Assembly: GCA_965227835.1 (NCBI GenBank) | Contig: OZ245768.1 | Coordinates: forward strand, 1,020,001-1,052,000 | Length of the DNA stretch: 32,000 nt | From: Candidatus Saccharimonadota bacterium | GTDB taxonomy: Bacteria; Patescibacteriota; Gracilibacteria; BD1-5; UBA6164 | Direction of reading: 5' to 3' | In this document: piece after piece, positions 1 to 32,000 of the stretch | Layout of the letters: every line of letters begins with the position of its first letter | Position numbering within the stretch: the first letter of the stretch is position 1 | The notes under the pieces: model-generated | Databases searched by the model: none | Seen by the model: the letters and a program-made list of their open reading frames with translations, nothing else | Told to the model about the DNA's origin: nothing | Translations under genes and position numbers: made by a program

Positions 1-9
1 TTATAAAAA

Positions 10-1320
10 ATGCATAAAAAATTAAATGCTTTTACATTTGTGGAGTTGATGATAGTTATAATAATTTTAACTACAATATCAATGATATGATTTTCATCCT
101 ATACTTCTCACCTATCTTGAGTCAGAGATACAAATAGAATTTCACAACTAAGAGCTATCTCTGAATCTTTAAAAATATATTCTGTTTTCAACAGACTACC
201 TTACCCAGATGAAAGAGTAAGCATAAAAAATGATACAGATTATATAGCATATCAAGGTTATTTATGAGAAGAATCAATAACTCAAATAAAATATAGCTGA
301 GATTGAGTGGATCCCGAAAATTGAACTCCATTTTCATATTACTTAGATTCAAATAGGAAAAATTTTCAGCTTATGAGTTTTTTAGAAAACAATAAAGATA
401 AAATTACTTATAAGGAAACAGTTTCAAAGACCAATGCGATTGATTATGATTCAATTTATCCTTATGTAGATTGAAAAGATTTATGAATAATGACATGAAC
501 TTGAGATGATTTAAATAAACCAATTCAAGAACTATGAATAGATGAAATTGATATTTCTTCTGTTTCAACCCCTTATGTATCTTATATAAATAACGACCTT
601 AAATTGGTTTGAAACTCAGAAGTTTTATATGTATTAGAATGAATAAAAGATGCTTGAGGTATATGAGCCAACTGTAAAGAACTCATAGATTCAAGACCAA
701 GCTTGGAATGAAAAGATTGATATTATCTTATAAAACCCAGATGAGAAAAAGCTTTTATAGTACATTGTAATATGAGTCTTTATGGTTGATGATGGACTAG
801 ATATACTGAATATAGCTCATCTATGTACTATGTAAATGAACTTTGAGATTTAGTAGAAAATTTTGATGAATTATTTTATTCATATAAAAGAAGCTGAATA
901 AATGATAAATATGCTTTTAGATTTAAAAAACTTTGGACTAAACAATGTGGAGATGAACATTGACATAAATCTGATTTAAAACTAGCACTTAGAGATTATG
1001 TTGACCATATAGAAAATGAATCATGGTGATATTGTTGACGGAATAGCACAACTGGAGATGCAAATGATATAGAAATAGAGAAAATAATAAATTTTGAGTT
1101 TAAAAATGATGATTGTGTTACCTGAAACTTAAATAAAACAAGTGGTCGGAATTACTCTTGGTCTAGTGTTACAACATCAGATTGAAAATCTGTGGGAGAT
1201 CATGTACATCGGATTTCTAATCATACTGTACTTTTTTGACCAAGGTGAAACTGATCATCCCGGTGTGCCTGAGCAAATTCATGACCGAGTGCATCTGAAG
1301 TATATATGTATTTGAGATAG
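10..1320 (+). CDS. Type IV pilin-like protein (prepilin N-terminus) with fibrinogen-like C-terminal globular domain
   Basis: ATG at 10, with an in-frame TAA at 4-6 just upstream, and TAG at 1318-1320. The frame is open only if the many in-frame TGA are sense. The N-terminus MHKKLNAFTFVELMIVIIILTTI is a prepilin cleavage/methylation motif plus hydrophobic helix. The C-terminal half contains ANCKELI..DGYYLIKP..AFIVHCNMSLYGGGWTRY, which resembles the start of fibrinogen-related domains. Confidence 0.8.
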
Positions 1321-1360
1321 TTTATAATTATTTTATATGAACCAAACAAAAGTAACAAAA

Positions 1361-1395
1361 AAGAGATAAAGATTGACTTTATCTCTTTTAAAATA
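1361..1395. terminator. Hairpin terminator between convergent genes
   Basis: Stem AAGAGATAAAG (1361-1371) pairs with CTTTATCTCTT (1377-1387), with T-rich or A-rich runs on both sides. It lies between the stop at 1320 (+) and the stop at 1410 (-). Confidence 0.6.
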
Positions 1396-1409
1396 ATTTT
1401 TAAAACTTA

Positions 1410-2588
1410 TTAACTTTTAACTTTTAACTTATTTTCCTTCTCAGTATTTTTAATCTTTTTTAATTTGAAAAACAAAGAAAATATAAAATCTTTTATTTTA
1501 ACAAAAATCAAGAATATATCATATAAAAAAGGTATTTTATAGTTAAGGTTTCAAGCTTTGAGATTTCATATCGCAAAAAATAAAGGAATTAACAAAAATA
1601 ACTGGTATTTATTATCAAAAGAATAAATCAAGGCCAAAACAATAAAAGAAATACTTATTAAAAACCCATTTATTATATGATTTTTTTGTTTTGAATTTAA
1701 GTTAAACAAAGATATAAAATTTATCAAAGGAATATAAACTAAGTATTTATTGAGCTTGAAGTTTTCAAGACTTTTCAAAAATTTTAATTCAACCTGACTT
1801 CTTTTATTCTCCGCATCAGAAAAATTTTTAAAAAGAGATTCAAAATCTCTAAACTCTTTTTTTGAATTAATATAATTATAGAGATATACAAAAGATACCT
1901 TTAAATAGTTTAAAATCTCTCTAGGAAAAGGAAATTTATCAAGTTTTATATTTATAACTTCATTTCTCACAAAAATATTTATAGAACTATAAACCATAAA
2001 TATTATATAAATAAGAAGAAGGAAATTTGCTAAGTTGTTATTTCAAAAAACATATAAAAAAATTATAGTGCCAGTGAAAATAAGGTTAAATTTTGTATTG
2101 TTTTCTATTAATTTATTTTCCTTGTAAGAAGGAAGTATTAAAAAACCTAAAATAGGTATTCTTGAAAATATAAGAGTTACTTTATTTTTCTCATCAAAAC
2201 TTCAGCTTGAATCTATATCTAAAAGGTTTTTATGGTTTTTGTAATCCATAACCTGTGTCAAAATAAAAAATTTACCACAGTAAGCTTTGTACATAGCTAA
2301 TAACATAAGAACAAAAAGACCAAGATAAACTACAATAGCTATTATATCACTTATAGTATATCCCATAATTTCCCCGTAAAATCATAGTCAATAATATGCA
2401 AATATAATTGTATTTATCAAAAATCATATATGAATCATTATAGCTGTTTTTGTATGGGATTTTACAAATTCACTATTTAAAAAACTATTATTTTTACTGA
2501 ATAAAAACAATATATTCACGAATATAAAAAGATAAGCTATAATAGCATTATTTCTTATTTTTTGATTTATTTGTATTTTTTCATCCAT
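1410..2588 (-). CDS. Multi-pass integral membrane protein, unknown function
   Basis: ATG at 2588 and TAA at 1410-1412, 392 aa with TGA = Gly. I checked the frame block by block. There are several long hydrophobic segments, for example IIAYLFIFVNILFLF and DIIAIVVYLGLFVLMLLAMY. The track ORF 1566..1997 is an internal fragment. Confidence 0.75.
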
Positions 2589-2674
2589 ATTTTTGTGTTG
2601 GTTTAAAAATAGTTATTTTTGTTTTTTTATTTTTACTCTATAATAATAACATATTTTAGTTCATTAATCAAAAT

Positions 2675-3265
2675 ATGAAAATAAAAAGTGCTGAATTTCT
2701 AAAATCTGTATTCATAGATGATAATAAAGTCTTTTTTGATGAAAGAAAAGAGGTTGTTTTTGTGTGAAGATCAAATGTATGAAAATCAAGTATCATAAAC
2801 CGTTTATTAAACAAGAAAGATTTGGTAAAAATTTCCAAGAAACCATGAAAGACTAAAACTGCTAATATTTTTTTGGTAAACAAAAAATATTATTTTACAG
2901 ATTTACCATGATACTGATTTGCTAAATTATGAAAAGAAACCTTGGAAAAACTGGATGCTATTAATTCTTGGTATATTTGAGAAAGAAAACAATTTATAAA
3001 AAATATTATACTTCTAGTAGATTCAAAAATAGGATTACAAGAGAAAGATATAGACATGTTTAATTATATTCAAGAGCTAAATATACCTATTATAATACTA
3101 CTTTCTAAAATTGATAGATTAAGTAAATCTGAAATAGAAAAAGCTAAATCTGATACAGAAAAAAAACTTTTTTGACAAAAAGTTTTTGGTGTATCTTCAC
3201 ATAAAAAAATATGAACTGATGAAATTTTAAAAGAGATATCAAGAAGTCTTGAAGTTAGATTTTAG
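2675..3265 (+). CDS. engB: Ribosome-biogenesis GTPase EngB/YsxC (YihA)
   Basis: 196 aa. The P-loop FVGRSNVGKSSIINRL has both glycines encoded by TGA (2765-2767 and 2780-2782). G3 is DLPGYGF, again with TGA = G. LLSKIDRL supplies the NKxD-like G4. Confidence 0.93.
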
Positions 3266-3267
3266 AT

Positions 3268-3288
3268 TACTGATAAAATTTATCAGTA
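3268..3288. terminator. Hairpin between convergent engB and efp
   Basis: TACTGATAA (3268-3276) pairs with TTATCAGTA (3280-3288). There is no clear U-run, so termination activity is uncertain. Confidence 0.4.
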
Positions 3289-3396
3289 TCTTGTCAACAG
3301 AGGGCTTTAGGTCTTTGTAAAAATTAGCCAATTTAAATAAGATATACAATTTAAGCTTTTTATTGAAAGAGTAAATTTAAACTTTCAAACAAAATT

Positions 3397-3954
3397 CTAA
3401 GCCCTAGATTTGTATTCACCCGTTTTCGTATCAATTATCAATTTATCACCTATATTTATAAACAAAGGAACCTGTAATACAAAACCAGTATTCATAGTTG
3501 CTGGTTTTTTCCCTCAAGTAGCTGTGTCTCATTTCTCTCAAGGTGGAGTTTCTATAACTTCAAGAACACAAGTAGCTCATAAACTAACATTTATAGGATT
3601 TCAATTATACTCTTGAAGCAAAACCTTATCTCATTCTTGCATAAACAATTCTGCTCATCACAATACATTTTTATCCAAACTTACTTGCTCATAAGTATTC
3701 ATATTCATAAAATAATAAGTTTGCCCCTCATTGTATAAATAATCATAAGTACTTGTAGTAATATCAGCTGGAGGAAAACTATCTTTATCTGAGAAAGTTT
3801 TTGGAATACTAGCTCAAGTTATTAAATTTTTTGCCTTAATATTTATTATCGATCATCCTCTACCCATTACTTTTTGAGAATAAGTTATAACTTCATAGGG
3901 ATCTCAATCCATTATAAATCTCTTACCCACCTTTAGTTCGTTTCAAGAATACAT
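3397..3954 (-). CDS. efp: Elongation factor P
   Basis: 185 aa: [44 protein letters not shown] ... [51 protein letters not shown]. By my count 12 of 20 Gly codons are TGA. Confidence 0.95.
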
Positions 3955-3989
3955 AATTGAAAGTTATTAAATTTTAAATATTTAATTTT

Positions 3990-4517
3990 TTACCTAAAAA
4001 TACCTCTAATTCAATCACCTATTGAGCTTGGTATACTATTTCTGATAAAAGTAGTAGTTTCCTCTTTTACAACATGAACAATAGTTTTTATAATCTCTTT
4101 TTCAATTGCATCCTGATCAATTCATGTTTCCATACCACCTACCTGCTTATTTATATTATCTCTAATTATTGGCCTTATAGTATTTATTGTTTCATTTAAT
4201 ACTACATTATATATCTCTTTTGAAAGCTTATCTTTATCAATATTCATAGAAGATGACTTTTCAAAATCCCTTTCTATACCTTCTTTAATAAGTGGCTCAA
4301 TATATGAAACAATTTTATCACTTATCTTTTCATACAATATATCTTCAAATTTTTCTTTGTTAAACTGTAAATCTCATCATGAAATATTATTGATAGTAAC
4401 AAAAAAACTTATTATTAAAACTGTAAATACAGATAAAATACATATCAAAAATAGATAAAGTATTTTTGTTTTTTTGTTTATATTATGTAATAGTTTTTCA
4501 ATCCTTTCTTCATTCAT
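3990..4517 (-). CDS. Hypothetical membrane-anchored protein (single N-terminal TM helix)
   Basis: ATG at 4517 with an in-frame TAG two codons upstream, and TAA at 3990-3992, 175 aa. The N-terminus MNEERIEKLLHNINKKTKILYLFLICILSVFTVLIISFFV is followed by a charged, helical-looking domain. The track ORF 4122..4337 is an internal fragment. Confidence 0.65.
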
Positions 4518-4539
4518 ATTCTATGCTTAATTATAAAAA

Positions 4540-6057
4540 CTATTTAGCATATTCTATAACTCTCATCTCTCTTATTAAATTAACCTTAACTTCTCAAGGA
4601 TAAGATAATTCTTCTTGTATATTTTCAGCTATTGCTTTTGCTGTATTTTGAGCATCCAGGTCAGAAATAGTATCTGAGTCCACAAATACTCTAATTTCTT
4701 TACCAGCACTTATAGCATAAGCCTTATTAACACCAGGGAAAGAATTTGCTAAAGCTTCCATTTCTTGAACTCTTTTTATGTATTGCTCTATAGCTTCCCT
4801 TCTTGCTCATGGTCTAACAGATGATATAGCATCTGCTACCTGTACTATTGAAGCTTCTAAAGATATGGAAAACTGCTCTCAATGATGATTTTCTATCATA
4901 TCAATAATTTGAGGTTTCAAACCATATTTACGACATAATTTTCATCATATTTCAGGATGAGTTCATTCTATTTCTTGATCTAATGCCTTACCTATATCAT
5001 GCAACAATCCTCATATTTTTACTATTTTTGGATCAGCTCATAAATCTTTGGCTAAATTCTCTGCTATAATAGCTGTTTCTTTAGAGTGCTTTAATATGTT
5101 TTGTCCATAGCTAGTTCTAAATCTAAGTTTACCTATTATAGGAATTATTTCATCAGGTATATTTTCTATATTAAGCTCATCTAATATTTTATTTCACAAC
5201 TCTTTCAATAAAAGTTCAGCATCTTGCATAGTGCTAGCTACTATTTCCTCAATCCTAGCAGGTTGAATTCTACCATCTTCAATAAGTTTTTCCAAAGACT
5301 TTTTTGCTATATACCTCTTGTACAAATCAAATGCAGAAATAAAAACGGTATCTGGTGTATCATCAATTATAAGAGATACTCAAGTTTCTTTTTCAAATGT
5401 AGTTATATTTCTACCTTCTTTTCAAATTATCTTACCTTTTATATCATCACTAGGTATTTTAATAACTGTAGTAGTAACTTCACTTGTAACATCAGAAGCA
5501 TATTGTTGTATAGACTTAAGTATAATTTCCCTTGCTTCTTCTTTTTTATTTTCTTCAAGCTTCTTTTTATATTTTTTTATAATTTCAATTCCATCATTTT
5601 GATATTTTTCTTCTATTTGTTTTAAGAAAAGATCCCTTGCTTCCTCTTCACTAAGTTTTGATAATTCAGATAATTTTCATTCAAGCTCTATTTCTTTGTT
5701 TTTTAAATTATCTATCTCTATTTTTAAATTTTCTTCTCAAATAGATAACTCTTCTCTTTTTTTATCAATTATATCTAGTTTTTCTTCTATTTTCTCTTCT
5801 CTTTCAAGTATTCTTTCTTCTATTTTTTCAGATTTTCTGACAATAGAGTCTGCTTGTTTTCTAGCATCCGTTAGAATTTGACTAGATTGCTTCCTAGCAT
5901 CGGTTAAAATTTGATTGGATTCTTTTTTAGAATTTTCCAACATATCATCTCATGCTTTTCTTTTTTGCTTAATTTTTGAGTTTTCATATAAAAAGAAAAA
6001 TACTGATGAAATAGCTACTCAAAATATAGCAGAGATGATTAATAATCATATTTGCAT
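4540..6057 (-). CDS. rny: Ribonuclease Y
   Basis: 505 aa, fully translated. It has an N-terminal TM helix ([24 protein letters not shown]), a coiled coil, a KH motif (IKGKIIGKEGRNIT), an HD domain (LLHDIGKAL .. NHHGE) and the C-terminus [20 protein letters not shown]. Confidence 0.95.
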
Positions 6058-6495
6058 AAAAAAATTTGTTATAAATTAAAAAAATTAATTTATAAAAATA
6101 TTCAATTAATTCTATATATTTCTAGTATAAAATAATAGATAAATTACGAAAAATGTATTTGAATTAGTTGTATAAAACTAGTTTTTTGATTTTAGTTTAT
6201 AGACTTTTTTTGTCTTTGTTTAAAACTAGTTTTTATAAGTTTTAAATATTTTATAAATATCTTGTCTCCTTAAGAAAAAGCTATTAATATGTTAATTTTT
6301 AAAGCTTTCCATTAAATGCTTTTATATAAGTTTAAAAAGTTAATTCTAAATTCTAATCCTTTAATTATCAAAATAATTTTTTCTAAAAAAATATTTAACT
6401 TTCAAAAATTTCTAAAGCGATTTTTATATTAATGATTAGACAGAAAAAATCAAAAAAACTTTTATTTTTAAAAAAACAAAAGTTTAAAAAGACAA

Positions 6496-6519
6496 AGAGG
6501 CAGGTTTTAACCTGCCTCT
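6496..6519 (-). terminator. Intrinsic terminator, cassette A
   Basis: AGAGGCAGGT (6496-6505) pairs with ACCTGCCTCT (6510-6519), followed on the minus strand by TTGTCTTTTTAAACTTTTGTTTTTTT. The hairpin is identical to the one at 7054-7077. Confidence 0.8.
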
Positions 6520-6590
6520 CTTATTTAAGGATTATTAGCTCACAATGGCTTCATTATACTTCAACGAAGCTTGACAGCAACAACTTAGAT

Positions 6591-6845
6591 TTATTTCTCC
6601 CTGAAGTTACATTTACGAAAACAAAGAGCTTTCACTTCCGCTTCCAGCTTAAGAATATCCAACTTGTGCTGTTTCAATCTGAGCTGGTTCAGTCTGACAT
6701 GTTTAAGGGCAAGTTCTAGTTTAGCAATTTGACCTTGAACAGACTCCACAGATGTAGAATTTAGTTCATGCAAGTTAGATTCGGAGGCACAAACAGAACC
6801 AATGGATAATAATCCAAAAATAATTGCAATAAACATTTTTCCCAT
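6591..6845 (-). CDS. Small secreted coiled-coil protein (cassette A), TGA-free
   Basis: 84 aa, open in the standard code and ending in TAA. It has a signal-peptide-like N-terminus (MGKMFIAIIFGLLSIGSVCA|SE) and a strong RBS (AAAGGAGTAAGAT-ATG). The N-terminus is homologous to the 7083..7646 product. Confidence 0.7.
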   Translation of the reverse strand: MGKMFIAIIFGLLSIGSVCASESNLHELNSTSVESVQGQIAKLELALKHVRLNQLRLKQHKLDILKLEAEVKALCFRKCNFREK

Positions 6846-6989
6846 ATCTTACTCCTTTATAAAAATTGAATGGAAAATATAAAAACTTCATTCTATGCAA
6901 AACAAAACTTGTAATACAAAGAAGAAAACAACTTAGTTTTTGAATATAATTTAAATTTGAAAACTTAAATAATTCTAAAACTTGTTCGC

Positions 6990-7017
6990 ATTATAAACAT
7001 AAAAAATATTTTGTCAA
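6990..7017 (-). promoter_or_regulatory. Sigma70-like promoter of cassette A
   Basis: On the minus strand, TTGACA (7017-7012), a 16-nt spacer, then TATAAT (6995-6990). This predicts a 5'UTR of about 135 nt. Confidence 0.65.
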
Positions 7018-7053
7018 AAAATTTTTTAGATTTTTGAGTTTTTAAAAAGATAA

Positions 7054-7077
7054 AGAGGCAGGTTTTAACCTGCCTCT
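7054..7077 (-). terminator. Intrinsic terminator, cassette B
   Basis: Same hairpin, AGAGGCAGGT-TTTA-ACCTGCCTCT, placed 5 nt after the stop at 7083-7085. A T-rich tract follows on the minus strand. Confidence 0.8.
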
Positions 7078-7082
7078 TTTGC

Positions 7083-7646
7083 TTAAGGATGATTAGCCTT
7101 CAATTCGTCCAAAGATAAACATTTAATCTTAACAGCAATTACTTGTTCTCTCCCTTTTCGAGTATAATTCCTAACTTCCAAAATTTCGCATATATCTTCT
7201 TTATTTATGTAATCTTCACCTGATTTGTTATCGGCTAAAAAATCCCAATATGAAGAATAAATATTCACCTTATAATCTGATTTACTGATTGGTGAATATT
7301 GAACTATATCTCCTTTAAACGGGTAAACACCAAGCTTATACCTATATGGATAAATAGAAGTATTATGATATACATTTGAATATAAATCAATATTATCAAT
7401 GCTAGAAGATTCTTTTAACATTTTAAAATATGTACTATCTTCTATCCAAAACATTGCTCTATCAACACCTACACTTGCTGTAAAACTTCTCGAGGCATAC
7501 TCTACCCAAAAGCCCCCAGAATTATCTTCTTCAAAATTTGATTGAAAAGATTCATCCGCAGCATTTGAATAAAATGAATTGATTTCAAAAGCATGAACAG
7601 AATTAATGTATAATAATCCAAAAAGTAACATAAATATTTTTCCCAT
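7083..7646 (-). CDS. Secreted protein (cassette B), TGA-free
   Basis: 187 aa, open in the standard code and ending in TAA. The signal peptide is MGKIFMLLFGLLYINSVHA|FE. All 9 Gly codons are GGN and none is TGA. The RBS AAAGGAGTAAGAT-ATG is identical to cassette A. Confidence 0.75.
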   Translation of the reverse strand: MGKIFMLLFGLLYINSVHAFEINSFYSNAADESFQSNFEEDNSGGFWVEYASRSFTASVGVDRAMFWIEDSTYFKMLKESSSIDNIDLYSNVYHNTSIYPYRYKLGVYPFKGDIVQYSPISKSDYKVNIYSSYWDFLADNKSGEDYINKEDICEILEVRNYTRKGREQVIAVKIKCLSLDELKANHP

Positions 7647-7788
7647 ATCTTACTCCTTTATAAAAATTGAATGGAAAATATAAAAACTTCATTCTATGCA
7701 AAACAAAACTTGTAATACAAAGAAGAAAACACCTTAGTTTTTGAATATAATTTAAATTTAAAAACTTAAATATTCTAAAACTTTTTAC

Positions 7789-7816
7789 ATTATATATATA
7801 AAAAATATTTTGTCAA
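7789..7816 (-). promoter_or_regulatory. Sigma70-like promoter of cassette B
   Basis: On the minus strand, TTGACA (7816-7811), a 16-nt spacer, then TATAAT (7794-7789). It lies inside the duplicated block of about 195 bp. Confidence 0.65.
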
Positions 7817-7932
7817 AAAATTTATCTCAAAACTCCCGAGTTTTTATGCTTTATAGTTTATTTTTTACCTTTATATAAGTAAAAACAGAGTTTTTATATT
7901 GATTAAATTTTATAAAGATAAAATTAGTTTAA

Positions 7933-9136
7933 GGGTCTGTTGCGTTTTGATTTTAAAAAGAGTTTTAATTAAGAAAAGTACTAAATAGATGAAAGATTTA
8001 TAAAATTCATCTATTTTTTGTTAAATTATAGCCATTTTTATATATAATTTAGGATTTTAGACAAAATCCACCTAAGGAAACTAATCTAAGCTATTGGGAT
8101 TTCCTCTAATACAACCAATCTTTTGAGATTAAAAGATATAGCTTCCATAAATGCAGTAAACTGGTTTTTTACTACAGATTTATATCTCACTCTATGATTC
8201 ATTTTTGAAAATACTCTCTCATAAGGAGATCTAAGTTTAGAATAAAATCTATCTTTATCCTTATCCTTCTCTTTCATATTATTCTTCTTTATTGCACATA
8301 AATGTAATCACTTCTTTTTTGATGATAATATAGCTGGTCAAATACAATATCACTTATCAGCATATACTGCTCATGAATTTGGTAATACATGTTTCATTCA
8401 CTTTGCATCTGTTACATTAGCTTGAGTTATAGCTATCTTGTTTATCATTCAAGATTGCATATCAACACTAGCGTGTTTTTTATATCCATACCAAAATTTA
8501 TTTTTTCACTTAGATCAAATTTTAGCTTCCTTATCATTAGCAACTTTTGGAAGAGTTTCATTATTCATTTTTTCATATCATTCTTTTATTCATTTATCTC
8601 TTTCTTCCCATAAATTAGCTTTAGTAACTAAATGAGAAGCATCTACAAATGTAAACACTTCACTCATATACCCCTTATTTGATAATTGATTTTTTAAATC
8701 TTCAAATATCTTTGATAGTTCATTTGTTCATATCTTTTTTCTTGCTCTTGAGAATATACTATAATCTGGAGTTTTATCTGTTAATTTAAATCAGCAAAAC
8801 CATTTACCAGCTAAATTTTCTGCAAGATATTTCTCTAACTCTCTATCTGATAGATCTTCCATAAACTGGATTAGTAAACATAGAAATAATTTTTTTACTC
8901 AATATCATACATGAGTTTTTCATAGATCTATATTTTTTAGTATTTTATTTACTCAATCAAAGTTCCACAATTTCTTAAATTTACGATATTGATGATTTTC
9001 TGGAATTAGCTCGTTTAGGATAACAAAACTTATTTGATTTGATTCTCACATAGGTATTTTCTTAGAATATAATTACTATCTAATTATATCTCTTTTTTCT
9101 CTTTTTAATAGCTAAAATCTAATTTGCAACAGACCC
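7933..9136 (-). mobile_element. IS5-family insertion sequence (1204 bp), intact
   Basis: The terminal inverted repeats are GGGTCTGTTGC (7933-7943) and GCAACAGACCC (9126-9136). A direct TTTAA duplication flanks the element (7928-7932 and 9137-9141). It encodes one DDE transposase. Confidence 0.85.
8086..9051 (-). CDS. IS5-family DDE transposase (DUF772 N-terminal domain plus DDE_Tnp_1-like domain)
   Basis: 321 aa, checked block by block, with more than 20 in-frame TGA = Gly. The motifs are LFLCLLIQFMEDLSDRELEKYLAENLAGKWFCGFKL..PDYSIFSRARKKIG, then D (FVDASHL), D (VYADKGY) and E (RSPYERVFSKMN). The track ORF 8086..8277 is its C-terminus. Confidence 0.88.
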
Positions 9137-9285
9137 TTTAAATAAGTCATTTATAAAACACAAAAGATAAAACACTAAAAATAGTTCAATATCTTCTTAT
9201 TTAAAGTAAAAGATAAGAATACTTTTTATAAAAACTCGGGAGTTTTGAAATTTATGATTTAGTGAAAAAAATAGATTTTAAAATA

Positions 9286-10560
9286 CTATTTAAACTTAGA
9301 ATAATCAAACATTTTAACTTCACTATTAACTTTTCTTATAAGATCAAGTATTACTGAAACTATGATAATTAGTCATGCACCACTTATAATAAAATTTATG
9401 GTCTCTCATCATCTTACCAAAGAAACAATATATGGTAAAACAGCTATCAATGCCAAAAAGCTACCTCAAAAAAGATTTAGATGATTTGAAACTTTATAAA
9501 GATAATTTGCCGTATCATTACCTGGTCTAATTCCAGGAATATAACCTCATCTTTTTTGAATATTTTCAGCAACTTGTTCTGTATTAAATGTTATGGAAAC
9601 ATAGAAAAATGAAAATGCTACAACAAGTACAAAATAGAAAAATACAAGAGACCAAGTAGGATTATTCATATCCAAATAAGTATTTAGAAAATTAGCAACA
9701 CTTTGAGCATTAGGGGAAGAAGAATTTGCTAAAAGCTGTCAAATTATAGAAGGAAATGTAACCAATGAAACAGCAAATATTATAGGTATCATTCAAGCTT
9801 GGTTTACTCTTATAGGAAAATAAGATTTTTCCTCTCTACCTGTTCTAGTATAAATAACAGGAATTCTCCTATTTCACTCTGTAAATTTGATTATAACATA
9901 TATTATAATTAAAGTAGCTATAAATATTCAGATAAAAAGAGGGTAGTCTCCTCTGTTTACATAATCCATAAGTATTCAAGGTGTAGCAGCTAAAACTCAG
10001 GCTGTTATTATTATTGAAATACCATTTCAAATACCATATTCTGTCATAGTCTCTCAAAGCCACATCAAAAACATAGTTCAAGCTGAAATTATAATCATAG
10101 CAGATAATATTACTGAAAAATCAGAGGTGTCAATTATAGGTTGTCCAGCTAAACTATTCATAAGAACTATCATTCAGTAAGATTGAGCAAAAGCTAAAGG
10201 TAAAGTTAACCTTCTAGTCCATTTAGTTATAATTCTTTGTCATTGTTCTCATTGTTTTTGTAATTCTCCTATTTTAGGAACTATTACTCAAAGAAGTTGT
10301 AAAATAATAACAGCATTAATATAGGGAGATAATCACATAAGAATAACGGAAAAATTTGTTAATCATCCTCACATCAAAGCTGAAAAAAAGCTAAGTCAAG
10401 AGTTTTCTCATCCTTCAAATATAGAAGCAAGTTGGCTAGTATCAGCTCAAGGAACAGGTATAACAGACAAAATTTTATAAACTAATATCAAAAGTAATGT
10501 AGCTATAATCTTTTTTCTAATATGAGCTATTTCAAAAACAGATTTCAAACTTTCTATCAT
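9286..10560 (-). CDS. secY: Preprotein translocase subunit SecY
   Basis: 424 aa: MIESLKSVFEIAHIRKKIIATLLLILVYKILSVIPVPG ... GIGNGISIIITAG ... KRGGYIPGIRPGNDTANYL ... ISGAGLIIIVSVILDL. Confidence 0.95.
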
Positions 10561-10749
10561 TTTAAATTTTTATTAAATTAATTTTAAAGTATTTTTCTTT
10601 AATAGTTTTATGTATATTTCCTAAGTAAAGGCTGAAGAATTCTTTAATTCCTATAAAATAATAAATTTTTTACATTATTATACTTTTTTATAATACTTAT
10701 TTTATTCTATCACATAATCTATTCCTTCTTATTATATTCTTGTTCTATT

Positions 10750-10870
10750 CCCTCTCCTCCAAAGGAGAGGGTTAGGGTGAGGTCTTATCCAGAGAGGGTG
10801 AGGTTCTTACCCAGAGAGAGTGAGGTCTTGCCGAAGAAGGTTAGATTAATTTGAGCTAAGGTAAGATCTG
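10750..10870. repeat. GC-rich hairpin plus about 3 tandem 22-nt repeats in the rplO-secY spacer
   Basis: The hairpin is CCCTCTCC-TCCAAA-GGAGAGGG (10750-10771). It is followed by GGGTGAGGTCTTATCCAGAGA, GGGTGAGGTTCTTACCCAGAGA and GAGTGAGGTCTTGCCGAAGA. GC content stands out sharply from the surrounding AT-rich DNA. Confidence 0.6.
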
Positions 10871-10980
10871 CTATTATAATAGTGGGATATAAGATTTATT
10901 TCAATAGTATACTAAAAAATTAACATTCTGCAGAAAAAATAATATTTTTTGTTAATTTTCACCAGAAAAATTTTTTACTT

Positions 10981-11015
10981 AGCAAAAATAAAAAACAAGG
11001 CTTATTTTCAAGCCT
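10981..11015 (-). terminator. Intrinsic terminator after rplO
   Basis: On the minus strand, AGGCTT-gaaaat-AAGCCT overlaps the rplO stop and is followed by TGTTTTTTATTTTTGC. Confidence 0.6.
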
Positions 11016-11484
11016 CTAAATCTTCACTATTAATCAATTCTAAATTTCCTCATAAACTCTCAATAGATTTTTTAGCAGAAGCAGATGCTTTATCAACAGT
11101 AATATTTATCTTTTGGCTCAAGCTTCATTTTCATAAAAGCTTTATTTGCAATTTTTTATTGGATACAATTCAATTATTCAAAAGAACTTCTTTATTGATA
11201 TCTAATACTCAATTTTGAGCTAATTTCTCAACATCTGATAAATTAACTATACTAAAATGTTTCTTGAATCTAGAATTAGAAAATCCTTTTAATTTAGGTA
11301 ATCTCCTAAATAAAGGAGTTTGACCTCATTCAAACCAGTCAGGAACACCTCATCCAGATCTAGAATTTTGACCATTATAACCTCTACCACATGTAGTTCA
11401 TTTTCAACTAGCATTTCATCTACCAAGCTTTTTAGAGCTTTTCCTAGAACCCTTGTTTGGTTTTATATTATTTAAAGATATCAT
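11002..11484 (-). CDS. rplO: 50S ribosomal protein L15
   Basis: 160 aa: [64 protein letters not shown]... Confidence 0.95.
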
Positions 11485-11526
11485 AAATTTTAATTAAAAG
11501 TTGTAAAATATATATACTGTAAAAGA

Positions 11527-12009
11527 CTATTTAAAACTCTTAAGTGCTTTTATAGTTGCTCTAGCATTATTTATAAGATTTGAAGATCAATACCTCTTTG
11601 CTAATACATCTTTATATCAAGCAACCATCAAAACTTTTCTAGCAGCACCTCAAGCAATTATTCCAGTACCAACAGAAGCTGGATTTATCATAATTCGAGC
11701 AGCCTTAAACTTAGCTTTTACATCATAGGGAACACTACCTTCTTTAGTAATGTTTACAAGAGTCATATTTTTTTTAGCATCAGAAGTAGCTTTTGCAATA
11801 GCATCAACAACTTCTCAAGATTTACCAATTCCTAGGGCTACTTTACCCTTACCATCTCAAAGAAGCATTACTGCTCTAAATCTAAGCTGTCTACCTCATG
11901 CAGTAACTCTAGTTACCCTATCTATACCTAGAAGTTCTTCCCTAAACTCTTTTTTTTGTTTTAGGTTTTTATCTCATCATCTCTTAAAATTTTTAGAATC
12001 TTGAGCCAT
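11527..12009 (-). CDS. rpsE: 30S ribosomal protein S5
   Basis: 160 aa: ...LLGIDRVTRVTAGGRQLRFRAVMLLGDGKGKVALGIGKSGEVVDAIAKA...GTGIIAGGAARKVL... Confidence 0.95.
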
Positions 12010-12026
12010 ATTTAATATATAAGTAA

Positions 12027-12371
12027 TTAAAATTTTAATCAGTTTTCACGAGCAGATTCAGCCAAAGCTTTAACTCTACCGTGATAAGCAAATCCTCATC
12101 TATCAAAAACTATATTTGTAATATTATTTGATTTAGCTTCACTAGCTATTTTTTCTCATACCTTAGAAGCCATTTGAGTTTTTGTTCAGTCCTTTTTCAT
12201 TTTCAAATCAGAAGCAGAAACTAAAGTTTTTCAACTATCATCGTCAATTATTTGAGCATATATATTGGAGTTACTCCTAAAAACACAAAGTCTAGGTCTA
12301 GATGCACTACCTCTTAGTTTTGATCTAATTCTAGTATGTCTTCTTTGTTTTTTCAATGATTTAGCTAACAT
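12027..12371 (-). CDS. rplR: 50S ribosomal protein L18
   Basis: 114 aa: ...[20 protein letters not shown]...[27 protein letters not shown]. Confidence 0.95.
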
Positions 12372-12408
12372 AGAAATTTAATTTATAAATTAATAAAAAA
12401 CATTTGTA

Positions 12409-12948
12409 TTATTTTCAAGTCTTTCAAGCTTTTCTTCTAATTTGCTCTCATACATATTTTATACCTTTTCATTTATAAGGCTCTGGTTTCTTTTTCGATC
12501 TAATTTTTGAGGCAAACTGTCAAACAAGTTGTTTATCTATACCTGATATATGAAGTATGTTCTTAGCTTTTTCATCTAGCTCAACTTTTAAGTTACTAGG
12601 AAAAGGAACTTCAACTTTATGAGAATATCAAATACTTAGAATCAAACTGCTTCATTGTAGCTCAAATTTATATCAAACACCATTTATTTCAAGTGATTTC
12701 TTATAAGATTGAGTTACTCAAATAACCATATTGTTTATAAAAGCTCTAGTAGTTCACCACATAGCTCCACTTTGATCATTCTTTGGTTTAACTAAAATTT
12801 TATTATCTTGTTTTTCAACCTCCACTTGATCATCTCTATAGATGGAAGAAAGTTCTCAAAGTGGTCATTTAACTATTATATTATTTCATGATATAGTAAC
12901 CTCCACTTTATCTGGAATATCTATTGGTAATTTTCCTATTCTTGACAT
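12409..12948 (-). CDS. rplF: 50S ribosomal protein L6
   Basis: 179 aa: [33 protein letters not shown]...YSHKVEVPFPSNLKVE...PEPYKGKGIKYVGE. Confidence 0.95.
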
Positions 12949-12978
12949 ATTTTTTCGTTAAAAATAAATTTTTTTATA

Positions 12979-13374
12979 TTAAAAAACTTCACAAAGTAAT
13001 TCTCAACCTACATTTAGACTTCTTGCTTCATAACCAGTAATAACTCATTTAGGAGTAGATATTATAAATATTCACTTACCATTTCTTGATTTTTTTATAT
13101 CAGTCGCTGATATATAAATTCTTTGACCTGGTCTACTAATTCTTCTCAAAGTAGGAACATATTTAGTAACTCTAACATCGTTTAAAAATACTTTTATAGT
13201 TTTTTTATTAGATTGATTATCTACTATCTCATAGTTATAAATATACTTATTCTTCTTAAGAACTCTTAATATGTTTGCTTTTATAGAAGAAAAAGGTACA
13301 TCAAAACTTTCTAATCTAGCCATATATGCATTTCTTATTCTAGTCAATAAATCTGCTATTGGATCTATTATCAT
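12979..13374 (-). CDS. rpsH: 30S ribosomal protein S8
   Basis: 131 aa. The track ORF 13072..13374 continues through two TGA codons: ...[36 protein letters not shown]. Both TGA fall on conserved S8 glycines. Confidence 0.96.
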
Positions 13375-13513
13375 AAGTCTTTAAAATTAAATAATTAAAT
13401 TCTTTATTTTTCTAAAAAGTAATAAATTTTTGGGTTTTCATTAAAAAAATTTCATTCTTCTAAAACACCAAGCAATCTTTTTTCAGTTAAATCTCTAAAA
13501 AATGACTTCAAGA

Positions 13514-13738
13514 CTACCAGCTTGATTTTCTTACTCCTGGCAATTCTCAGCTATTTGCTTTTTCTCTAAAACAAATTCTACATATATCAAAAGCTCATAA
13601 ATATCATCTAGTTCTTCAACAAACACTACAAACATTAAAGCTTTTAGTTGCTCTTATAGGTTTTCTTCAATCCCTAATTGCCCTCATAAGCCTTGTTTTC
13701 AATTTATTTGCCTTAGCTATTTTAGATTTTCTAGCCAT
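13514..13738 (-). CDS. rpsN: 30S ribosomal protein S14 (zinc-ribbon type)
   Basis: 74 aa: MARKSKIAKANK...[38 protein letters not shown], with a CxxC...CxxC motif. Confidence 0.9.
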
Positions 13739-13786
13739 TTAAAAAGTGTTAAAAATTAAATATCTTCGTGGAAAATAGTCTCTACA

Positions 13787-14326
13787 TTATTTAGAGAAAG
13801 GAAAACCTAATTCTCTCAAAAGTGTCATTCAATGCTCACTATTTTTAGCTGTAGTTTTAACTGTTACTTGTAATCCGTGTGTTTTTACTACATCTAGTTG
13901 TGGAACTTCTAAAAATATAGTATGCTCTTTTAATCAAAAGTTAAAATTTCATTGTTTATCAAAGCTTTTACTACTAACTCATCTAAAATCTCTAACTCTA
14001 GGAAAAACAATATTTATAAGCTTTTCTAGGAAGTTATACATATTATCTCATCTTAAAGTAACACTAAGTCCAACAGGCATTCAAGCTCTTAGCTTGAAGT
14101 TAGATATTGCTTTTTTTGCATATCTTACTGTAGGAGCTTGACCAGCAATTAAAGATAAATCTTCTTTCAAAGAAGAATAATCCTTACCTCAAGATTTTAT
14201 AAAAGTACCTATACCCATATTCAAAACTATTTTTTCTAGTTTTGGAACTTCCATAATATTTTCTATTTTCAATTCTTCCTTTATTTTAGGAACAATTTCT
14301 TTTTTATATTTTTCTTTAATAGACAT
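13787..14326 (-). CDS. rplE: 50S ribosomal protein L5
   Basis: 179 aa: [19 protein letters not shown]...[47 protein letters not shown]... Confidence 0.95.
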
Positions 14327-14375
14327 TTAGTTATCAATTTAGCAAAAATAAATATTTTTAAAACGAAGCAAAAAC

Positions 14376-14723
14376 CTATTTTATAATGGCACTAATAGCA
14401 TCTTTTTTATCTCCAGTTTTCACAGCAACCTTGGAAAATCTAAATTTCTTTTTCTTACCTTTTTCTTCTACAAACACAAATCATACTCTTGTTGGTTTTG
14501 ATGTAAAAGGGCATATAAGCATTACATTGGAAGCATCAATTGGTTTTTCAAATTTAACAATTTGTCCAGGTGTAGCTCACATTTTTTTTATGTGCCTAGT
14601 AACGATATTAACTCATTTTACAACAATTTTATTTTTAGATTTCAGTACCTTTGTAACTTCAGACTGCTTTTTTTTGTCTTTTCATGAAAGTACCAAAATT
14701 TTATCTCATTTTCTTATTTTCAT
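14376..14723 (-). CDS. rplX: 50S ribosomal protein L24
   Basis: 115 aa: MKIRKGDKILVLSGKDKKKQSEVTKVLKSKNKIVVKGVNIVTRHIKK..., which is KOW-like. Confidence 0.92.
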
Positions 14724-14765
14724 AAATATGTTATCAATTATATATTTAAATTAGACAAAAAATTA

Positions 14766-15134
14766 TTATAGAACTTCAGGAGCTAAACTTACAATTTTTT
14801 GGTATCATTTAGTTCTAAGTTCCCTAGCTACTGGTCAAAATATTCTAGTTCATCTTGGATTTCAAGAGTCATCTATTACTACACAAGCATTGTCATCAAA
14901 TCTCAAATATCATCCATCTTTTCTTCTTATTTCTTTTTTAGTTCTGACAACCACAGCCTTAACAACTTTTTTCTTTTTAACTTGACCACTAGGGTCAGCT
15001 TTTTTTACAGCACACACTATTAAATCCCCTATTGAAGCATATCTTCTGTGTGATCATCATAAAACTTTAATACACAAAACTTCTTTTGCTCCAGAATTGT
15101 CAGCAACTCATAAAATAGATTCAGCTTGTATCAT
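14766..15134 (-). CDS. rplN: 50S ribosomal protein L14
   Basis: 122 aa: [46 protein letters not shown]...[20 protein letters not shown]... Confidence 0.96.
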
Positions 15135-15161
15135 AAAAACTTAGATTTTATTAAATTAAAT

Positions 15162-15392
15162 TTATTTTTGTTCTGTAACAAGAACCCATCTTTTCAATTT
15201 AGACAATGGTCTTGATTCTTTAATAGTAACATTATCTCAAATCTTTGCAGAATTATTCTCATCATGAGCATAAAACTTTTTTGTTACTTTATATCTTTTT
15301 TTATATTTAGGGTCGCTTTTATATGTATCAACCGAAACCACAATTGTCTTATCTGCTTTATCACTAACGACACTACCTTTAATAGTTCTCAT
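15162..15392 (-). CDS. rpsQ: 30S ribosomal protein S17
   Basis: 76 aa: [69 protein letters not shown]. Confidence 0.95.
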
Positions 15393-15471
15393 ATTTTAAA
15401 AAATTATTCATTTAGTAAGATTTATAAGGAAGAATTCCCAATATTTATAAAACTTTAAGAAAACTTCAAAA

Positions 15472-15687
15472 TTAGCCAATATTATAATTATTTTCTACAG
15501 CTACAGTTTTCATAAGAGCTATATATCTCCTAAGATATCTTAAAAGATGTGTTTGCTTTAATTCTCCCAAACTCTTTTTCATACGAAGTTCATAGAGTTT
15601 CTTTGAATTTAGAGTAATTTCATCTTTCAAAGATTTTTGATCTAGTTTTCTCAAATCATCAATTTTTTTTAATTTTAATCCTTTCAT
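15472..15687 (-). CDS. rpmC: 50S ribosomal protein L29
   Basis: 71 aa, the same as the track ORF, ending in TAA. The call rests on its position between rplP and rpsQ and on the L29-like sequence LRKLDQKSLKDEITLNSKKLYELRMKKSLGELKQTHLLR. Confidence 0.9.
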   Translation of the reverse strand: MKGLKLKKIDDLRKLDQKSLKDEITLNSKKLYELRMKKSLGELKQTHLLRYLRRYIALMKTVAVENNYNIG

Positions 15688-15694
15688 AATTTAA

Positions 15695-16099
15695 TTATTG
15701 AGCTAATATTTTAGTTTTAACAGGGAGTTTATAAGAAGCAAGTTTAAAAGCTTCCTTTGCAACTTCTGGAGATACTCAAGTTATTTCAAACATAACTCTT
15801 CCAGGTTTTACAGGAGCTCTATAACATTCAAGCGATCATTTACCTCAACCCATTGGTACTTCTAATGGTTTGGTTGTATATATTTTGTCAGGAAAAATTC
15901 TTATCCAAATTTTTCATCACCTTTTTATAAATCTAACCATTGCTCTTCTAGCAGATTCTATTTGCCTAGAAGTTATATACCCTCTAGTAGTTGCTTTGAT
16001 AGCATAATCACCAAAAGCAATATTTGAACCTCTTATAGCTTTTCACTTTAATCTTCACCTAAAGGTTTTTTTGTATTTAGTTTTTTTTGGTTGTAACAT
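15695..16099 (-). CDS. rplP: 50S ribosomal protein L16
   Basis: 134 aa: [36 protein letters not shown]...[23 protein letters not shown]... Confidence 0.96.
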
Positions 16100-16163
16100 T
16101 TTTAATGTAGAAGTTAGTATATAATTTTATATATTTAGTCAAATTTTTGTTTTCACAAAATAA

Positions 16164-16802
16164 TTAAGACTTTTTCTTGTAAATATCACCTTTATATATC
16201 CAAACTTTTAGACCTAGAGTTCAATAAACTGTTTCTGCCCTAGTAGATACATAATCAATATCAGATCTAATGGTTTGCGTGGGGATATTACCCTCTTTAA
16301 AAGTTTCTTTTCTAGCAATTTCAGCTCAATTAAGTCTACCTCAAATTTTAATTTTTATTCACCTAGCTCAAGATTCCATACTTTTAGATATAGATTGTTT
16401 TATAGCTCTTTTATATGACATTCTTTTTTCTATTTGATTTTTTATATCAAATCATACTATCTTAGCATTCAGGCTAGGTTTTTTTATCTCTTTAACATTT
16501 ATTATAACTTTCTTTCAAGTTTTTTTTGTAAGAAGATTTTGTATTCTTTCTAAATTTTCTCAAGATTTACCCATTATAAGAGACGTCTTTATAGTATAAA
16601 CATCAACTTTTATAAAGTCTTGCTCTATTGAAACAAGCACATCTCACATAGGTATTCAAGTTAGTTCTTTTTCTAAGATTTGCCTTAGAGTTAAATCAAA
16701 AGAAAGCTCAGTTTTGTAATCTTTTTTACTAGAAAACCAAGAAGATTTCCATGTTTTAATATATGGTATTCTAAAGGATGTAGGACTTACTTTATGTCAC
16801 AT
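16164..16802 (-). CDS. rpsC: 30S ribosomal protein S3
   Basis: 212 aa: [12 protein letters not shown]...[59 protein letters not shown]. Confidence 0.95.
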
Positions 16803-16838
16803 AGCTTAAATAATAATTTTTAAGTAATAAATTTATAT

Positions 16839-17165
16839 CTACCTTATTTGAAGTTCTAAACTTACATTGGAAGTTCTTTTCAAAATAGGATGCATTCTTC
16901 ATCTAGAAATAGGTTTTCATCTTTTATATACTATCCCTTTGTTTACAGAAACTGTATCAATTACAAGATTCTCTAATTCTTGCCCTTCGTTGTTTTCAGC
17001 ATTAGAAACAGCCGAGTGCAAAATTTTATATAAAATTCCTGCACCTTTTTTAGGAGCAAATTTCAAAAATTGTAATGCCTCCCCAGCATCCATTCCTCTA
17101 ATTATATAGGCAACTACTCTTAGTTTTTTAGGAGAGATTCTTATATTTTTTCCGTAGGCTCTCAT
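16839..17165 (-). CDS. rplV: 50S ribosomal protein L22
   Basis: 108 aa. The track ORF 16917..17165 is extended through TGA: ...NKGIVYKRGKPISRGRMHPILKRTSNVSLELQIR. Confidence 0.93.
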
Positions 17166-17224
17166 TTTTTAGGTTAAATAAGTTTTAAAATTAAGGTTAA
17201 ATATAATAATAACAAAAATATATA

Positions 17225-17491
17225 TTATTTTCTATTTCAAGAATGACCTTTAAAAGTTCTTGTAGGAGAAAATTCTCAAATCTTGTGTCAAACCATATCT
17301 TCGGTAACAAAAACAGGAATATGTTTTCTTCAATCGTGAACTCAAAAAGTATGTCATACAAATTCAGGGATAACAGTACATGATCTAGACCATGTTTTTA
17401 TAACAGTTTTTTTTCATAGCTCGTTCATTTTTTCAACTTTTTTTAATAGTCTTTCATCTATATATGGTCATTTTTTTAAACTTCTAGACAT
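17225..17491 (-). CDS. rpsS: 30S ribosomal protein S19
   Basis: 88 aa: MSRSLKKGPYIDERLLKKVEKMN...[38 protein letters not shown]. Confidence 0.96.
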
Positions 17492-17524
17492 TTTTACTTA
17501 TATTTAAAGATTAAAAATTCAAAT

Positions 17525-18370
17525 TTACACCAAAAGTTTACCTCTTCTGGTTTTTAGTATCCATCTATTTGTTATTTTTTTCTTGTTTCTTGTTTTATAA
17601 CCTAAAGCTGGCATACCCCAAGGAGTTTTGGGTGCTTTCATACCTATTGGAGAATGTCATTCTCAACCACCATGTGGATGATCAACAGGATTCATAGATT
17701 TACCTAAAACAGTTGGTCTTTTTCACATCCATCTAGATCTTCAAGCTTTTCAAATTACAACTTGAGAATGATCAATATTTGAAACTTGCCCTAGAGTTGC
17801 ATAACATTTCTTATGTACTAGTCTAATTTCTCAAGATGGTAGTTTAACTTGGGTATATTCTCATTCTTGAGATACTATAGTAGCAAAACTTCAAGCTGAT
17901 CTAACACTGCTAGCTCATTGTCAAACTATAAGTTCAAGATTATAAATTTTTAATCAAGTTGGAATATTAGCTATTTCCATCCTATTACCAGATTTAAGTT
18001 CAGTTTTTTCATCAGAGATGATTTCGTCTCAAACTTTCATTTCGCTATGAGCAATTGTATATCTTCTTTCTCAATCTCTATAACACAATAAAGCTATAAA
18101 AGCTGATCTATATGGATCATATTCTATTGTTTCAACTTTTGCCACTATTCATTTTTTGTCGTTACCAAAAAAATCTATTAATCTATATCTTTTAGCATGT
18201 CCTCATCATTTATGCCTTACAGTTATTCTTCAAGAATTATTTCTACCCGAATGTTTTTTTAACTTAATAGTAAGGGGCTTGTAAGGTTTATTAGTAGTTA
18301 TTTCATCATATGAAACAACACTCATTCATCTTCTACCCGGAGTAGTTGGCTTAAATTTCTTAATTCACAT
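17525..18370 (-). CDS. rplB: 50S ribosomal protein L2
   Basis: 281 aa: ...[25 protein letters not shown]-like region ...[35 protein letters not shown]. Two G residues of GGGEG are TGA. Confidence 0.96.
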
Positions 18371-18428
18371 AAATATTTAAGTAAAATAGTTAAGTTTTTT
18401 ATTATTTTATAATAATTATATTTTTATA

Positions 18429-18722
18429 TTATTTCAAAATAGAAAAATCTATCTTATCTTTTGGATCTCTTAATTTAACATAAGCTTTTTTCACAGATTT
18501 TCTCTTTATTTGAGTTCATTTTCTACCAAATTTAAACTTCTCTCTTGTATTAACAATGTTTACATCAGATACTTCAACATCATATAGTTCAAATATAGCT
18601 TTTTTAATATCTATTTTAGTAGATTTTTTATCAACTATAAAAGCATAAAGACTACTTCACAATCAAATTTTTGAAGTCTTTTCTGTAACTACAGGTTTTT
18701 TTATTATTCTATAAAGTCTCAT
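18429..18722 (-). CDS. rplW: 50S ribosomal protein L23
   Basis: 97 aa: MRLYRIIKKPVVTEKTSKIG...AFIVDKKSTKIDIKKAIFELYDVEVSDVNIVN. Confidence 0.92.
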
Positions 18723-18740
18723 TATCTTTTAGTTAAATTA

Positions 18741-19367
18741 TTATTTTTCTGCTTTTGAATTTAGCTCCTCCACAGAATCTTTAAGTAATACTAAACTATC
18801 ATATTTCAATAAATCTTTAACATTCAAGTATGACAATAAAATATTTTTTACATAGGGTAGGTTATTAGCAGATTTAAATACTGTATTATCTTTTTCTTTT
18901 AAAGTTAAAAGAACTTTATCACCAATAGGTAGAGATTTAAGTATTTGATTCATATTTTTTGTCTTTATTTCAGACAAGGACAGTTTATCAAGAACTATTA
19001 ATTTCTCGTTTCTAACTTTATCAGAAAGTAAAACATTTATCGCTAATCTTCTTTCTTTTTTATTCATAGAAATTGAGAAGTTTCTATCATTTCTTGGTCA
19101 GAAAACAACTCATCATTTTTTTCTAATAGGTGATCTATTGGAACCCATTCTAGCTCTACCTGTTCATTTTTGCCTATAAATTTTTCTAGTTGATCATCTT
19201 CTTTCTCATCTTGTTTTTGTATGTGCAATATTTATCCTAGAGCTAGAAAGTTGATAAACCAAAGCTCTGTGCACTATGTTTTGATTTAATTCCAAAGAAA
19301 ATACAGAATCGTTTAACTGCATTGTTCAGTTTTGTTTTCATTTATCATTATAAACTTTAATTTCCAT
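18741..19367 (-). CDS. rplD: 50S ribosomal protein L4
   Basis: 208 aa: ...[45 protein letters not shown].... The track ORF 18741..19067 is the C-terminal part. Confidence 0.95.
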
Positions 19368-19393
19368 AATTTTAACTTTATTATTTTAGAATA

Positions 19394-19999
19394 TTAAAAA
19401 GATATATTTACGATTGAATTTCTGGCACCAGGAACTCATCATCTAACTCATATTACATTAATATCTTTATTCACTAATTCTAAAGGTACTTTTTTTATTT
19501 TAATGTTTATATTTCAATGGTGTCAGTGCATTTTTTTTCATTTATGAGTCCTTGTTGGTTTTCTGTTACCTATAGAACCAAGTGCTCTATGGAACTTGGA
19601 CCCATGACCAGAAGGTCAACCATGAAAATTGTGTTTTTTCATAGCTCAAGTAAATCATTTTCATTTTGATTTAGAAACTATATCAACTTTTTCAACTCAA
19701 TCTAATATTTCTAAACTTATTTCATCTCAAATTTTAAATTTTTCGCTATCTTCTTTACTCATAGGAAATTCCTTTAAAATTGAAAACTCATTCTTACTTA
19801 AAGTAGTTTTTCATTTTTTTAAATTTCCCTCTGATTCCTTTGATAGTAAACCAACAATTAGAGCATCATATCAATCTTTTTCCAGAGTTTTAAATCAAAC
19901 TATTTTTGATTTTGGAATTTCAAGTAAAGTTATAGGTATAAATTTATCATCTTTGACAATTCTAGTCATTTCCAATTTTTTAGCTAAAATTCAAGCCAT
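19394..19999 (-). CDS. rplC: 50S ribosomal protein L3
   Basis: 201 aa: MAGILAKKLEMTRIV...[47 protein letters not shown]. Confidence 0.95.
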
Positions 20000-20239
20000 T
20001 TTAAAAAATGATTACAAATTAAAGTTAGAGGTTAAACTTTTCTAAATTTTTTTAGATAGTTTAACTTAACCTCTTCTTAGAATAAACTTTTCAAAAAAAT
20101 GATGTTTTTCAAAAAAAGCTTTAGCAAGGATTATATAAAAATTATATTAAATGCAAATTTTTTTATTATCAAGTGTATTTTTAGGGTTTTATAAGGTCGT
20201 AAATTTAGGAAAAGTAGGAAATTATTTTAGATTTTATAC

Positions 20240-20512
20240 AAAAAAAGCCCCCCATCGAGGGGGGCAAGACACGAATATAGATTCGTGTGCAAACCTACAA
20301 CATTTAAACTGTCGATGTTAGAGTATTCAGCACGTTAAGCTGTTAAGATTTGACTTTTGACTGTTTTAAAAATAAAGAAACAGTCTCGTACTTAAACATA
20401 TGCCTATGAATAATTTATTCATCCTCAAACATTATATTGACACATCAAAAATAATTAAATTCTTGATATTAAGTGCGTCTCAAGTTGTTTTACAATTTCG
20501 AATCGAACAACT
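20240..20512 (-). ncRNA. Unclassified structured RNA, paralog A (about 270 nt)
   Basis: It lies between its own promoter (20519-20546) and a GC-rich intrinsic terminator: GCCCCCC-ATCGA-GGGGGGC at 20247-20265 plus a U7 run. Several internal hairpins are visible, for example ACACGAAT/ATTCGTGT, GACTGTTT/AAACAGTC and AGTTGTT/AACAACT. No ORF is conserved with paralog B. Confidence 0.6.
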
Positions 20513-20518
20513 GCAAAT

Positions 20519-20546
20519 ATTATAATTTTTATATAGCTAAAGTCAA
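20519..20546 (-). promoter_or_regulatory. Sigma70-like promoter of RNA A
   Basis: On the minus strand, TTGACT (20546-20541), a 16-nt spacer, then TATAAT (20524-20519). Confidence 0.65.
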
Positions 20547-20741
20547 ATTTTTGCAGAAAAATTTTCATCATCCCTCAAAAATAGCTTTGTAAAGAGGTAA
20601 TCATTGTTTTATTCTTTGTTCTTAAAGAAATTCAAAAGCAATATTTTAATAAAAATATCTGTACTTTGTATAATTTTATTGTACAATACATTATCTGATC
20701 TTGAGTGCCTTGTTATAAAAATAAAACCATGGCATATAGTT

Positions 20742-21023
20742 AAAAAAAGAAAAACCTCGATTGTTCTGCAGAACAATCGAGGCTGGCACGGATCAAAAAT
20801 CCGTGTGCAAATCTAAAAAATTTTGGTTTCAGGTATTAGGTATGCTAAGTATTTAGATTTGACTTAAATTTGGCTACCTCAACTACTGTAGCACTAATTT
20901 ACTTAGACGATACCCGGAAATGATTTTTTTCAGATTCATCCCCAACCTTTTTCTTCAATCCCCGAACCGTTAGAATCTGAATTTCTAAATTAGGTTCGTT
21001 TGAATCGTTTTGGTTAACAATTA
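20742..21023 (-). ncRNA. Unclassified structured RNA, paralog B (about 280 nt)
   Basis: It has the same architecture as RNA A, with a promoter at 21030-21057. The terminator is CCTCGATTGTTCTG/CAGAACAATCGAGG (20755-20782) plus a U-rich run. It shares 3' motifs with RNA A: AAGTCAAATCT, TTTGCACACG and a hairpin before the terminator. Confidence 0.6.
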
Positions 21024-21029
21024 AAAGTA

Positions 21030-21057
21030 ATTATAATTTTTATATAACTAAAGTCAA
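21030..21057 (-). promoter_or_regulatory. Sigma70-like promoter of RNA B
   Basis: On the minus strand, TTGACT (21057-21052), a 16-nt spacer, then TATAAT (21035-21030). The sequence context is almost identical to the RNA A promoter. Confidence 0.65.
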
Positions 21058-21222
21058 ATTTATTACAAAAAACTTTTTTATCATCTCCAAAAATACCTTT
21101 ATAAAGCAATAATCTTTATTTTATTTTTTATTCTTGAAGACATCCAAATGCTATATTTTAATAAAAAATATCTGTACTTTGTATAATTTTATTGTACAAT
21201 ATATGTTTGTTTTTTATAAAAA

Positions 21223-23138
21223 CTAGCTAGGAGAAGTACTTACTACTTGTTCTTCATAATAGCTAGCAAGAACCTGTATTCATACATGTTCCATTCAAGC
21301 AAAAAATAATCATTGACCTACAGAGGCATTTAAAAGTATATATTTTTCTTGTTCTGTGAGTTTAAATATATTTTGAAGTGAATCTATAGAGGCACTGGAT
21401 TGCTTTAAAAGAAGTTGGATTGATGAGTTTGTAACTATAGGTTTTCAGTAAGTTGAGGCTATGAAATCTTCTATATCTTGAGTTATAGTCGTAATTCCTA
21501 GATTATATTTTCTAGCTCTTTTTACCAAACCAAAAAGAAATTTAGCAGAATCATCATGTTGCATAACATTCCAAGCTTCATCTATAACTAAAAGTCTTTT
21601 TTTAGAACTAGATCTTACCTTATTCCATATATAATTTAGTATTACATACATGGCTGTAGGTCTCATTATATCACTTAAATCTCTTACAGAAAATACTTGT
21701 AGTCACTCTTTTAAATCTATATTTGTTTCTTTACTAAAAATACCTGAAAATATTCAATTGGTATATTTTTCAAGTTTCAAAACTAAAGGGCCAGCTCAAT
21801 CCATAGTTTCTAATACATCTTGTAAGTCTTTCATTATAGGCATCTGTTTACCAGTAGCATCGTCATTTTCCATAGTAATTCATTTTAGACTATATGCAGT
21901 TATTATAGCTTTTTCCATTACAGATTCTTCAGTAGCATCAAGTTTACCAAGCATCAAATTCATAAGTCAAAGTACAGATATGACGGCAGATCTCAAAAGA
22001 TCACCAGGTTTTTCATCTCTATCTTTTAATCATAAAGGTAAATCAAAGGGATTTATTCTTTGGTTTGAGTTTAGTGATACATCCAAATAACTTCATCATA
22101 CAGTATCTATAAGAGCTTTATATTCATTTTCAGGATCTATAACTATTACATCAACTCACATCATCAAGCTTCTTAGTATTTCAAGTTTTACAGCAAAAGA
22201 TTTACCTCAACCAGATTTAGCAAATACACACATATTTGCATTTTCACTTTTAAATCTATCAAAAAGTATCAAAGAGTTGTTGTGTGTATTTACTCAATAC
22301 AATATACCGTCATCATGTGAAAGTGTAGAACTTGAAAATGGGAAAGTAGTTGAAATACCTCATGTAGACATATTTCTGTATACTCAAATTTCATCTTTGG
22401 CAAAAGGTCAGGTTGAAACAAAACCTTGCATACTTCTAAGGTAAGCTTGTTTTTGTAATACATTTCTTCCAGAAAGTATGGTTTCTATATTTTTCAAATT
22501 TTATCTAGTTGATCTAAAGAATCAGAATATATGGTTATATATATTGATAGGTGAAAATATTTTTCTTCTCATCTAGTAAGTTTGTGTCTAAGTTCTTCTA
22601 CATCTTGGATTTGGGCATCTATGGCAGGATCATTTATCAATCATTTATCTGCATTCATACTTCTTTCAGAATTTAGCTGAACCAGTCTTTTTTTTAGGAA
22701 TTTTTGGACAAATGCTGAATCAATAGGATATGTAAAAAGACTCATATCAAATTTTACATCTAGGTTTATCAGAGGAGAAAGCCAGTTTCATTCTAAAAAT
22801 GTAGGGTATGAATATACAAAAAATGTTTTTGCATATGTATTGTTTATATGAATATAGTTTGGTGCTTCTTTTAGAAAAGCTGGAGATATAGCATCTTTCA
22901 GAAAAGCTAGAGCTTCTTTATATTCTTTCTCTGTATCTAGTAGCTTTTGTTTTTCTTCTTTACTTAATTTTTCATCTGTTTTTTCAACTTTTTCTATTGT
23001 TTCTTTTGTTTTTTTTGTTTCATTTTCTTCTTTTTGTTTTTTAAGTGTATCCTTTGGTATATCTACTTCAAATCAACTTATGTCTCCAGTATATCTTTTT
23101 TTTACGAGTTCAAGCAATTTTTCGTTTTTGTTTGACAT
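21223..23138 (-). pseudogene. VirB4/TrbE/CagE-family type IV secretion ATPase, interrupted by a 1-nt frameshift near 22496-22502
   Basis: The N-terminal ORF runs from ATG 23138 to TAG 22485-22487 (217 aa). The ATPase frame opens after TAA 22501-22503 and runs to TAG 21223-21225. Walker A is FAKSGGGKSFAVK, Walker B is RLLVIDEAW, and IDPENEY, INPFDL and ITTITQDIEDF are also present. The track ORF 21445..21666 is an internal fragment. Confidence 0.8.
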
Positions 23139-23273
23139 TCTTGGCAGTTTACTAGTAAATTTTTGTTTATTTTATACTTCTATAATCCTTTGTAAAGCTT
23201 CTTAATGTTTTTTAGGTTGTCAAAAATATTAATAATTGCTTAATAGTTTTTATTTAAAGAAAATTCATTGATT

Positions 23274-23444
23274 TTAGAAATTATTTTTTATATAAAAACC
23301 AGCCTTGAATTTTCAAGGCTGGTTTACACCACTGATATTGTTATCATTTTGATTCTTCTTAGAAAGTAACACACAAAGAGTTACAGCAAAAAGAATAATA
23401 ACAACTATTGGAAACAATGATGGGGGATCAATTCCAGGAAACAT
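23274..23444 (-). CDS. Mini-protein with one TM helix (43 aa to the first TGA, 56 aa under code 25)
   Basis: The RBS AAAGGAGTAAGTTATT precedes the ATG at 23444. The product is MFPGIDPPSLFPIVVIILFAVTLCVLLSKKNQNDNNISGVNQP. TGA at 23313-23315 sits inside the terminator hairpin, and the next TAA is at 23274-23276. Confidence 0.5.
23285..23324 (-). terminator. Intrinsic terminator after the mini-gene cluster
   Basis: AACCAGCCTTGAA (23297-23309) pairs with TTCAAGGCTGGTT (23312-23324), followed on the minus strand by TTTTTATATAAAAAAT. Confidence 0.7.
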
Positions 23445-23491
23445 AATAACTTACTCCTTTTTTTTAGGGTGTTTTAATTTTCAAAAAATCA

Positions 23492-23575
23492 TTATTTTTT
23501 GAAAAATGATTTTACCCACATAATAGCTATGAAGGCAACAAGAAAGCCAAAGATCAAAAAAAATATAGTTCCCAT
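23492..23575 (-). CDS. Mini-protein, 27 aa, single TM helix
   Basis: The RBS AAAGGAGTATAAAT precedes the ATG at 23575. The product is MGTIFFLIFGFLVAFIAIMWVKSFFKK, ending in TAA at 23492-23494. Confidence 0.5.
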   Translation of the reverse strand: MGTIFFLIFGFLVAFIAIMWVKSFFKK

Positions 23576-23631
23576 ATTTATACTCCTTTAATTGGAAAGA
23601 AAAATGAAATTAAAATGCAAAAATAAAATTT

Positions 23632-23808
23632 TTAAATTTGTATTTCACAGGTATTGTAAAGAGTAATTCCTTTATGTCAATATTTTTTAAGTTTACGCTT
23701 CTTTCGAATCCTTCCATCAAGAAAACAACCTAAAGAATAACCTATTATAGAACCGAAAATAAACACAAACAAGAATATGTAAATTAATTCTTTCAATTCA
23801 TACTCCAT
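23632..23808 (-). CDS. Mini-protein with one TM helix (43 aa to the first TGA, 58 aa under code 25)
   Basis: The RBS AAAGGAGTTCTTTGAAT precedes the ATG at 23808. The product is MEYELKELIYIFLFVFIFGSIIGYSLGCFLDGRIRKKRKLKKY. TGA is at 23677-23679 and the next TAA is at 23632-23634. Confidence 0.5.
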
Positions 23809-23896
23809 ATTCAAAGAACTCCTTTTTAAAAAGAAATGATAAATAAAAAAGTGAAATTTAACTTGTAAATTTCAAGGAGTTTTTAATAAATAATTT

Positions 23897-24370
23897 TTAT
23901 TTGTCAAAAATTTTATCAGTGAAAAGTATTCAATCTAAATGATCTATTTCGTGTTGTACTATTCTAGAGGAGAGTTCTCCTAAAATTAAGACTCTATCTT
24001 TAATCTTATTATCTTTGTAAGATATTTTTATACTATTATATCTTTCCACCTTTCATTTTTCTCAGGGAAGTGACAAACATCACTCTTCACATACATTTGT
24101 TTCTAAAGAATGGTCTAATATCTTTGGATTTATCATCATAATTGTAGAAAAATCTTTATCTTCCCAATTTTTTAATAAACTCACAACTATTATTCTCTTA
24201 TTATATCATACTTGAGGTCCTGCAAGTCATACTCAAGAATTTTTAGGGTTTTTGATATATTTAATCATTTCTTTACCTAATTTAATATATTTTTTATAAT
24301 CTTTAGCTTGTATTTCTTCGCTTATTTTTCTAAGTATTTCATTTTGATTTCCAGTTTGTATAGATAGCAT
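23897..24370 (-). CDS. def: Peptide deformylase
   Basis: 157 aa with all three signature motifs: GVGLAGPQVG, EEGCLSLPG and QHEIDHLDG. Confidence 0.94.
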
Positions 24371-24412
24371 AATATATTTTAAGATACATATAATAATAAA
24401 TACTATTATAGT

Positions 24413-24440
24413 AAAAAAATCTAGCCTGGCTAGATTTTTT
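24413..24440. terminator. Bidirectional-looking hairpin terminator downstream of the giant repeat gene
   Basis: AAAAAAATCTAG-CCTGG-CTAGATTTTTT, that is, an A-run, a stem-loop, then a T-run. Confidence 0.6.
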
Positions 24441-24523
24441 ACTTTTGTTATATTCTAATTACATATACTGTTAACCTATTAATTCCTATCCTGTATTTAT
24501 TTTGTATTAACATTATTATGTTT

Positions 24524-27500
24524 TTATTTCGTTTTAGTCATCTCAATCATTTTTCATAAAATATTTCATCTGTTGTTTATTATTACATCATAACCCAATA
24601 TCTTAAATCATTTATCATTGTCATTTGAATCATTTATAGGATTTAAATATATTCATTTAGAACTAGCACCATCTATTCATTTCAAACTATAATTAATAAC
24701 CTTATTTGTCTCTAAATTCTCCAACATAAGTATGTAATCATTACTTCTAAAATCAAATGTATAACTTCAAGTCGTATCATCTTTTAATTCAAGGTTTCAT
24801 CAAGTATCAATACTTATATATCATTCTCAATTTATTGATCAGGTAAGTGTCTCTAATCTCTTGAATTCCCTATATTCTTTATATCTCTCTTTATCTACCT
24901 TAATCAATTGTAATTCTGCTTGTCATGAAACTTCCAAATGAATAAATCAATTTTCTACTTCTCATAGTTTTTCGTTGAAAGAATCTGTATTGTTTGGATT
25001 GTCTTCTATGTATTTTTCTATTATGTAGTTATTCCAAAATATATTTTTTGTAACTAATGGGTAAACATATCAATTTATAGTTTTTCTAGTTTCATTGTCA
25101 TTGTCTTCATATTCTAAGGGTTTTACTATTCTTACTGTATCTGTTTCTTCAAGTTCGGTAGAGTTATTGGCATAATCGTAGGCTATTATTTTGTGTTTGT
25201 ATCTATGTCAGTTTTCTCCATTGTCTTTTGTGTAGGTCATTTCAAAAAGATTGTCATTAAGGTCTATATTGTCTTTTGTATATATCTTTTTCCAAGCTCA
25301 TAGATTATCAGATTCATATAGTTCTATTTTACTTAGTTTGCTTCATCATGTGTCTTTTGCTTTAAATGTTATGTCATAACTTCCTGTCTCTATGGCTCAA
25401 AGTACATAATTTAAATATAGACTGTCTGGTTTTATTTTATCTAGTTTGTAATGTCAGTTCCAAGTATATGTGTTTCAAGCTCAGTCTTTGGCACATAGAT
25501 AAAGTATGTGGCTTCCATTTGTTTTTTGAATTATAGTGTTTCAATTATTGAAATTGGTTCAGTCCCAACAGTGTGAATTGTTCCATCTGTATTTCTTTAC
25601 TGATAATCCACTTCATCATGTGTCTGATACTGATAGTTTAATTGATATGTCTGAGTTCTTCCATGATGCTGAATTATTGTCGGCTGATGCCTTAGGATTT
25701 GTATTGTCTAGTTTTAATACAAAATTTCATGTACTACTGGCATTTCAAGCATTATCCCATGTTTGGTATCTAATGGTGTTATTGTAGTTGCCAGATTTTG
25801 TTATAGTTGTTCAGGTTGTTCAAGTTGATAGATTACAACTGCTTCACTCACACCATTTTGTTGTCTTTACTCCAGATCATCATGAATCACTTGGGGATAA
25901 AGTTATGGTTCTTGTTCAGTTCTTCCAGATATTATTGTAAGAGTAGTTATTACTGACTGTGGGTTTGGTATTGTCTAGTTTTAGTAAAAAACTTCATATA
26001 CTACTTGTATTTCAGGCATTATCCCATGTTTGATATCTAATGGTGTTATTGTAGTTGCCAGATTTTGTTATAGTTGTTCAGGTTGTTCAAGTTGATGGGT
26101 TACAGTTATCTCACTGACACCATTTTGTTGTCTTTATTCCAGATCATCATGAATCACTTGGGGATAAATTTATGGTTCTTGTTCAGTTCTTCCAGGTATC
26201 ATTGTAAGAGTAGTTATGGCTAACAGTAGGTTTTGTCTTATCTATTCTATATTTTCAACTCCAGGTTTGTGTGTTTCAGGCTCAATCTTTGGCACATAAA
26301 TACAGTGTGTTATTTCAGGCTGTACTTCTAGTTATAGTATTTCAGTTATTGAATGTAGTTCAATTCCAACAGTCTGAATTGTTCCATCTGTATTTCTTCA
26401 ATGATAATCAACTTCATCATGTATCCGATGCCGATAATTTAATTGATATGTCTGAGTTCTTCCAGGTTGTGCTTGAATTTGTTGCCGAAATACTAGGTTT
26501 AGTCTTGTCTAGTTTATATTTTCAACTCCAGGTTTGTGTGTTTCAGGCTCAATCTTTGGCACATAAATACAGTGTGTTATTTCAGGCTGTACTTCTAGTT
26601 ATAGTATTTCAGTTATTGAATGTAGTTCAATTCCAACAGTCTGAATTGTTCCATCTGTATTTCTTCAATGATAACCCACTTCATCATGTATCCGATGCCG
26701 ATAATTTAATTGATATATTTGAATTCTTCCAGGTTGTGCTTGAATTTGTTGCCGAAATACTAGGTTTTGTCTTATCTATTCTATATTTTCAACTCCAGGT
26801 TTGTGTGTTTCAGGCTCAATCTTTGGCACATAAATACAGTGTGTTATTTCAGGCTGTACTTCTAGTTATAGTATTTCAGTTATTGAATGTAGTTCAATTC
26901 CAACAGTCTGAATTGTTCCATCTGTATTTCTTCAATGATAACCCACTTCATCATGTATCCGATGCCGATAATTTAATTGATATATTTGAATTCTTCCAGG
27001 TTGTGCTTGAATTTGTTGCTCAAATACTGGGTTTTGTATTGTCTAGTTTATATGTTCAACTCCATGTCTGTGTGTTTCAAGCTCAATCCCTAGCACATAA
27101 ATACAGTGTGTTATTTCAGGCTGTACTTCTAGTTATAGTGTTTCAATTATTGAATGTAGTTCAATTCCAACAGTCTGAATTGTTCCATCTGTATTTCTTC
27201 AATGATAATCAACTTCATCATGAATCTGATACTGATAACTTAATCGATATATCCGATTTCTTCCATGAACTACTAGAATTTGTCGCTGAAATACTAGGCT
27301 TGGTATTATCTATCTTTAGATTAATACTTCATACAGTACTAGAATATCACATGTTATCCCATGTTTGATATCTAATTGTATTGTTATAGTTTGCATATTT
27401 TGTTATGGTTGTTCAAACATTTCAGTTTGATATATTACAAGCACTTCACTCACACCATTTGGTAGTCTTTATTCCAGATAATGAATCTTTCGGATATAGA

Positions 27501-29311
27501 GTTATGGTTTTTGATGAACCATTTTTCCAAATATTACTGTAAGAATAATTATGAGTTATACTAGGAATATTTCTATCTATTCTATATTTTCAGCTCCATG
27601 TTTGCATATTTCAAGCTCAATCTTTAGTACATAAATATAGAGTATGATCTCAACTGTTAGCTTGAACTATGTATTTTCAATTATTAAACATAGTTCATCA
27701 ATTCCAACAGTCCGAATTATTCCACCTATATTTCTTTAATGATAATCCACTTCATCATGTGTCTGAAGCTGATAATTTAATTGTGATATTTCAGTATTTC
27801 CATGAGTTGCTAGAATTTGTTGCCGAGGTAGTAGGTTTTGTCTTATCTAGCTTATATGTTCAACTCCATGTCTGTGTATTTCAGGCTCAATCCCTAGCAC
27901 ATAAATATAGTGTATTACTTCAAGTTGTACTTCTAGTTATAGTATTTCAATTATTAAATGTAGTTCCATTCCAGCAATTTGAATTGTTCCATCTATATTT
28001 CTTTAATGATAATCAACTTCATCATGTATCTGATGCTGATAGTTTAATCGATATATCCGATTTCTTCCATGAACTACTAGAATTTGTCGCTGAAATACTA
28101 GGCTTGGTATTATCTATCTTTAGATTAATACTTCATACAGTACTAGAATATCACATGTTATCCCAAGTTTGATATCTAATAGTATTGTTGTAGTTTGCAT
28201 ATTTTGTGATGTTTGTTCAGATTGTTCAAGTTGATGGATTACAGCTACTTCATTGACACCATTTTGTTGTCTTTATTCCAGATAATGAGTCTTTTGGATG
28301 TAGGGTTATGGTTTTTGATGAACCATTTCTCCAAATATTACTGTAATAATAATTATGACTAATTATTGGGGATGTTCTATCTATCCTATAATATCAAGAC
28401 CATCTTCTTGAATTTCAAGCATTATCTCTAGTACATACATAGAGTATATTATTATAGTCTGAAGTTTGTGTTATTTTATTTCAATTATTAAAATAAGTAC
28501 CTCCATTCCAACAATCTGAATTATTCCATCTATATCTTCAATCATAATAATTATAAACACTTCTATATCTCCACTCTGAGGTGAATCAAAGGCTATATCT
28601 ATATTTTTCTGTATGAGAATAAACTTTATATTTCGATAATCCACTTCATCATGAATCTGAAGCTGATAAAGTAATTGATATATCTGATTTTCTCCATGAA
28701 CTACTAGAATTTGAACCATAACCACTAGGCAGTGTTTTATCTAACCTATATGTTCAGTTCCAAGTTTGAGTGTTTCAAGCTCAATCTTTGGCACATAAAT
28801 ACAAAGTACTGCTTCAATCTGTACTTTTAGTTATAGTGTTTCAATTATTGAATGTAGTTCAATTCCAACAATCTGAATTGTTCCATCTATATTTCTTTAC
28901 TGACAATCAACTTCATCATGAATCTGAAGCTGATAAAGTAATTGATATATCTGATTTTCTCCGTGAACTACTAGAATTTGTCGCTGAAATACTAGGTCTT
29001 GTATCATCATATTTTCTACATTTTATTTTTGTTCAATTTTTTCAAATAACTCTGTCTTCACCATCACACATAGTCATAGTTCCTTTGGAAGTACTTTTTT
29101 CATAATCCGAACTTGAATAATAATTATGGGTATTGCAAGTATAAGATGTTCAAGATTTATATGTATCTGAGTCTCTAGGAACACTACTTGATCAACAATC
29201 TGTACCCTCATTTGGTCATCATCAATAAATAGTTGTTAAAGATGCTGAAAAAGCTAAATTATAAAATGACAGAGTAAAAAGAAAGAAGAATAATAAAAAT
29301 AATTTTTTCAT
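24524..29311 (-). CDS. Giant secreted surface protein (1595 aa) made of tandem Ig-like/beta-sandwich repeats
   Basis: ATG at 29311 and TAA at 24524-24526. I checked the frame at 28918, 27361, 26263 and 25618, and codon by codon from 25618 to 24524. The signal peptide is MKKLFLLFFFLFTLSFYNLAFSA. Type-A repeats of about 89 aa read KPSISATNSS..W.NSDISIKLSASDTGGSGLSLKKYRWNNSDCWNGTTFNNGNTI....G.NTLYLCAKDGAGNTQTW. Type-B repeats read PSI.HNYSYSNIWKNGS..ITL.P.DSLSGIKTTKWC.G..CN....G...TITK..NYNNTIRYQTWDN.G. The conserved G residues are often TGA. The long plus-strand track ORFs here are antisense artefacts. Confidence 0.85.
26261..27328. repeat. Four head-to-tail 267-bp DNA repeats, three of them nearly identical, inside the giant gene
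   Basis: The unit boundary motif CCAGGTTTGTGTGTTTCAGGCTCAATCTTTGGCACATAAATACAG recurs at 26261, 26528 and 26795, and in diverged form at 27062. The period is exactly 267 bp (89 codons). Differences cluster in three short patches. Confidence 0.9.
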
Positions 29312-29451
29312 AAAAATTAAGAATATAAATATAATATACTCTTATTCTCTCACAATTATTAAAAAAAAACAAAAAAATGTATGATTTTATTTTGAAAAAG
29401 AATTAAAAAATCTATTTAGAGAGAAAAAATAATAAAAAAATTTAAAGCTTT

Positions 29452-30024
29452 TTAATTTGTCTCAACATCACTTTGATAATTGTCATTATTAAAATTATCA
29501 TCAAATCAATCAGATTCATTATAAGAATCTTCACTTATAGTAATTTTTGTATTATCGGTGGTAAAATTTCAAATGAAATCAGGTCATGAAGATAGATTAA
29601 TGGTCTGATTATTATAGGTTGCTTTGGAAAATCAATCATGATTATCATTAAAAAAAATTTCTAAATCTTTGTTGTTGTAATCACTTAAACATATAACTTG
29701 TCCTTGTTTATCAAAAAGTGCAGATTTAATTTCTTCTCTTTTGGTAGATCCACTCATAACTATAAGTTCACTACCTAAAACAGAACCTGGACAAGATATG
29801 TTGTCTACAAATCCTCATCAGTCATTGTTTATTTCAACCACATCTTGGCTAGATGAATCTGTATTTGATTTTATATTAATATAAAACTCTTTTTCTACTT
29901 CTATACTTTGAGAATTTATCATAAGACTTACATGATTATTCATAACTACTAAAGCTAGAATTAAAGCAACACTTGTGAGTACTATAGAATACATTAAAAC
30001 ACTGGCTTTTTTTATATTTTTCAA
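29452..30024 (-). CDS. Hypothetical protein with N-terminal hydrophobic helix (possible minor pilin or pseudopilin)
   Basis: TTG start at 30024 as in the track ORF (an ATG at codon 11 is an alternative) and TAA at 29452-29454, 190 aa with TGA = Gly. The N-terminus is MKNIKKASVLMYSIVLTSVALILALVV. The C-terminus is acidic and Asn-rich. Confidence 0.55.
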
Positions 30025-30065
30025 TTTTCAAAATGGTTTAAATAAAATAAACTTTATAAAGATAA

Positions 30066-30689
30066 CTAAAAATTAAAAACTATTTTTTCTATTTTCAAGT
30101 TTCAAAGAACAGAGTATTTTTCTCAGTTTGTTTCTTTCTCATAATCAATATTTGAATATATAATTACTTCAATTATCTTTCATCAATTATATATATTTAA
30201 TTGGAAATCTTTTAATATCATATCTTCAAATATTTCATCTCTGTTAAAGCTATATTCATAGATTTTATCTGGGCTTGTATTTAGCTCTCAAAGTTCAGAA
30301 GAGCTTATTTTTCTATGGGCTAGTACTTTTTCTGAAATATTATCAATGTTGCCGTTTGGATCTACTTTTAAGGTATCTTTATCTATGAGAGCAAATATAT
30401 ATCATCACTGTTCTGGTTCTCCTGGGTCTGTTTTTAAAATCAATATATCACTTCAATCTCACTCTAAGTTATCTTTTAAAATATCACTTAATAAATATTT
30501 TTGCCTTAGAGTTCTTATTTTATACTCTACCTCATATAGAGATATAATCAATTTGGTTTTTTTATTTGTATATGATATTTCATCAAAAATACTTGCTAAG
30601 TAATTCATCAAAAACAAAAGTACTATTGCACTTATAGTTATAGCTAATATGAGTTCTACGAGTGTAAAAGCTTTTTTAGATTTAATCAT
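30066..30689 (-). CDS. Prepilin-type N-terminal cleavage/methylation domain protein (pilin or pseudopilin)
   Basis: ATG at 30689 and TAG at 30066-30068, 207 aa, translated codon by codon. The N-terminus MIKSKKAFTLVELILAITISAIVLLFL is a canonical type IV pilin motif. Confidence 0.8.
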
Positions 30690-30761
30690 ATTTTTGATTT
30701 TTTATTATCATTTTTTATAATTATTATAATAAAAATAGGGTTAATTTAAAAATTTATTTCG

Positions 30762-31199
30762 TGGATGATGAATTCAATAAAAAAAGCAGAATCTCTAGCT
30801 TGAATAATTATAGGGGTTTTTATTTTGTCTTTTGTTTTATTGGGTATTTGAGCTCTTGTTTGAAGTTCTAGGGATATAATTGATAATTTTGATAAAAAAA
30901 TAGATTTAGATCTCTTAATTTATAGTTCTAATTCTGTAGTTGGTAGTATGGATCTTTCAAATTTATCTGATGGTGATGAGTTTTATTTACACAGAGACAC
31001 TGTTAATTGAAATTTTGATATCTATACATGATCAAATAATTCAAACTATCAGTATATAGATAGGCATTGATATAAAGTAGATGATATAAATAGTTTTGAA
31101 GGAGATATATATAGTAGGATTTTTAATGCTACAAAGGTTGAACATAATGGTGAAGAGAAAATGTCTATAAAAACTGTAATAGATAGAATATCAAAATAA
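30762..31199 (+). CDS. Hypothetical membrane-anchored protein (pseudopilin-like N-terminus)
   Basis: GTG at 30762 and TAA at 31197-31199, 145 aa. The ATG codons at 30766 and 30769 are out of frame and hit TAG at 30796. The N-terminus is MDDEFNKKAESLAGIIIGVFILSFVLLGIGALV. The start codon choice is uncertain. Confidence 0.5.
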
Positions 31200-31414
31200 A
31201 TTTTTTGACTAAAAAATTAGGAAAAAAGGGATTATTTTTTATTTAAATAACTCTTTTCAGAGTGCTCAGCAAAATTACTTCGTTCAAAATAAAGGTAAAG
31301 GTTTTTTAGATAATTTTTTGTTTAGTTATTCTAAGACAAAAAATCTCGGTGAAAATTGGTAAAAAACTACTTTTTAATATATGCTAATTTTGGAAATCTT
31401 CTTTCAATATATAA

Positions 31415-31984
31415 TTAAGAAATTTCTACTAAAACAATGTTTTGTTCAGATTTTTTCTTTTTTAGTAAACTAATAAGGTTTTTTATTTCAGTATAAATAA
31501 ATTCCACAGACATATCTTTATTTAGATACAATATTTCTTCTCTTTTGGATAATTTTTTATCTAACATAATGGAAGATATTTTCAATTTATCTTTATTTTT
31601 TCATATAAATTGTTTAATTAAATATATCCCTTTGGGGCTAAATACTTGGCTTTTCTCTGATATATTAATAGTTTCTTCTGGATATGTTGGAAACTTAGAT
31701 GATATAAATTCTGGAATTAATCATAAAGGGGTGTCTAATTCTTCCATAGCATATTTTACTTGGTAATAAACTTCTGAATTAGTATTTAAATTATCGTTTG
31801 AGTTTTGAGATAATTTATCTCAAAATTCATCCAGATCACTACCAATTAAGATCTTTTCATAAGCATATAAAACTTCTTGTTTAGTACAGTTTGATTTTTC
31901 AATAAAGCTGTTTAGCTCTTGAAGTCAAGAAAAGTAATCTGCATCTGATACTGGTATATCTGTAAATCTTTTTAGTGTTTTCAT
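31415..31984 (-). CDS. Hypothetical protein
   Basis: ATG at 31984 and TAA at 31415-31417, 189 aa with TGA = Gly: MKTLKRFTDIPVSDADYFSGLQELNSFIEKS.... I recognise no motif. Confidence 0.6.
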
Positions 31985-32000
31985 AATTTTTAATTAGCTA

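Follow-up and report, generated by a model that had tools for sequence, protein, structure and literature searches.

The bacteria in which TGA encodes glycine are epibionts that depend on standard-code organisms and have been cultivated barely or not at all. Paralogous genes for surface or secreted proteins whose 5′ region and signal peptide are conserved but whose mature parts diverge are known from the variable lipoproteins of Mycoplasma (Vlp, Vsp, and Vsa), and genomes that make little use of Shine-Dalgarno (SD) sequences may contain rare, strongly SD-led genes (e.g., rpsU in Flavobacteria). A TGA-free PTD tripeptide repeat of a surface protein, flanked by long stem-loops, has been described in a Gracilibacterium and a co-occurring Colwellia; this repeat forms part of a single large protein, with purifying selection acting on the amino-acid sequence (Sieber et al. 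2019, mBio, PMC6851277). The genes of code-11-compatible phages predicted to infect Gracilibacteria and Absconditabacteria lack in-frame TGA and terminate with TAA or TAG, or with TGA and a backup stop shortly after it, while the integrated prophages of these bacteria are all TGA-dense (Liu et al. 2023, mBio, PMC10746230); chromosomal TGA-free units such as those described here are thus outside what that paper describes.

The window analysed here (i.e., the whole stretch of 32,000 nt) belongs to a genome in which TGA encodes glycine (genetic code 25). ORF coverage was 38 kb with TGA read as sense, as compared to 7.8 kb otherwise, and one ORF of 1606 codons contained 129 TGA. Among 33 native genes, TGA represented 439 of the 647 glycine codons (68%), with heavy use in the ribosomal-protein genes, and none of the 33 starts presented an SD. 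Two tandem units on the minus strand, cassette 2 (7816..7042) and cassette 1 (7017..6484), encode proteins of 187 and 84 aa, respectively; TGA accounts for 0/13 of their glycine codons (nine in the 187-aa gene and four in the 84-aa gene). Both starts read AAAGGAGTAAGAT-ATG, within the common extended context TAAAGGAGTAAGAT-ATG. The sequence features listed for this locus in an earlier note were all found, on the minus strand, including the strong SD (AAGGAG) before both genes that the native genes lack; the TGA and SD signature does set the two genes apart from native genes, as that note had proposed, though rpmC (71 aa, three glycine codons) is a native gene that likewise lacks TGA.

The promoter of cassette 2 (7789..7816, minus strand) matches the σ70-type consensus at 12 of 12 positions, with TTGACA at 7816..7811 and TATAAT at 7794..7789 separated by 16 nt, and is the same in the close strain L001. 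Transcription from this promoter, with a start inferred from the −10 box, would yield a leader (7647..7782, minus strand) of about 135 nt with 15–20% G+C, which is 96.4% identical to the leaders of the L001 copy and of cassette 1, shows weak folding (z −2.3), and carries its SD (AAGGAG, 7658..7653) 6–7 nt before the ATG. The coding sequence (7083..7646, minus strand) terminates with TAA. Its product is predicted to contain a signal peptide (residues 1–19, 7646..7590) with cleavage at VHA/FE and a mature domain of about 166–168 aa that is mostly beta by prediction; the AF2 model of this protein had a pLDDT of 39. A putative intrinsic terminator (7042..7079, minus strand), consisting of AAAGAGGCAGG-TTAA-AACCTGCCTCTTT followed by a T-rich tail, begins 4 nt past the stop codon.

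Cassette 1 contains a promoter (6990..7017, minus strand; TTGACA-16-TATAAT) that also matches the consensus at 12 of 12 positions, a leader (6846..6983, minus strand) with an SD (AAGGAG) at 6857..6852, and a coding sequence (6591..6845, minus strand) that ends with TAA-ATC-TAA. The 84-aa product has a predicted signal peptide (residues 1–20) with cleavage at VCA/SE, and its AF2 model shows a helix at residues 3–15 and then a long payload helix at residues 32–82 with a pLDDT above 90; this 63-aa, long-helix payload is unrelated to the beta-rich payload of cassette 2. An identity similar to Braun lipoprotein (Lpp) was rejected for the 84-aa product, as the matches to YqhH (E 0.1) and YbfN (E 0.12) were below threshold and no lipobox is present; the long-helix shape and a C-terminal lysine are its sole likeness to such proteins. 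The intrinsic terminator of cassette 1 (6484..6521, minus strand) has a 24-nt core identical to that of cassette 2, so that both genes are followed by the same hairpin, as previously noted, but the 84-aa gene does not end in it; its stop is located 70 nt before the hairpin, and the stretch between contains an untranslated in-frame remnant (6525..6584, minus strand; VVAVKLRGSIMKPLGANNP*) that is similar to the C-terminal residues of the 187-aa product (VIAVKIKCLSLDELKANHP*). The two presented 8/19 identical residues by BLASTP (E 0.026, single comparison), their DNA is about 63% identical (ungapped, counted by eye), and the remnant occupies the same place before the terminator as the corresponding codons in cassette 2. 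The remnant includes two in-frame TGA; if it was once translated, this suggests a code-25 past and counts against a standard-code origin.

Three repeats connect the two units, and the repeat search found nothing besides these duplicated modules. The first (191 nt, 6829–7019 versus 7630–7820; 96.4% gapped identity) comprises promoter and leader and corresponds to the near-identical block of about 195 bp reported before; the second (41 nt, 6780–6820 versus 7584–7624) comprises signal-peptide codons, and the third (64 nt, 6483–6546 versus 7041–7104) the terminator and the last codons. These repeats confirm the earlier description of conserved expression and secretion ends around unrelated payloads. 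Within positions 1–20000, the two cassette promoters were the only 12/12 matches to the σ70 consensus and the two cassette hairpins were the best terminator-like sites (expected chance matches of the hairpin = 0); all three copies, two here and one in L001, have a promoter spacer of 16 nt. Presumably native non-coding units at 20.2–21.2 kb are also flanked by near-consensus promoters and strong terminators; strong signals of this type are thus neither cassette-specific nor marks of foreignness.

With a probability that we put at roughly one half, the cassettes represent self-contained, monocistronic export units that came from, or were exchanged with, a standard-code gene pool and were later duplicated and recombined. 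In each unit, a consensus σ70-type promoter is followed by a leader of about 135 nt that is rich in AT, the SD AAGGAG, the codons for a predicted Sec signal peptide and for the payload, a TAA stop, and finally a strong intrinsic terminator, which may insulate the unit. The ancestral unit would be the 187-aa gene located directly after secY; in the strain studied here, this unit was duplicated in tandem. Copy 1 is a mosaic, in which the promoter, the leader, a portion of the signal peptide, and the terminator are still 96–100% identical to copy 2, the payload is an unrelated helix-coding segment with about 40% G+C, and the old C-terminal codons survive as the diverged untranslated remnant.

The term "cassette system" used in the earlier note claims more than was found, as this strain presented two copies and the sister strain a single one, the other scan matches were due to chance, and there is neither a recombinase nor an attC-like site nor a diversity-generating mechanism. 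Integron gene cassettes, which are promoter-less, were rejected, as both units come with a consensus promoter and a simple terminator hairpin of their own and the window contains no integrase. A decayed third module in the spacer at 6076–6495 (AAGGAGACAAGATAT) was also rejected (alignment score of 24 versus 22.9 ± 3.2 for shuffles). The cassettes are neighbored by secY, rny, and an independently inserted IS, and the locus is IS-rich and variable in both strains. An IS5-family insertion (7826..9250, minus strand; terminal inverted repeats of about 24 nt) lies 8 nt upstream of the −35 box of cassette 2; its transposase (9051..8086), which contains 17 TGA, was rejected as a part of the units because the empty site in L001 identifies the IS as a later insertion.

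Both proteins begin with a predicted Sec-type signal, MGK + IFMLLFGLLYINS + VHA/F in cassette 2 and MGK + MFIAIIFGLLSIGS + VCA/S in cassette 1, whose n-region, h-region, and AXA-type site are evident from the sequence itself. Both signals present the short basic n-region, the h-region of 10–15 residues, and the small residues at −3 and −1 that characterize Sec and signal peptidase I substrates, suggesting that both proteins may be exported and cleaved. A test for a lipobox was negative; ...NSVHA/FE contains no Cys, and ...IGSVC-A has a Val at −1, which violates the lipobox rule ([AGS]-C), and its Cys is conserved neither in the paralog nor in the ortholog. A profile of the N-terminus, used to search for a signal-peptide family, returned one unrelated 49-aa protein but not the query proteins themselves, and is therefore a weak negative. 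The products probably act outside the cell or at its surface, in the interaction with other cells.

In L001, a close strain with housekeeping genes that are 98% identical, a single cassette follows secY directly, with an uninterrupted junction; this strain carries the ortholog of the 187-aa gene, and cassette 1 is missing. All other L001 genes compared use TGA (12/12), including IS and restriction-modification genes. The two 187-aa orthologs presented a dN/dS of 1.46, with a dN of 0.066 versus 0.0036 for housekeeping genes at similar dS; the departure of this dN/dS from neutrality is not significant (Fisher p = 0.65). The cassette proteins probably evolve fast under diversifying or relaxed selection; a dN/dS near 1 is also expected of a decaying gene, which counts against the reading as export units. 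Along this line, the units could be non-functional relics, i.e., leftovers of mobile elements or decaying genes that drift neutrally in an IS-rich junkyard and whose ORFs are still open only because the strains split recently. A dN/dS of 1.46 that is indistinguishable from 1, a chance of 0.19 that the frame stays open under neutrality given 33 substitutions, the dead C-terminal remnant behind a double stop in cassette 1, the IS elements around the locus in both strains, and the orphan status of both proteins are all consistent with such relics. However, an ORF of 187 codons at about 27% G+C is very unlikely without present or recent selection, and the sole indel between the orthologs (9 nt) is in frame. 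In addition, promoter, SD, start, and terminator are perfectly kept in three copies, while nonsynonymous change in the payload is 18 times that of housekeeping genes, a combination of kept control elements and fast payload that is the reverse of uniform decay; we consider relics of this kind to be quite improbable.

The absence of TGA from 13 glycine codons had been judged very unlikely; the count is correct, but the naive probability (4e-7) is overstated because four of the 13 codons are located in the duplicated block and because the genes are overdispersed in their TGA use. Fitting a beta-binomial model yielded P(0 of 9) = 6.5e-4 and P(0 of 11) = 1.9e-4. Likewise, the codon signature unlike that of the host, also proposed earlier, applies to payload 1 (6591–6790), which has 39–41% G+C, no TTA among 12 leucine codons, and atypical codon usage (z = −5.6), but not to the 187-aa gene, in which non-glycine synonymous usage (z −0.8 to −1.3) and G+C are native-like. 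These native-like values and a leader that is more AT-rich than the genome count against a foreign origin, as does the absence of a donor from the protein libraries and the phage, plasmid, and viral collections searched; long residence or a similarly AT-rich donor would fit a native-like gene and an AT-rich leader. Recent import from a standard-code donor and selection against TGA, the alternatives offered in the earlier note, would both fit these data.

A second locus (23298..23830, minus strand) contains three small SD-led ORFs without sense TGA that share the start motif AAAGGAGT-N4–9-ATG. ORF-A (starting at 23808) runs for 43 codons and then reaches a TGA, ORF-B (starting at 23575; 27 aa, MGTIFFLIFGFL...) has its own promoter (TTGACA-16-TACAAT, 23680..23653), and ORF-C (starting at 23444) runs for 43 codons and then reaches a TGA within a terminator stem (about 23325..23298), all three being on the minus strand. 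The only TGA of ORF-A and ORF-C sits where a code-11 stop would fit, with a TAA 14–15 codons further; one of these stop-like TGAs lies in the −35 box of the next promoter and the other in the terminator stem (−22 kcal/mol, z −7.5). Up to the first standard-code stop, TGA represents 0/8 glycine codons of the three ORFs, and their pooled codon usage is atypical (z = −3.9). The start motif occurred five times versus 0.17 expected, and 0/500 shuffles reached five (maximum three); the bare motif AGGAG-N5–10-ATG was discarded as evidence for SD use, as it is not enriched (5 vs 3.65) and only the extended AAAGGAGT motif is.

Sense TGA was absent from all five ORFs led by this SD, as compared to 1/33 genes without SD (Fisher p = 1.2e-5). 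As the signature recurs in three further small ORFs, it is a class property and not a fluke; without sense TGA, the five SD-led ORFs have an identical reading in code 11 and code 25. The cassette pair and three tiny membrane-peptide ORFs thus make up a small, code-neutral gene class led by SDs in this genome. The simplest cause is descent from, or exchange with, a standard-code, SD-using gene pool, which may be neighboring or host bacteria or their mobile elements; native coding sequence is less likely. We find it very doubtful that the genome maintains such a class specifically for small secreted or membrane proteins, with code-neutral genes that depend on the SD and are kept free of sense TGA, either to work across the code boundary (shared with or delivered to the standard-code bacteria it lives on) or because they are translated by a distinct SD-dependent regime in a genome that otherwise ignores SDs. 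The near absence of SDs from the genome together with a few strong ones resembles the rpsU case and implies a distinct translational regime, in which initiation at these starts may depend on the SD; unlike in that case, the SD-led genes encode small secreted or membrane proteins, and no autoregulatory logic is evident.

Instead of a standard-code source, the cassettes could belong to a native, lineage-specific family of fast-evolving secreted proteins, in which the signals would be those of highly expressed small genes and TGA would be absent through selection on the class (e.g., translation at times when the TGA-decoding tRNA-Gly is limiting) or partly by chance. We regard this explanation as somewhat unlikely. 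The native-like non-glycine usage and G+C of the 187-aa gene, its syntenic position after secY in two strains, the very AT-rich leader, the presence of other small units with a similar promoter and terminator style, and the lack of a detectable donor agree with it, and a P(0 of 9) of 6.5e-4 is not negligible over an estimated 1,300 or so genes and many scanned windows. Chance cannot explain the class, however, as five SD-led ORFs contain 19 glycine codons and no TGA among them, and the SD is strictly linked to TGA absence (Fisher 1.2e-5). The TGA-heavy ribosomal-protein genes argue against TGA being a poor choice under high expression, the composition of payload 1 and of ORFs A–C is atypical, and we know of no mechanism coupling SD-led initiation to TGA avoidance.

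Searches of protein libraries of 5.8 billion and 1.84 billion sequences identified the L001 ortholog as the only relative of the 187-aa protein and no relatives of the 84-aa protein; a full HMMER search of 1.84 billion representatives added just a marginal 31-residue resemblance to WD40 blades. No family was assigned to either protein with Pfam, NCBIfam, PHROGs, PADLOC, or PDB sequences (with no informative PHROG match), and no relatives of the cassettes were found among GenBank phages (blastn and tblastn) or PLSDB plasmids (blastn). A phage or plasmid origin by similarity was therefore rejected, since GenBank phages, PLSDB, and a protein-pattern scan of IMG/VR were all empty; a single 20-mer match in IMG/VR (L008) was a chance match. 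Further copies of the module, which the earlier note had suggested looking for, were sought in genome, metagenome, and viral collections, with chance matches only. A 23-mer of the SD and start region matched two unrelated Clostridium genes in GTDB genomes, and a 22-mer of the hairpin matched four unrelated terminators in JGI metagenomes, on contigs with 39–47% G+C. The leader matched no known RNA or riboswitch in Rfam at gathering or permissive thresholds. A conserved upstream ORF in the leader was rejected, as its ATG is lost in L001, and a hairpin occluding the start codon was rejected as a regulator, being weak (−7.7 kcal/mol, z −1.4) and not kept in ORF-B.

Like the Vlp, Vsp, and Vsa genes, the cassettes are arranged in tandem, with near-identical promoter, leader, and signal-peptide codons and unrelated mature regions; unlike these genes, they have no lipobox, internal tandem repeats, or phase-variation device (invertible element, recombinase, or length-variable tract), and just two copies were found, each with its own terminator. 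With the repeat described by Sieber et al., the cassettes share a predicted extracellular segment in a code-25 genome, the avoidance of TGA, stem-loops, atypical codon usage, and the question of exchange, but they are complete small genes, each with expression signals of its own, and show a dN/dS of 1 or more. A parallel in coding exists with the phages described by Liu et al., as cassettes and ORFs alike contain no sense TGA and are compatible with both codes, with TAA stops in both cassette genes and TGA plus a backup TAA in ORF-A and ORF-C. Unlike these phages, the cassettes are chromosomal, syntenic after secY in two strains, and free of phage hallmark genes, PHROG matches, and viral relatives in the collections searched.

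These dual-code phages (PMC10746230) represent a precedent for a standard-code source and also for the explanation that the units are TGA-free because they have to function under either code, aboard an element shuttling between the code-25 bacterium and standard-code neighbors or after delivery to a standard-code host cell. All their signals are of universal bacterial type (σ70 promoter, SD, Sec, TAA, and intrinsic terminator), the sequence reads alike under codes 11 and 25, and the window includes genes for a VirB4/TraG-like ATPase and type IV pilin-like proteins. We nevertheless consider this explanation highly improbable, as the units show no mobility function, att or ori sequence, or repeat boundary, the flanking IS was inserted later and independently, two strains share the fixed chromosomal location behind secY, the standard-code genomes, plasmids, and phages searched yielded no copy, and the products of ORF-A and ORF-C would differ between the two codes.

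If a standard-code source holds true, chromosomal code-neutral export genes with standard bacterial expression signals that the remaining genome lacks would provide direct evidence that genes cross the code boundary into the chromosome; in these lineages, reports of TGA-free genes have so far come from free phage genomes only. The units would also represent ready-made promoter, ribosome binding site, signal-peptide, and terminator parts from a code-25 organism and, as they contain no TGA, could be expressed unchanged in E. coli to see whether the products are secreted and active. The 187-aa protein, which evolves fast, is a candidate for a host-interaction factor.

When TGA was read as sense rather than as a stop, ORFs of at least 100 codons in the window (G+C ~26%) rose from a total of 7.8 kb to 38 kb, and full-length ribosomal proteins, SecY, EF-P, RNase Y, and deformylase were recovered; a 1606-codon surface-protein ORF contains 129 in-frame TGA codons. 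The organism is a code-25 bacterium (TGA read as Gly) of the Gracilibacteria/Absconditabacteria type. Among 33 confident native genes of the window, TGA accounts for 439 of 647 Gly codons (68%), and none (0/33) presented a Shine-Dalgarno (SD) sequence within 25 nt upstream of its start; no tRNA genes or Rfam families were found in a search of the whole window. The giant repetitive surface protein (24524–29341, minus strand; 1595 aa), with repeats of ~90–100 aa as read from its translation (e.g., ...SASDSGGSGLS.KKYRWNNSDCWNG...), has TGA at 129 of its 155 Gly codons (83%) and presented the most extreme leave-one-out codon-usage score of the native genes.

On the minus strand, two tandem units were confirmed to lack TGA (nine and four Gly codons, none TGA) and to carry the strong SD that the earlier note had described before both starts and found missing from housekeeping genes. 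Unit 2 consists of a TTGACA-16-TATAAT promoter (7816..7789), a leader of ~135 nt, the start region AAAGGAGTAAGAT-ATG, an ORF of 187 codons with a TAA stop (7646..7083), and a hairpin, AAAGAGGCAGG-TTAA-AACCTGCCTCTTT, with a T-rich tail (7079..7042); unit 1 repeats this promoter (7017..6990), leader, and SD, followed by an ORF of 84 codons (6845..6591) and the same hairpin (6521..6484). These promoters are the only 12/12 promoter matches in positions 1–20000 of the window, and the hairpins, for which zero matches are expected by chance, are the strongest terminator-like sites there. The reported duplication of promoter and leader was recovered by a repeat search as a 191-nt repeat (6829–7019 vs. 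7630–7820; promoter plus leader 96.4% identical with gaps), along with repeats of 41 nt covering signal-peptide codons and 64 nt covering the terminator and last codons, while the central coding parts, described as unrelated, indeed gave no alignment. The leader has no match in Rfam and folds weakly (z −2.0 to −2.3); a candidate stem pairing UUUUCCAU with AUGGGAAAA was not significant and is absent from ORF-B, a small SD-led ORF at 23575.

The hairpin is identical in both units, as had been stated, but it does not abut the 84-aa gene, which ends in TAA-ATC-TAA. Past this stop, the same frame reads VVAVKLRGSIMKPLGANNP*, resembling the C-terminus of the 187-aa protein (VIAVKIKCLSLDELKANHP*; 8 of 19 residues identical, ungapped) and lying at an equal distance from the terminator; this remnant tail contains two in-frame TGA codons, and its DNA identity to unit 2 is ~63% (counted by eye). 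As its regulatory ends are 96–100% identical to those of unit 2, its tail is diverged, and its central coding part (payload 1) is unalignable, unit 1 is a mosaic.

Both N-termini present a short basic n-region, a hydrophobic core of 12–14 residues, and a small-X-small site (VHA|FE and VCA|SE), and neither contains a lipobox, suggesting from sequence that both proteins are exported by Sec with cleavage by signal peptidase I. The predicted structure of the 84-aa product is a single long helix (residues 32–82; pLDDT >90 over ~40 residues), which in the model resembles a coiled-coil stalk; the prediction for the 187-aa product is mostly beta at a pLDDT of 39, too low to assign a fold. Neither protein matched Pfam, NCBIfam, PHROGs, PADLOC, or PDB sequences, and an exhaustive HMMER search contributed nothing beyond a marginal likeness to WD40 blades over 31 residues. 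The pair represents real, unusual gene units encoding orphan proteins. Elsewhere in the window, genes with prepilin-type N-termini (FTFVELMIV..., FTLVELILA...) at 7–1320 and 30750–31199 (plus strand) and 30066–30701 and 29452–30072 (minus strand) indicate a putative type IV pilus or pseudopilus cluster; one 436-aa product has an unusually large C-terminal domain rich in Gly and TGA.

The absence of TGA had been called very unlikely if Gly codon usage resembled that of efp, a claim that holds in weaker form. Because TGA usage varies among native genes, a beta-binomial model describes the data better than a binomial one; under it, P(0 of 9) is 6.5e-4 and P(0 of 11) is 1.9e-4, where the naive calculation (4e-7) overstates the case; four of the 13 Gly codons fall inside the duplicated block. 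With many windows and genes being scanned, this absence alone is suggestive. The codon signature said to differ from the host is found in payload 1 (G+C 39–41%, GC3 0.33, codon-usage z = −5.6; TTA in 0 of 12 Leu codons vs. 40% in native genes) but not in the 187-aa gene, whose non-Gly synonymous usage is native-like (z −0.8 to −1.3; GC3 0.19 vs. 0.15 ± 0.03) and whose missing TGA is therefore an isolated anomaly without a foreign codon signature.

Three further small SD-led ORFs on the minus strand (23298–23830; 43, 27, and 43 codons to the first standard-code stop), with hydrophobic N-termini, lie between def and a gene for a VirB4/TraG-like ATPase, just upstream of the latter. ORF-A (start 23808; AAAAAGGAGTTCTTTGAAT-ATG) encodes a TM segment between an acidic N-terminus and a basic tail; ORF-B has its own promoter (TTGACA-16-TACAAT), AAAGGAGTATAAAT-ATG, and the product MGTIFFLIFGFLVAFIAIMWVKSFFKK, and resembles its cassette counterpart from SD to N-terminus; ORF-C (start 23444; AAAAGGAGTAAGTTATT-ATG) encodes a 43-aa TM peptide. 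These products could be small membrane peptides, either toxin-like or belonging to a secretion system. All eight of their Gly codons are GGN, and their pooled codon usage is atypical (z −3.9). The sole TGA of ORF-A falls within the TTGACA of the next promoter and that of ORF-C within the stem of a strong terminator (−22 kcal/mol, z −7.5), in each case where a standard-code gene would end, with a TAA 14–15 codons on. The window shows no enrichment of bare AGGAG-N5-10-ATG (5 vs. 3.65 ± 1.8 expected), but AAAGGAGT-N4-9-ATG is enriched (5 vs. 0.17 expected; 0 of 500 shuffles reached 5, maximum 3). Sense TGA is absent from five of five SD-led ORFs vs. one of 33 SD-less genes (Fisher p = 1.2e-5); the five represent four independent units, as the two cassette SDs derive from one duplication. 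The adjacent P-loop ATPase (21223–23171, minus strand) appears to be divided between two ORFs with a 16-nt overlap (N-terminal part, 22485–23171; ATPase part, 21223–22500), which could be due to a frameshift or a sequencing error or could be a true pair of genes.

Among 5.8 billion proteins searched, the 187-aa protein has exactly one relative (184 aa, 86–88% identical), located on contig L001 of a close sister strain (~98% DNA and 97–100% protein identity in ribosomal-protein and secY genes). L001 carries one unit directly 3′ of secY, with the promoter, leader, SD, and terminator seen in the window, and no 84-aa unit; the other 12 of 12 genes, including transposases and a restriction-modification system, use TGA. 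In the window, an IS5-family element (DDE_Tnp_1; 7826–9250, ~1.43 kb; transposase 9051..8086, minus strand; terminal inverted repeats of ~24 nt, ...CAAAACTCCCGAGTTTTTAT...) separates secY from the cassette promoter, ending 8 nt upstream of the −35 box. Because L001 4177–4218 represents the empty site, the transposase next to unit 2 is incidental; the insertion probably generated a TAA target duplication, and L001 carries a 97.5% identical transposase copy elsewhere. Both strains are variable at this locus. Between them, the cassette gene presented dN = 0.066 and dS = 0.045, with its sole indel keeping the frame, compared to pN 0.0036 and pS 0.079 in housekeeping genes; its nonsynonymous rate is ~18x that of its neighbours, and its dN/dS (1.46) does not differ significantly from neutrality, a pattern that fits either diversifying or relaxed selection. 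The region 3′ of the L001 cassette (4981–7890, 11586–14389) is a nest of IS fragments, including an IS481/IS3-like transposase split in two by nested IS200-type (Y1_Tnp) and IS5-type insertions, with a restriction-modification cluster farther on (two methyltransferases, an ICEA-like nuclease, and an HTH protein); TGA serves as a Gly codon in every one of these genes. Both strains also share an unusually long rplO-secY gap (~430 nt; 10570–11001, minus strand; L001 2475–2902) with ~2.5 tandem copies of GACCTCACYCTCTCTGGRTAA followed by a hairpin, CCCTCTCC-TTTGG-AGGAGAGGG, and no significant Rfam match (best, whalefall-1, E 0.018, under the gathering score).

The SD-led ORFs are most simply explained as derived from, or exchanged with, a standard-code, SD-using gene pool, since across the five ORFs a canonical SD goes together with a lack of sense TGA, stop-like TGA backed up by TAA, a composition that is atypical in four of the five, presence that varies between strains, and location in variable regions; a secreted-protein unit would have been acquired, then duplicated locally and recombined to give the mosaic unit 1. 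Points against a foreign origin are the native-like composition of the 187-aa gene and leader, the TGA in the remnant tail, and the lack of a donor: comparisons of the units with GenBank phages and IMG/VR revealed no similarity at the DNA or protein level, PLSDB plasmids yielded no DNA match, and scanning GTDB genomes and JGI metagenomes for exact patterns returned only chance matches. The leading alternative is a native class in which TGA is selected against for unexplained reasons; a decaying relic or a dual-code functional requirement is less likely. Two further tandem minus-strand units of ~470 nt each (20235–21215) begin with a common block of ~185 nt (roughly 88% identical, estimated from the alignment) that ends in TTGACT-16-TATAAT. 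Their divergent, G+C-richer bodies of ~270 nt lack a long ORF but contain conserved islands (GGATGAAT, AAGTCAAATCT, and a TTTGCACACGRAT hairpin), and each unit closes with a strong terminator (20784–20753 and 20265–20247); with no Rfam, tRNA, or tmRNA match, they are probably two paralogous noncoding RNAs of unrecognised type. Consensus-like promoters, strong terminators, and conserved ends around a variable middle are therefore native habits rather than marks of foreign DNA. The modular architecture behind the term "cassette system" stands, but with two copies here, one in L001, no further copies detected, and no recombination machinery, there is no evidence for a diversity-generating system.

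The closest precedent is provided by TGA-free "code-11-compatible" phages predicted to infect Gracilibacteria and Absconditabacteria, in whose genes in-frame TGA is avoided and TGA stops have backups; all integrated prophages in that study were TGA-dense (PMC10746230). TGA avoidance is also seen in a stem-loop-flanked surface repeat that a Gracilibacterium shares with a Colwellia (PMC6851277). A minor class of SD-led, code-neutral small export/membrane genes exists in this code-25 chromosome, of which, to our knowledge and in the literature searched, there is no earlier description; the class and the unit pair represent a variation on known phenomena, namely gene flow across a code boundary and paralogs with conserved 5′ modules.

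What the first reader, a model, noticed from the sequence alone, without database searches (positions are those of the whole stretch)
20240..21235. Tandem pair of unclassified structured RNA genes of about 275 nt, each with its own promoter, terminator and about 190 bp of duplicated upstream DNA
Two units of about 495 bp sit head to tail (about 20240-20740 and 20742-21235). On the minus strand each unit contains:
- a conserved AT-rich upstream segment of about 190 bp that includes the palindrome ATTGTACAAT;
- a TTGACT-16-TATAAT promoter embedded in the near-identical string AAATTTGACTTTAG(C/T)TATATAAAAATTATAAT;
- a transcribed body of about 270-280 nt;
- a very strong GC-rich intrinsic terminator, which is exceptional in this AT-rich DNA.

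The bodies have diverged but keep shared 3' motifs (AAGTCAAATCT..., (A/G)TTTGCACACG, and a hairpin just before the terminator). They also keep hairpins at equivalent positions whose stems differ in sequence. Examples are ATGAATAA/TTATTCAT versus GATGA/TCATT, and ACACGAAT/ATTCGTGT versus CACGGAT/ATCCGTG. That pattern of structure-preserving change is expected for RNA. No ORF is conserved between the two.

I see no signatures of tmRNA, RNase P, SRP, 6S or tRNA. The pair sits between a VirB4-family gene and the main ribosomal operon. A variable 5' part with a conserved 3' scaffold resembles guide or regulatory RNA architectures, but that is speculation.
Basis: partly seen in the sequence, partly recalled or inferred. 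Interest (0 to 1): 0.8.

Follow-up and report, generated by a model that had tools for sequence, protein, structure and literature searches.

The report
Tandem array of unclassified structured RNAs
Between a secretion-ATPase gene and the main ribosomal-protein operon of a Gracilibacteria genome lie two (four in a sister strain) back-to-back genes for 275-370-nt folded RNAs of no known family, found so far in this one species and of unknown function.

Summary
On the minus strand, window 21222-20240 holds two head-to-tail units. Each has a ~190-bp AT-rich upstream module with the palindrome TATTGTACAATA, a TTGACT-16-TATAAT promoter, a ~275-nt body and a strong intrinsic terminator. The host is a code-25 Gracilibacteria genome.

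New findings:
- A strain-level variant contig (L001) carries four units, including a third body type (C, ~370 nt) whose 5' module is duplicated. Copy number therefore varies within the species.
- All three body types share a 3' domain. A covariance model built from type A alone recovers B and C.
- In that 3' domain, 9 of 20 pairs show compensatory double changes, against 3.7 in shuffles. No pair is broken in the hand alignment of six helices.
- No ORF is conserved, and the bodies are GC-enriched.
- There is no hit in Rfam, to tRNA/tmRNA, in phages, plasmids or the literature.
- Nothing was found by exact-pattern scans of three collections or by a model search of ~970 kb of related Gracilibacteria DNA.
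- The rplC promoter and leader are conserved in relatives that lack the units, so the units are not the operon's leader.

Best reading: a species-restricted family of co-regulated sibling structured sRNAs, with a conserved 3' scaffold and a fast-changing 5' module. Expression and function remain untested.

The parts
21062..21222 (-). Upstream module of unit A (AT-rich, 15% GC), with the palindrome TATTGTACAATA at 21190-21201
   Evidence: Repeat families D1-D3. 100% identical to the upstream module of unit C1 in L001. The perfect palindrome occurs only in the units. GC content.
21030..21057 (-). Promoter of unit A, TTGACT-16-TATAAT (11/12)
20742..21023 (-). RNA A (about 280 nt; ends inferred from the -10 box and the T-run). 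Elements: P1 21021-21004, P2 20998-20963, J23 20962-20944, P3 20943-20916, linker 20915-20899, Pm 20892-20873, Px 20861-20852 with 20817-20808, conserved loop block 20849-20831, Py 20805-20787.
   Evidence: Fold z = -4.6. Coordinates. Model R1 and alignment A8. 34-35% GC.
20753..20784 (-). Intrinsic terminator of RNA A (14-bp stem, followed by TTTCTTTTTTT)
20551..20741 (-). Upstream module of unit B, with the palindrome TATTGTACAATA at 20677-20688
20519..20546 (-). Promoter of unit B, TTGACT-16-TATAAT (11/12)
20240..20512 (-). RNA B (about 273 nt). Elements: P1 20512-20483, P2 20479-20439, J23 20438-20423, P3 20422-20406, linker 20405-20388, Pm 20385-20359, Px 20352-20341 with 20302-20290, conserved loop block 20339-20320, Py 20287-20270.
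   Evidence: Fold z = -5.4. Coordinates. Recovered by the A-only model at 30.1 bits, E = 2e-4. 100% identical in strain L001.
20247..20265 (-). Intrinsic terminator of RNA B (7 G-C pairs, followed by TTTTTTT)

Best explanation
What it is: the region is a tandem array of paralogous ('sibling') genes for structured non-coding RNAs of a previously undescribed family.

How each unit is built:
- Each unit is its own transcription unit.
- A shared ~190-bp upstream control module carries a 12-bp palindrome about 150 bp upstream of the start. This is presumably the site of a dimeric regulator.
- That module feeds a near-consensus sigma-70-type promoter.
- The transcript is 275-370 nt and ends at a strong intrinsic terminator.

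How the RNA is built:
- 5' module: three hairpins (P1-P2-P3). It varies between paralogs, diverges fast between strains and is duplicated in type C.
- Conserved linker: GCAUnUGUUUAAGUAC.
- Conserved 3' domain: a 10-12-bp helix Px closes a loop with a conserved ~20-nt block (CUYARCRU...AAUAsCU), followed by hairpin Py and the terminator.

Array dynamics: unequal recombination between the nearly identical upstream modules changes the copy number, giving 2 units here and 4 in a sister strain.

Inferred mechanism (not shown): the RNAs are abundant, co-regulated and act in trans. The constant 3' domain would serve as a common scaffold, most likely a protein-binding or stabilising platform. The variable 5' module would give each paralog a different specificity.

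Shown versus inferred: sequence signals, shared fold, covariation, absence of coding potential and copy-number polymorphism are shown. Transcription itself, trans action, the regulator and any partner are inferred.
For: - Units, promoters and terminators are confirmed and rare in the window.
- UGA falls at conserved glycine positions, so the host uses code 25. With that code no ORF is conserved in any frame.
- The bodies fold well below their shuffles: z = -4.6, -5.4 and -4.4.
- The bodies are 30-35% GC. Coding DNA is 27.8%, other intergenic regions are 14-26% and the upstream modules are 15-22%.
- Strain contig L001 is 97-100% identical in the flanks and has four units, C-C-A-B. The upstream module of the window's unit A is 100% identical to that of L001 unit C1.
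- A covariance model built from A/A' only recovers B (30.1 bits, E = 2e-4) and both C copies (23.4 bits, E = 5e-3) in the expected register.
- On the model-made alignment of A, A', B and C, 97.5% of cells are paired. Nine of 20 pairs changed on both sides, against 3.7 +/- 1.3 in shuffles (0 of 500 reach the observed value) and 0-2 when partners are slid.
- RNAalifold independently predicts Px and Py.
- The hand alignment of six helices gives 21 of 39 pairs compensatory and none broken. About ten G-U cells favour the minus strand.
- Folded on their own, three of the five 5' modules give the same three-hairpin layout.
- Fifteen of the strain differences lie in the 140 nt from the promoter spacer to the end of A's 5' module. 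That is 10.7%, against 0-2.8% elsewhere (p = 4e-7).
- The rplC promoter and leader hairpin are conserved in relatives that lack the units.
Against: - There are no expression data of any kind.
- The family was found only in one species: two contigs and three paralog types. All covariation therefore comes from four distinct sequences related by duplication, and the statistical power is limited.
- Helix registers for P2-inner and P3 were chosen by eye. Most single 5' modules fold only modestly better than shuffles (z -0.9 to -2.0, one copy -5.3).
- No partner protein, regulator gene or target was identified.
- Restriction to one species and copy-number variation are also what one expects of young, possibly dispensable DNA.
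- Upstream modules that are better conserved than the bodies could reflect gene conversion instead of regulatory constraint.
Confidence: 0.5

Rival explanations
1. Cis-acting leaders. The units would be attenuator or leader RNAs of the downstream ribosomal-protein operon, like the L4-controlled S10 leader. Alternatively they would be stacked strong promoters whose read-through boosts operon transcription.
For: - They have the same orientation as rplC and lie immediately upstream of it.
- Each body ends in a terminator, as attenuators do.
- rpsJ is absent upstream of rplC, so the operon starts here.
Against: - A separate promoter and a leader hairpin lie between unit B's terminator and rplC. 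These are conserved in relatives L002-L004, which have no units.
- The terminators are among the strongest in the window, with no alternative anti-terminator seen.
- Unit number differs between strains (2 vs 4) while the operon is 100% identical.
- Units A and C are followed by another unit, not by a gene.
Confidence: 0.08
2. Small-protein or type I toxin mRNAs. Each unit would encode a tiny peptide, for example MNKLFIGICLSTRLFLYF in B, and the RNA structure would control its translation.
For: - Short ORFs start at the conserved GGAUGAAU of P3 in A (14 aa) and B (18 aa, hydrophobic) (reading).
- Type I toxin loci are often tandemly duplicated and highly structured (background knowledge).
- A promoter-like site on the opposite strand recurs in each upstream module.
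Against: - The peptides differ in length and sequence: A 14 aa and not hydrophobic, B 18 aa, C about 9 aa or none. None is conserved in any frame.
- The conserved parts of the RNAs (Px, loop block, Py) lie downstream of these ORFs.
- The ATG lies inside a helix and has no upstream Shine-Dalgarno spacing.
- The opposite-strand promoter match is only 10/12 in DNA where such matches are at chance level.
Confidence: 0.07
3. Young, functionless duplicated DNA. The units would be promoter-terminator cassettes left from decayed gene cassettes or spread by recombination, with the apparent structure being incidental.
For: - The units are found in only one species despite broad searches.
- Copy number varies between strains.
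- The same window has a second tandem duplication (6483-7820) with the same 'conserved ends, divergent middle' design around protein genes.
- The array sits at a species-specific rearrangement next to a split VirB4 gene.
Against: - Nine to 21 compensatory double substitutions with no broken pairs are hard to obtain without selection on RNA pairing.
- The bodies are GC-enriched relative to all other spacers.
- Near-consensus promoters and perfect terminators are retained in every copy.
- No remnant of coding sequence is detectable.
Confidence: 0.12
4. Protein-sequestering RNAs of the 6S or CsrB type. The RNAs would titrate RNA polymerase/sigma factor or a global RNA-binding protein and would not base-pair with targets.
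For: - Size, predicted abundance and multi-hairpin build fit such RNAs.
- Bodies A and B contain the exact reverse complement (AAGUCAAAU) of their own -35 region ATTTGACTT. This 9-mer occurs nowhere else in the window.
- No antisense target signal was found.
- An upstream palindrome far from the promoter recalls the activating sites of csrB/rsm genes (background knowledge).
Against: - There is no Rfam match to 6S, CsrB or Rsm families.
- The folds are not the rod with a central bubble of 6S RNA.
- Only 1-3 GGA motifs occur per RNA, mostly inside stems.
- The -35 complement is absent from type C and amounts to only two independent events. Eight of 100 shuffles reach the same count.
Confidence: 0.07

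Closest known systems
Sibling (multicopy) bacterial sRNAs encoded in tandem, e.g. PrrF1/PrrF2, OmrA/OmrB, Qrr1-5, LhrC1-5, RsmX copies (from background knowledge)
   Same: - Paralogous RNA genes lie head to tail.
- Each has its own promoter and intrinsic terminator.
- A shared upstream regulatory sequence is present.
- Some segments are conserved and others diverged.
- Copy number differs between related strains.
   Different: - Those RNAs are 50-150 nt with a simple structure and known chaperones (Hfq, CsrA). These are 275-370 nt with at least six helices and a duplicable 5' module.
- There is no sequence or Rfam similarity.
- The regulator, chaperone and targets are unknown.
- The host is a code-25 CPR bacterium.
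Large or intermediate structured ncRNAs of unknown function found by comparative genomics (raiA, ROOL, GOLLD, HEARO, OLE and others, all in Rfam)
   Same: - A GC-enriched, structured intergenic RNA in an AT-rich genome.
- Covariation-supported helices.
- No coding potential.
   Different: - No model of any of these families matches, even at E<10.
- Those families span many genera. This one is confined to a single species in all data searched.
- The fold here is mostly a string of hairpins plus one long-range helix.
S10-operon leader / ribosomal-protein autoregulatory leaders
   Same: - Located directly upstream of rplC-rplD.
- Structured, and ends in a terminator.
   Different: - The units are separated from the operon by the operon's own conserved promoter and leader hairpin.
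- They are absent from relatives.
- They are present in variable copy number.
6S RNA
   Same: Predicted to be an abundant, stable RNA of a few hundred nt made from a strong promoter. A and B contain a complement of the -35 region.
   Different: - No Rfam 6S match.
- No rod-with-bubble fold.
- Multiple divergent paralogs.
- Not conserved across species.

Membership tests
Any Rfam 15 family (4227 models) | Score at or above the family's gathering threshold | tested here: not met
   There were 0 matches in the window. At E<10 only noise appeared, 16-22 bits against thresholds of 45-160, in the window and in L001 including type C.
tRNA / tmRNA | Cloverleaf or tRNA-like domain plus tag reading frame, as detected by ARAGORN | tested here: not met
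   ARAGORN found 0 genes in the window.
6S RNA | A single extended irregular helix, closed by the 5' and 3' ends, with a large central bubble | tested here: not met
   The MFE and centroid folds are multi-hairpin. No Rfam 6S hit.
Sibling sRNAs (a functional class, not a homology family) | Two or more paralogous sRNA genes in one genome, each with its own promoter and terminator | tested here: met
   Homology of A, B and C is shown by the model search.
Sibling sRNAs (a functional class, not a homology family) | A shared upstream regulatory element | tested here: inconclusive
   The ~190-bp module and perfect palindrome are present in all six units. No regulator is known, and gene conversion could explain the identity.
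Sibling sRNAs (a functional class, not a homology family) | Trans-acting regulation of target mRNAs or proteins | not testable with these tools
   Only 32 kb of the genome is available. No target signal was seen in it.
Ribosomal-protein operon leader / attenuator | Part of the operon's 5' UTR, co-transcribed with it and conserved with the operon | tested here: not met
   The operon's own promoter and leader lie downstream of unit B's terminator, and they are conserved in relatives without units. The units are absent upstream of rplC in L002-L004.
Type I toxin-antitoxin / small-ORF mRNA | A conserved short (often hydrophobic) ORF with a translation start | tested here: not met
   No ORF is conserved between A, B and C in any frame with code 25.
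Guide RNAs of mobile or defence effectors (omega-RNA, bridge RNA, tracrRNA, retron ncRNA) | Encoded next to the effector gene (TnpB/IscB, IS110 recombinase, Cas, reverse transcriptase) | tested here: not met
   The immediate neighbours are a VirB4-like ATPase and rplC. Ten other non-ribosomal proteins of the window match only pilin N-terminal motifs, RNase Y and an IS5-type DDE transposase 11 kb away, and six of the ten have no Pfam match.

The most novel reading that the evidence does not exclude
The array would encode a new class of modular, programmable RNAs. A constant 3' scaffold (Px-loop-Py) would dock a dedicated protein. A hypervariable, duplicable three-hairpin 5' module would set the specificity. 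The repertoire would be reshuffled by recombination between identical upstream modules. In an episymbiotic or predatory CPR bacterium such an RNA-protein system could serve host interaction or defence.
Probability: 0.08. Interest if true: 0.85.

Novelty: new variant of a known kind. Interest (0 to 1): 0.45.

Why it matters
- Almost nothing is known about regulatory or structural RNAs in Gracilibacteria and other CPR bacteria. The held paper library has no report for this lineage.
- A covariation-supported RNA family of 275-370 nt is a concrete entry point into RNA biology in these reduced, uncultivated, code-25 organisms. It comes with near-consensus expression signals, a shared control module, within-species copy-number change and a fast-evolving 5' module.
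- If the RNAs are abundant, they could also serve as strain markers.
- The significance is limited by three things: the family is seen in one species only, expression is unproven, and no functional clue was found.

Tried and rejected
Homolog hunts that found nothing real:
- Genome collection scan for upstream palindrome + promoter: 38 single chance hits in unrelated taxa. L015 and L046 were checked and are coding.
- Metagenome and viral scans for AAGTCAAATCT...TTTGCACACGRAT: 0 hits.
- Viral scans for the 22-mer upstream string and for promoter + P1: 0 hits and 1 chance hit.
- BLASTN and nhmmer of whole units against 48 loci: only compositional AT-rich matches.
- Three-type covariance model over 969 kb of Gracilibacteria loci: best E = 0.69. 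With filters off on the nearest 82 kb: best E = 0.58.
- Phage and plasmid BLAST: no match.

Synteny:
- Relatives have no array next to rplC (L002-L004) or next to VirB4 (L043-L045, L047, L048).
- The 724-nt gap after VirB4 in L043 is an uncalled minus-strand ORF.

Targets:
- Short-word BLAST and duplex energies against 35 translation-initiation regions equal the shuffled background.

Technical points:
- MAFFT alone mis-registers several 3' strands, so the counted alignment was made with covariance models.
The lookup of the same-species VirB4 (P0121) found no record.
- The '92% identical' L3 hit turned out to be the same protein with UGA translated differently.

Rejected readings: 6S, tmRNA, RNase P, SRP, riboswitch or T-box (Rfam), a decayed rpsJ (no similarity in translations), CsrB-like RNA (too few GGA motifs) and guide RNA (no effector).
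Full report
**Observation.**
- Direct-repeat analysis finds blocks of 80, 48 and 47 nt at 83-92% identity, spaced 511-513 nt apart. The shorter body motifs are spaced 509-518 nt.
- A pairwise alignment gives 80% mean identity. The upstream ~190 bp and the promoter are much better conserved than the transcribed bodies.
- The 32-nt promoter string and the TTTGCACACG hairpin string each occur exactly twice in 32 kb, against zero expected.
- The consensus scan gives TTGACT-16-TATAAT (11/12) at 21057-21030 and 20546-20519. It gives terminators at 20784-20753 (14-bp stem) and 20265-20247 (seven G-C pairs), each followed by a T-run.
- Across the whole window only seven promoters reach 11/12 and only four terminators have six or more G-C pairs. 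The two units account for two of each.

**Host and context.**
- ORFs are fragmented under table 11 but continuous when UGA is read as sense.
- UGA falls at universally conserved glycines (L2 HPHGGxExH, Walker A GxGKS), so this is genetic code 25.
- L3 and VirB4 homologs are all from Gracilibacteria.
- On the minus strand the order is: a split VirB4-like ATPase gene, unit A, unit B, a separate promoter and leader hairpin, then rplC-rplD-rplW-rplB and so on to secY.

**Not a known RNA and not coding.**
- Rfam 15 gives no match at gathering thresholds in the window.
- At E<10 it gives only noise, in the window region and in the four-unit array of L001.
- ARAGORN finds no tRNA or tmRNA.
- Six-frame translation with code 25 shows no ORF shared by the units. 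The tiny ORFs that start in helix P3 differ in length and sequence between types.
- The bodies fold with z = -4.6 and -5.4.
- The bodies are 30-35% GC. Coding DNA is 27.8%, all other intergenic regions are 14-26% and the upstream modules are 15-22%. This is the classic signature of structured RNA genes in AT-rich genomes.

**A strain variant with four units.**
- Contig L001 (ENA) carries the same rplC and rplD DNA (100% identical). Its VirB4 end and its rplW-rplB segment are about 97% identical to the window's. It is therefore the same species. The reported 92% L3 identity was only the 16 UGA codons translated differently.
- Upstream of rplC it has four units, C-C-A-B.
- Type C has a ~370-nt body with a different terminator and an internal duplication of the 5' module.
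- The upstream module of the window's unit A is 100% identical to that of L001's first C unit. B is 100% identical between strains.
- The 2-versus-4 difference is therefore a within-species polymorphism. It is best explained by unequal recombination between the near-identical upstream modules.
- The strain differences are not spread evenly. Fifteen lie in the 140 nt from the promoter spacer through A's 5' module (10.7%), against 0-2.8% in the rest of the array (Fisher p = 4e-7).
- Within that patch, stem changes U.G to C-G (P1) and G.U to A-U (P3) keep pairing. Most of the other changes fall in loops.

**Shared architecture and covariation.** By inspection all types share the following elements, in order:
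- P1.
- P2, with an outer and an inner stem.
- A GGGUAAU-like junction.
- P3.
- A linker, GCAUnUGUUUAAGUAC.
- An extra hairpin, Pm, in A and B only.
- A long-range helix, Px.
- A conserved ~20-nt loop block.
- Hairpin Py.
- The terminator.

A hand alignment of six helices gives 178 of 178 cells paired, and 21 of 39 pairs carry compensatory double changes. The controls give 3.4 +/- 1.6 in column shuffles and none when partners are slid. The registers of P2-inner and P3 were chosen by eye.

To remove that bias I built a covariance model of the 3' domain from A and its strain ortholog only.
- It recovered B (30.1 bits, E = 2e-4) and both C copies (23.4 bits, E = 5e-3) in the predicted register.
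- Nothing else in the window rose above noise. The only comparable hit was the antisense of A' (A's ortholog in L001), in its own palindromic hairpins.
- After one iteration the model-made alignment of four distinct sequences has 97.5% of cells paired. Nine of 20 pairs changed on both sides, against 3.7 +/- 1.3 in shuffles (0 of 500) and 0-2 in slid controls.
- RNAalifold independently predicts Px and Py.
- Folded separately, the 5' modules of B, C-rep1 and C-rep2 give the same three hairpins. A and A' each give two of the three.
- About ten G-U cells support the minus strand as the transcribed one.

**Distribution.** I found no homolog outside this species.
- Exact-pattern scans of the genome, metagenome and viral collections returned only chance hits or nothing.
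- BLASTN and nhmmer against the loci in hand gave only compositional matches.
- Relatives have no array next to rplC or VirB4.
- I then fetched 80 further VirB4-anchored loci and searched 969 kb with the three-type model. The best E-value was 0.69, and 0.58 with filters off on the nearest 82 kb.
- Phage and plasmid collections have no match.
- The paper library has nothing on ncRNAs of this lineage.

**Relation to the ribosomal operon.**
- The ~190 nt directly upstream of rplC contains a promoter AAAAAAATTTGCATTTA...TATATAAT and a leader hairpin.
- This stretch is conserved in relatives L002-L004, which lack the units, and the apical stem of the hairpin covaries.
- The operon's control region is therefore complete without the units. 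The array is an independent insertion at a species-specific junction.

**Function.**
- No antisense target stands out in the window.
- No RNA-guided effector, reverse transcriptase or recombinase gene lies nearby.
- The palindrome TATTGTACAATA is perfect only in the units.
- My best-supported explanation is a family of co-regulated sibling sRNAs with a conserved 3' scaffold and a variable 5' specificity module, acting in trans.
- The existence of the RNA genes is well supported, at about 0.85. The mode of action is inferred, and the overall confidence is 0.5.
- The rivals are each less likely, for the reasons given in their entries. They are: a cis leader, tiny-peptide or type I toxin mRNA, functionless young duplications, and a 6S- or CsrB-like titrator.

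**Verdict.** This is a real, previously unclassified structured RNA family in a copy-number-variable tandem array. It is new as a family, but it belongs to a familiar kind of arrangement (tandem sibling sRNA genes). Interest is moderate because of the single-species distribution and the lack of functional evidence.

Noticed in passing
window 20000-20172 (minus strand); L002:160-427, L003:440-679, L004:9790-10015: The promoter and a ~50-nt leader hairpin (GAAGAGGUUAAGUUAAAC...GUUUAACCUCU) directly upstream of rplC are conserved across Gracilibacteria relatives, and the apical stem covaries. This is a candidate ribosomal-protein autoregulatory leader with no Rfam match.
   Followed up: partly
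window 21223-23171 (minus strand): The VirB4-like ATPase is split into two overlapping ORFs (22485-23171 and 21223-22500, 16-nt overlap). The same-species database protein is also only 424 aa, whereas relatives have one ORF of 610-640 aa. This points to a frameshift, a pseudogene or recoding.
   Followed up: partly
window 6483-7820 (minus strand): A second tandem duplication. Two paralogous signal-peptide protein genes (85 and 188 aa) each have a perfect TTGACA-16-TATAAT promoter, a conserved 191-nt 5' end (87% identical) and a nearly identical strong terminator around a divergent middle. This is the same cassette logic as the RNA units.
   Followed up: partly
window 20348-20356 and 20857-20865 (plus strand); 20540-20548 and 21051-21059 (minus strand): The 9-mer ATTTGACTT occurs four times in the window, all within the units. 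Two are the -35 regions and two are reverse complements inside bodies A and B (AAGUCAAAU, just 5' of helix Px). It is absent from type C, and 8 of 100 shuffles reach the same count.
   Followed up: partly
window 20012-20240; gene tables of L001, L002 and L004: No rpsJ (S10) gene precedes rplC in this genome or in its relatives. The large ribosomal-protein operon starts with rplC in this clade.
   Followed up: no
window 10570-11001: The gap between rplO and secY is 432 nt (26% GC). The same junction is about 92 nt in relative L002. The content of the extra DNA was not examined.
   Followed up: no
window 20646-20674 and 21158-21187 (plus strand); L001 306-335, 1431-1460, 1942-1970 (minus strand): A promoter-like site (TTAATA-17/18-TATAAT, 10/12) on the opposite strand recurs in the upstream modules. 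It points away from the body, towards the preceding unit's terminator. It could drive antisense transcription, but matches of this quality are at chance level in this AT-rich DNA.
   Followed up: no
window 8086-9072 (minus strand): An IS5-type DDE transposase gene (DUF772 + DDE_Tnp_1) lies just downstream of secY at the end of the ribosomal operon.
   Followed up: no

Follow-up and report, generated by a model that had tools for sequence, protein, structure and literature searches.

The region between def and a virB4-like gene in a Gracilibacterium chromosome raises the question of how genes with the features of the standard genetic code came to lie in a genome that reads TGA as glycine. The native background is code-25 and free of Shine–Dalgarno (SD) sites, yet this region holds compact units that have an SD, contain no sense UGA and carry a UGA at the end of the ORF. 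The whole stretch of DNA analysed, referred to here as the window, is 32 kb long and all coordinates are positions within it.

The source genome belongs to a code-25 Gracilibacterium, as TGA stands at invariant glycine positions of L2, the Walker A motif of VirB4 and def. In the 32 native genes of the window, TGA makes up 439 of the 645 glycine codons (63–68 %), and no SD-like 4-mer was found within 20 nt upstream of any of 29 native start codons. The block of interest is on the minus strand, with def on one side and the VirB4-like gene on the other, and comprises three small genes, A, B and C, with 43, 27 and 43 codons, respectively, before the first standard stop.

Gene A (23677..23808 in the standard-code reading) begins with the ATG at 23808 and meets its first TGA, codon 44, at 23679–23677. 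The 43 aa standard-code product, MEYELKELIYIFLFVFIFGSIIGYSLGCFLDGRIRKKRKLKKY, has a transmembrane segment at residues 8–30 and a C-terminal tail with a charge of +7, and none of its four glycine codons is TGA. Under code 25 the product is 58 aa, with the glycine encoded by this TGA followed by HKGITLYNTCEIQI (23632..23676) and then by TAA at 23634–23632, and this extension overlaps the promoter-like site of gene B. Gene B (23489..23575; ATG at 23575) encodes the 27 aa peptide MGTIFFLIFGFLVAFIAIMWVKSFFKK and ends in tandem stops, a TAA at 23494–23492 with a TGA directly after it. Gene C (23313..23444 in the standard-code reading) runs from the ATG at 23444 to a TGA at 23315–23313, again codon 44, and its 43 aa product, MFPGIDPPSLFPIVVIILFAVTLCVLLSKKNQNDNNISGVNQP, has a single transmembrane segment. 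Code 25 extends it to 56 aa by read-through into KFKAGFYIKNNF (23274..23312), which ends at the TAA at 23276–23274. In the protein collection, gene C is represented only by the 56 aa call, with W at codon 44 (P0003).

Each of the three peptides contains one hydrophobic segment of 19 residues (Kyte–Doolittle 2.3–2.95), and they show no relation to one another. Open frames of 43, 27 and 43 codons following an SD and ATG have a joint chance of about 2e-5 at the local composition. Equal length of two such ORFs is expected about 5 % of the time, and the shared codon 44 is therefore not significant. The sequence-only reading had described three tandem mini-genes upstream of virB4, each with one hydrophobic helix, a first TGA at codon 44 in A and C, and code-25 read-through adding 15 and 13 residues, respectively. 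This description is borne out by the coordinates, and the central observation of three SD-led, TGA-free, single-helix mini-genes holds. Because prfB is reported to be absent from all BD1-5 genomes (PMC6851277), TGA cannot terminate in this cell, and the lengths predicted in the cell are therefore 58 (A), 27 (B) and 56 aa (C), unless a non-stop product is formed.

The translation and transcription signals of the block were located on the minus strand. The SD 8-mer AAAGGAGT is found at 23818..23825 for gene A, 23582..23589 for gene B and 23453..23460 for gene C, ending 9, 6 and 8 nt before the ATG, respectively, in agreement with the 6–9 nt originally given. Six copies of the 8-mer are present in the window, where 1.1 are expected, and five of the six precede the ATG of an ORF with a hydrophobic N-terminus. 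A sigma-70-like promoter sequence, TTGACA-16-TACAAT (11/12 matches, 23653..23680), is a candidate driver of genes B and C, and the codon 44 TGA of gene A falls inside its −35 hexamer. Its 16 nt spacer is the same as that of the promoters of two cassettes found elsewhere in the window, described below. A weaker site seen by eye, TTGACA-16-TAAAAA (10/12, 23880..23907), overlaps the def stop codon and is a possible promoter for gene A, which may alternatively be co-transcribed with def. This site was omitted by the promoter scan, as its −10 hexamer lacks the final T. Seven promoter-like sites with at least 11 of 12 matches were found in the 32 kb, where 3.6±1.9 are expected, and such sites overall occur in the window at a frequency at the level of chance.

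The intrinsic terminator hairpin downstream (23296..23325, minus strand) has a stem of 13–14 bp with six G–C pairs, followed by UUUUUAU, and its arms form a 14 nt inverted repeat with 100 % complementarity. The predicted fold of −23.2 kcal/mol (z=−5.9) was equalled in none of 200 shuffled sequences. As had been proposed, the gene C TGA lies within this hairpin, in the 5′ arm, and the code-25 TAA is about 20 nt past the end of the stem, beyond the U-tract. Imperfect direct repeats of 22–24 nt with TTTTTGACAA flank the block. Searches of the mini-gene and cassette regions against Rfam gave no meaningful match.

The two cassettes share these signals. The first, cas187 (7052..7816, minus strand), has a promoter matching at 12 of 12 positions (TTGACA-16-TATAAT), AAAGGAGT, a GC-hairpin terminator and, from the predicted transcription start, a 5′UTR of approximately 135 nt. 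Its product is a 187 aa orphan with a signal peptide, for which the AlphaFold model has a pLDDT of 36. The second, cas84 (6494..7017, minus strand), has a duplicated promoter, 5′UTR and SD, a terminator and an 84 aa product with a signal peptide. Neither gene contains an in-frame TGA. The sequence-only reading had linked the mini-genes to the cassettes at 6.6–7.6 kb through a signature missing from the housekeeping genes, and AAAGGAGT precedes the ATG in all five genes of this class (A, B, C, cas187 and cas84), compared with an SD in 0 of the 29 native genes.

In-frame TGA is also distributed differently. None of the eight glycine codons of A, B and C is TGA, as had been noted, and this has a probability of 3e-4 at the native rate, falling to 7e-10 when the cassettes are included (0/21). 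Out-of-frame TGA occurs at normal rates in the class genes. When the codon usage of the SD-bearing and SD-less genes in the window was compared, the five class genes were distinct from the native genes (G=131, 42 df), favouring ATT over ATA and using CGN for arginine. GC3 is 0.19–0.33 in the class genes and 0.10–0.22 in the native genes. The overall G+C content of the mini-genes (26–33 %) falls inside the native range (21–33 %) or at its limit, and that of cas84 (37 %) exceeds it. The leader and first approximately 14 codons of gene B resemble the leader and signal peptide of cas187 (local alignment z=6.4, 0 of 500 shuffles). The mini-genes together with cas187 and cas84 thus form a separate gene class with translation signals of the standard bacterial pattern.

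Relatives of this locus were sought in 160 related VirB4 loci, among them 79 from GTDB species and 80 from metagenomes. Identity of VirB4 was 70–86 % across the GTDB set and 47–76 % across the metagenome set. Searches with A, B and C using tblastn with code 25, run on 161 loci, produced only noise, and no SD-led small ORF was found upstream of virB4 in any of the 160, the neighbourhoods being different. The arrangement AAAGGAGT-N4–10-ATG was counted five times in this 32 kb, whereas 2.0 Mb of sequence from other Gracilibacteria contains eight. In a search of 5.8 billion proteins, gene A returned nothing and gene C only the call from the window itself. No homologue of cas187 was detected in the same proteins or when 1.84 billion representatives were scanned exhaustively, and exact-sequence look-ups of the 43 aa forms of A and C and of cas187 found none on record. 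Scans of Pfam, NCBIfam, PHROGs and PADLOC yielded nothing above threshold, only noise such as B12D, PspB and the Gram-positive anchor, and viral, phage and plasmid sets, including IMG/VR and INPHARED, contained no match to the mini-genes or cassettes. An exact 22-mer match in IMG/VR (L162) corresponds to the beginning of an unrelated 173 aa phage protein, together with its RBS, in DNA of higher GC and was set aside as a coincidence. Judged from the sequences compared, A, B, C and cas187 are orphans with a patchy distribution, and a donor homologue is not among the sets searched.

Outside this genome, cas187 was found in one sibling strain only, L081. There, its promoter, leader and SD are kept and in-frame TGA is again absent, and both strains have the cassette in syntenic position downstream of secY, with the leader conserved. 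The dN/dS of cas187 between the two strains is approximately 1.5, a value that is also compatible with decay. Because only 2 of 109 native glycine sites switched between TGA and GGN, this strain pair is too close to reveal selection. The L081 contig ends at rpsH, running away from the mini-gene locus. An independent case was found in another Gracilibacterium (L090:12098–12916), where a secreted protein led by the SD AGGAG has 29 glycine codons, none of them TGA, and a GC content of 34 % next to neighbours of 20–27 %. In contrast to the orphans described above, the L090 gene does fall in a named Pfam family, NAGPA.

What the peptides do has to be considered separately from where they came from. 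The sequence-only reading had suggested VirB2/VirB3-like parts of a type IV secretion system (T4SS), and the adjacent gene does encode a VirB4-like protein (Pfam P-loop_TraG, 7e-27, and AAA_10), with A, B and C directly upstream and on the same strand. VirB2-type pilins have a signal peptide and two hydrophobic helices in about 70–120 aa, but the products here are of 27–58 aa with one hydrophobic segment of 19–23 residues each. No match to the VirB2, VirB3, PrgI or holin families was found in HMM searches of Pfam, NCBIfam and PHROG; VirB2/TrbC and T4SS_pilin (PF04956, PF18895) were not recovered in Pfam at E≤0.01 or even at E≤10 with both the 43 aa and read-through forms, and the Pfam and NCBIfam profiles for VirB3, PrgI and TraL were likewise without a match. 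The mini-genes are missing upstream of virB4 in the 79 GTDB-species and 80 metagenome loci despite the conservation of VirB4, a strong terminator separates gene C from virB4, and the virB4 copy here carries a frameshift. Tandem arrays of divergent VirB2-like genes, as well as PrgI, are often found beside virB4 in Patescibacteria (PMC12102498), and the mini-genes resemble them as tandem small hydrophobic ORFs just upstream of virB4. They differ in matching no HMM, in having only one hydrophobic segment, in being at most half as large, in not being conserved in any related Gracilibacterium and in the terminator that precedes virB4. In Gracilibacteria, only 4.7 % of VirB3 homologues are near virB4, and VirB6 was not detected (PMC12102498). 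That the mini-genes are accessory subunits serving the adjacent VirB4, either as a VirB2-like pilin array or as VirB3/PrgI-like anchors, is highly improbable, and peptides A, B and C are most likely not T4SS subunits. Type I toxin-like or holin-like peptides, that is, self-contained toxic modules curbed by RNA structure or antisense RNA, are a somewhat better candidate, though still an unlikely one. Such a reading concerns function and also fits a foreign origin. Known type I toxins (Fst, TxpA, Hok, TisB) share with these peptides a length in the range 27–58 aa, one transmembrane helix, a charged C-terminal tail, basic here, a strong SD and an intergenic position, and the block is equipped with promoter-like sites and a terminator of its own. 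Candidate control elements can also be pointed to, namely an anti-SD-like heptamer, ACTCCTT, 45 nt upstream of the gene A SD and a plus-strand promoter-like site at 23132–23161, the RNA from which would converge on gene C. However, the fold of the gene A 5′UTR is no better than that of shuffled sequences (z=−0.67), and the antisense promoter is a 10/12 match of a kind found in the window at chance frequency. Pfam, NCBIfam, PHROGs and PADLOC contain no toxin or holin family matching A, B or C, no lysin gene lies near the block, which is bordered by def and virB4, and the three tandem peptides are mutually unrelated, unlike those of typical tandem type I loci.

Two further explanations bear on the history of the class. 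The mini-genes could be decaying remnants with no functional product, N-terminal stubs of former cassette genes in which the SD and ATG survive. Gene B does hold no more of a cas-type unit than its leader and signal peptide, the dN/dS of cas187 points the same way, all the class genes are orphans and, under the host code, gene C is left without a proper stop in the terminated transcript. But three perfect 8-mer SDs, intact ATGs, helices and a terminator would be surprising if neutral decay at 26 % GC had gone on for long, and the low joint chance of the open frames also argues against it, so that decay seems improbable. We hold to be equally doubtful a native class under selection, dependent on the SD for initiation and avoiding UGA in order to stay translatable, or to change in length, when decoding by Gly-tRNA(UCA) is limited or the code is perturbed by stress or phage, with the TGA at codon 44 serving as a conditional stop or stall. 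The identical 8-mer in all five genes, the exported or membrane location of their products, the native-looking promoter spacing, the synteny and conserved leader of cas187 in two strains and the position of the TGA in A and C exactly at the junction of coding and regulatory sequence are in its favour. Avoidance of UGA alone is insufficient, however, to account for the deviation of the other codons and GC3, which is seen even against r-protein genes with their high expression. In addition, 2.0 Mb of sequence from other Gracilibacteria contains no such class, and the sibling pair has diverged too little for selection to show. A more elaborate possibility, and one we consider quite remote, is that the cassettes are kept as ‘bilingual’ genes, readable in both codes because they are shared with a standard-code partner or work in its setting. 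This partner might be the bacterium hosting this epibiont, or else a phage or mobile element that moves between codes, with a possible link to the adjacent T4SS. Alternatively, in the same speculative vein, the codon 44 UGA might act as a sensor of the state of the code or tRNA, switching between the 43 aa form and an extended or tmRNA-tagged form and coupling translation of gene C to terminator read-through ahead of virB4.

To recent import of the mini-genes and cassettes from a standard-code, SD-using source, as orphan small membrane peptides and not as VirB2 or VirB3, which is the best-supported reading, we assign about an even chance. This concerns one genome, in which A, B and C are known as sequence. 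A standard-code source had been raised in the sequence-only reading and gains support from the atypical use of TGA, other codons and GC3, from the location of the TGA ‘stops’ on a −35 box and a terminator stem, and from the parallel in L090. Atypical codon usage and composition and a patchy distribution among relatives, both expected of imported genes, were found, and donor homologues were not, all class genes being orphans in the sets searched. Against import, the promoters of the cassettes and mini-genes share the 16 nt spacer with two other near-consensus intergenic sites, and because of this the transcription signals look native. The near-native overall G+C of the mini-genes and the chance frequency of promoter-like sites as a group also count against it.

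Comparable situations are known in other systems. Code-11-compatible phages that are free of TGA, with TGA stops backed by nearby alternative stops, have been predicted for Gracilibacteria and Absconditabacteria, while the prophages in these phyla were all code-25 (Liu et al. 2023, PMC10746230). The mini-genes resemble the code-11-compatible phages in their association with a code-25 host, in having no in-frame TGA and in their backed stops, TAA-TGA in B and a TAA 14 and 12 codons after the TGA in A and C, respectively. They differ in being chromosomal, with no phage hallmark genes nearby, and in matching nothing in IMG/VR or INPHARED, and the description of the phages (PMC10746230) does not include SD usage. 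Phage morons and other autonomous cassettes likewise combine a promoter, SD, short ORF and intrinsic terminator with deviant composition and codons, but this block is outside any recognisable prophage or island and no integrase or att sites are present. Rare SD-led genes are also found in SD-poor lineages, as with rpsU in Bacteroidetes, where the genes concerned are conserved, serve housekeeping functions and follow an autoregulatory logic. In both cases a few strong-SD genes in an otherwise SD-less genome imply a distinct mode of initiation, but the class genes described here are orphans, are exported and have foreign codon usage. The protein bS21 is often lacking in Gracilibacteria (PMC9297842).

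If the import reading is correct, the source would have been a bacterium, a phage or other mobile DNA, with local duplication or rearrangement afterwards. The block would then be a small lineage-specific insertion between def and virB4, and gene B a truncated copy of the leader and signal-peptide module of the cassette. Transcription would start at the sigma-70-like promoters with 16 nt spacers and end at the hairpin after gene C, and AAAGGAGT would pair with the anti-SD of the 16S rRNA. The products are predicted to be short single-pass membrane peptides oriented N-out/C-in, and their nearest functional analogy would be with small hydrophobic toxin-like or membrane-modulating peptides. With no RF2, TGA would be read as glycine and peptide A would gain 15 residues from promoter DNA. 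A ribosome translating gene C would enter the terminator and may either melt the hairpin, allowing read-through toward virB4, or reach the 3′ end of a terminated, stop-less mRNA and become a substrate for tmRNA.

Codon reassignment is commonly presented as an obstacle to gene flow. Imported genes of the kind proposed here would provide a concrete, datable picture of genes just past the code boundary. Among the consequences of import, gene A would gain a C-terminal extension encoded by a promoter, and gene C would be translated past its terminator and might have no stop codon within the terminated transcript. The combination of an SD, zero in-frame TGA and deviant codons could serve as a signature when screening Gracilibacteria and Absconditabacteria for recent imports, and it adds to what has been reported on code-11-compatible phages of the same hosts (PMC10746230). 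If the class is instead maintained by selection, it would reveal that a recoded bacterium operates a second regime of translation.

The minus strand carries three short open reading frames for single-helix peptides (genes A, B and C) in tandem, with def (24370..23897) on one side and a VirB4-like gene (23138..21223) on the other. They are real features of that strand, as the sequence-only reading had proposed. In the standard code gene A runs from the ATG at 23808 to a TGA at 23679-23677 (43 codons), gene B from 23575 to a TAA at 23494-23492 (27 codons), immediately followed by a TGA, and gene C from 23444 to a TGA at 23315-23313 (43 codons). Read in code 25, where TGA is Gly, gene A continues to a TAA at 23634-23632 (58 codons) and gene C to a TAA at 23276-23274 (56 codons). 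The Shine-Dalgarno (SD) sequence AAAGGAGT was found 9, 6 and 8 nt ahead of the ATGs of A, B and C, respectively. The window has six copies of it, where 1.1 would be expected, and in five cases the copy is upstream of the ATG of an ORF with a hydrophobic N-terminus. Each peptide has one 19-residue stretch (Kyte-Doolittle 2.3-2.95) plus a basic or polar tail, with N-out/C-in topology predicted from the charge distribution. At local composition, three open frames this long after an SD-ATG would occur together with a probability of about 2e-5. The first TGA is indeed codon 44 in both A and C, but two equal lengths are expected in about 5% of cases, and no weight is given to this match. Imperfect direct repeats at 23210-23231 and 23894-23915 (82% over 22 nt, spacing 684 nt), both including TTTTTGACAA, flank the block; they may stem from a duplication of promoter sequence, or may have arisen by chance in DNA this rich in A+T.

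Long ORFs in the window are visible solely when TGA is a sense codon, and TGA is found at invariant glycines of L2 (RHKggGH, HPHGGgEgH), the VirB4 Walker A motif (SGgGKS) and the def motifs. The code is therefore 25, not 4. Almost all VirB4 relatives in GTDB genomes (69-86% identity) bear the label Gracilibacteria, Peribacteria or Patescibacteria. As prfB is reported missing from all BD1-5 genomes (PMC6851277), the literature implies that UGA cannot serve as a stop codon here.

Read in the standard code, the mini-genes all have conventional ends, which thus look shaped under that code. The gene A TGA is the TGA within the TTGACA of a promoter-like, sigma-70-like site ahead of gene B (23680..23653, minus strand, TTGACA-16-TACAAT, 11/12), and a transcript from this site would reach gene B after a leader of about 70 nt. 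This is one of seven sites in the window matching at least 11/12 (3.6 +/- 1.9 expected); others include the two 12/12 promoters of the cassettes described below and two ahead of putative small-RNA units, and the spacer is 16 nt in all five of these intergenic sites. The gene C TGA was confirmed to lie inside a terminator hairpin, in the 5' arm of a 13-14 bp stem (-23.2 kcal/mol, z = -5.9) followed by UUUUUAU, and the code-25 frame passes through hairpin and U-tract to a TAA about 20 nt past the stem. A gene C mRNA ended at this terminator would lack an in-frame stop and could become a tmRNA substrate; alternatively, a coupled ribosome might melt the hairpin, with read-through toward virB4. Judged from the sequence, the code-25 'extensions' of A and C look as if they were translated regulatory DNA.

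The putative small-RNA units are two paralogous non-coding units at 20240-21200 (minus strand), between virB4 and rplC. Each combines a conserved upstream box and a TTGACT-16-TATAAT promoter (11/12; 21057 and 20546) with a body of some 250-270 nt; GC hairpins in tandem, with a T-run, lie at 20810-20750 in one unit and at 20290-20250 in the other. Neither matched Rfam, tRNA or tmRNA models, and they are candidate novel small RNAs.

Two cassettes at 6494-7830 (minus strand), cas84 and cas187, which encode orphan signal-peptide proteins of 84 and 187 aa, share the features of the mini-genes. The 8-mer AAAGGAGT precedes all five of these class genes, while no SD-like motif, even a 4-mer, was found within 20 nt of 29 native start codons, bearing out the proposed signature; native leaders are 65-100% A+T. 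In 161 other Gracilibacteria loci (2.0 Mb) AAAGGAGT-N4-10-ATG occurs eight times, once at a cas187 orthologue, compared with five times in the 32-kb window. TGA accounts for 439 of 645 Gly codons in 32 native genes (68%; 63% without the giant repeat protein), but for none of the eight in A, B and C (P = 3e-4), as had been noted, and none of 21 across the class (P = 7e-10). In the other two frames TGA is at native frequency in class genes, so only the reading frame is depleted. Codon usage within the window also differs between the SD-led and SD-less genes (G = 131, 42 df). Class genes use ATT 21 and ATA 11 times for Ile (native 35% and 61%) and CGT/CGA for 4 of 13 Arg codons (native at most 1%), are richer in GCC/GCG, GTG and AAG, and have a GC3 of 0.19-0.33 (native 0.10-0.22). 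A 1595-aa protein with a signal peptide and 129 TGA (Gly) codons (24524-29311, minus strand) has long internal repeats, seen as repeated antisense ORFs at 25.5-29.1 kb, and is probably a large repetitive surface protein.

The cassettes have in common a duplicated perfect consensus promoter, an SD, a GC-hairpin terminator and a 5'UTR of about 135 nt, also duplicated, whose start site is inferred. The leader and first ~14 codons of gene B align with the leader and signal peptide of cas187 (MGTIFFLIFGFL vs MGKIFMLLFGLL; z = 6.4, 0/500 shuffles), and by this alignment gene B is a truncated copy of a cas187-type 5' module. At 6255-6275 (minus strand), AAGGAGACAAGATATT resembles the cassette SD-to-start segment AAGGAGTAAGATATG but lacks the ATG. 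Located between rny and the terminator of cas84, it may represent the degenerate start of a third cassette. A sibling-strain contig (L081), which stops short of the mini-genes, allowed comparison of cas187 and housekeeping genes. Ribosomal proteins and SecY are 97-100% identical (dS 0.01-0.16), and cas187 (cassette at 4190-4990) directly follows secY, with the same promoter, leader and SD and still no TGA. The cas187 proteins are only 87.6% identical (dN/dS ~1.5), compared with dN/dS of at most 0.03 in five of six housekeeping genes (secY and four of five r-protein genes; rplO gave 1.24 on six substitutions), which means either that constraint is relaxed or that this secreted protein is under diversifying selection. 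The long leader, about 96% conserved, may be regulatory. In the window an IS transposase gene (8086-9051, minus strand, 321 aa, 17 TGA codons) is inserted between secY and cas187, which adjoin at the corresponding place in L081; its L081 homologue matches DDE_Tnp_1.

The neighbouring virB4 had suggested VirB2/VirB3-like type IV secretion (T4SS) components, and tandem VirB2-like arrays and PrgI are frequent in Patescibacterial T4SS loci, although in Gracilibacteria VirB3 is seldom near virB4 and VirB6 was not detected (PMC12102498). That role is unlikely here. In HMM searches, among them those recommended, none of the three peptides matched a VirB2/TrbC, T4SS_pilin, VirB3/PrgI, holin, defence or toxin family, even with the cut-off relaxed to E <= 10; size, the single helix and the terminator before virB4 also count against it, as does lack of conservation. 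The neighbours of virB4 differ even in the closest species (L001, L003), and none of the related loci contains a homologue of the mini-genes or has an SD-led small ORF upstream of virB4. The peptides may instead be toxin-like; the resemblance to type I toxins covers size and hydropathy and nothing further, as the gene A 5'UTR fold is not significant and a candidate antisense promoter is at chance level. The VirB4-like gene itself is broken into two ORFs, 23138..22485 and 22500..21223 (minus strand), by a 1-nt deletion in an A-run at 22485-22500 (A5; A6 in L001). In the 79 other aligned loci the gene forms one ORF, of 590-704 aa where complete, and the break here could stem from an assembly error in the homopolymer, mark a pseudogene or be a slippery site.

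Among 5.8 billion proteins gene A had no match, gene C matched solely the window's own 56-aa call (W at codon 44), and cas187 matched itself and one protein (86% identity). When 1.84 billion representatives were scanned exhaustively with HMMER, no further relative of cas187 emerged. IMG/VR, INPHARED phages and PLSDB plasmids gave no match; one 22-mer hit was a coincidental RBS plus start. Small ORFs are sparse in protein databases, so orphan status weighs less for A, B and C than for cas187. A screen of all 161 loci for genes significantly depleted in TGA codons gave an outlier (L090:12098-12916), which encodes a 272-aa signal-peptide protein of the Pfam NAGPA family with no TGA among 29 Gly codons (P = 3e-13), AGGAG 8 nt ahead of the ATG, and 34% GC in 20-27% GC surroundings. 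It is likely a recent import from a standard-code organism and shows that the same signature has arisen elsewhere in the phylum.

The best-supported account of the mini-genes, to which we give about an even chance, is that cassettes written in the standard code and using SD sites were recently imported and then duplicated and truncated locally. Import would jointly explain the SD, the absence of in-frame TGA, the deviant codon usage, the TGA at the coding/regulatory boundary, the patchy distribution and the L090 parallel; its weaknesses are that no donor was found in the protein, viral, phage and plasmid sets, that the promoters look native and that the case comes from a single genome. The class genes may instead be native and selected to avoid UGA, and the mini-genes may be products of decay. 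Under the import reading, the cassettes would now be autonomous units among native genes that are SD-less, in a genome that uses code 25. In the literature, the nearest counterpart is a set of TGA-free phages, compatible with code 11 and predicted to infect Gracilibacteria, in which a TGA stop has another stop close by (PMC10746230). The prophages found in Gracilibacteria hosts in that study were code-25, whereas the cassettes here are chromosomal and standard-code, and would thus be a variant not described there.

Follow-up and report, generated by a model that had tools for sequence, protein, structure and literature searches.

A giant repeat protein carrying one half of a split pilin-like gene: a candidate pilus-docked adhesin of a Gracilibacteria-type bacterium

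As judged from alignments, a single ancestral pilin-like gene of ~385 aa was split at its interdomain linker, giving rise to a separate ORF (the N-half ORF) and to the C-terminal module (C-module) of a giant repeat protein, both encoded in the window (the whole 32,000-nt stretch of DNA analysed here). The C-module is fused in frame behind a cassette that encodes a head and a repeat stalk and has a start codon and signal peptide of its own. Because the big protein sits in what is a single pilin-like gene in relatives, its tail probably serves as a docking domain by which a candidate adhesin is mounted on a pilus, and we give a probability of about one half to such a PilY1-like arrangement, in which the C-module docks the head and stalk onto the pilin-like partner. 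Type IV pili are implicated in the way ultrasmall CPR bacteria recognise and hold their hosts. The locus offers a specific pair, a pilin-like N-half and a giant protein with the matching C-module, as a candidate for host attachment.

Reading frame and architecture of the repeat protein

The original prediction described a 4.8-kb surface-protein gene with a signal peptide, assembled from near-identical 267-bp repeats. This gene is real, but solely on the minus strand and under genetic code 25: table 11 gives no long ORF at 24524-29311, while the minus-strand frame 24524-29341 is open once TGA is read as sense, and the ATG at 29311 yields the 1,595-aa product. A hand-missed in-frame TAA or TAG, named beforehand as able to break the ORF, was not found over the 4.8 kb. 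By chance, an open frame of such length has a probability of ~1e-53. In uL2, 17 of 19 TGA codons align to Gly in solved uL2 structures and 0/19 to Trp, and the repeat-protein gene itself contains 129 TGA codons vs 26 GGN codons; as far as these alignments tell, TGA is glycine in the source organism. The organism, which had been assigned to the CPR, is a code-25 CPR bacterium of the Gracilibacteria type.

From its N-terminus, the product comprises a signal peptide and a 4-Cys head, followed by a stalk (13 OmpL47-type units and one type-C unit) and the 197-aa C-module (Table 1). The Sec-type signal peptide, in agreement with the predicted export, is the sole hydrophobic segment of the 1,595-aa protein by inspection and hydropathy scan, and equivalent N-termini are found in the relatives L007, L008 and P0269. 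The head aligns with the heads of the same three relatives with all four cysteines conserved (4/4), and gave no match in Pfam and NCBIfam searches. No transmembrane segment, sortase motif or other known anchor was found in the big protein; as regards an LPXTG-type anchor, the C-terminal hydrophobic segment is absent and NPSTG strings occur solely inside B units. The architecture suggests that the big protein acts as an adhesin.

Table 1. Coordinates of the locus features in the window
Feature	Position	Strand	Remarks
Terminator-like hairpin	24414..24440	.	palindromic; just 3' of the big gene's stop; consensus match only
Repeat-protein CDS	24524..29311	minus	1,595 aa; genetic code 25 (TGA = Gly)
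C-module	24524..25117	minus	residues 1399-1595 plus stop; starts with conserved EYEDNDNETRK
Type C domain	25118..25429	minus	residues 1295-1398; ends in linker VRIVKP
Repeat array	25430..28996	minus	13 OmpL47-type units of 267 bp (89 aa); identity matrices, TRF, NF047446
Units A8, A7, A6	26231..27031	minus	youngest three copies; 96.6-97.4% DNA identity
Insertion in unit A2	28535..28633	minus	33 aa, Tyr/Arg-rich, in frame (KYKVYSHTEKYRYSLGFTSEWRYRSVYNYYDGR)
4-Cys head	28997..29242	minus	residues 24-105; C39, C59, C82, C98; ends CRKYDD
Signal peptide	29243..29311	minus	Sec-type, residues 1-23 (MKKLFLLFFFLFTLSFYNLAFSA); inspection and hydropathy scan
AT-rich spacer	29312..29451	minus	140 nt, from N-half ORF to big gene; stops in both frames examined
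N-half ORF	29452..30024	minus	190 aa from TTG 30024; ends ...DGFDDNFNNDNYQSDVETN*; upstream of big gene
Prepilin gene	30066..30689	minus	207 aa (MIKSKKAFTLVELIL...); N_methyl, TIGR02532
Conserved divergent gene	30765..31199	plus	144-aa membrane-anchored protein; part of syntenic cluster

The array occupies residues 106-1294 in the order A1 A2 B1 A3 A4 B2 A5 A6 A7 A8 B3 B4 A9, with the count as given by the assembly. The predicted nine type-A and four type-B repeats of 267 bp thus stand in both number and length; A units carry a YRWNN motif and B units a TKWC motif. Tandem Repeats Finder scores for the array are 894 and 1907, and the blocks A1A2B1 and A3A4B2 are 83% identical. Units A6, A7 and A8 share exact runs of up to 238 nt and are distinguished by 12 variable nucleotide columns, which fall in codons 1, 4, 14, 16, 30 and 84-88. 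The near-identical triple had been placed at 26261-27061, which is the same array 30 nt out of register, and its differences had been assigned to three patches; these are roughly matched, except that the TGGSG patch differs only synonymously (GGG vs TGA) and that codon 4 has an additional S/G change. In unit A2, 33 residues replace about 2-3, and this net gain of 31 aa is the in-frame insertion of ~31 aa reported earlier. The array is a good substrate for unequal recombination. Comparison with related loci, suggested along with the original prediction, shows that repeat number differs widely between species, being 0, ~5 and 13 in homologous loci; a sister-strain contig (L001, 98% identical) ends before the repeat-protein gene.

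The OmpL47-type guess was right. Model NF047446 matches the whole protein in 12 stretches with 173.2 bits (E=1.1e-51) against a curated cutoff of 40, while single A and B units, at 27.6 and 34.1 bits, each fall below that cutoff. The Leptospira OmpL47 equivalog NF047441 reaches 61.4 of the required 250 bits. Ig-like and cadherin-like domains, also considered at the outset, find no such backing: with Pfam, no Ig-like (Big_x), cadherin or PKD family scored above its gathering threshold on the whole protein, a single A unit giving Big_9 at E=0.008 (17.5 bits, under the 23.6-bit cutoff) and a single B unit PKD_4 at E=0.36. A PDB sequence search with A-A-B units found no relative. In the AF2 model of the homolog P0271, strands are predicted in the repeat part but with pLDDT <50, so the beta-sandwich fold suggested at the outset for the A and B units is putative. 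Large surface proteins of Paenibacillus, Gaiellales and others are packed with homologous repeats.

Two halves of a pilin-like gene

The C-terminal ~300 aa had been described as unique. They are instead composite: the type C domain is a third repeat type, with 41% identity to a tandem pair of domains in the giant relative P0113, and the C-module is homologous to the C-terminal domain of a ~385-aa, Gracilibacteria-specific pilin-like family. Since the C-module and the upstream N-half are halves of one pilin-like gene, the big gene sits inside such a gene and not just beside one, as had been supposed; of the pilin-like genes noted earlier on the upstream side, the one at 30066-30689 does pass prepilin models (Pfam N_methyl, E=4.7e-6; TIGR02532, 21.5 bits vs cutoff 16.3).

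Most relatives have one ~385-aa gene directly after a canonical prepilin gene. The N-half ORF aligns to residues 1-184 of the intact proteins P0121 and P0122, while residues 1399-1595 of the repeat protein align to residues 171-385 of the same two, abutting the N-half match. Locus L004 represents the syntenic 'empty site', with a 143-aa gene, the prepilin gene, an intact 368-aa gene and then def. Relative to this intact protein the N-half is 63% identical (56-63% to residues 1-174 of the L004 and P0121 proteins) and the C-module 62% (L004 residues 171-363), and neighbouring genes are 58-68% identical; being as conserved as their neighbours, neither half is decaying. For example, the 144-aa gene, for which domain searches gave no family, is 58% identical to the 143-aa gene of L004 and 37% to a 155-aa gene of L008. 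The prepilin gene is syntenic in L002, L003, L004, L007 and L008, and a T2SSE ATPase gene lies near the L008 locus.

The split form also occurs in L007, L008 and L045, with 0 to ~5 repeats. The order there is prepilin, N-half ORF ending at the same motif, signal peptide, head, repeats and C-module. In 4/4 split loci the N-half ORF lies immediately upstream despite deep divergence, and the separated proteins retain the two conserved linker motifs, again in 4/4. The window's N-half ORF is 40% and 36% identical to those of L007 and L008. Trees of both halves render the split form polyphyletic, with L007, L008 and L045 forming a clade separate from the window. Spacers at the equivalent place measure 132 nt in L007 and 73 nt in L008. 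A single read-through polypeptide of the N-half and the big protein was rejected on account of several stops in both examined frames of the spacer and the big protein's own conserved signal peptide. Transposon- or IS-mediated insertion was likewise rejected: neither target-site duplication nor terminal inverted repeats were found at ~29452-29466 or at 25117/25118, the ends of the cassette. In the region 23800-31300 no terminator-like site besides the tabulated hairpin was found, including between the N-half ORF and the big gene; promoter matches equalled the shuffle expectation, and tRNA and Rfam scans of the window gave nothing.

The AF2 model of the intact relative P0123 (pLDDT 85) follows the modular-pilin plan of a long N-terminal helix, a beta domain, a linker and an extra module. 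It comprises a 63-residue helix (6-68), strands (83-167), a low-confidence linker (170-200) that coincides exactly with the break point, and a C-domain (201-396) that forms an autonomous unit. Pilin HMMs gave no match for the window N-half, P0123 or P0127, and faint ComGG/ComGE matches (E=0.04-0.06) for the N-halves of L007 and L008. A class III signal or N_methyl motif was not detected in the N-half, which is encoded in a pilin gene cluster directly after the prepilin gene, with synteny in six loci.

AF2 models of C-module homologs show a beta-rich domain of ~195 aa with pLDDT >90. Residues 1295-1595 gave no Pfam or NCBIfam match, the PilY1 beta-propeller (IPR008707) included. Foldseek searches of two models against the PDB retrieved neither a pilin nor, for either domain, a fold relative of any confidence, the best being weak beta-jelly-roll resemblances (E=6.5e-4, TM below 0.2). 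Scanning GTDB with the 301-aa C-terminus gave nothing, and JGI metagenomes yielded one distant locus and no close ortholog. The family alignment found nothing in IMG/VR, hence no sign of phage origin. Inserts of 540-690-aa fused variants were considered as discoidin or carbohydrate-binding modules, for which Pfam gives no support; it reports sub-threshold ArabFuran in P0200 and Fib_succ_major in the extension of P0204.

Proposed docking on a pilus and competing explanations

By the Rosetta-stone principle, proteins that some genomes encode as a fusion tend to interact where other genomes encode them separately. We infer an interaction of the N-half and the C-module because they are fused in relatives, and postulate that the separated halves still bind each other. 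The C-module would be a carrier that docks the stalk on the pilin-like partner, or on the complex of minor pilins at the tip of a Com-type type IV filament. At the far end of the stalk, tens of nanometres out, the cysteine-rich head would make contact with a host cell. Stalk length may shift by unequal recombination between the near-identical 267-bp units. The logic would be that of PilC/PilY1, namely a non-pilin adhesin with a conserved C-terminal carrier domain and variable N-terminal effectors; such carrier/effector logic of PilY1 and modular pilins is discussed by Raynaud et al. 2021 (PMC8179133). Gracilibacteria express type IV pili, and Saccharibacteria need such pili to attach to their hosts (PMC11452946). 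More tentatively, and at less than even odds, the ~195-aa C-module could be a new pilus-docking carrier domain, and Gracilibacteria could have made a modular pilin two-piece and PilY1-like at least twice, with a cassette at the same linker, arming a Com-type pilus with an exchangeable, length-adjustable adhesin for host capture.

Somewhat unlikely, in our estimate, is a reading close to the original prediction, in which the protein is a free-standing secreted or surface adhesin whose C-module is a ligand-binding or self-anchoring end, adjacency to the N-half being a mere historical trace. The appended C-terminal module of modular pilins is normally an effector and not a carrier (PMC8179133), the C-module is found with several other N-terminal contexts, and the folds that it weakly resembles belong to beta-sandwich binding domains, such as Cry toxin domains and a Bacteroides surface glycan-binding protein. 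Against this, the known anchor types are all absent, the N-half not only adjoins in every split locus but keeps a terminal motif that a tether remnant should lose, and the window and L004 do not otherwise share their gene order.

We consider it improbable that part of a giant surface-protein gene entered the pilin-like gene and inactivated it, leaving the in-frame 3' half as an undecayed passenger. An in-frame junction has a chance of one in three, the closest relative, L004, has the intact gene, and the A, B and type-C units resemble those of P0113, whose C-terminus of ~800 aa is different. Yet the architecture is kept in a separate clade, the conservation of both halves equals that of neighbouring genes, the two linker motifs persist, a start codon and a signal peptide come with the cassette itself, and transposon-type junctions are absent. 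Least probable is a chimeric join or mis-assembled array that creates the apparent fusion or unit count. Such arrays break assemblies, as in P0271, whose gene runs off its contig within the repeats, and the copy number is as given by the assembly; but both junctions fall within unique sequence, the 4.8-kb frame is unbroken, A6-A8 carry distinct substitutions, and independent assemblies from other samples have the same architecture.

Comparison with known systems

The proposed docking arrangement can be set beside PilC/PilY1, likewise a large non-pilin Sec-exported protein encoded with minor pilin genes, in which a conserved C-terminal carrier is combined with effector parts that vary at the N-terminus, and which minor pilins are proposed to display at the pilus tip (PMC8179133). 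Unlike it, the window protein has no PilY1 beta-propeller by Pfam, and its C-module is a different ~195-aa beta-rich domain, demonstrably pilin-like-derived and with a putative docking role. The intact ~385-aa relatives share the exact plan of modular type IV pilins (S. sanguinis PilB and PilC, ETEC CofB, GspK; PMC8179133), whereas the window encodes the module on a polypeptide of its own, where it follows a head and stalk of 1,400 aa, and the N-half has no detectable class III signal or N_methyl motif. Our literature search, which was not aimed at split modular pilins specifically, found no report of one. The locus is a natural case of a split modular pilin gene whose module has moved onto a long repeat stalk, and such a split has occurred more than once. 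If docking holds true, the C-module would be a new carrier domain for pilus-presented adhesins, and stalk length and head may vary without touching the pilus machinery; if the two-piece reading holds, a natural fission links both known ways of decorating type IV pili.

Repeat expansion and contraction by recombination is established behaviour for streptococcal alpha C/Rib, staphylococcal SasG/Aap and Bap. The window protein shares with these in-frame, domain-sized repeats of nearly identical DNA, but lacks an LPXTG anchor, and the copy-number differences described here are between species. Leptospira OmpL47 is exposed at the surface and shows weak binding to host matrix proteins (PMC2935396). 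While the A and B units match the OmpL47-type model, the window protein is no ortholog; its head, C-module and pilin context differ, and the organism is probably monoderm-like. A hypervariable gene of a Gracilibacterium, encoding a predicted extracellular repeat protein with a proposed attachment role (Sieber et al. 2019, PMC6851277), also comes from the same phylum. That gene has 9-nt microsatellites encoding a Pro-Thr-Asp coil with synonymous hypervariation; it is unrelated to the big gene in sequence and architecture, and the two are not the same gene.

Database entries of the Gracilibacteria type mostly carry translations in the wrong code, with Trp in place of Gly, so that routine annotation misses the relationships of this locus.

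Genetic code and anatomy of the repeat protein

Translated with the standard bacterial code, 24524-29311 contains no long open reading frame (ORF). Once TGA is taken as sense, a minus-strand frame runs open over 24524-29341, with an ATG at 29311; from base composition, the chance of such a run of 1,605 open codons is ~1e-53. The 4.8-kb gene of the original prediction is therefore real, and no in-frame stop breaks it. The ribosomal-protein operon within the window served as an independent test of the meaning of TGA. Alignment to solved uL2 structures places 17 of the 19 TGA codons in uL2 opposite Gly, those of the motifs GGGH and HGGGEG among them; not one falls opposite Trp. The window is thus written in code 25 (TGA = Gly), the code of Gracilibacteria and Absconditabacteria. 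TGA makes up 83% of the Gly codons of the big gene, inside the range of other multi-glycine window genes (22-89%, two TGA-free genes excepted), and the gene is therefore native to a recoded lineage. Public entries from this lineage (including P0001, P0002, P0006, P0113, P0121, P0122 and P0279) are often translated with code 4, which puts Trp rather than Gly at TGA, lowers identities and hides domain matches.

Features of the big protein (residue numbering) and of the split loci
Feature	Position	Size	Remarks
Signal peptide	1-23		Sec-type, by inspection; sole hydrophobic segment of the protein
Head	after signal peptide	82 aa	four cysteines
Repeat array	106-1294	13 units of 89 aa (267 bp)	order A A B A A B A A A A B B A
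Tail	after array	301 aa	type-C domain and C-module
Type-C domain	1295-1398		third domain type; common to giant relative P0113
C-module	1399-1595
Big-gene product, L007 (Logan)		790 aa	about 5 repeat units
Big-gene product, L045 (Logan)		675 aa	different mix of unit types
Big-gene product, L008 (NCBI MAG)		305 aa	no repeat units

Repeat counts and coordinates had been predicted essentially correctly, with nine A and four B units, near-identical A6-A8 and an insertion in A2. Units A6, A7 and A8 (26231-27031) share 96.6-97.4% DNA identity, with 12 differing nucleotide columns and unbroken matches as long as 238 nt, followed by the pairs A3/A5 (92%), B3/B4 (90%) and B1/B2 (88%). The blocks A1-A2-B1 and A3-A4-B2 are 83% identical, so the array expanded through nested duplications. 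The insertion in A2 comprises 33 Tyr/Arg-rich residues (28535-28633).

Domain searches bore out one part of what had been proposed: the NCBIfam OmpL47-type beta-barrel domain scored 173 bits (E=1e-51, cutoff 40 bits) over 12 stretches, which include A as well as B units. Pfam gave no significant match, whether the whole protein or a single unit was searched. The big protein falls short of the OmpL47 equivalog model (61 bits, cutoff 250). No solved structure with sequence kinship to the units was found, and in the AF2 model of the repeat homolog P0271 the repeat part has pLDDT below 50; a beta-sandwich fold of the A and B units is plausible. Homologous repeats are frequent in large surface proteins across many phyla. 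The closest matches, with a per-unit identity of ~40-60%, are giant proteins of TGA-recoded genomes, shown in databases under code 4 with W where G belongs; they end in a conserved region of ~800 aa unlike that of the big protein, and their genes are found in non-pilin contexts. The window units are nearer to those of the giant protein P0113 (59-62% identity for A units) than to those of L007 (40-47%), which hints at exchange among surface-protein genes.

A pilin-like gene interrupted by the repeat gene

The gene for the big protein, a giant with OmpL47 repeats, lies within a modular pilin-like gene that it divides in two, and this arrangement recurs independently. The C-terminus of the protein had been described as unique. 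Instead, its type-C domain is shared with P0113 and the C-module corresponds to the C-terminal part of a ~385-aa protein family found only in Gracilibacteria-type genomes (47 members in a word-indexed search, 256 cluster representatives in an exhaustive profile search). The N-terminal half of these proteins matches the upstream 190-aa ORF at 29452-30024 on the minus strand, the N-half (E=5e-64 to P0121), and the two matches meet to within a few residues. Pilin-like genes do lie upstream, as predicted; beyond that, the big gene sits inside one.

A contig from another sample (L004) has the same gene order, namely a divergent 143-aa gene, a 207-aa prepilin, an intact 368-aa gene and peptide deformylase. 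Re-translated with code 25, its intact gene is 63% identical to the N-half and 62% to the tail of the big protein, comparable to the neighbouring genes (58-68%), so that no extra decay is seen in either half. The segment between the homologous halves, ~25118-29466, holds the N-half stop codon, a 140-nt spacer, a new ATG with signal peptide, then head, array and type-C domain; neither a target-site duplication nor terminal inverted repeats were found in it.

The order prepilin gene, N-half ORF and gene with signal-peptide, head, repeat and C-module parts occurs at three further loci (L007, L045 and L008). In all four split loci the N-half ends just past the near-invariant motif DG.DD(N/D)FN(N/S)DN(Y/F/W) and the C-module starts with DND...R(K/S).I(N/V)GY, so that the break always lies in a short variable spacer between two conserved motifs. 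Recovery through the linker motif yielded the fused gene in 35 of 35 species-representative genomes, some with an in-frame insert of ~600 nt and none with head or repeats.

We built separate neighbour-joining trees for N-half and C-module, including the split loci of the window, L007 and L008, and the two agree. The window clusters with the fused genes of L004 and of another contig, L003 (100/100 bootstraps), L007 pairs with L008 apart from it, nested among fused genes (96/100 and 86/100), and a clade of the three split loci is recovered in 0/100. The split form is conserved, rare and, by these trees, polyphyletic. Since the three split loci never form a clade, the cassette came into this linker on two or more occasions or was transferred laterally; otherwise four or more precise re-fusions would be needed. 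The ~385-aa scaffold seems to take up extra modules repeatedly: fused variants (P0151, P0153, P0200, P0219, P0265, P0204, P0173 and P0246) have 160-300 aa inserted immediately ahead of the linker or 230-550 aa added at the C-terminus, and of these only the extension of P0204 was recognised (Fib_succ_major, E=5e-14).

Repeat content differs strongly between related species (0, about 5 and 13 units), and members of the L007 clade with C-modules 68-72% identical still differ in it. The array offers unequal recombination an excellent substrate. The contig of a 98% identical sister strain (L001), a strain present in ENA under ERZ25074195, ends before the big gene, and no close ortholog was present in GTDB or JGI. 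A published hypervariable Gracilibacteria gene was rejected as the same gene, being a PTD-microsatellite gene. The gene for P0271 breaks off within its repeats where the contig ends (L046, 1-1215), which shows that such arrays fragment short-read assemblies.

Proposed docking through the C-module

The AF2 model of the intact family member P0123 (pLDDT 85) has an N-terminal helix of 63 residues with a beta domain, an autonomous C-domain (pLDDT above 90) and, at the break point, a linker of low confidence; the C-module is also confident in a second model (pLDDT above 93). Foldseek returned no confident relative for either part, and the N-half has no significant pilin HMM match. We call it pilin-like for its lollipop architecture, hydrophobic N-terminus and conserved position directly after a gene that passes prepilin models.

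The intact ~385-aa protein fits the concept of modular pilins. PilC/PilY1, a non-pilin adhesin, combines a conserved C-terminal carrier domain with variable N-terminal effectors (PMC8179133), a logic that the big protein fits. We infer, as the best explanation, that the C-module would serve to dock the protein, with its head and stalk, on the pilin-like partner or on a pilus tip complex; the main rival is that the C-module itself is the binding end of a free-standing protein. Docking is favoured because proteins that some genomes encode as a fusion usually interact where they are separate, because adjacency and both linker motifs persist after fission, because the big protein has no other anchor, and because no terminator-like site separates the N-half ORF from the big gene. 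We classify the locus as a candidate new form of pilus-associated adhesin systems.

Further features of the window and related contigs

A second modular pilin (436 aa) is encoded at 10-1320 on the plus strand, with a prepilin-like N-terminus (MHKKLNAFTFVELMIV) and a fibrinogen-like YCDxxxxGGGW domain (NF040941, 35.2 bits, cutoff 30); two paralogs of it (484 and 439 aa) adjoin the split locus of L008. On a JGI metagenome contig (L044, 6115-8869) the fused pilin-like gene stands in two tandem copies, the second with an insert between the halves.

Two small signal-peptide proteins (6591-6845 and 7083-7646, both minus strand) use TGA in 0 of 13 Gly codons, and nearly all other window genes with several Gly codons use it; neither has a Pfam family, and a foreign origin or a special codon constraint could account for their codon use. 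Beside them, a DDE transposase gene (8086-9051, minus strand; DUF772 and DDE_Tnp_1) has TGA in 17 of 20 Gly codons, so that this IS element is native to a code-25 lineage.

A VirB4/TraG-type P-loop ATPase of only 402 aa (21223-22431, minus strand; TraG P-loop E=6e-27) is preceded in another frame by a 217-aa ORF (22485-23138, minus strand), their stop-to-stop frames overlapping at 22485-22500; together they may represent a frameshifted or split VirB4-like type IV secretion ATPase. The adjoining 1.2 kb (20046-21222) holds no credible gene and gave no tRNA or Rfam match; it contains ~190-bp repeats (20506-20688 resembles 21016-21212), and the sister strain has ~930 extra bp in this region with more ~190-bp copies (L001, 1-1600).
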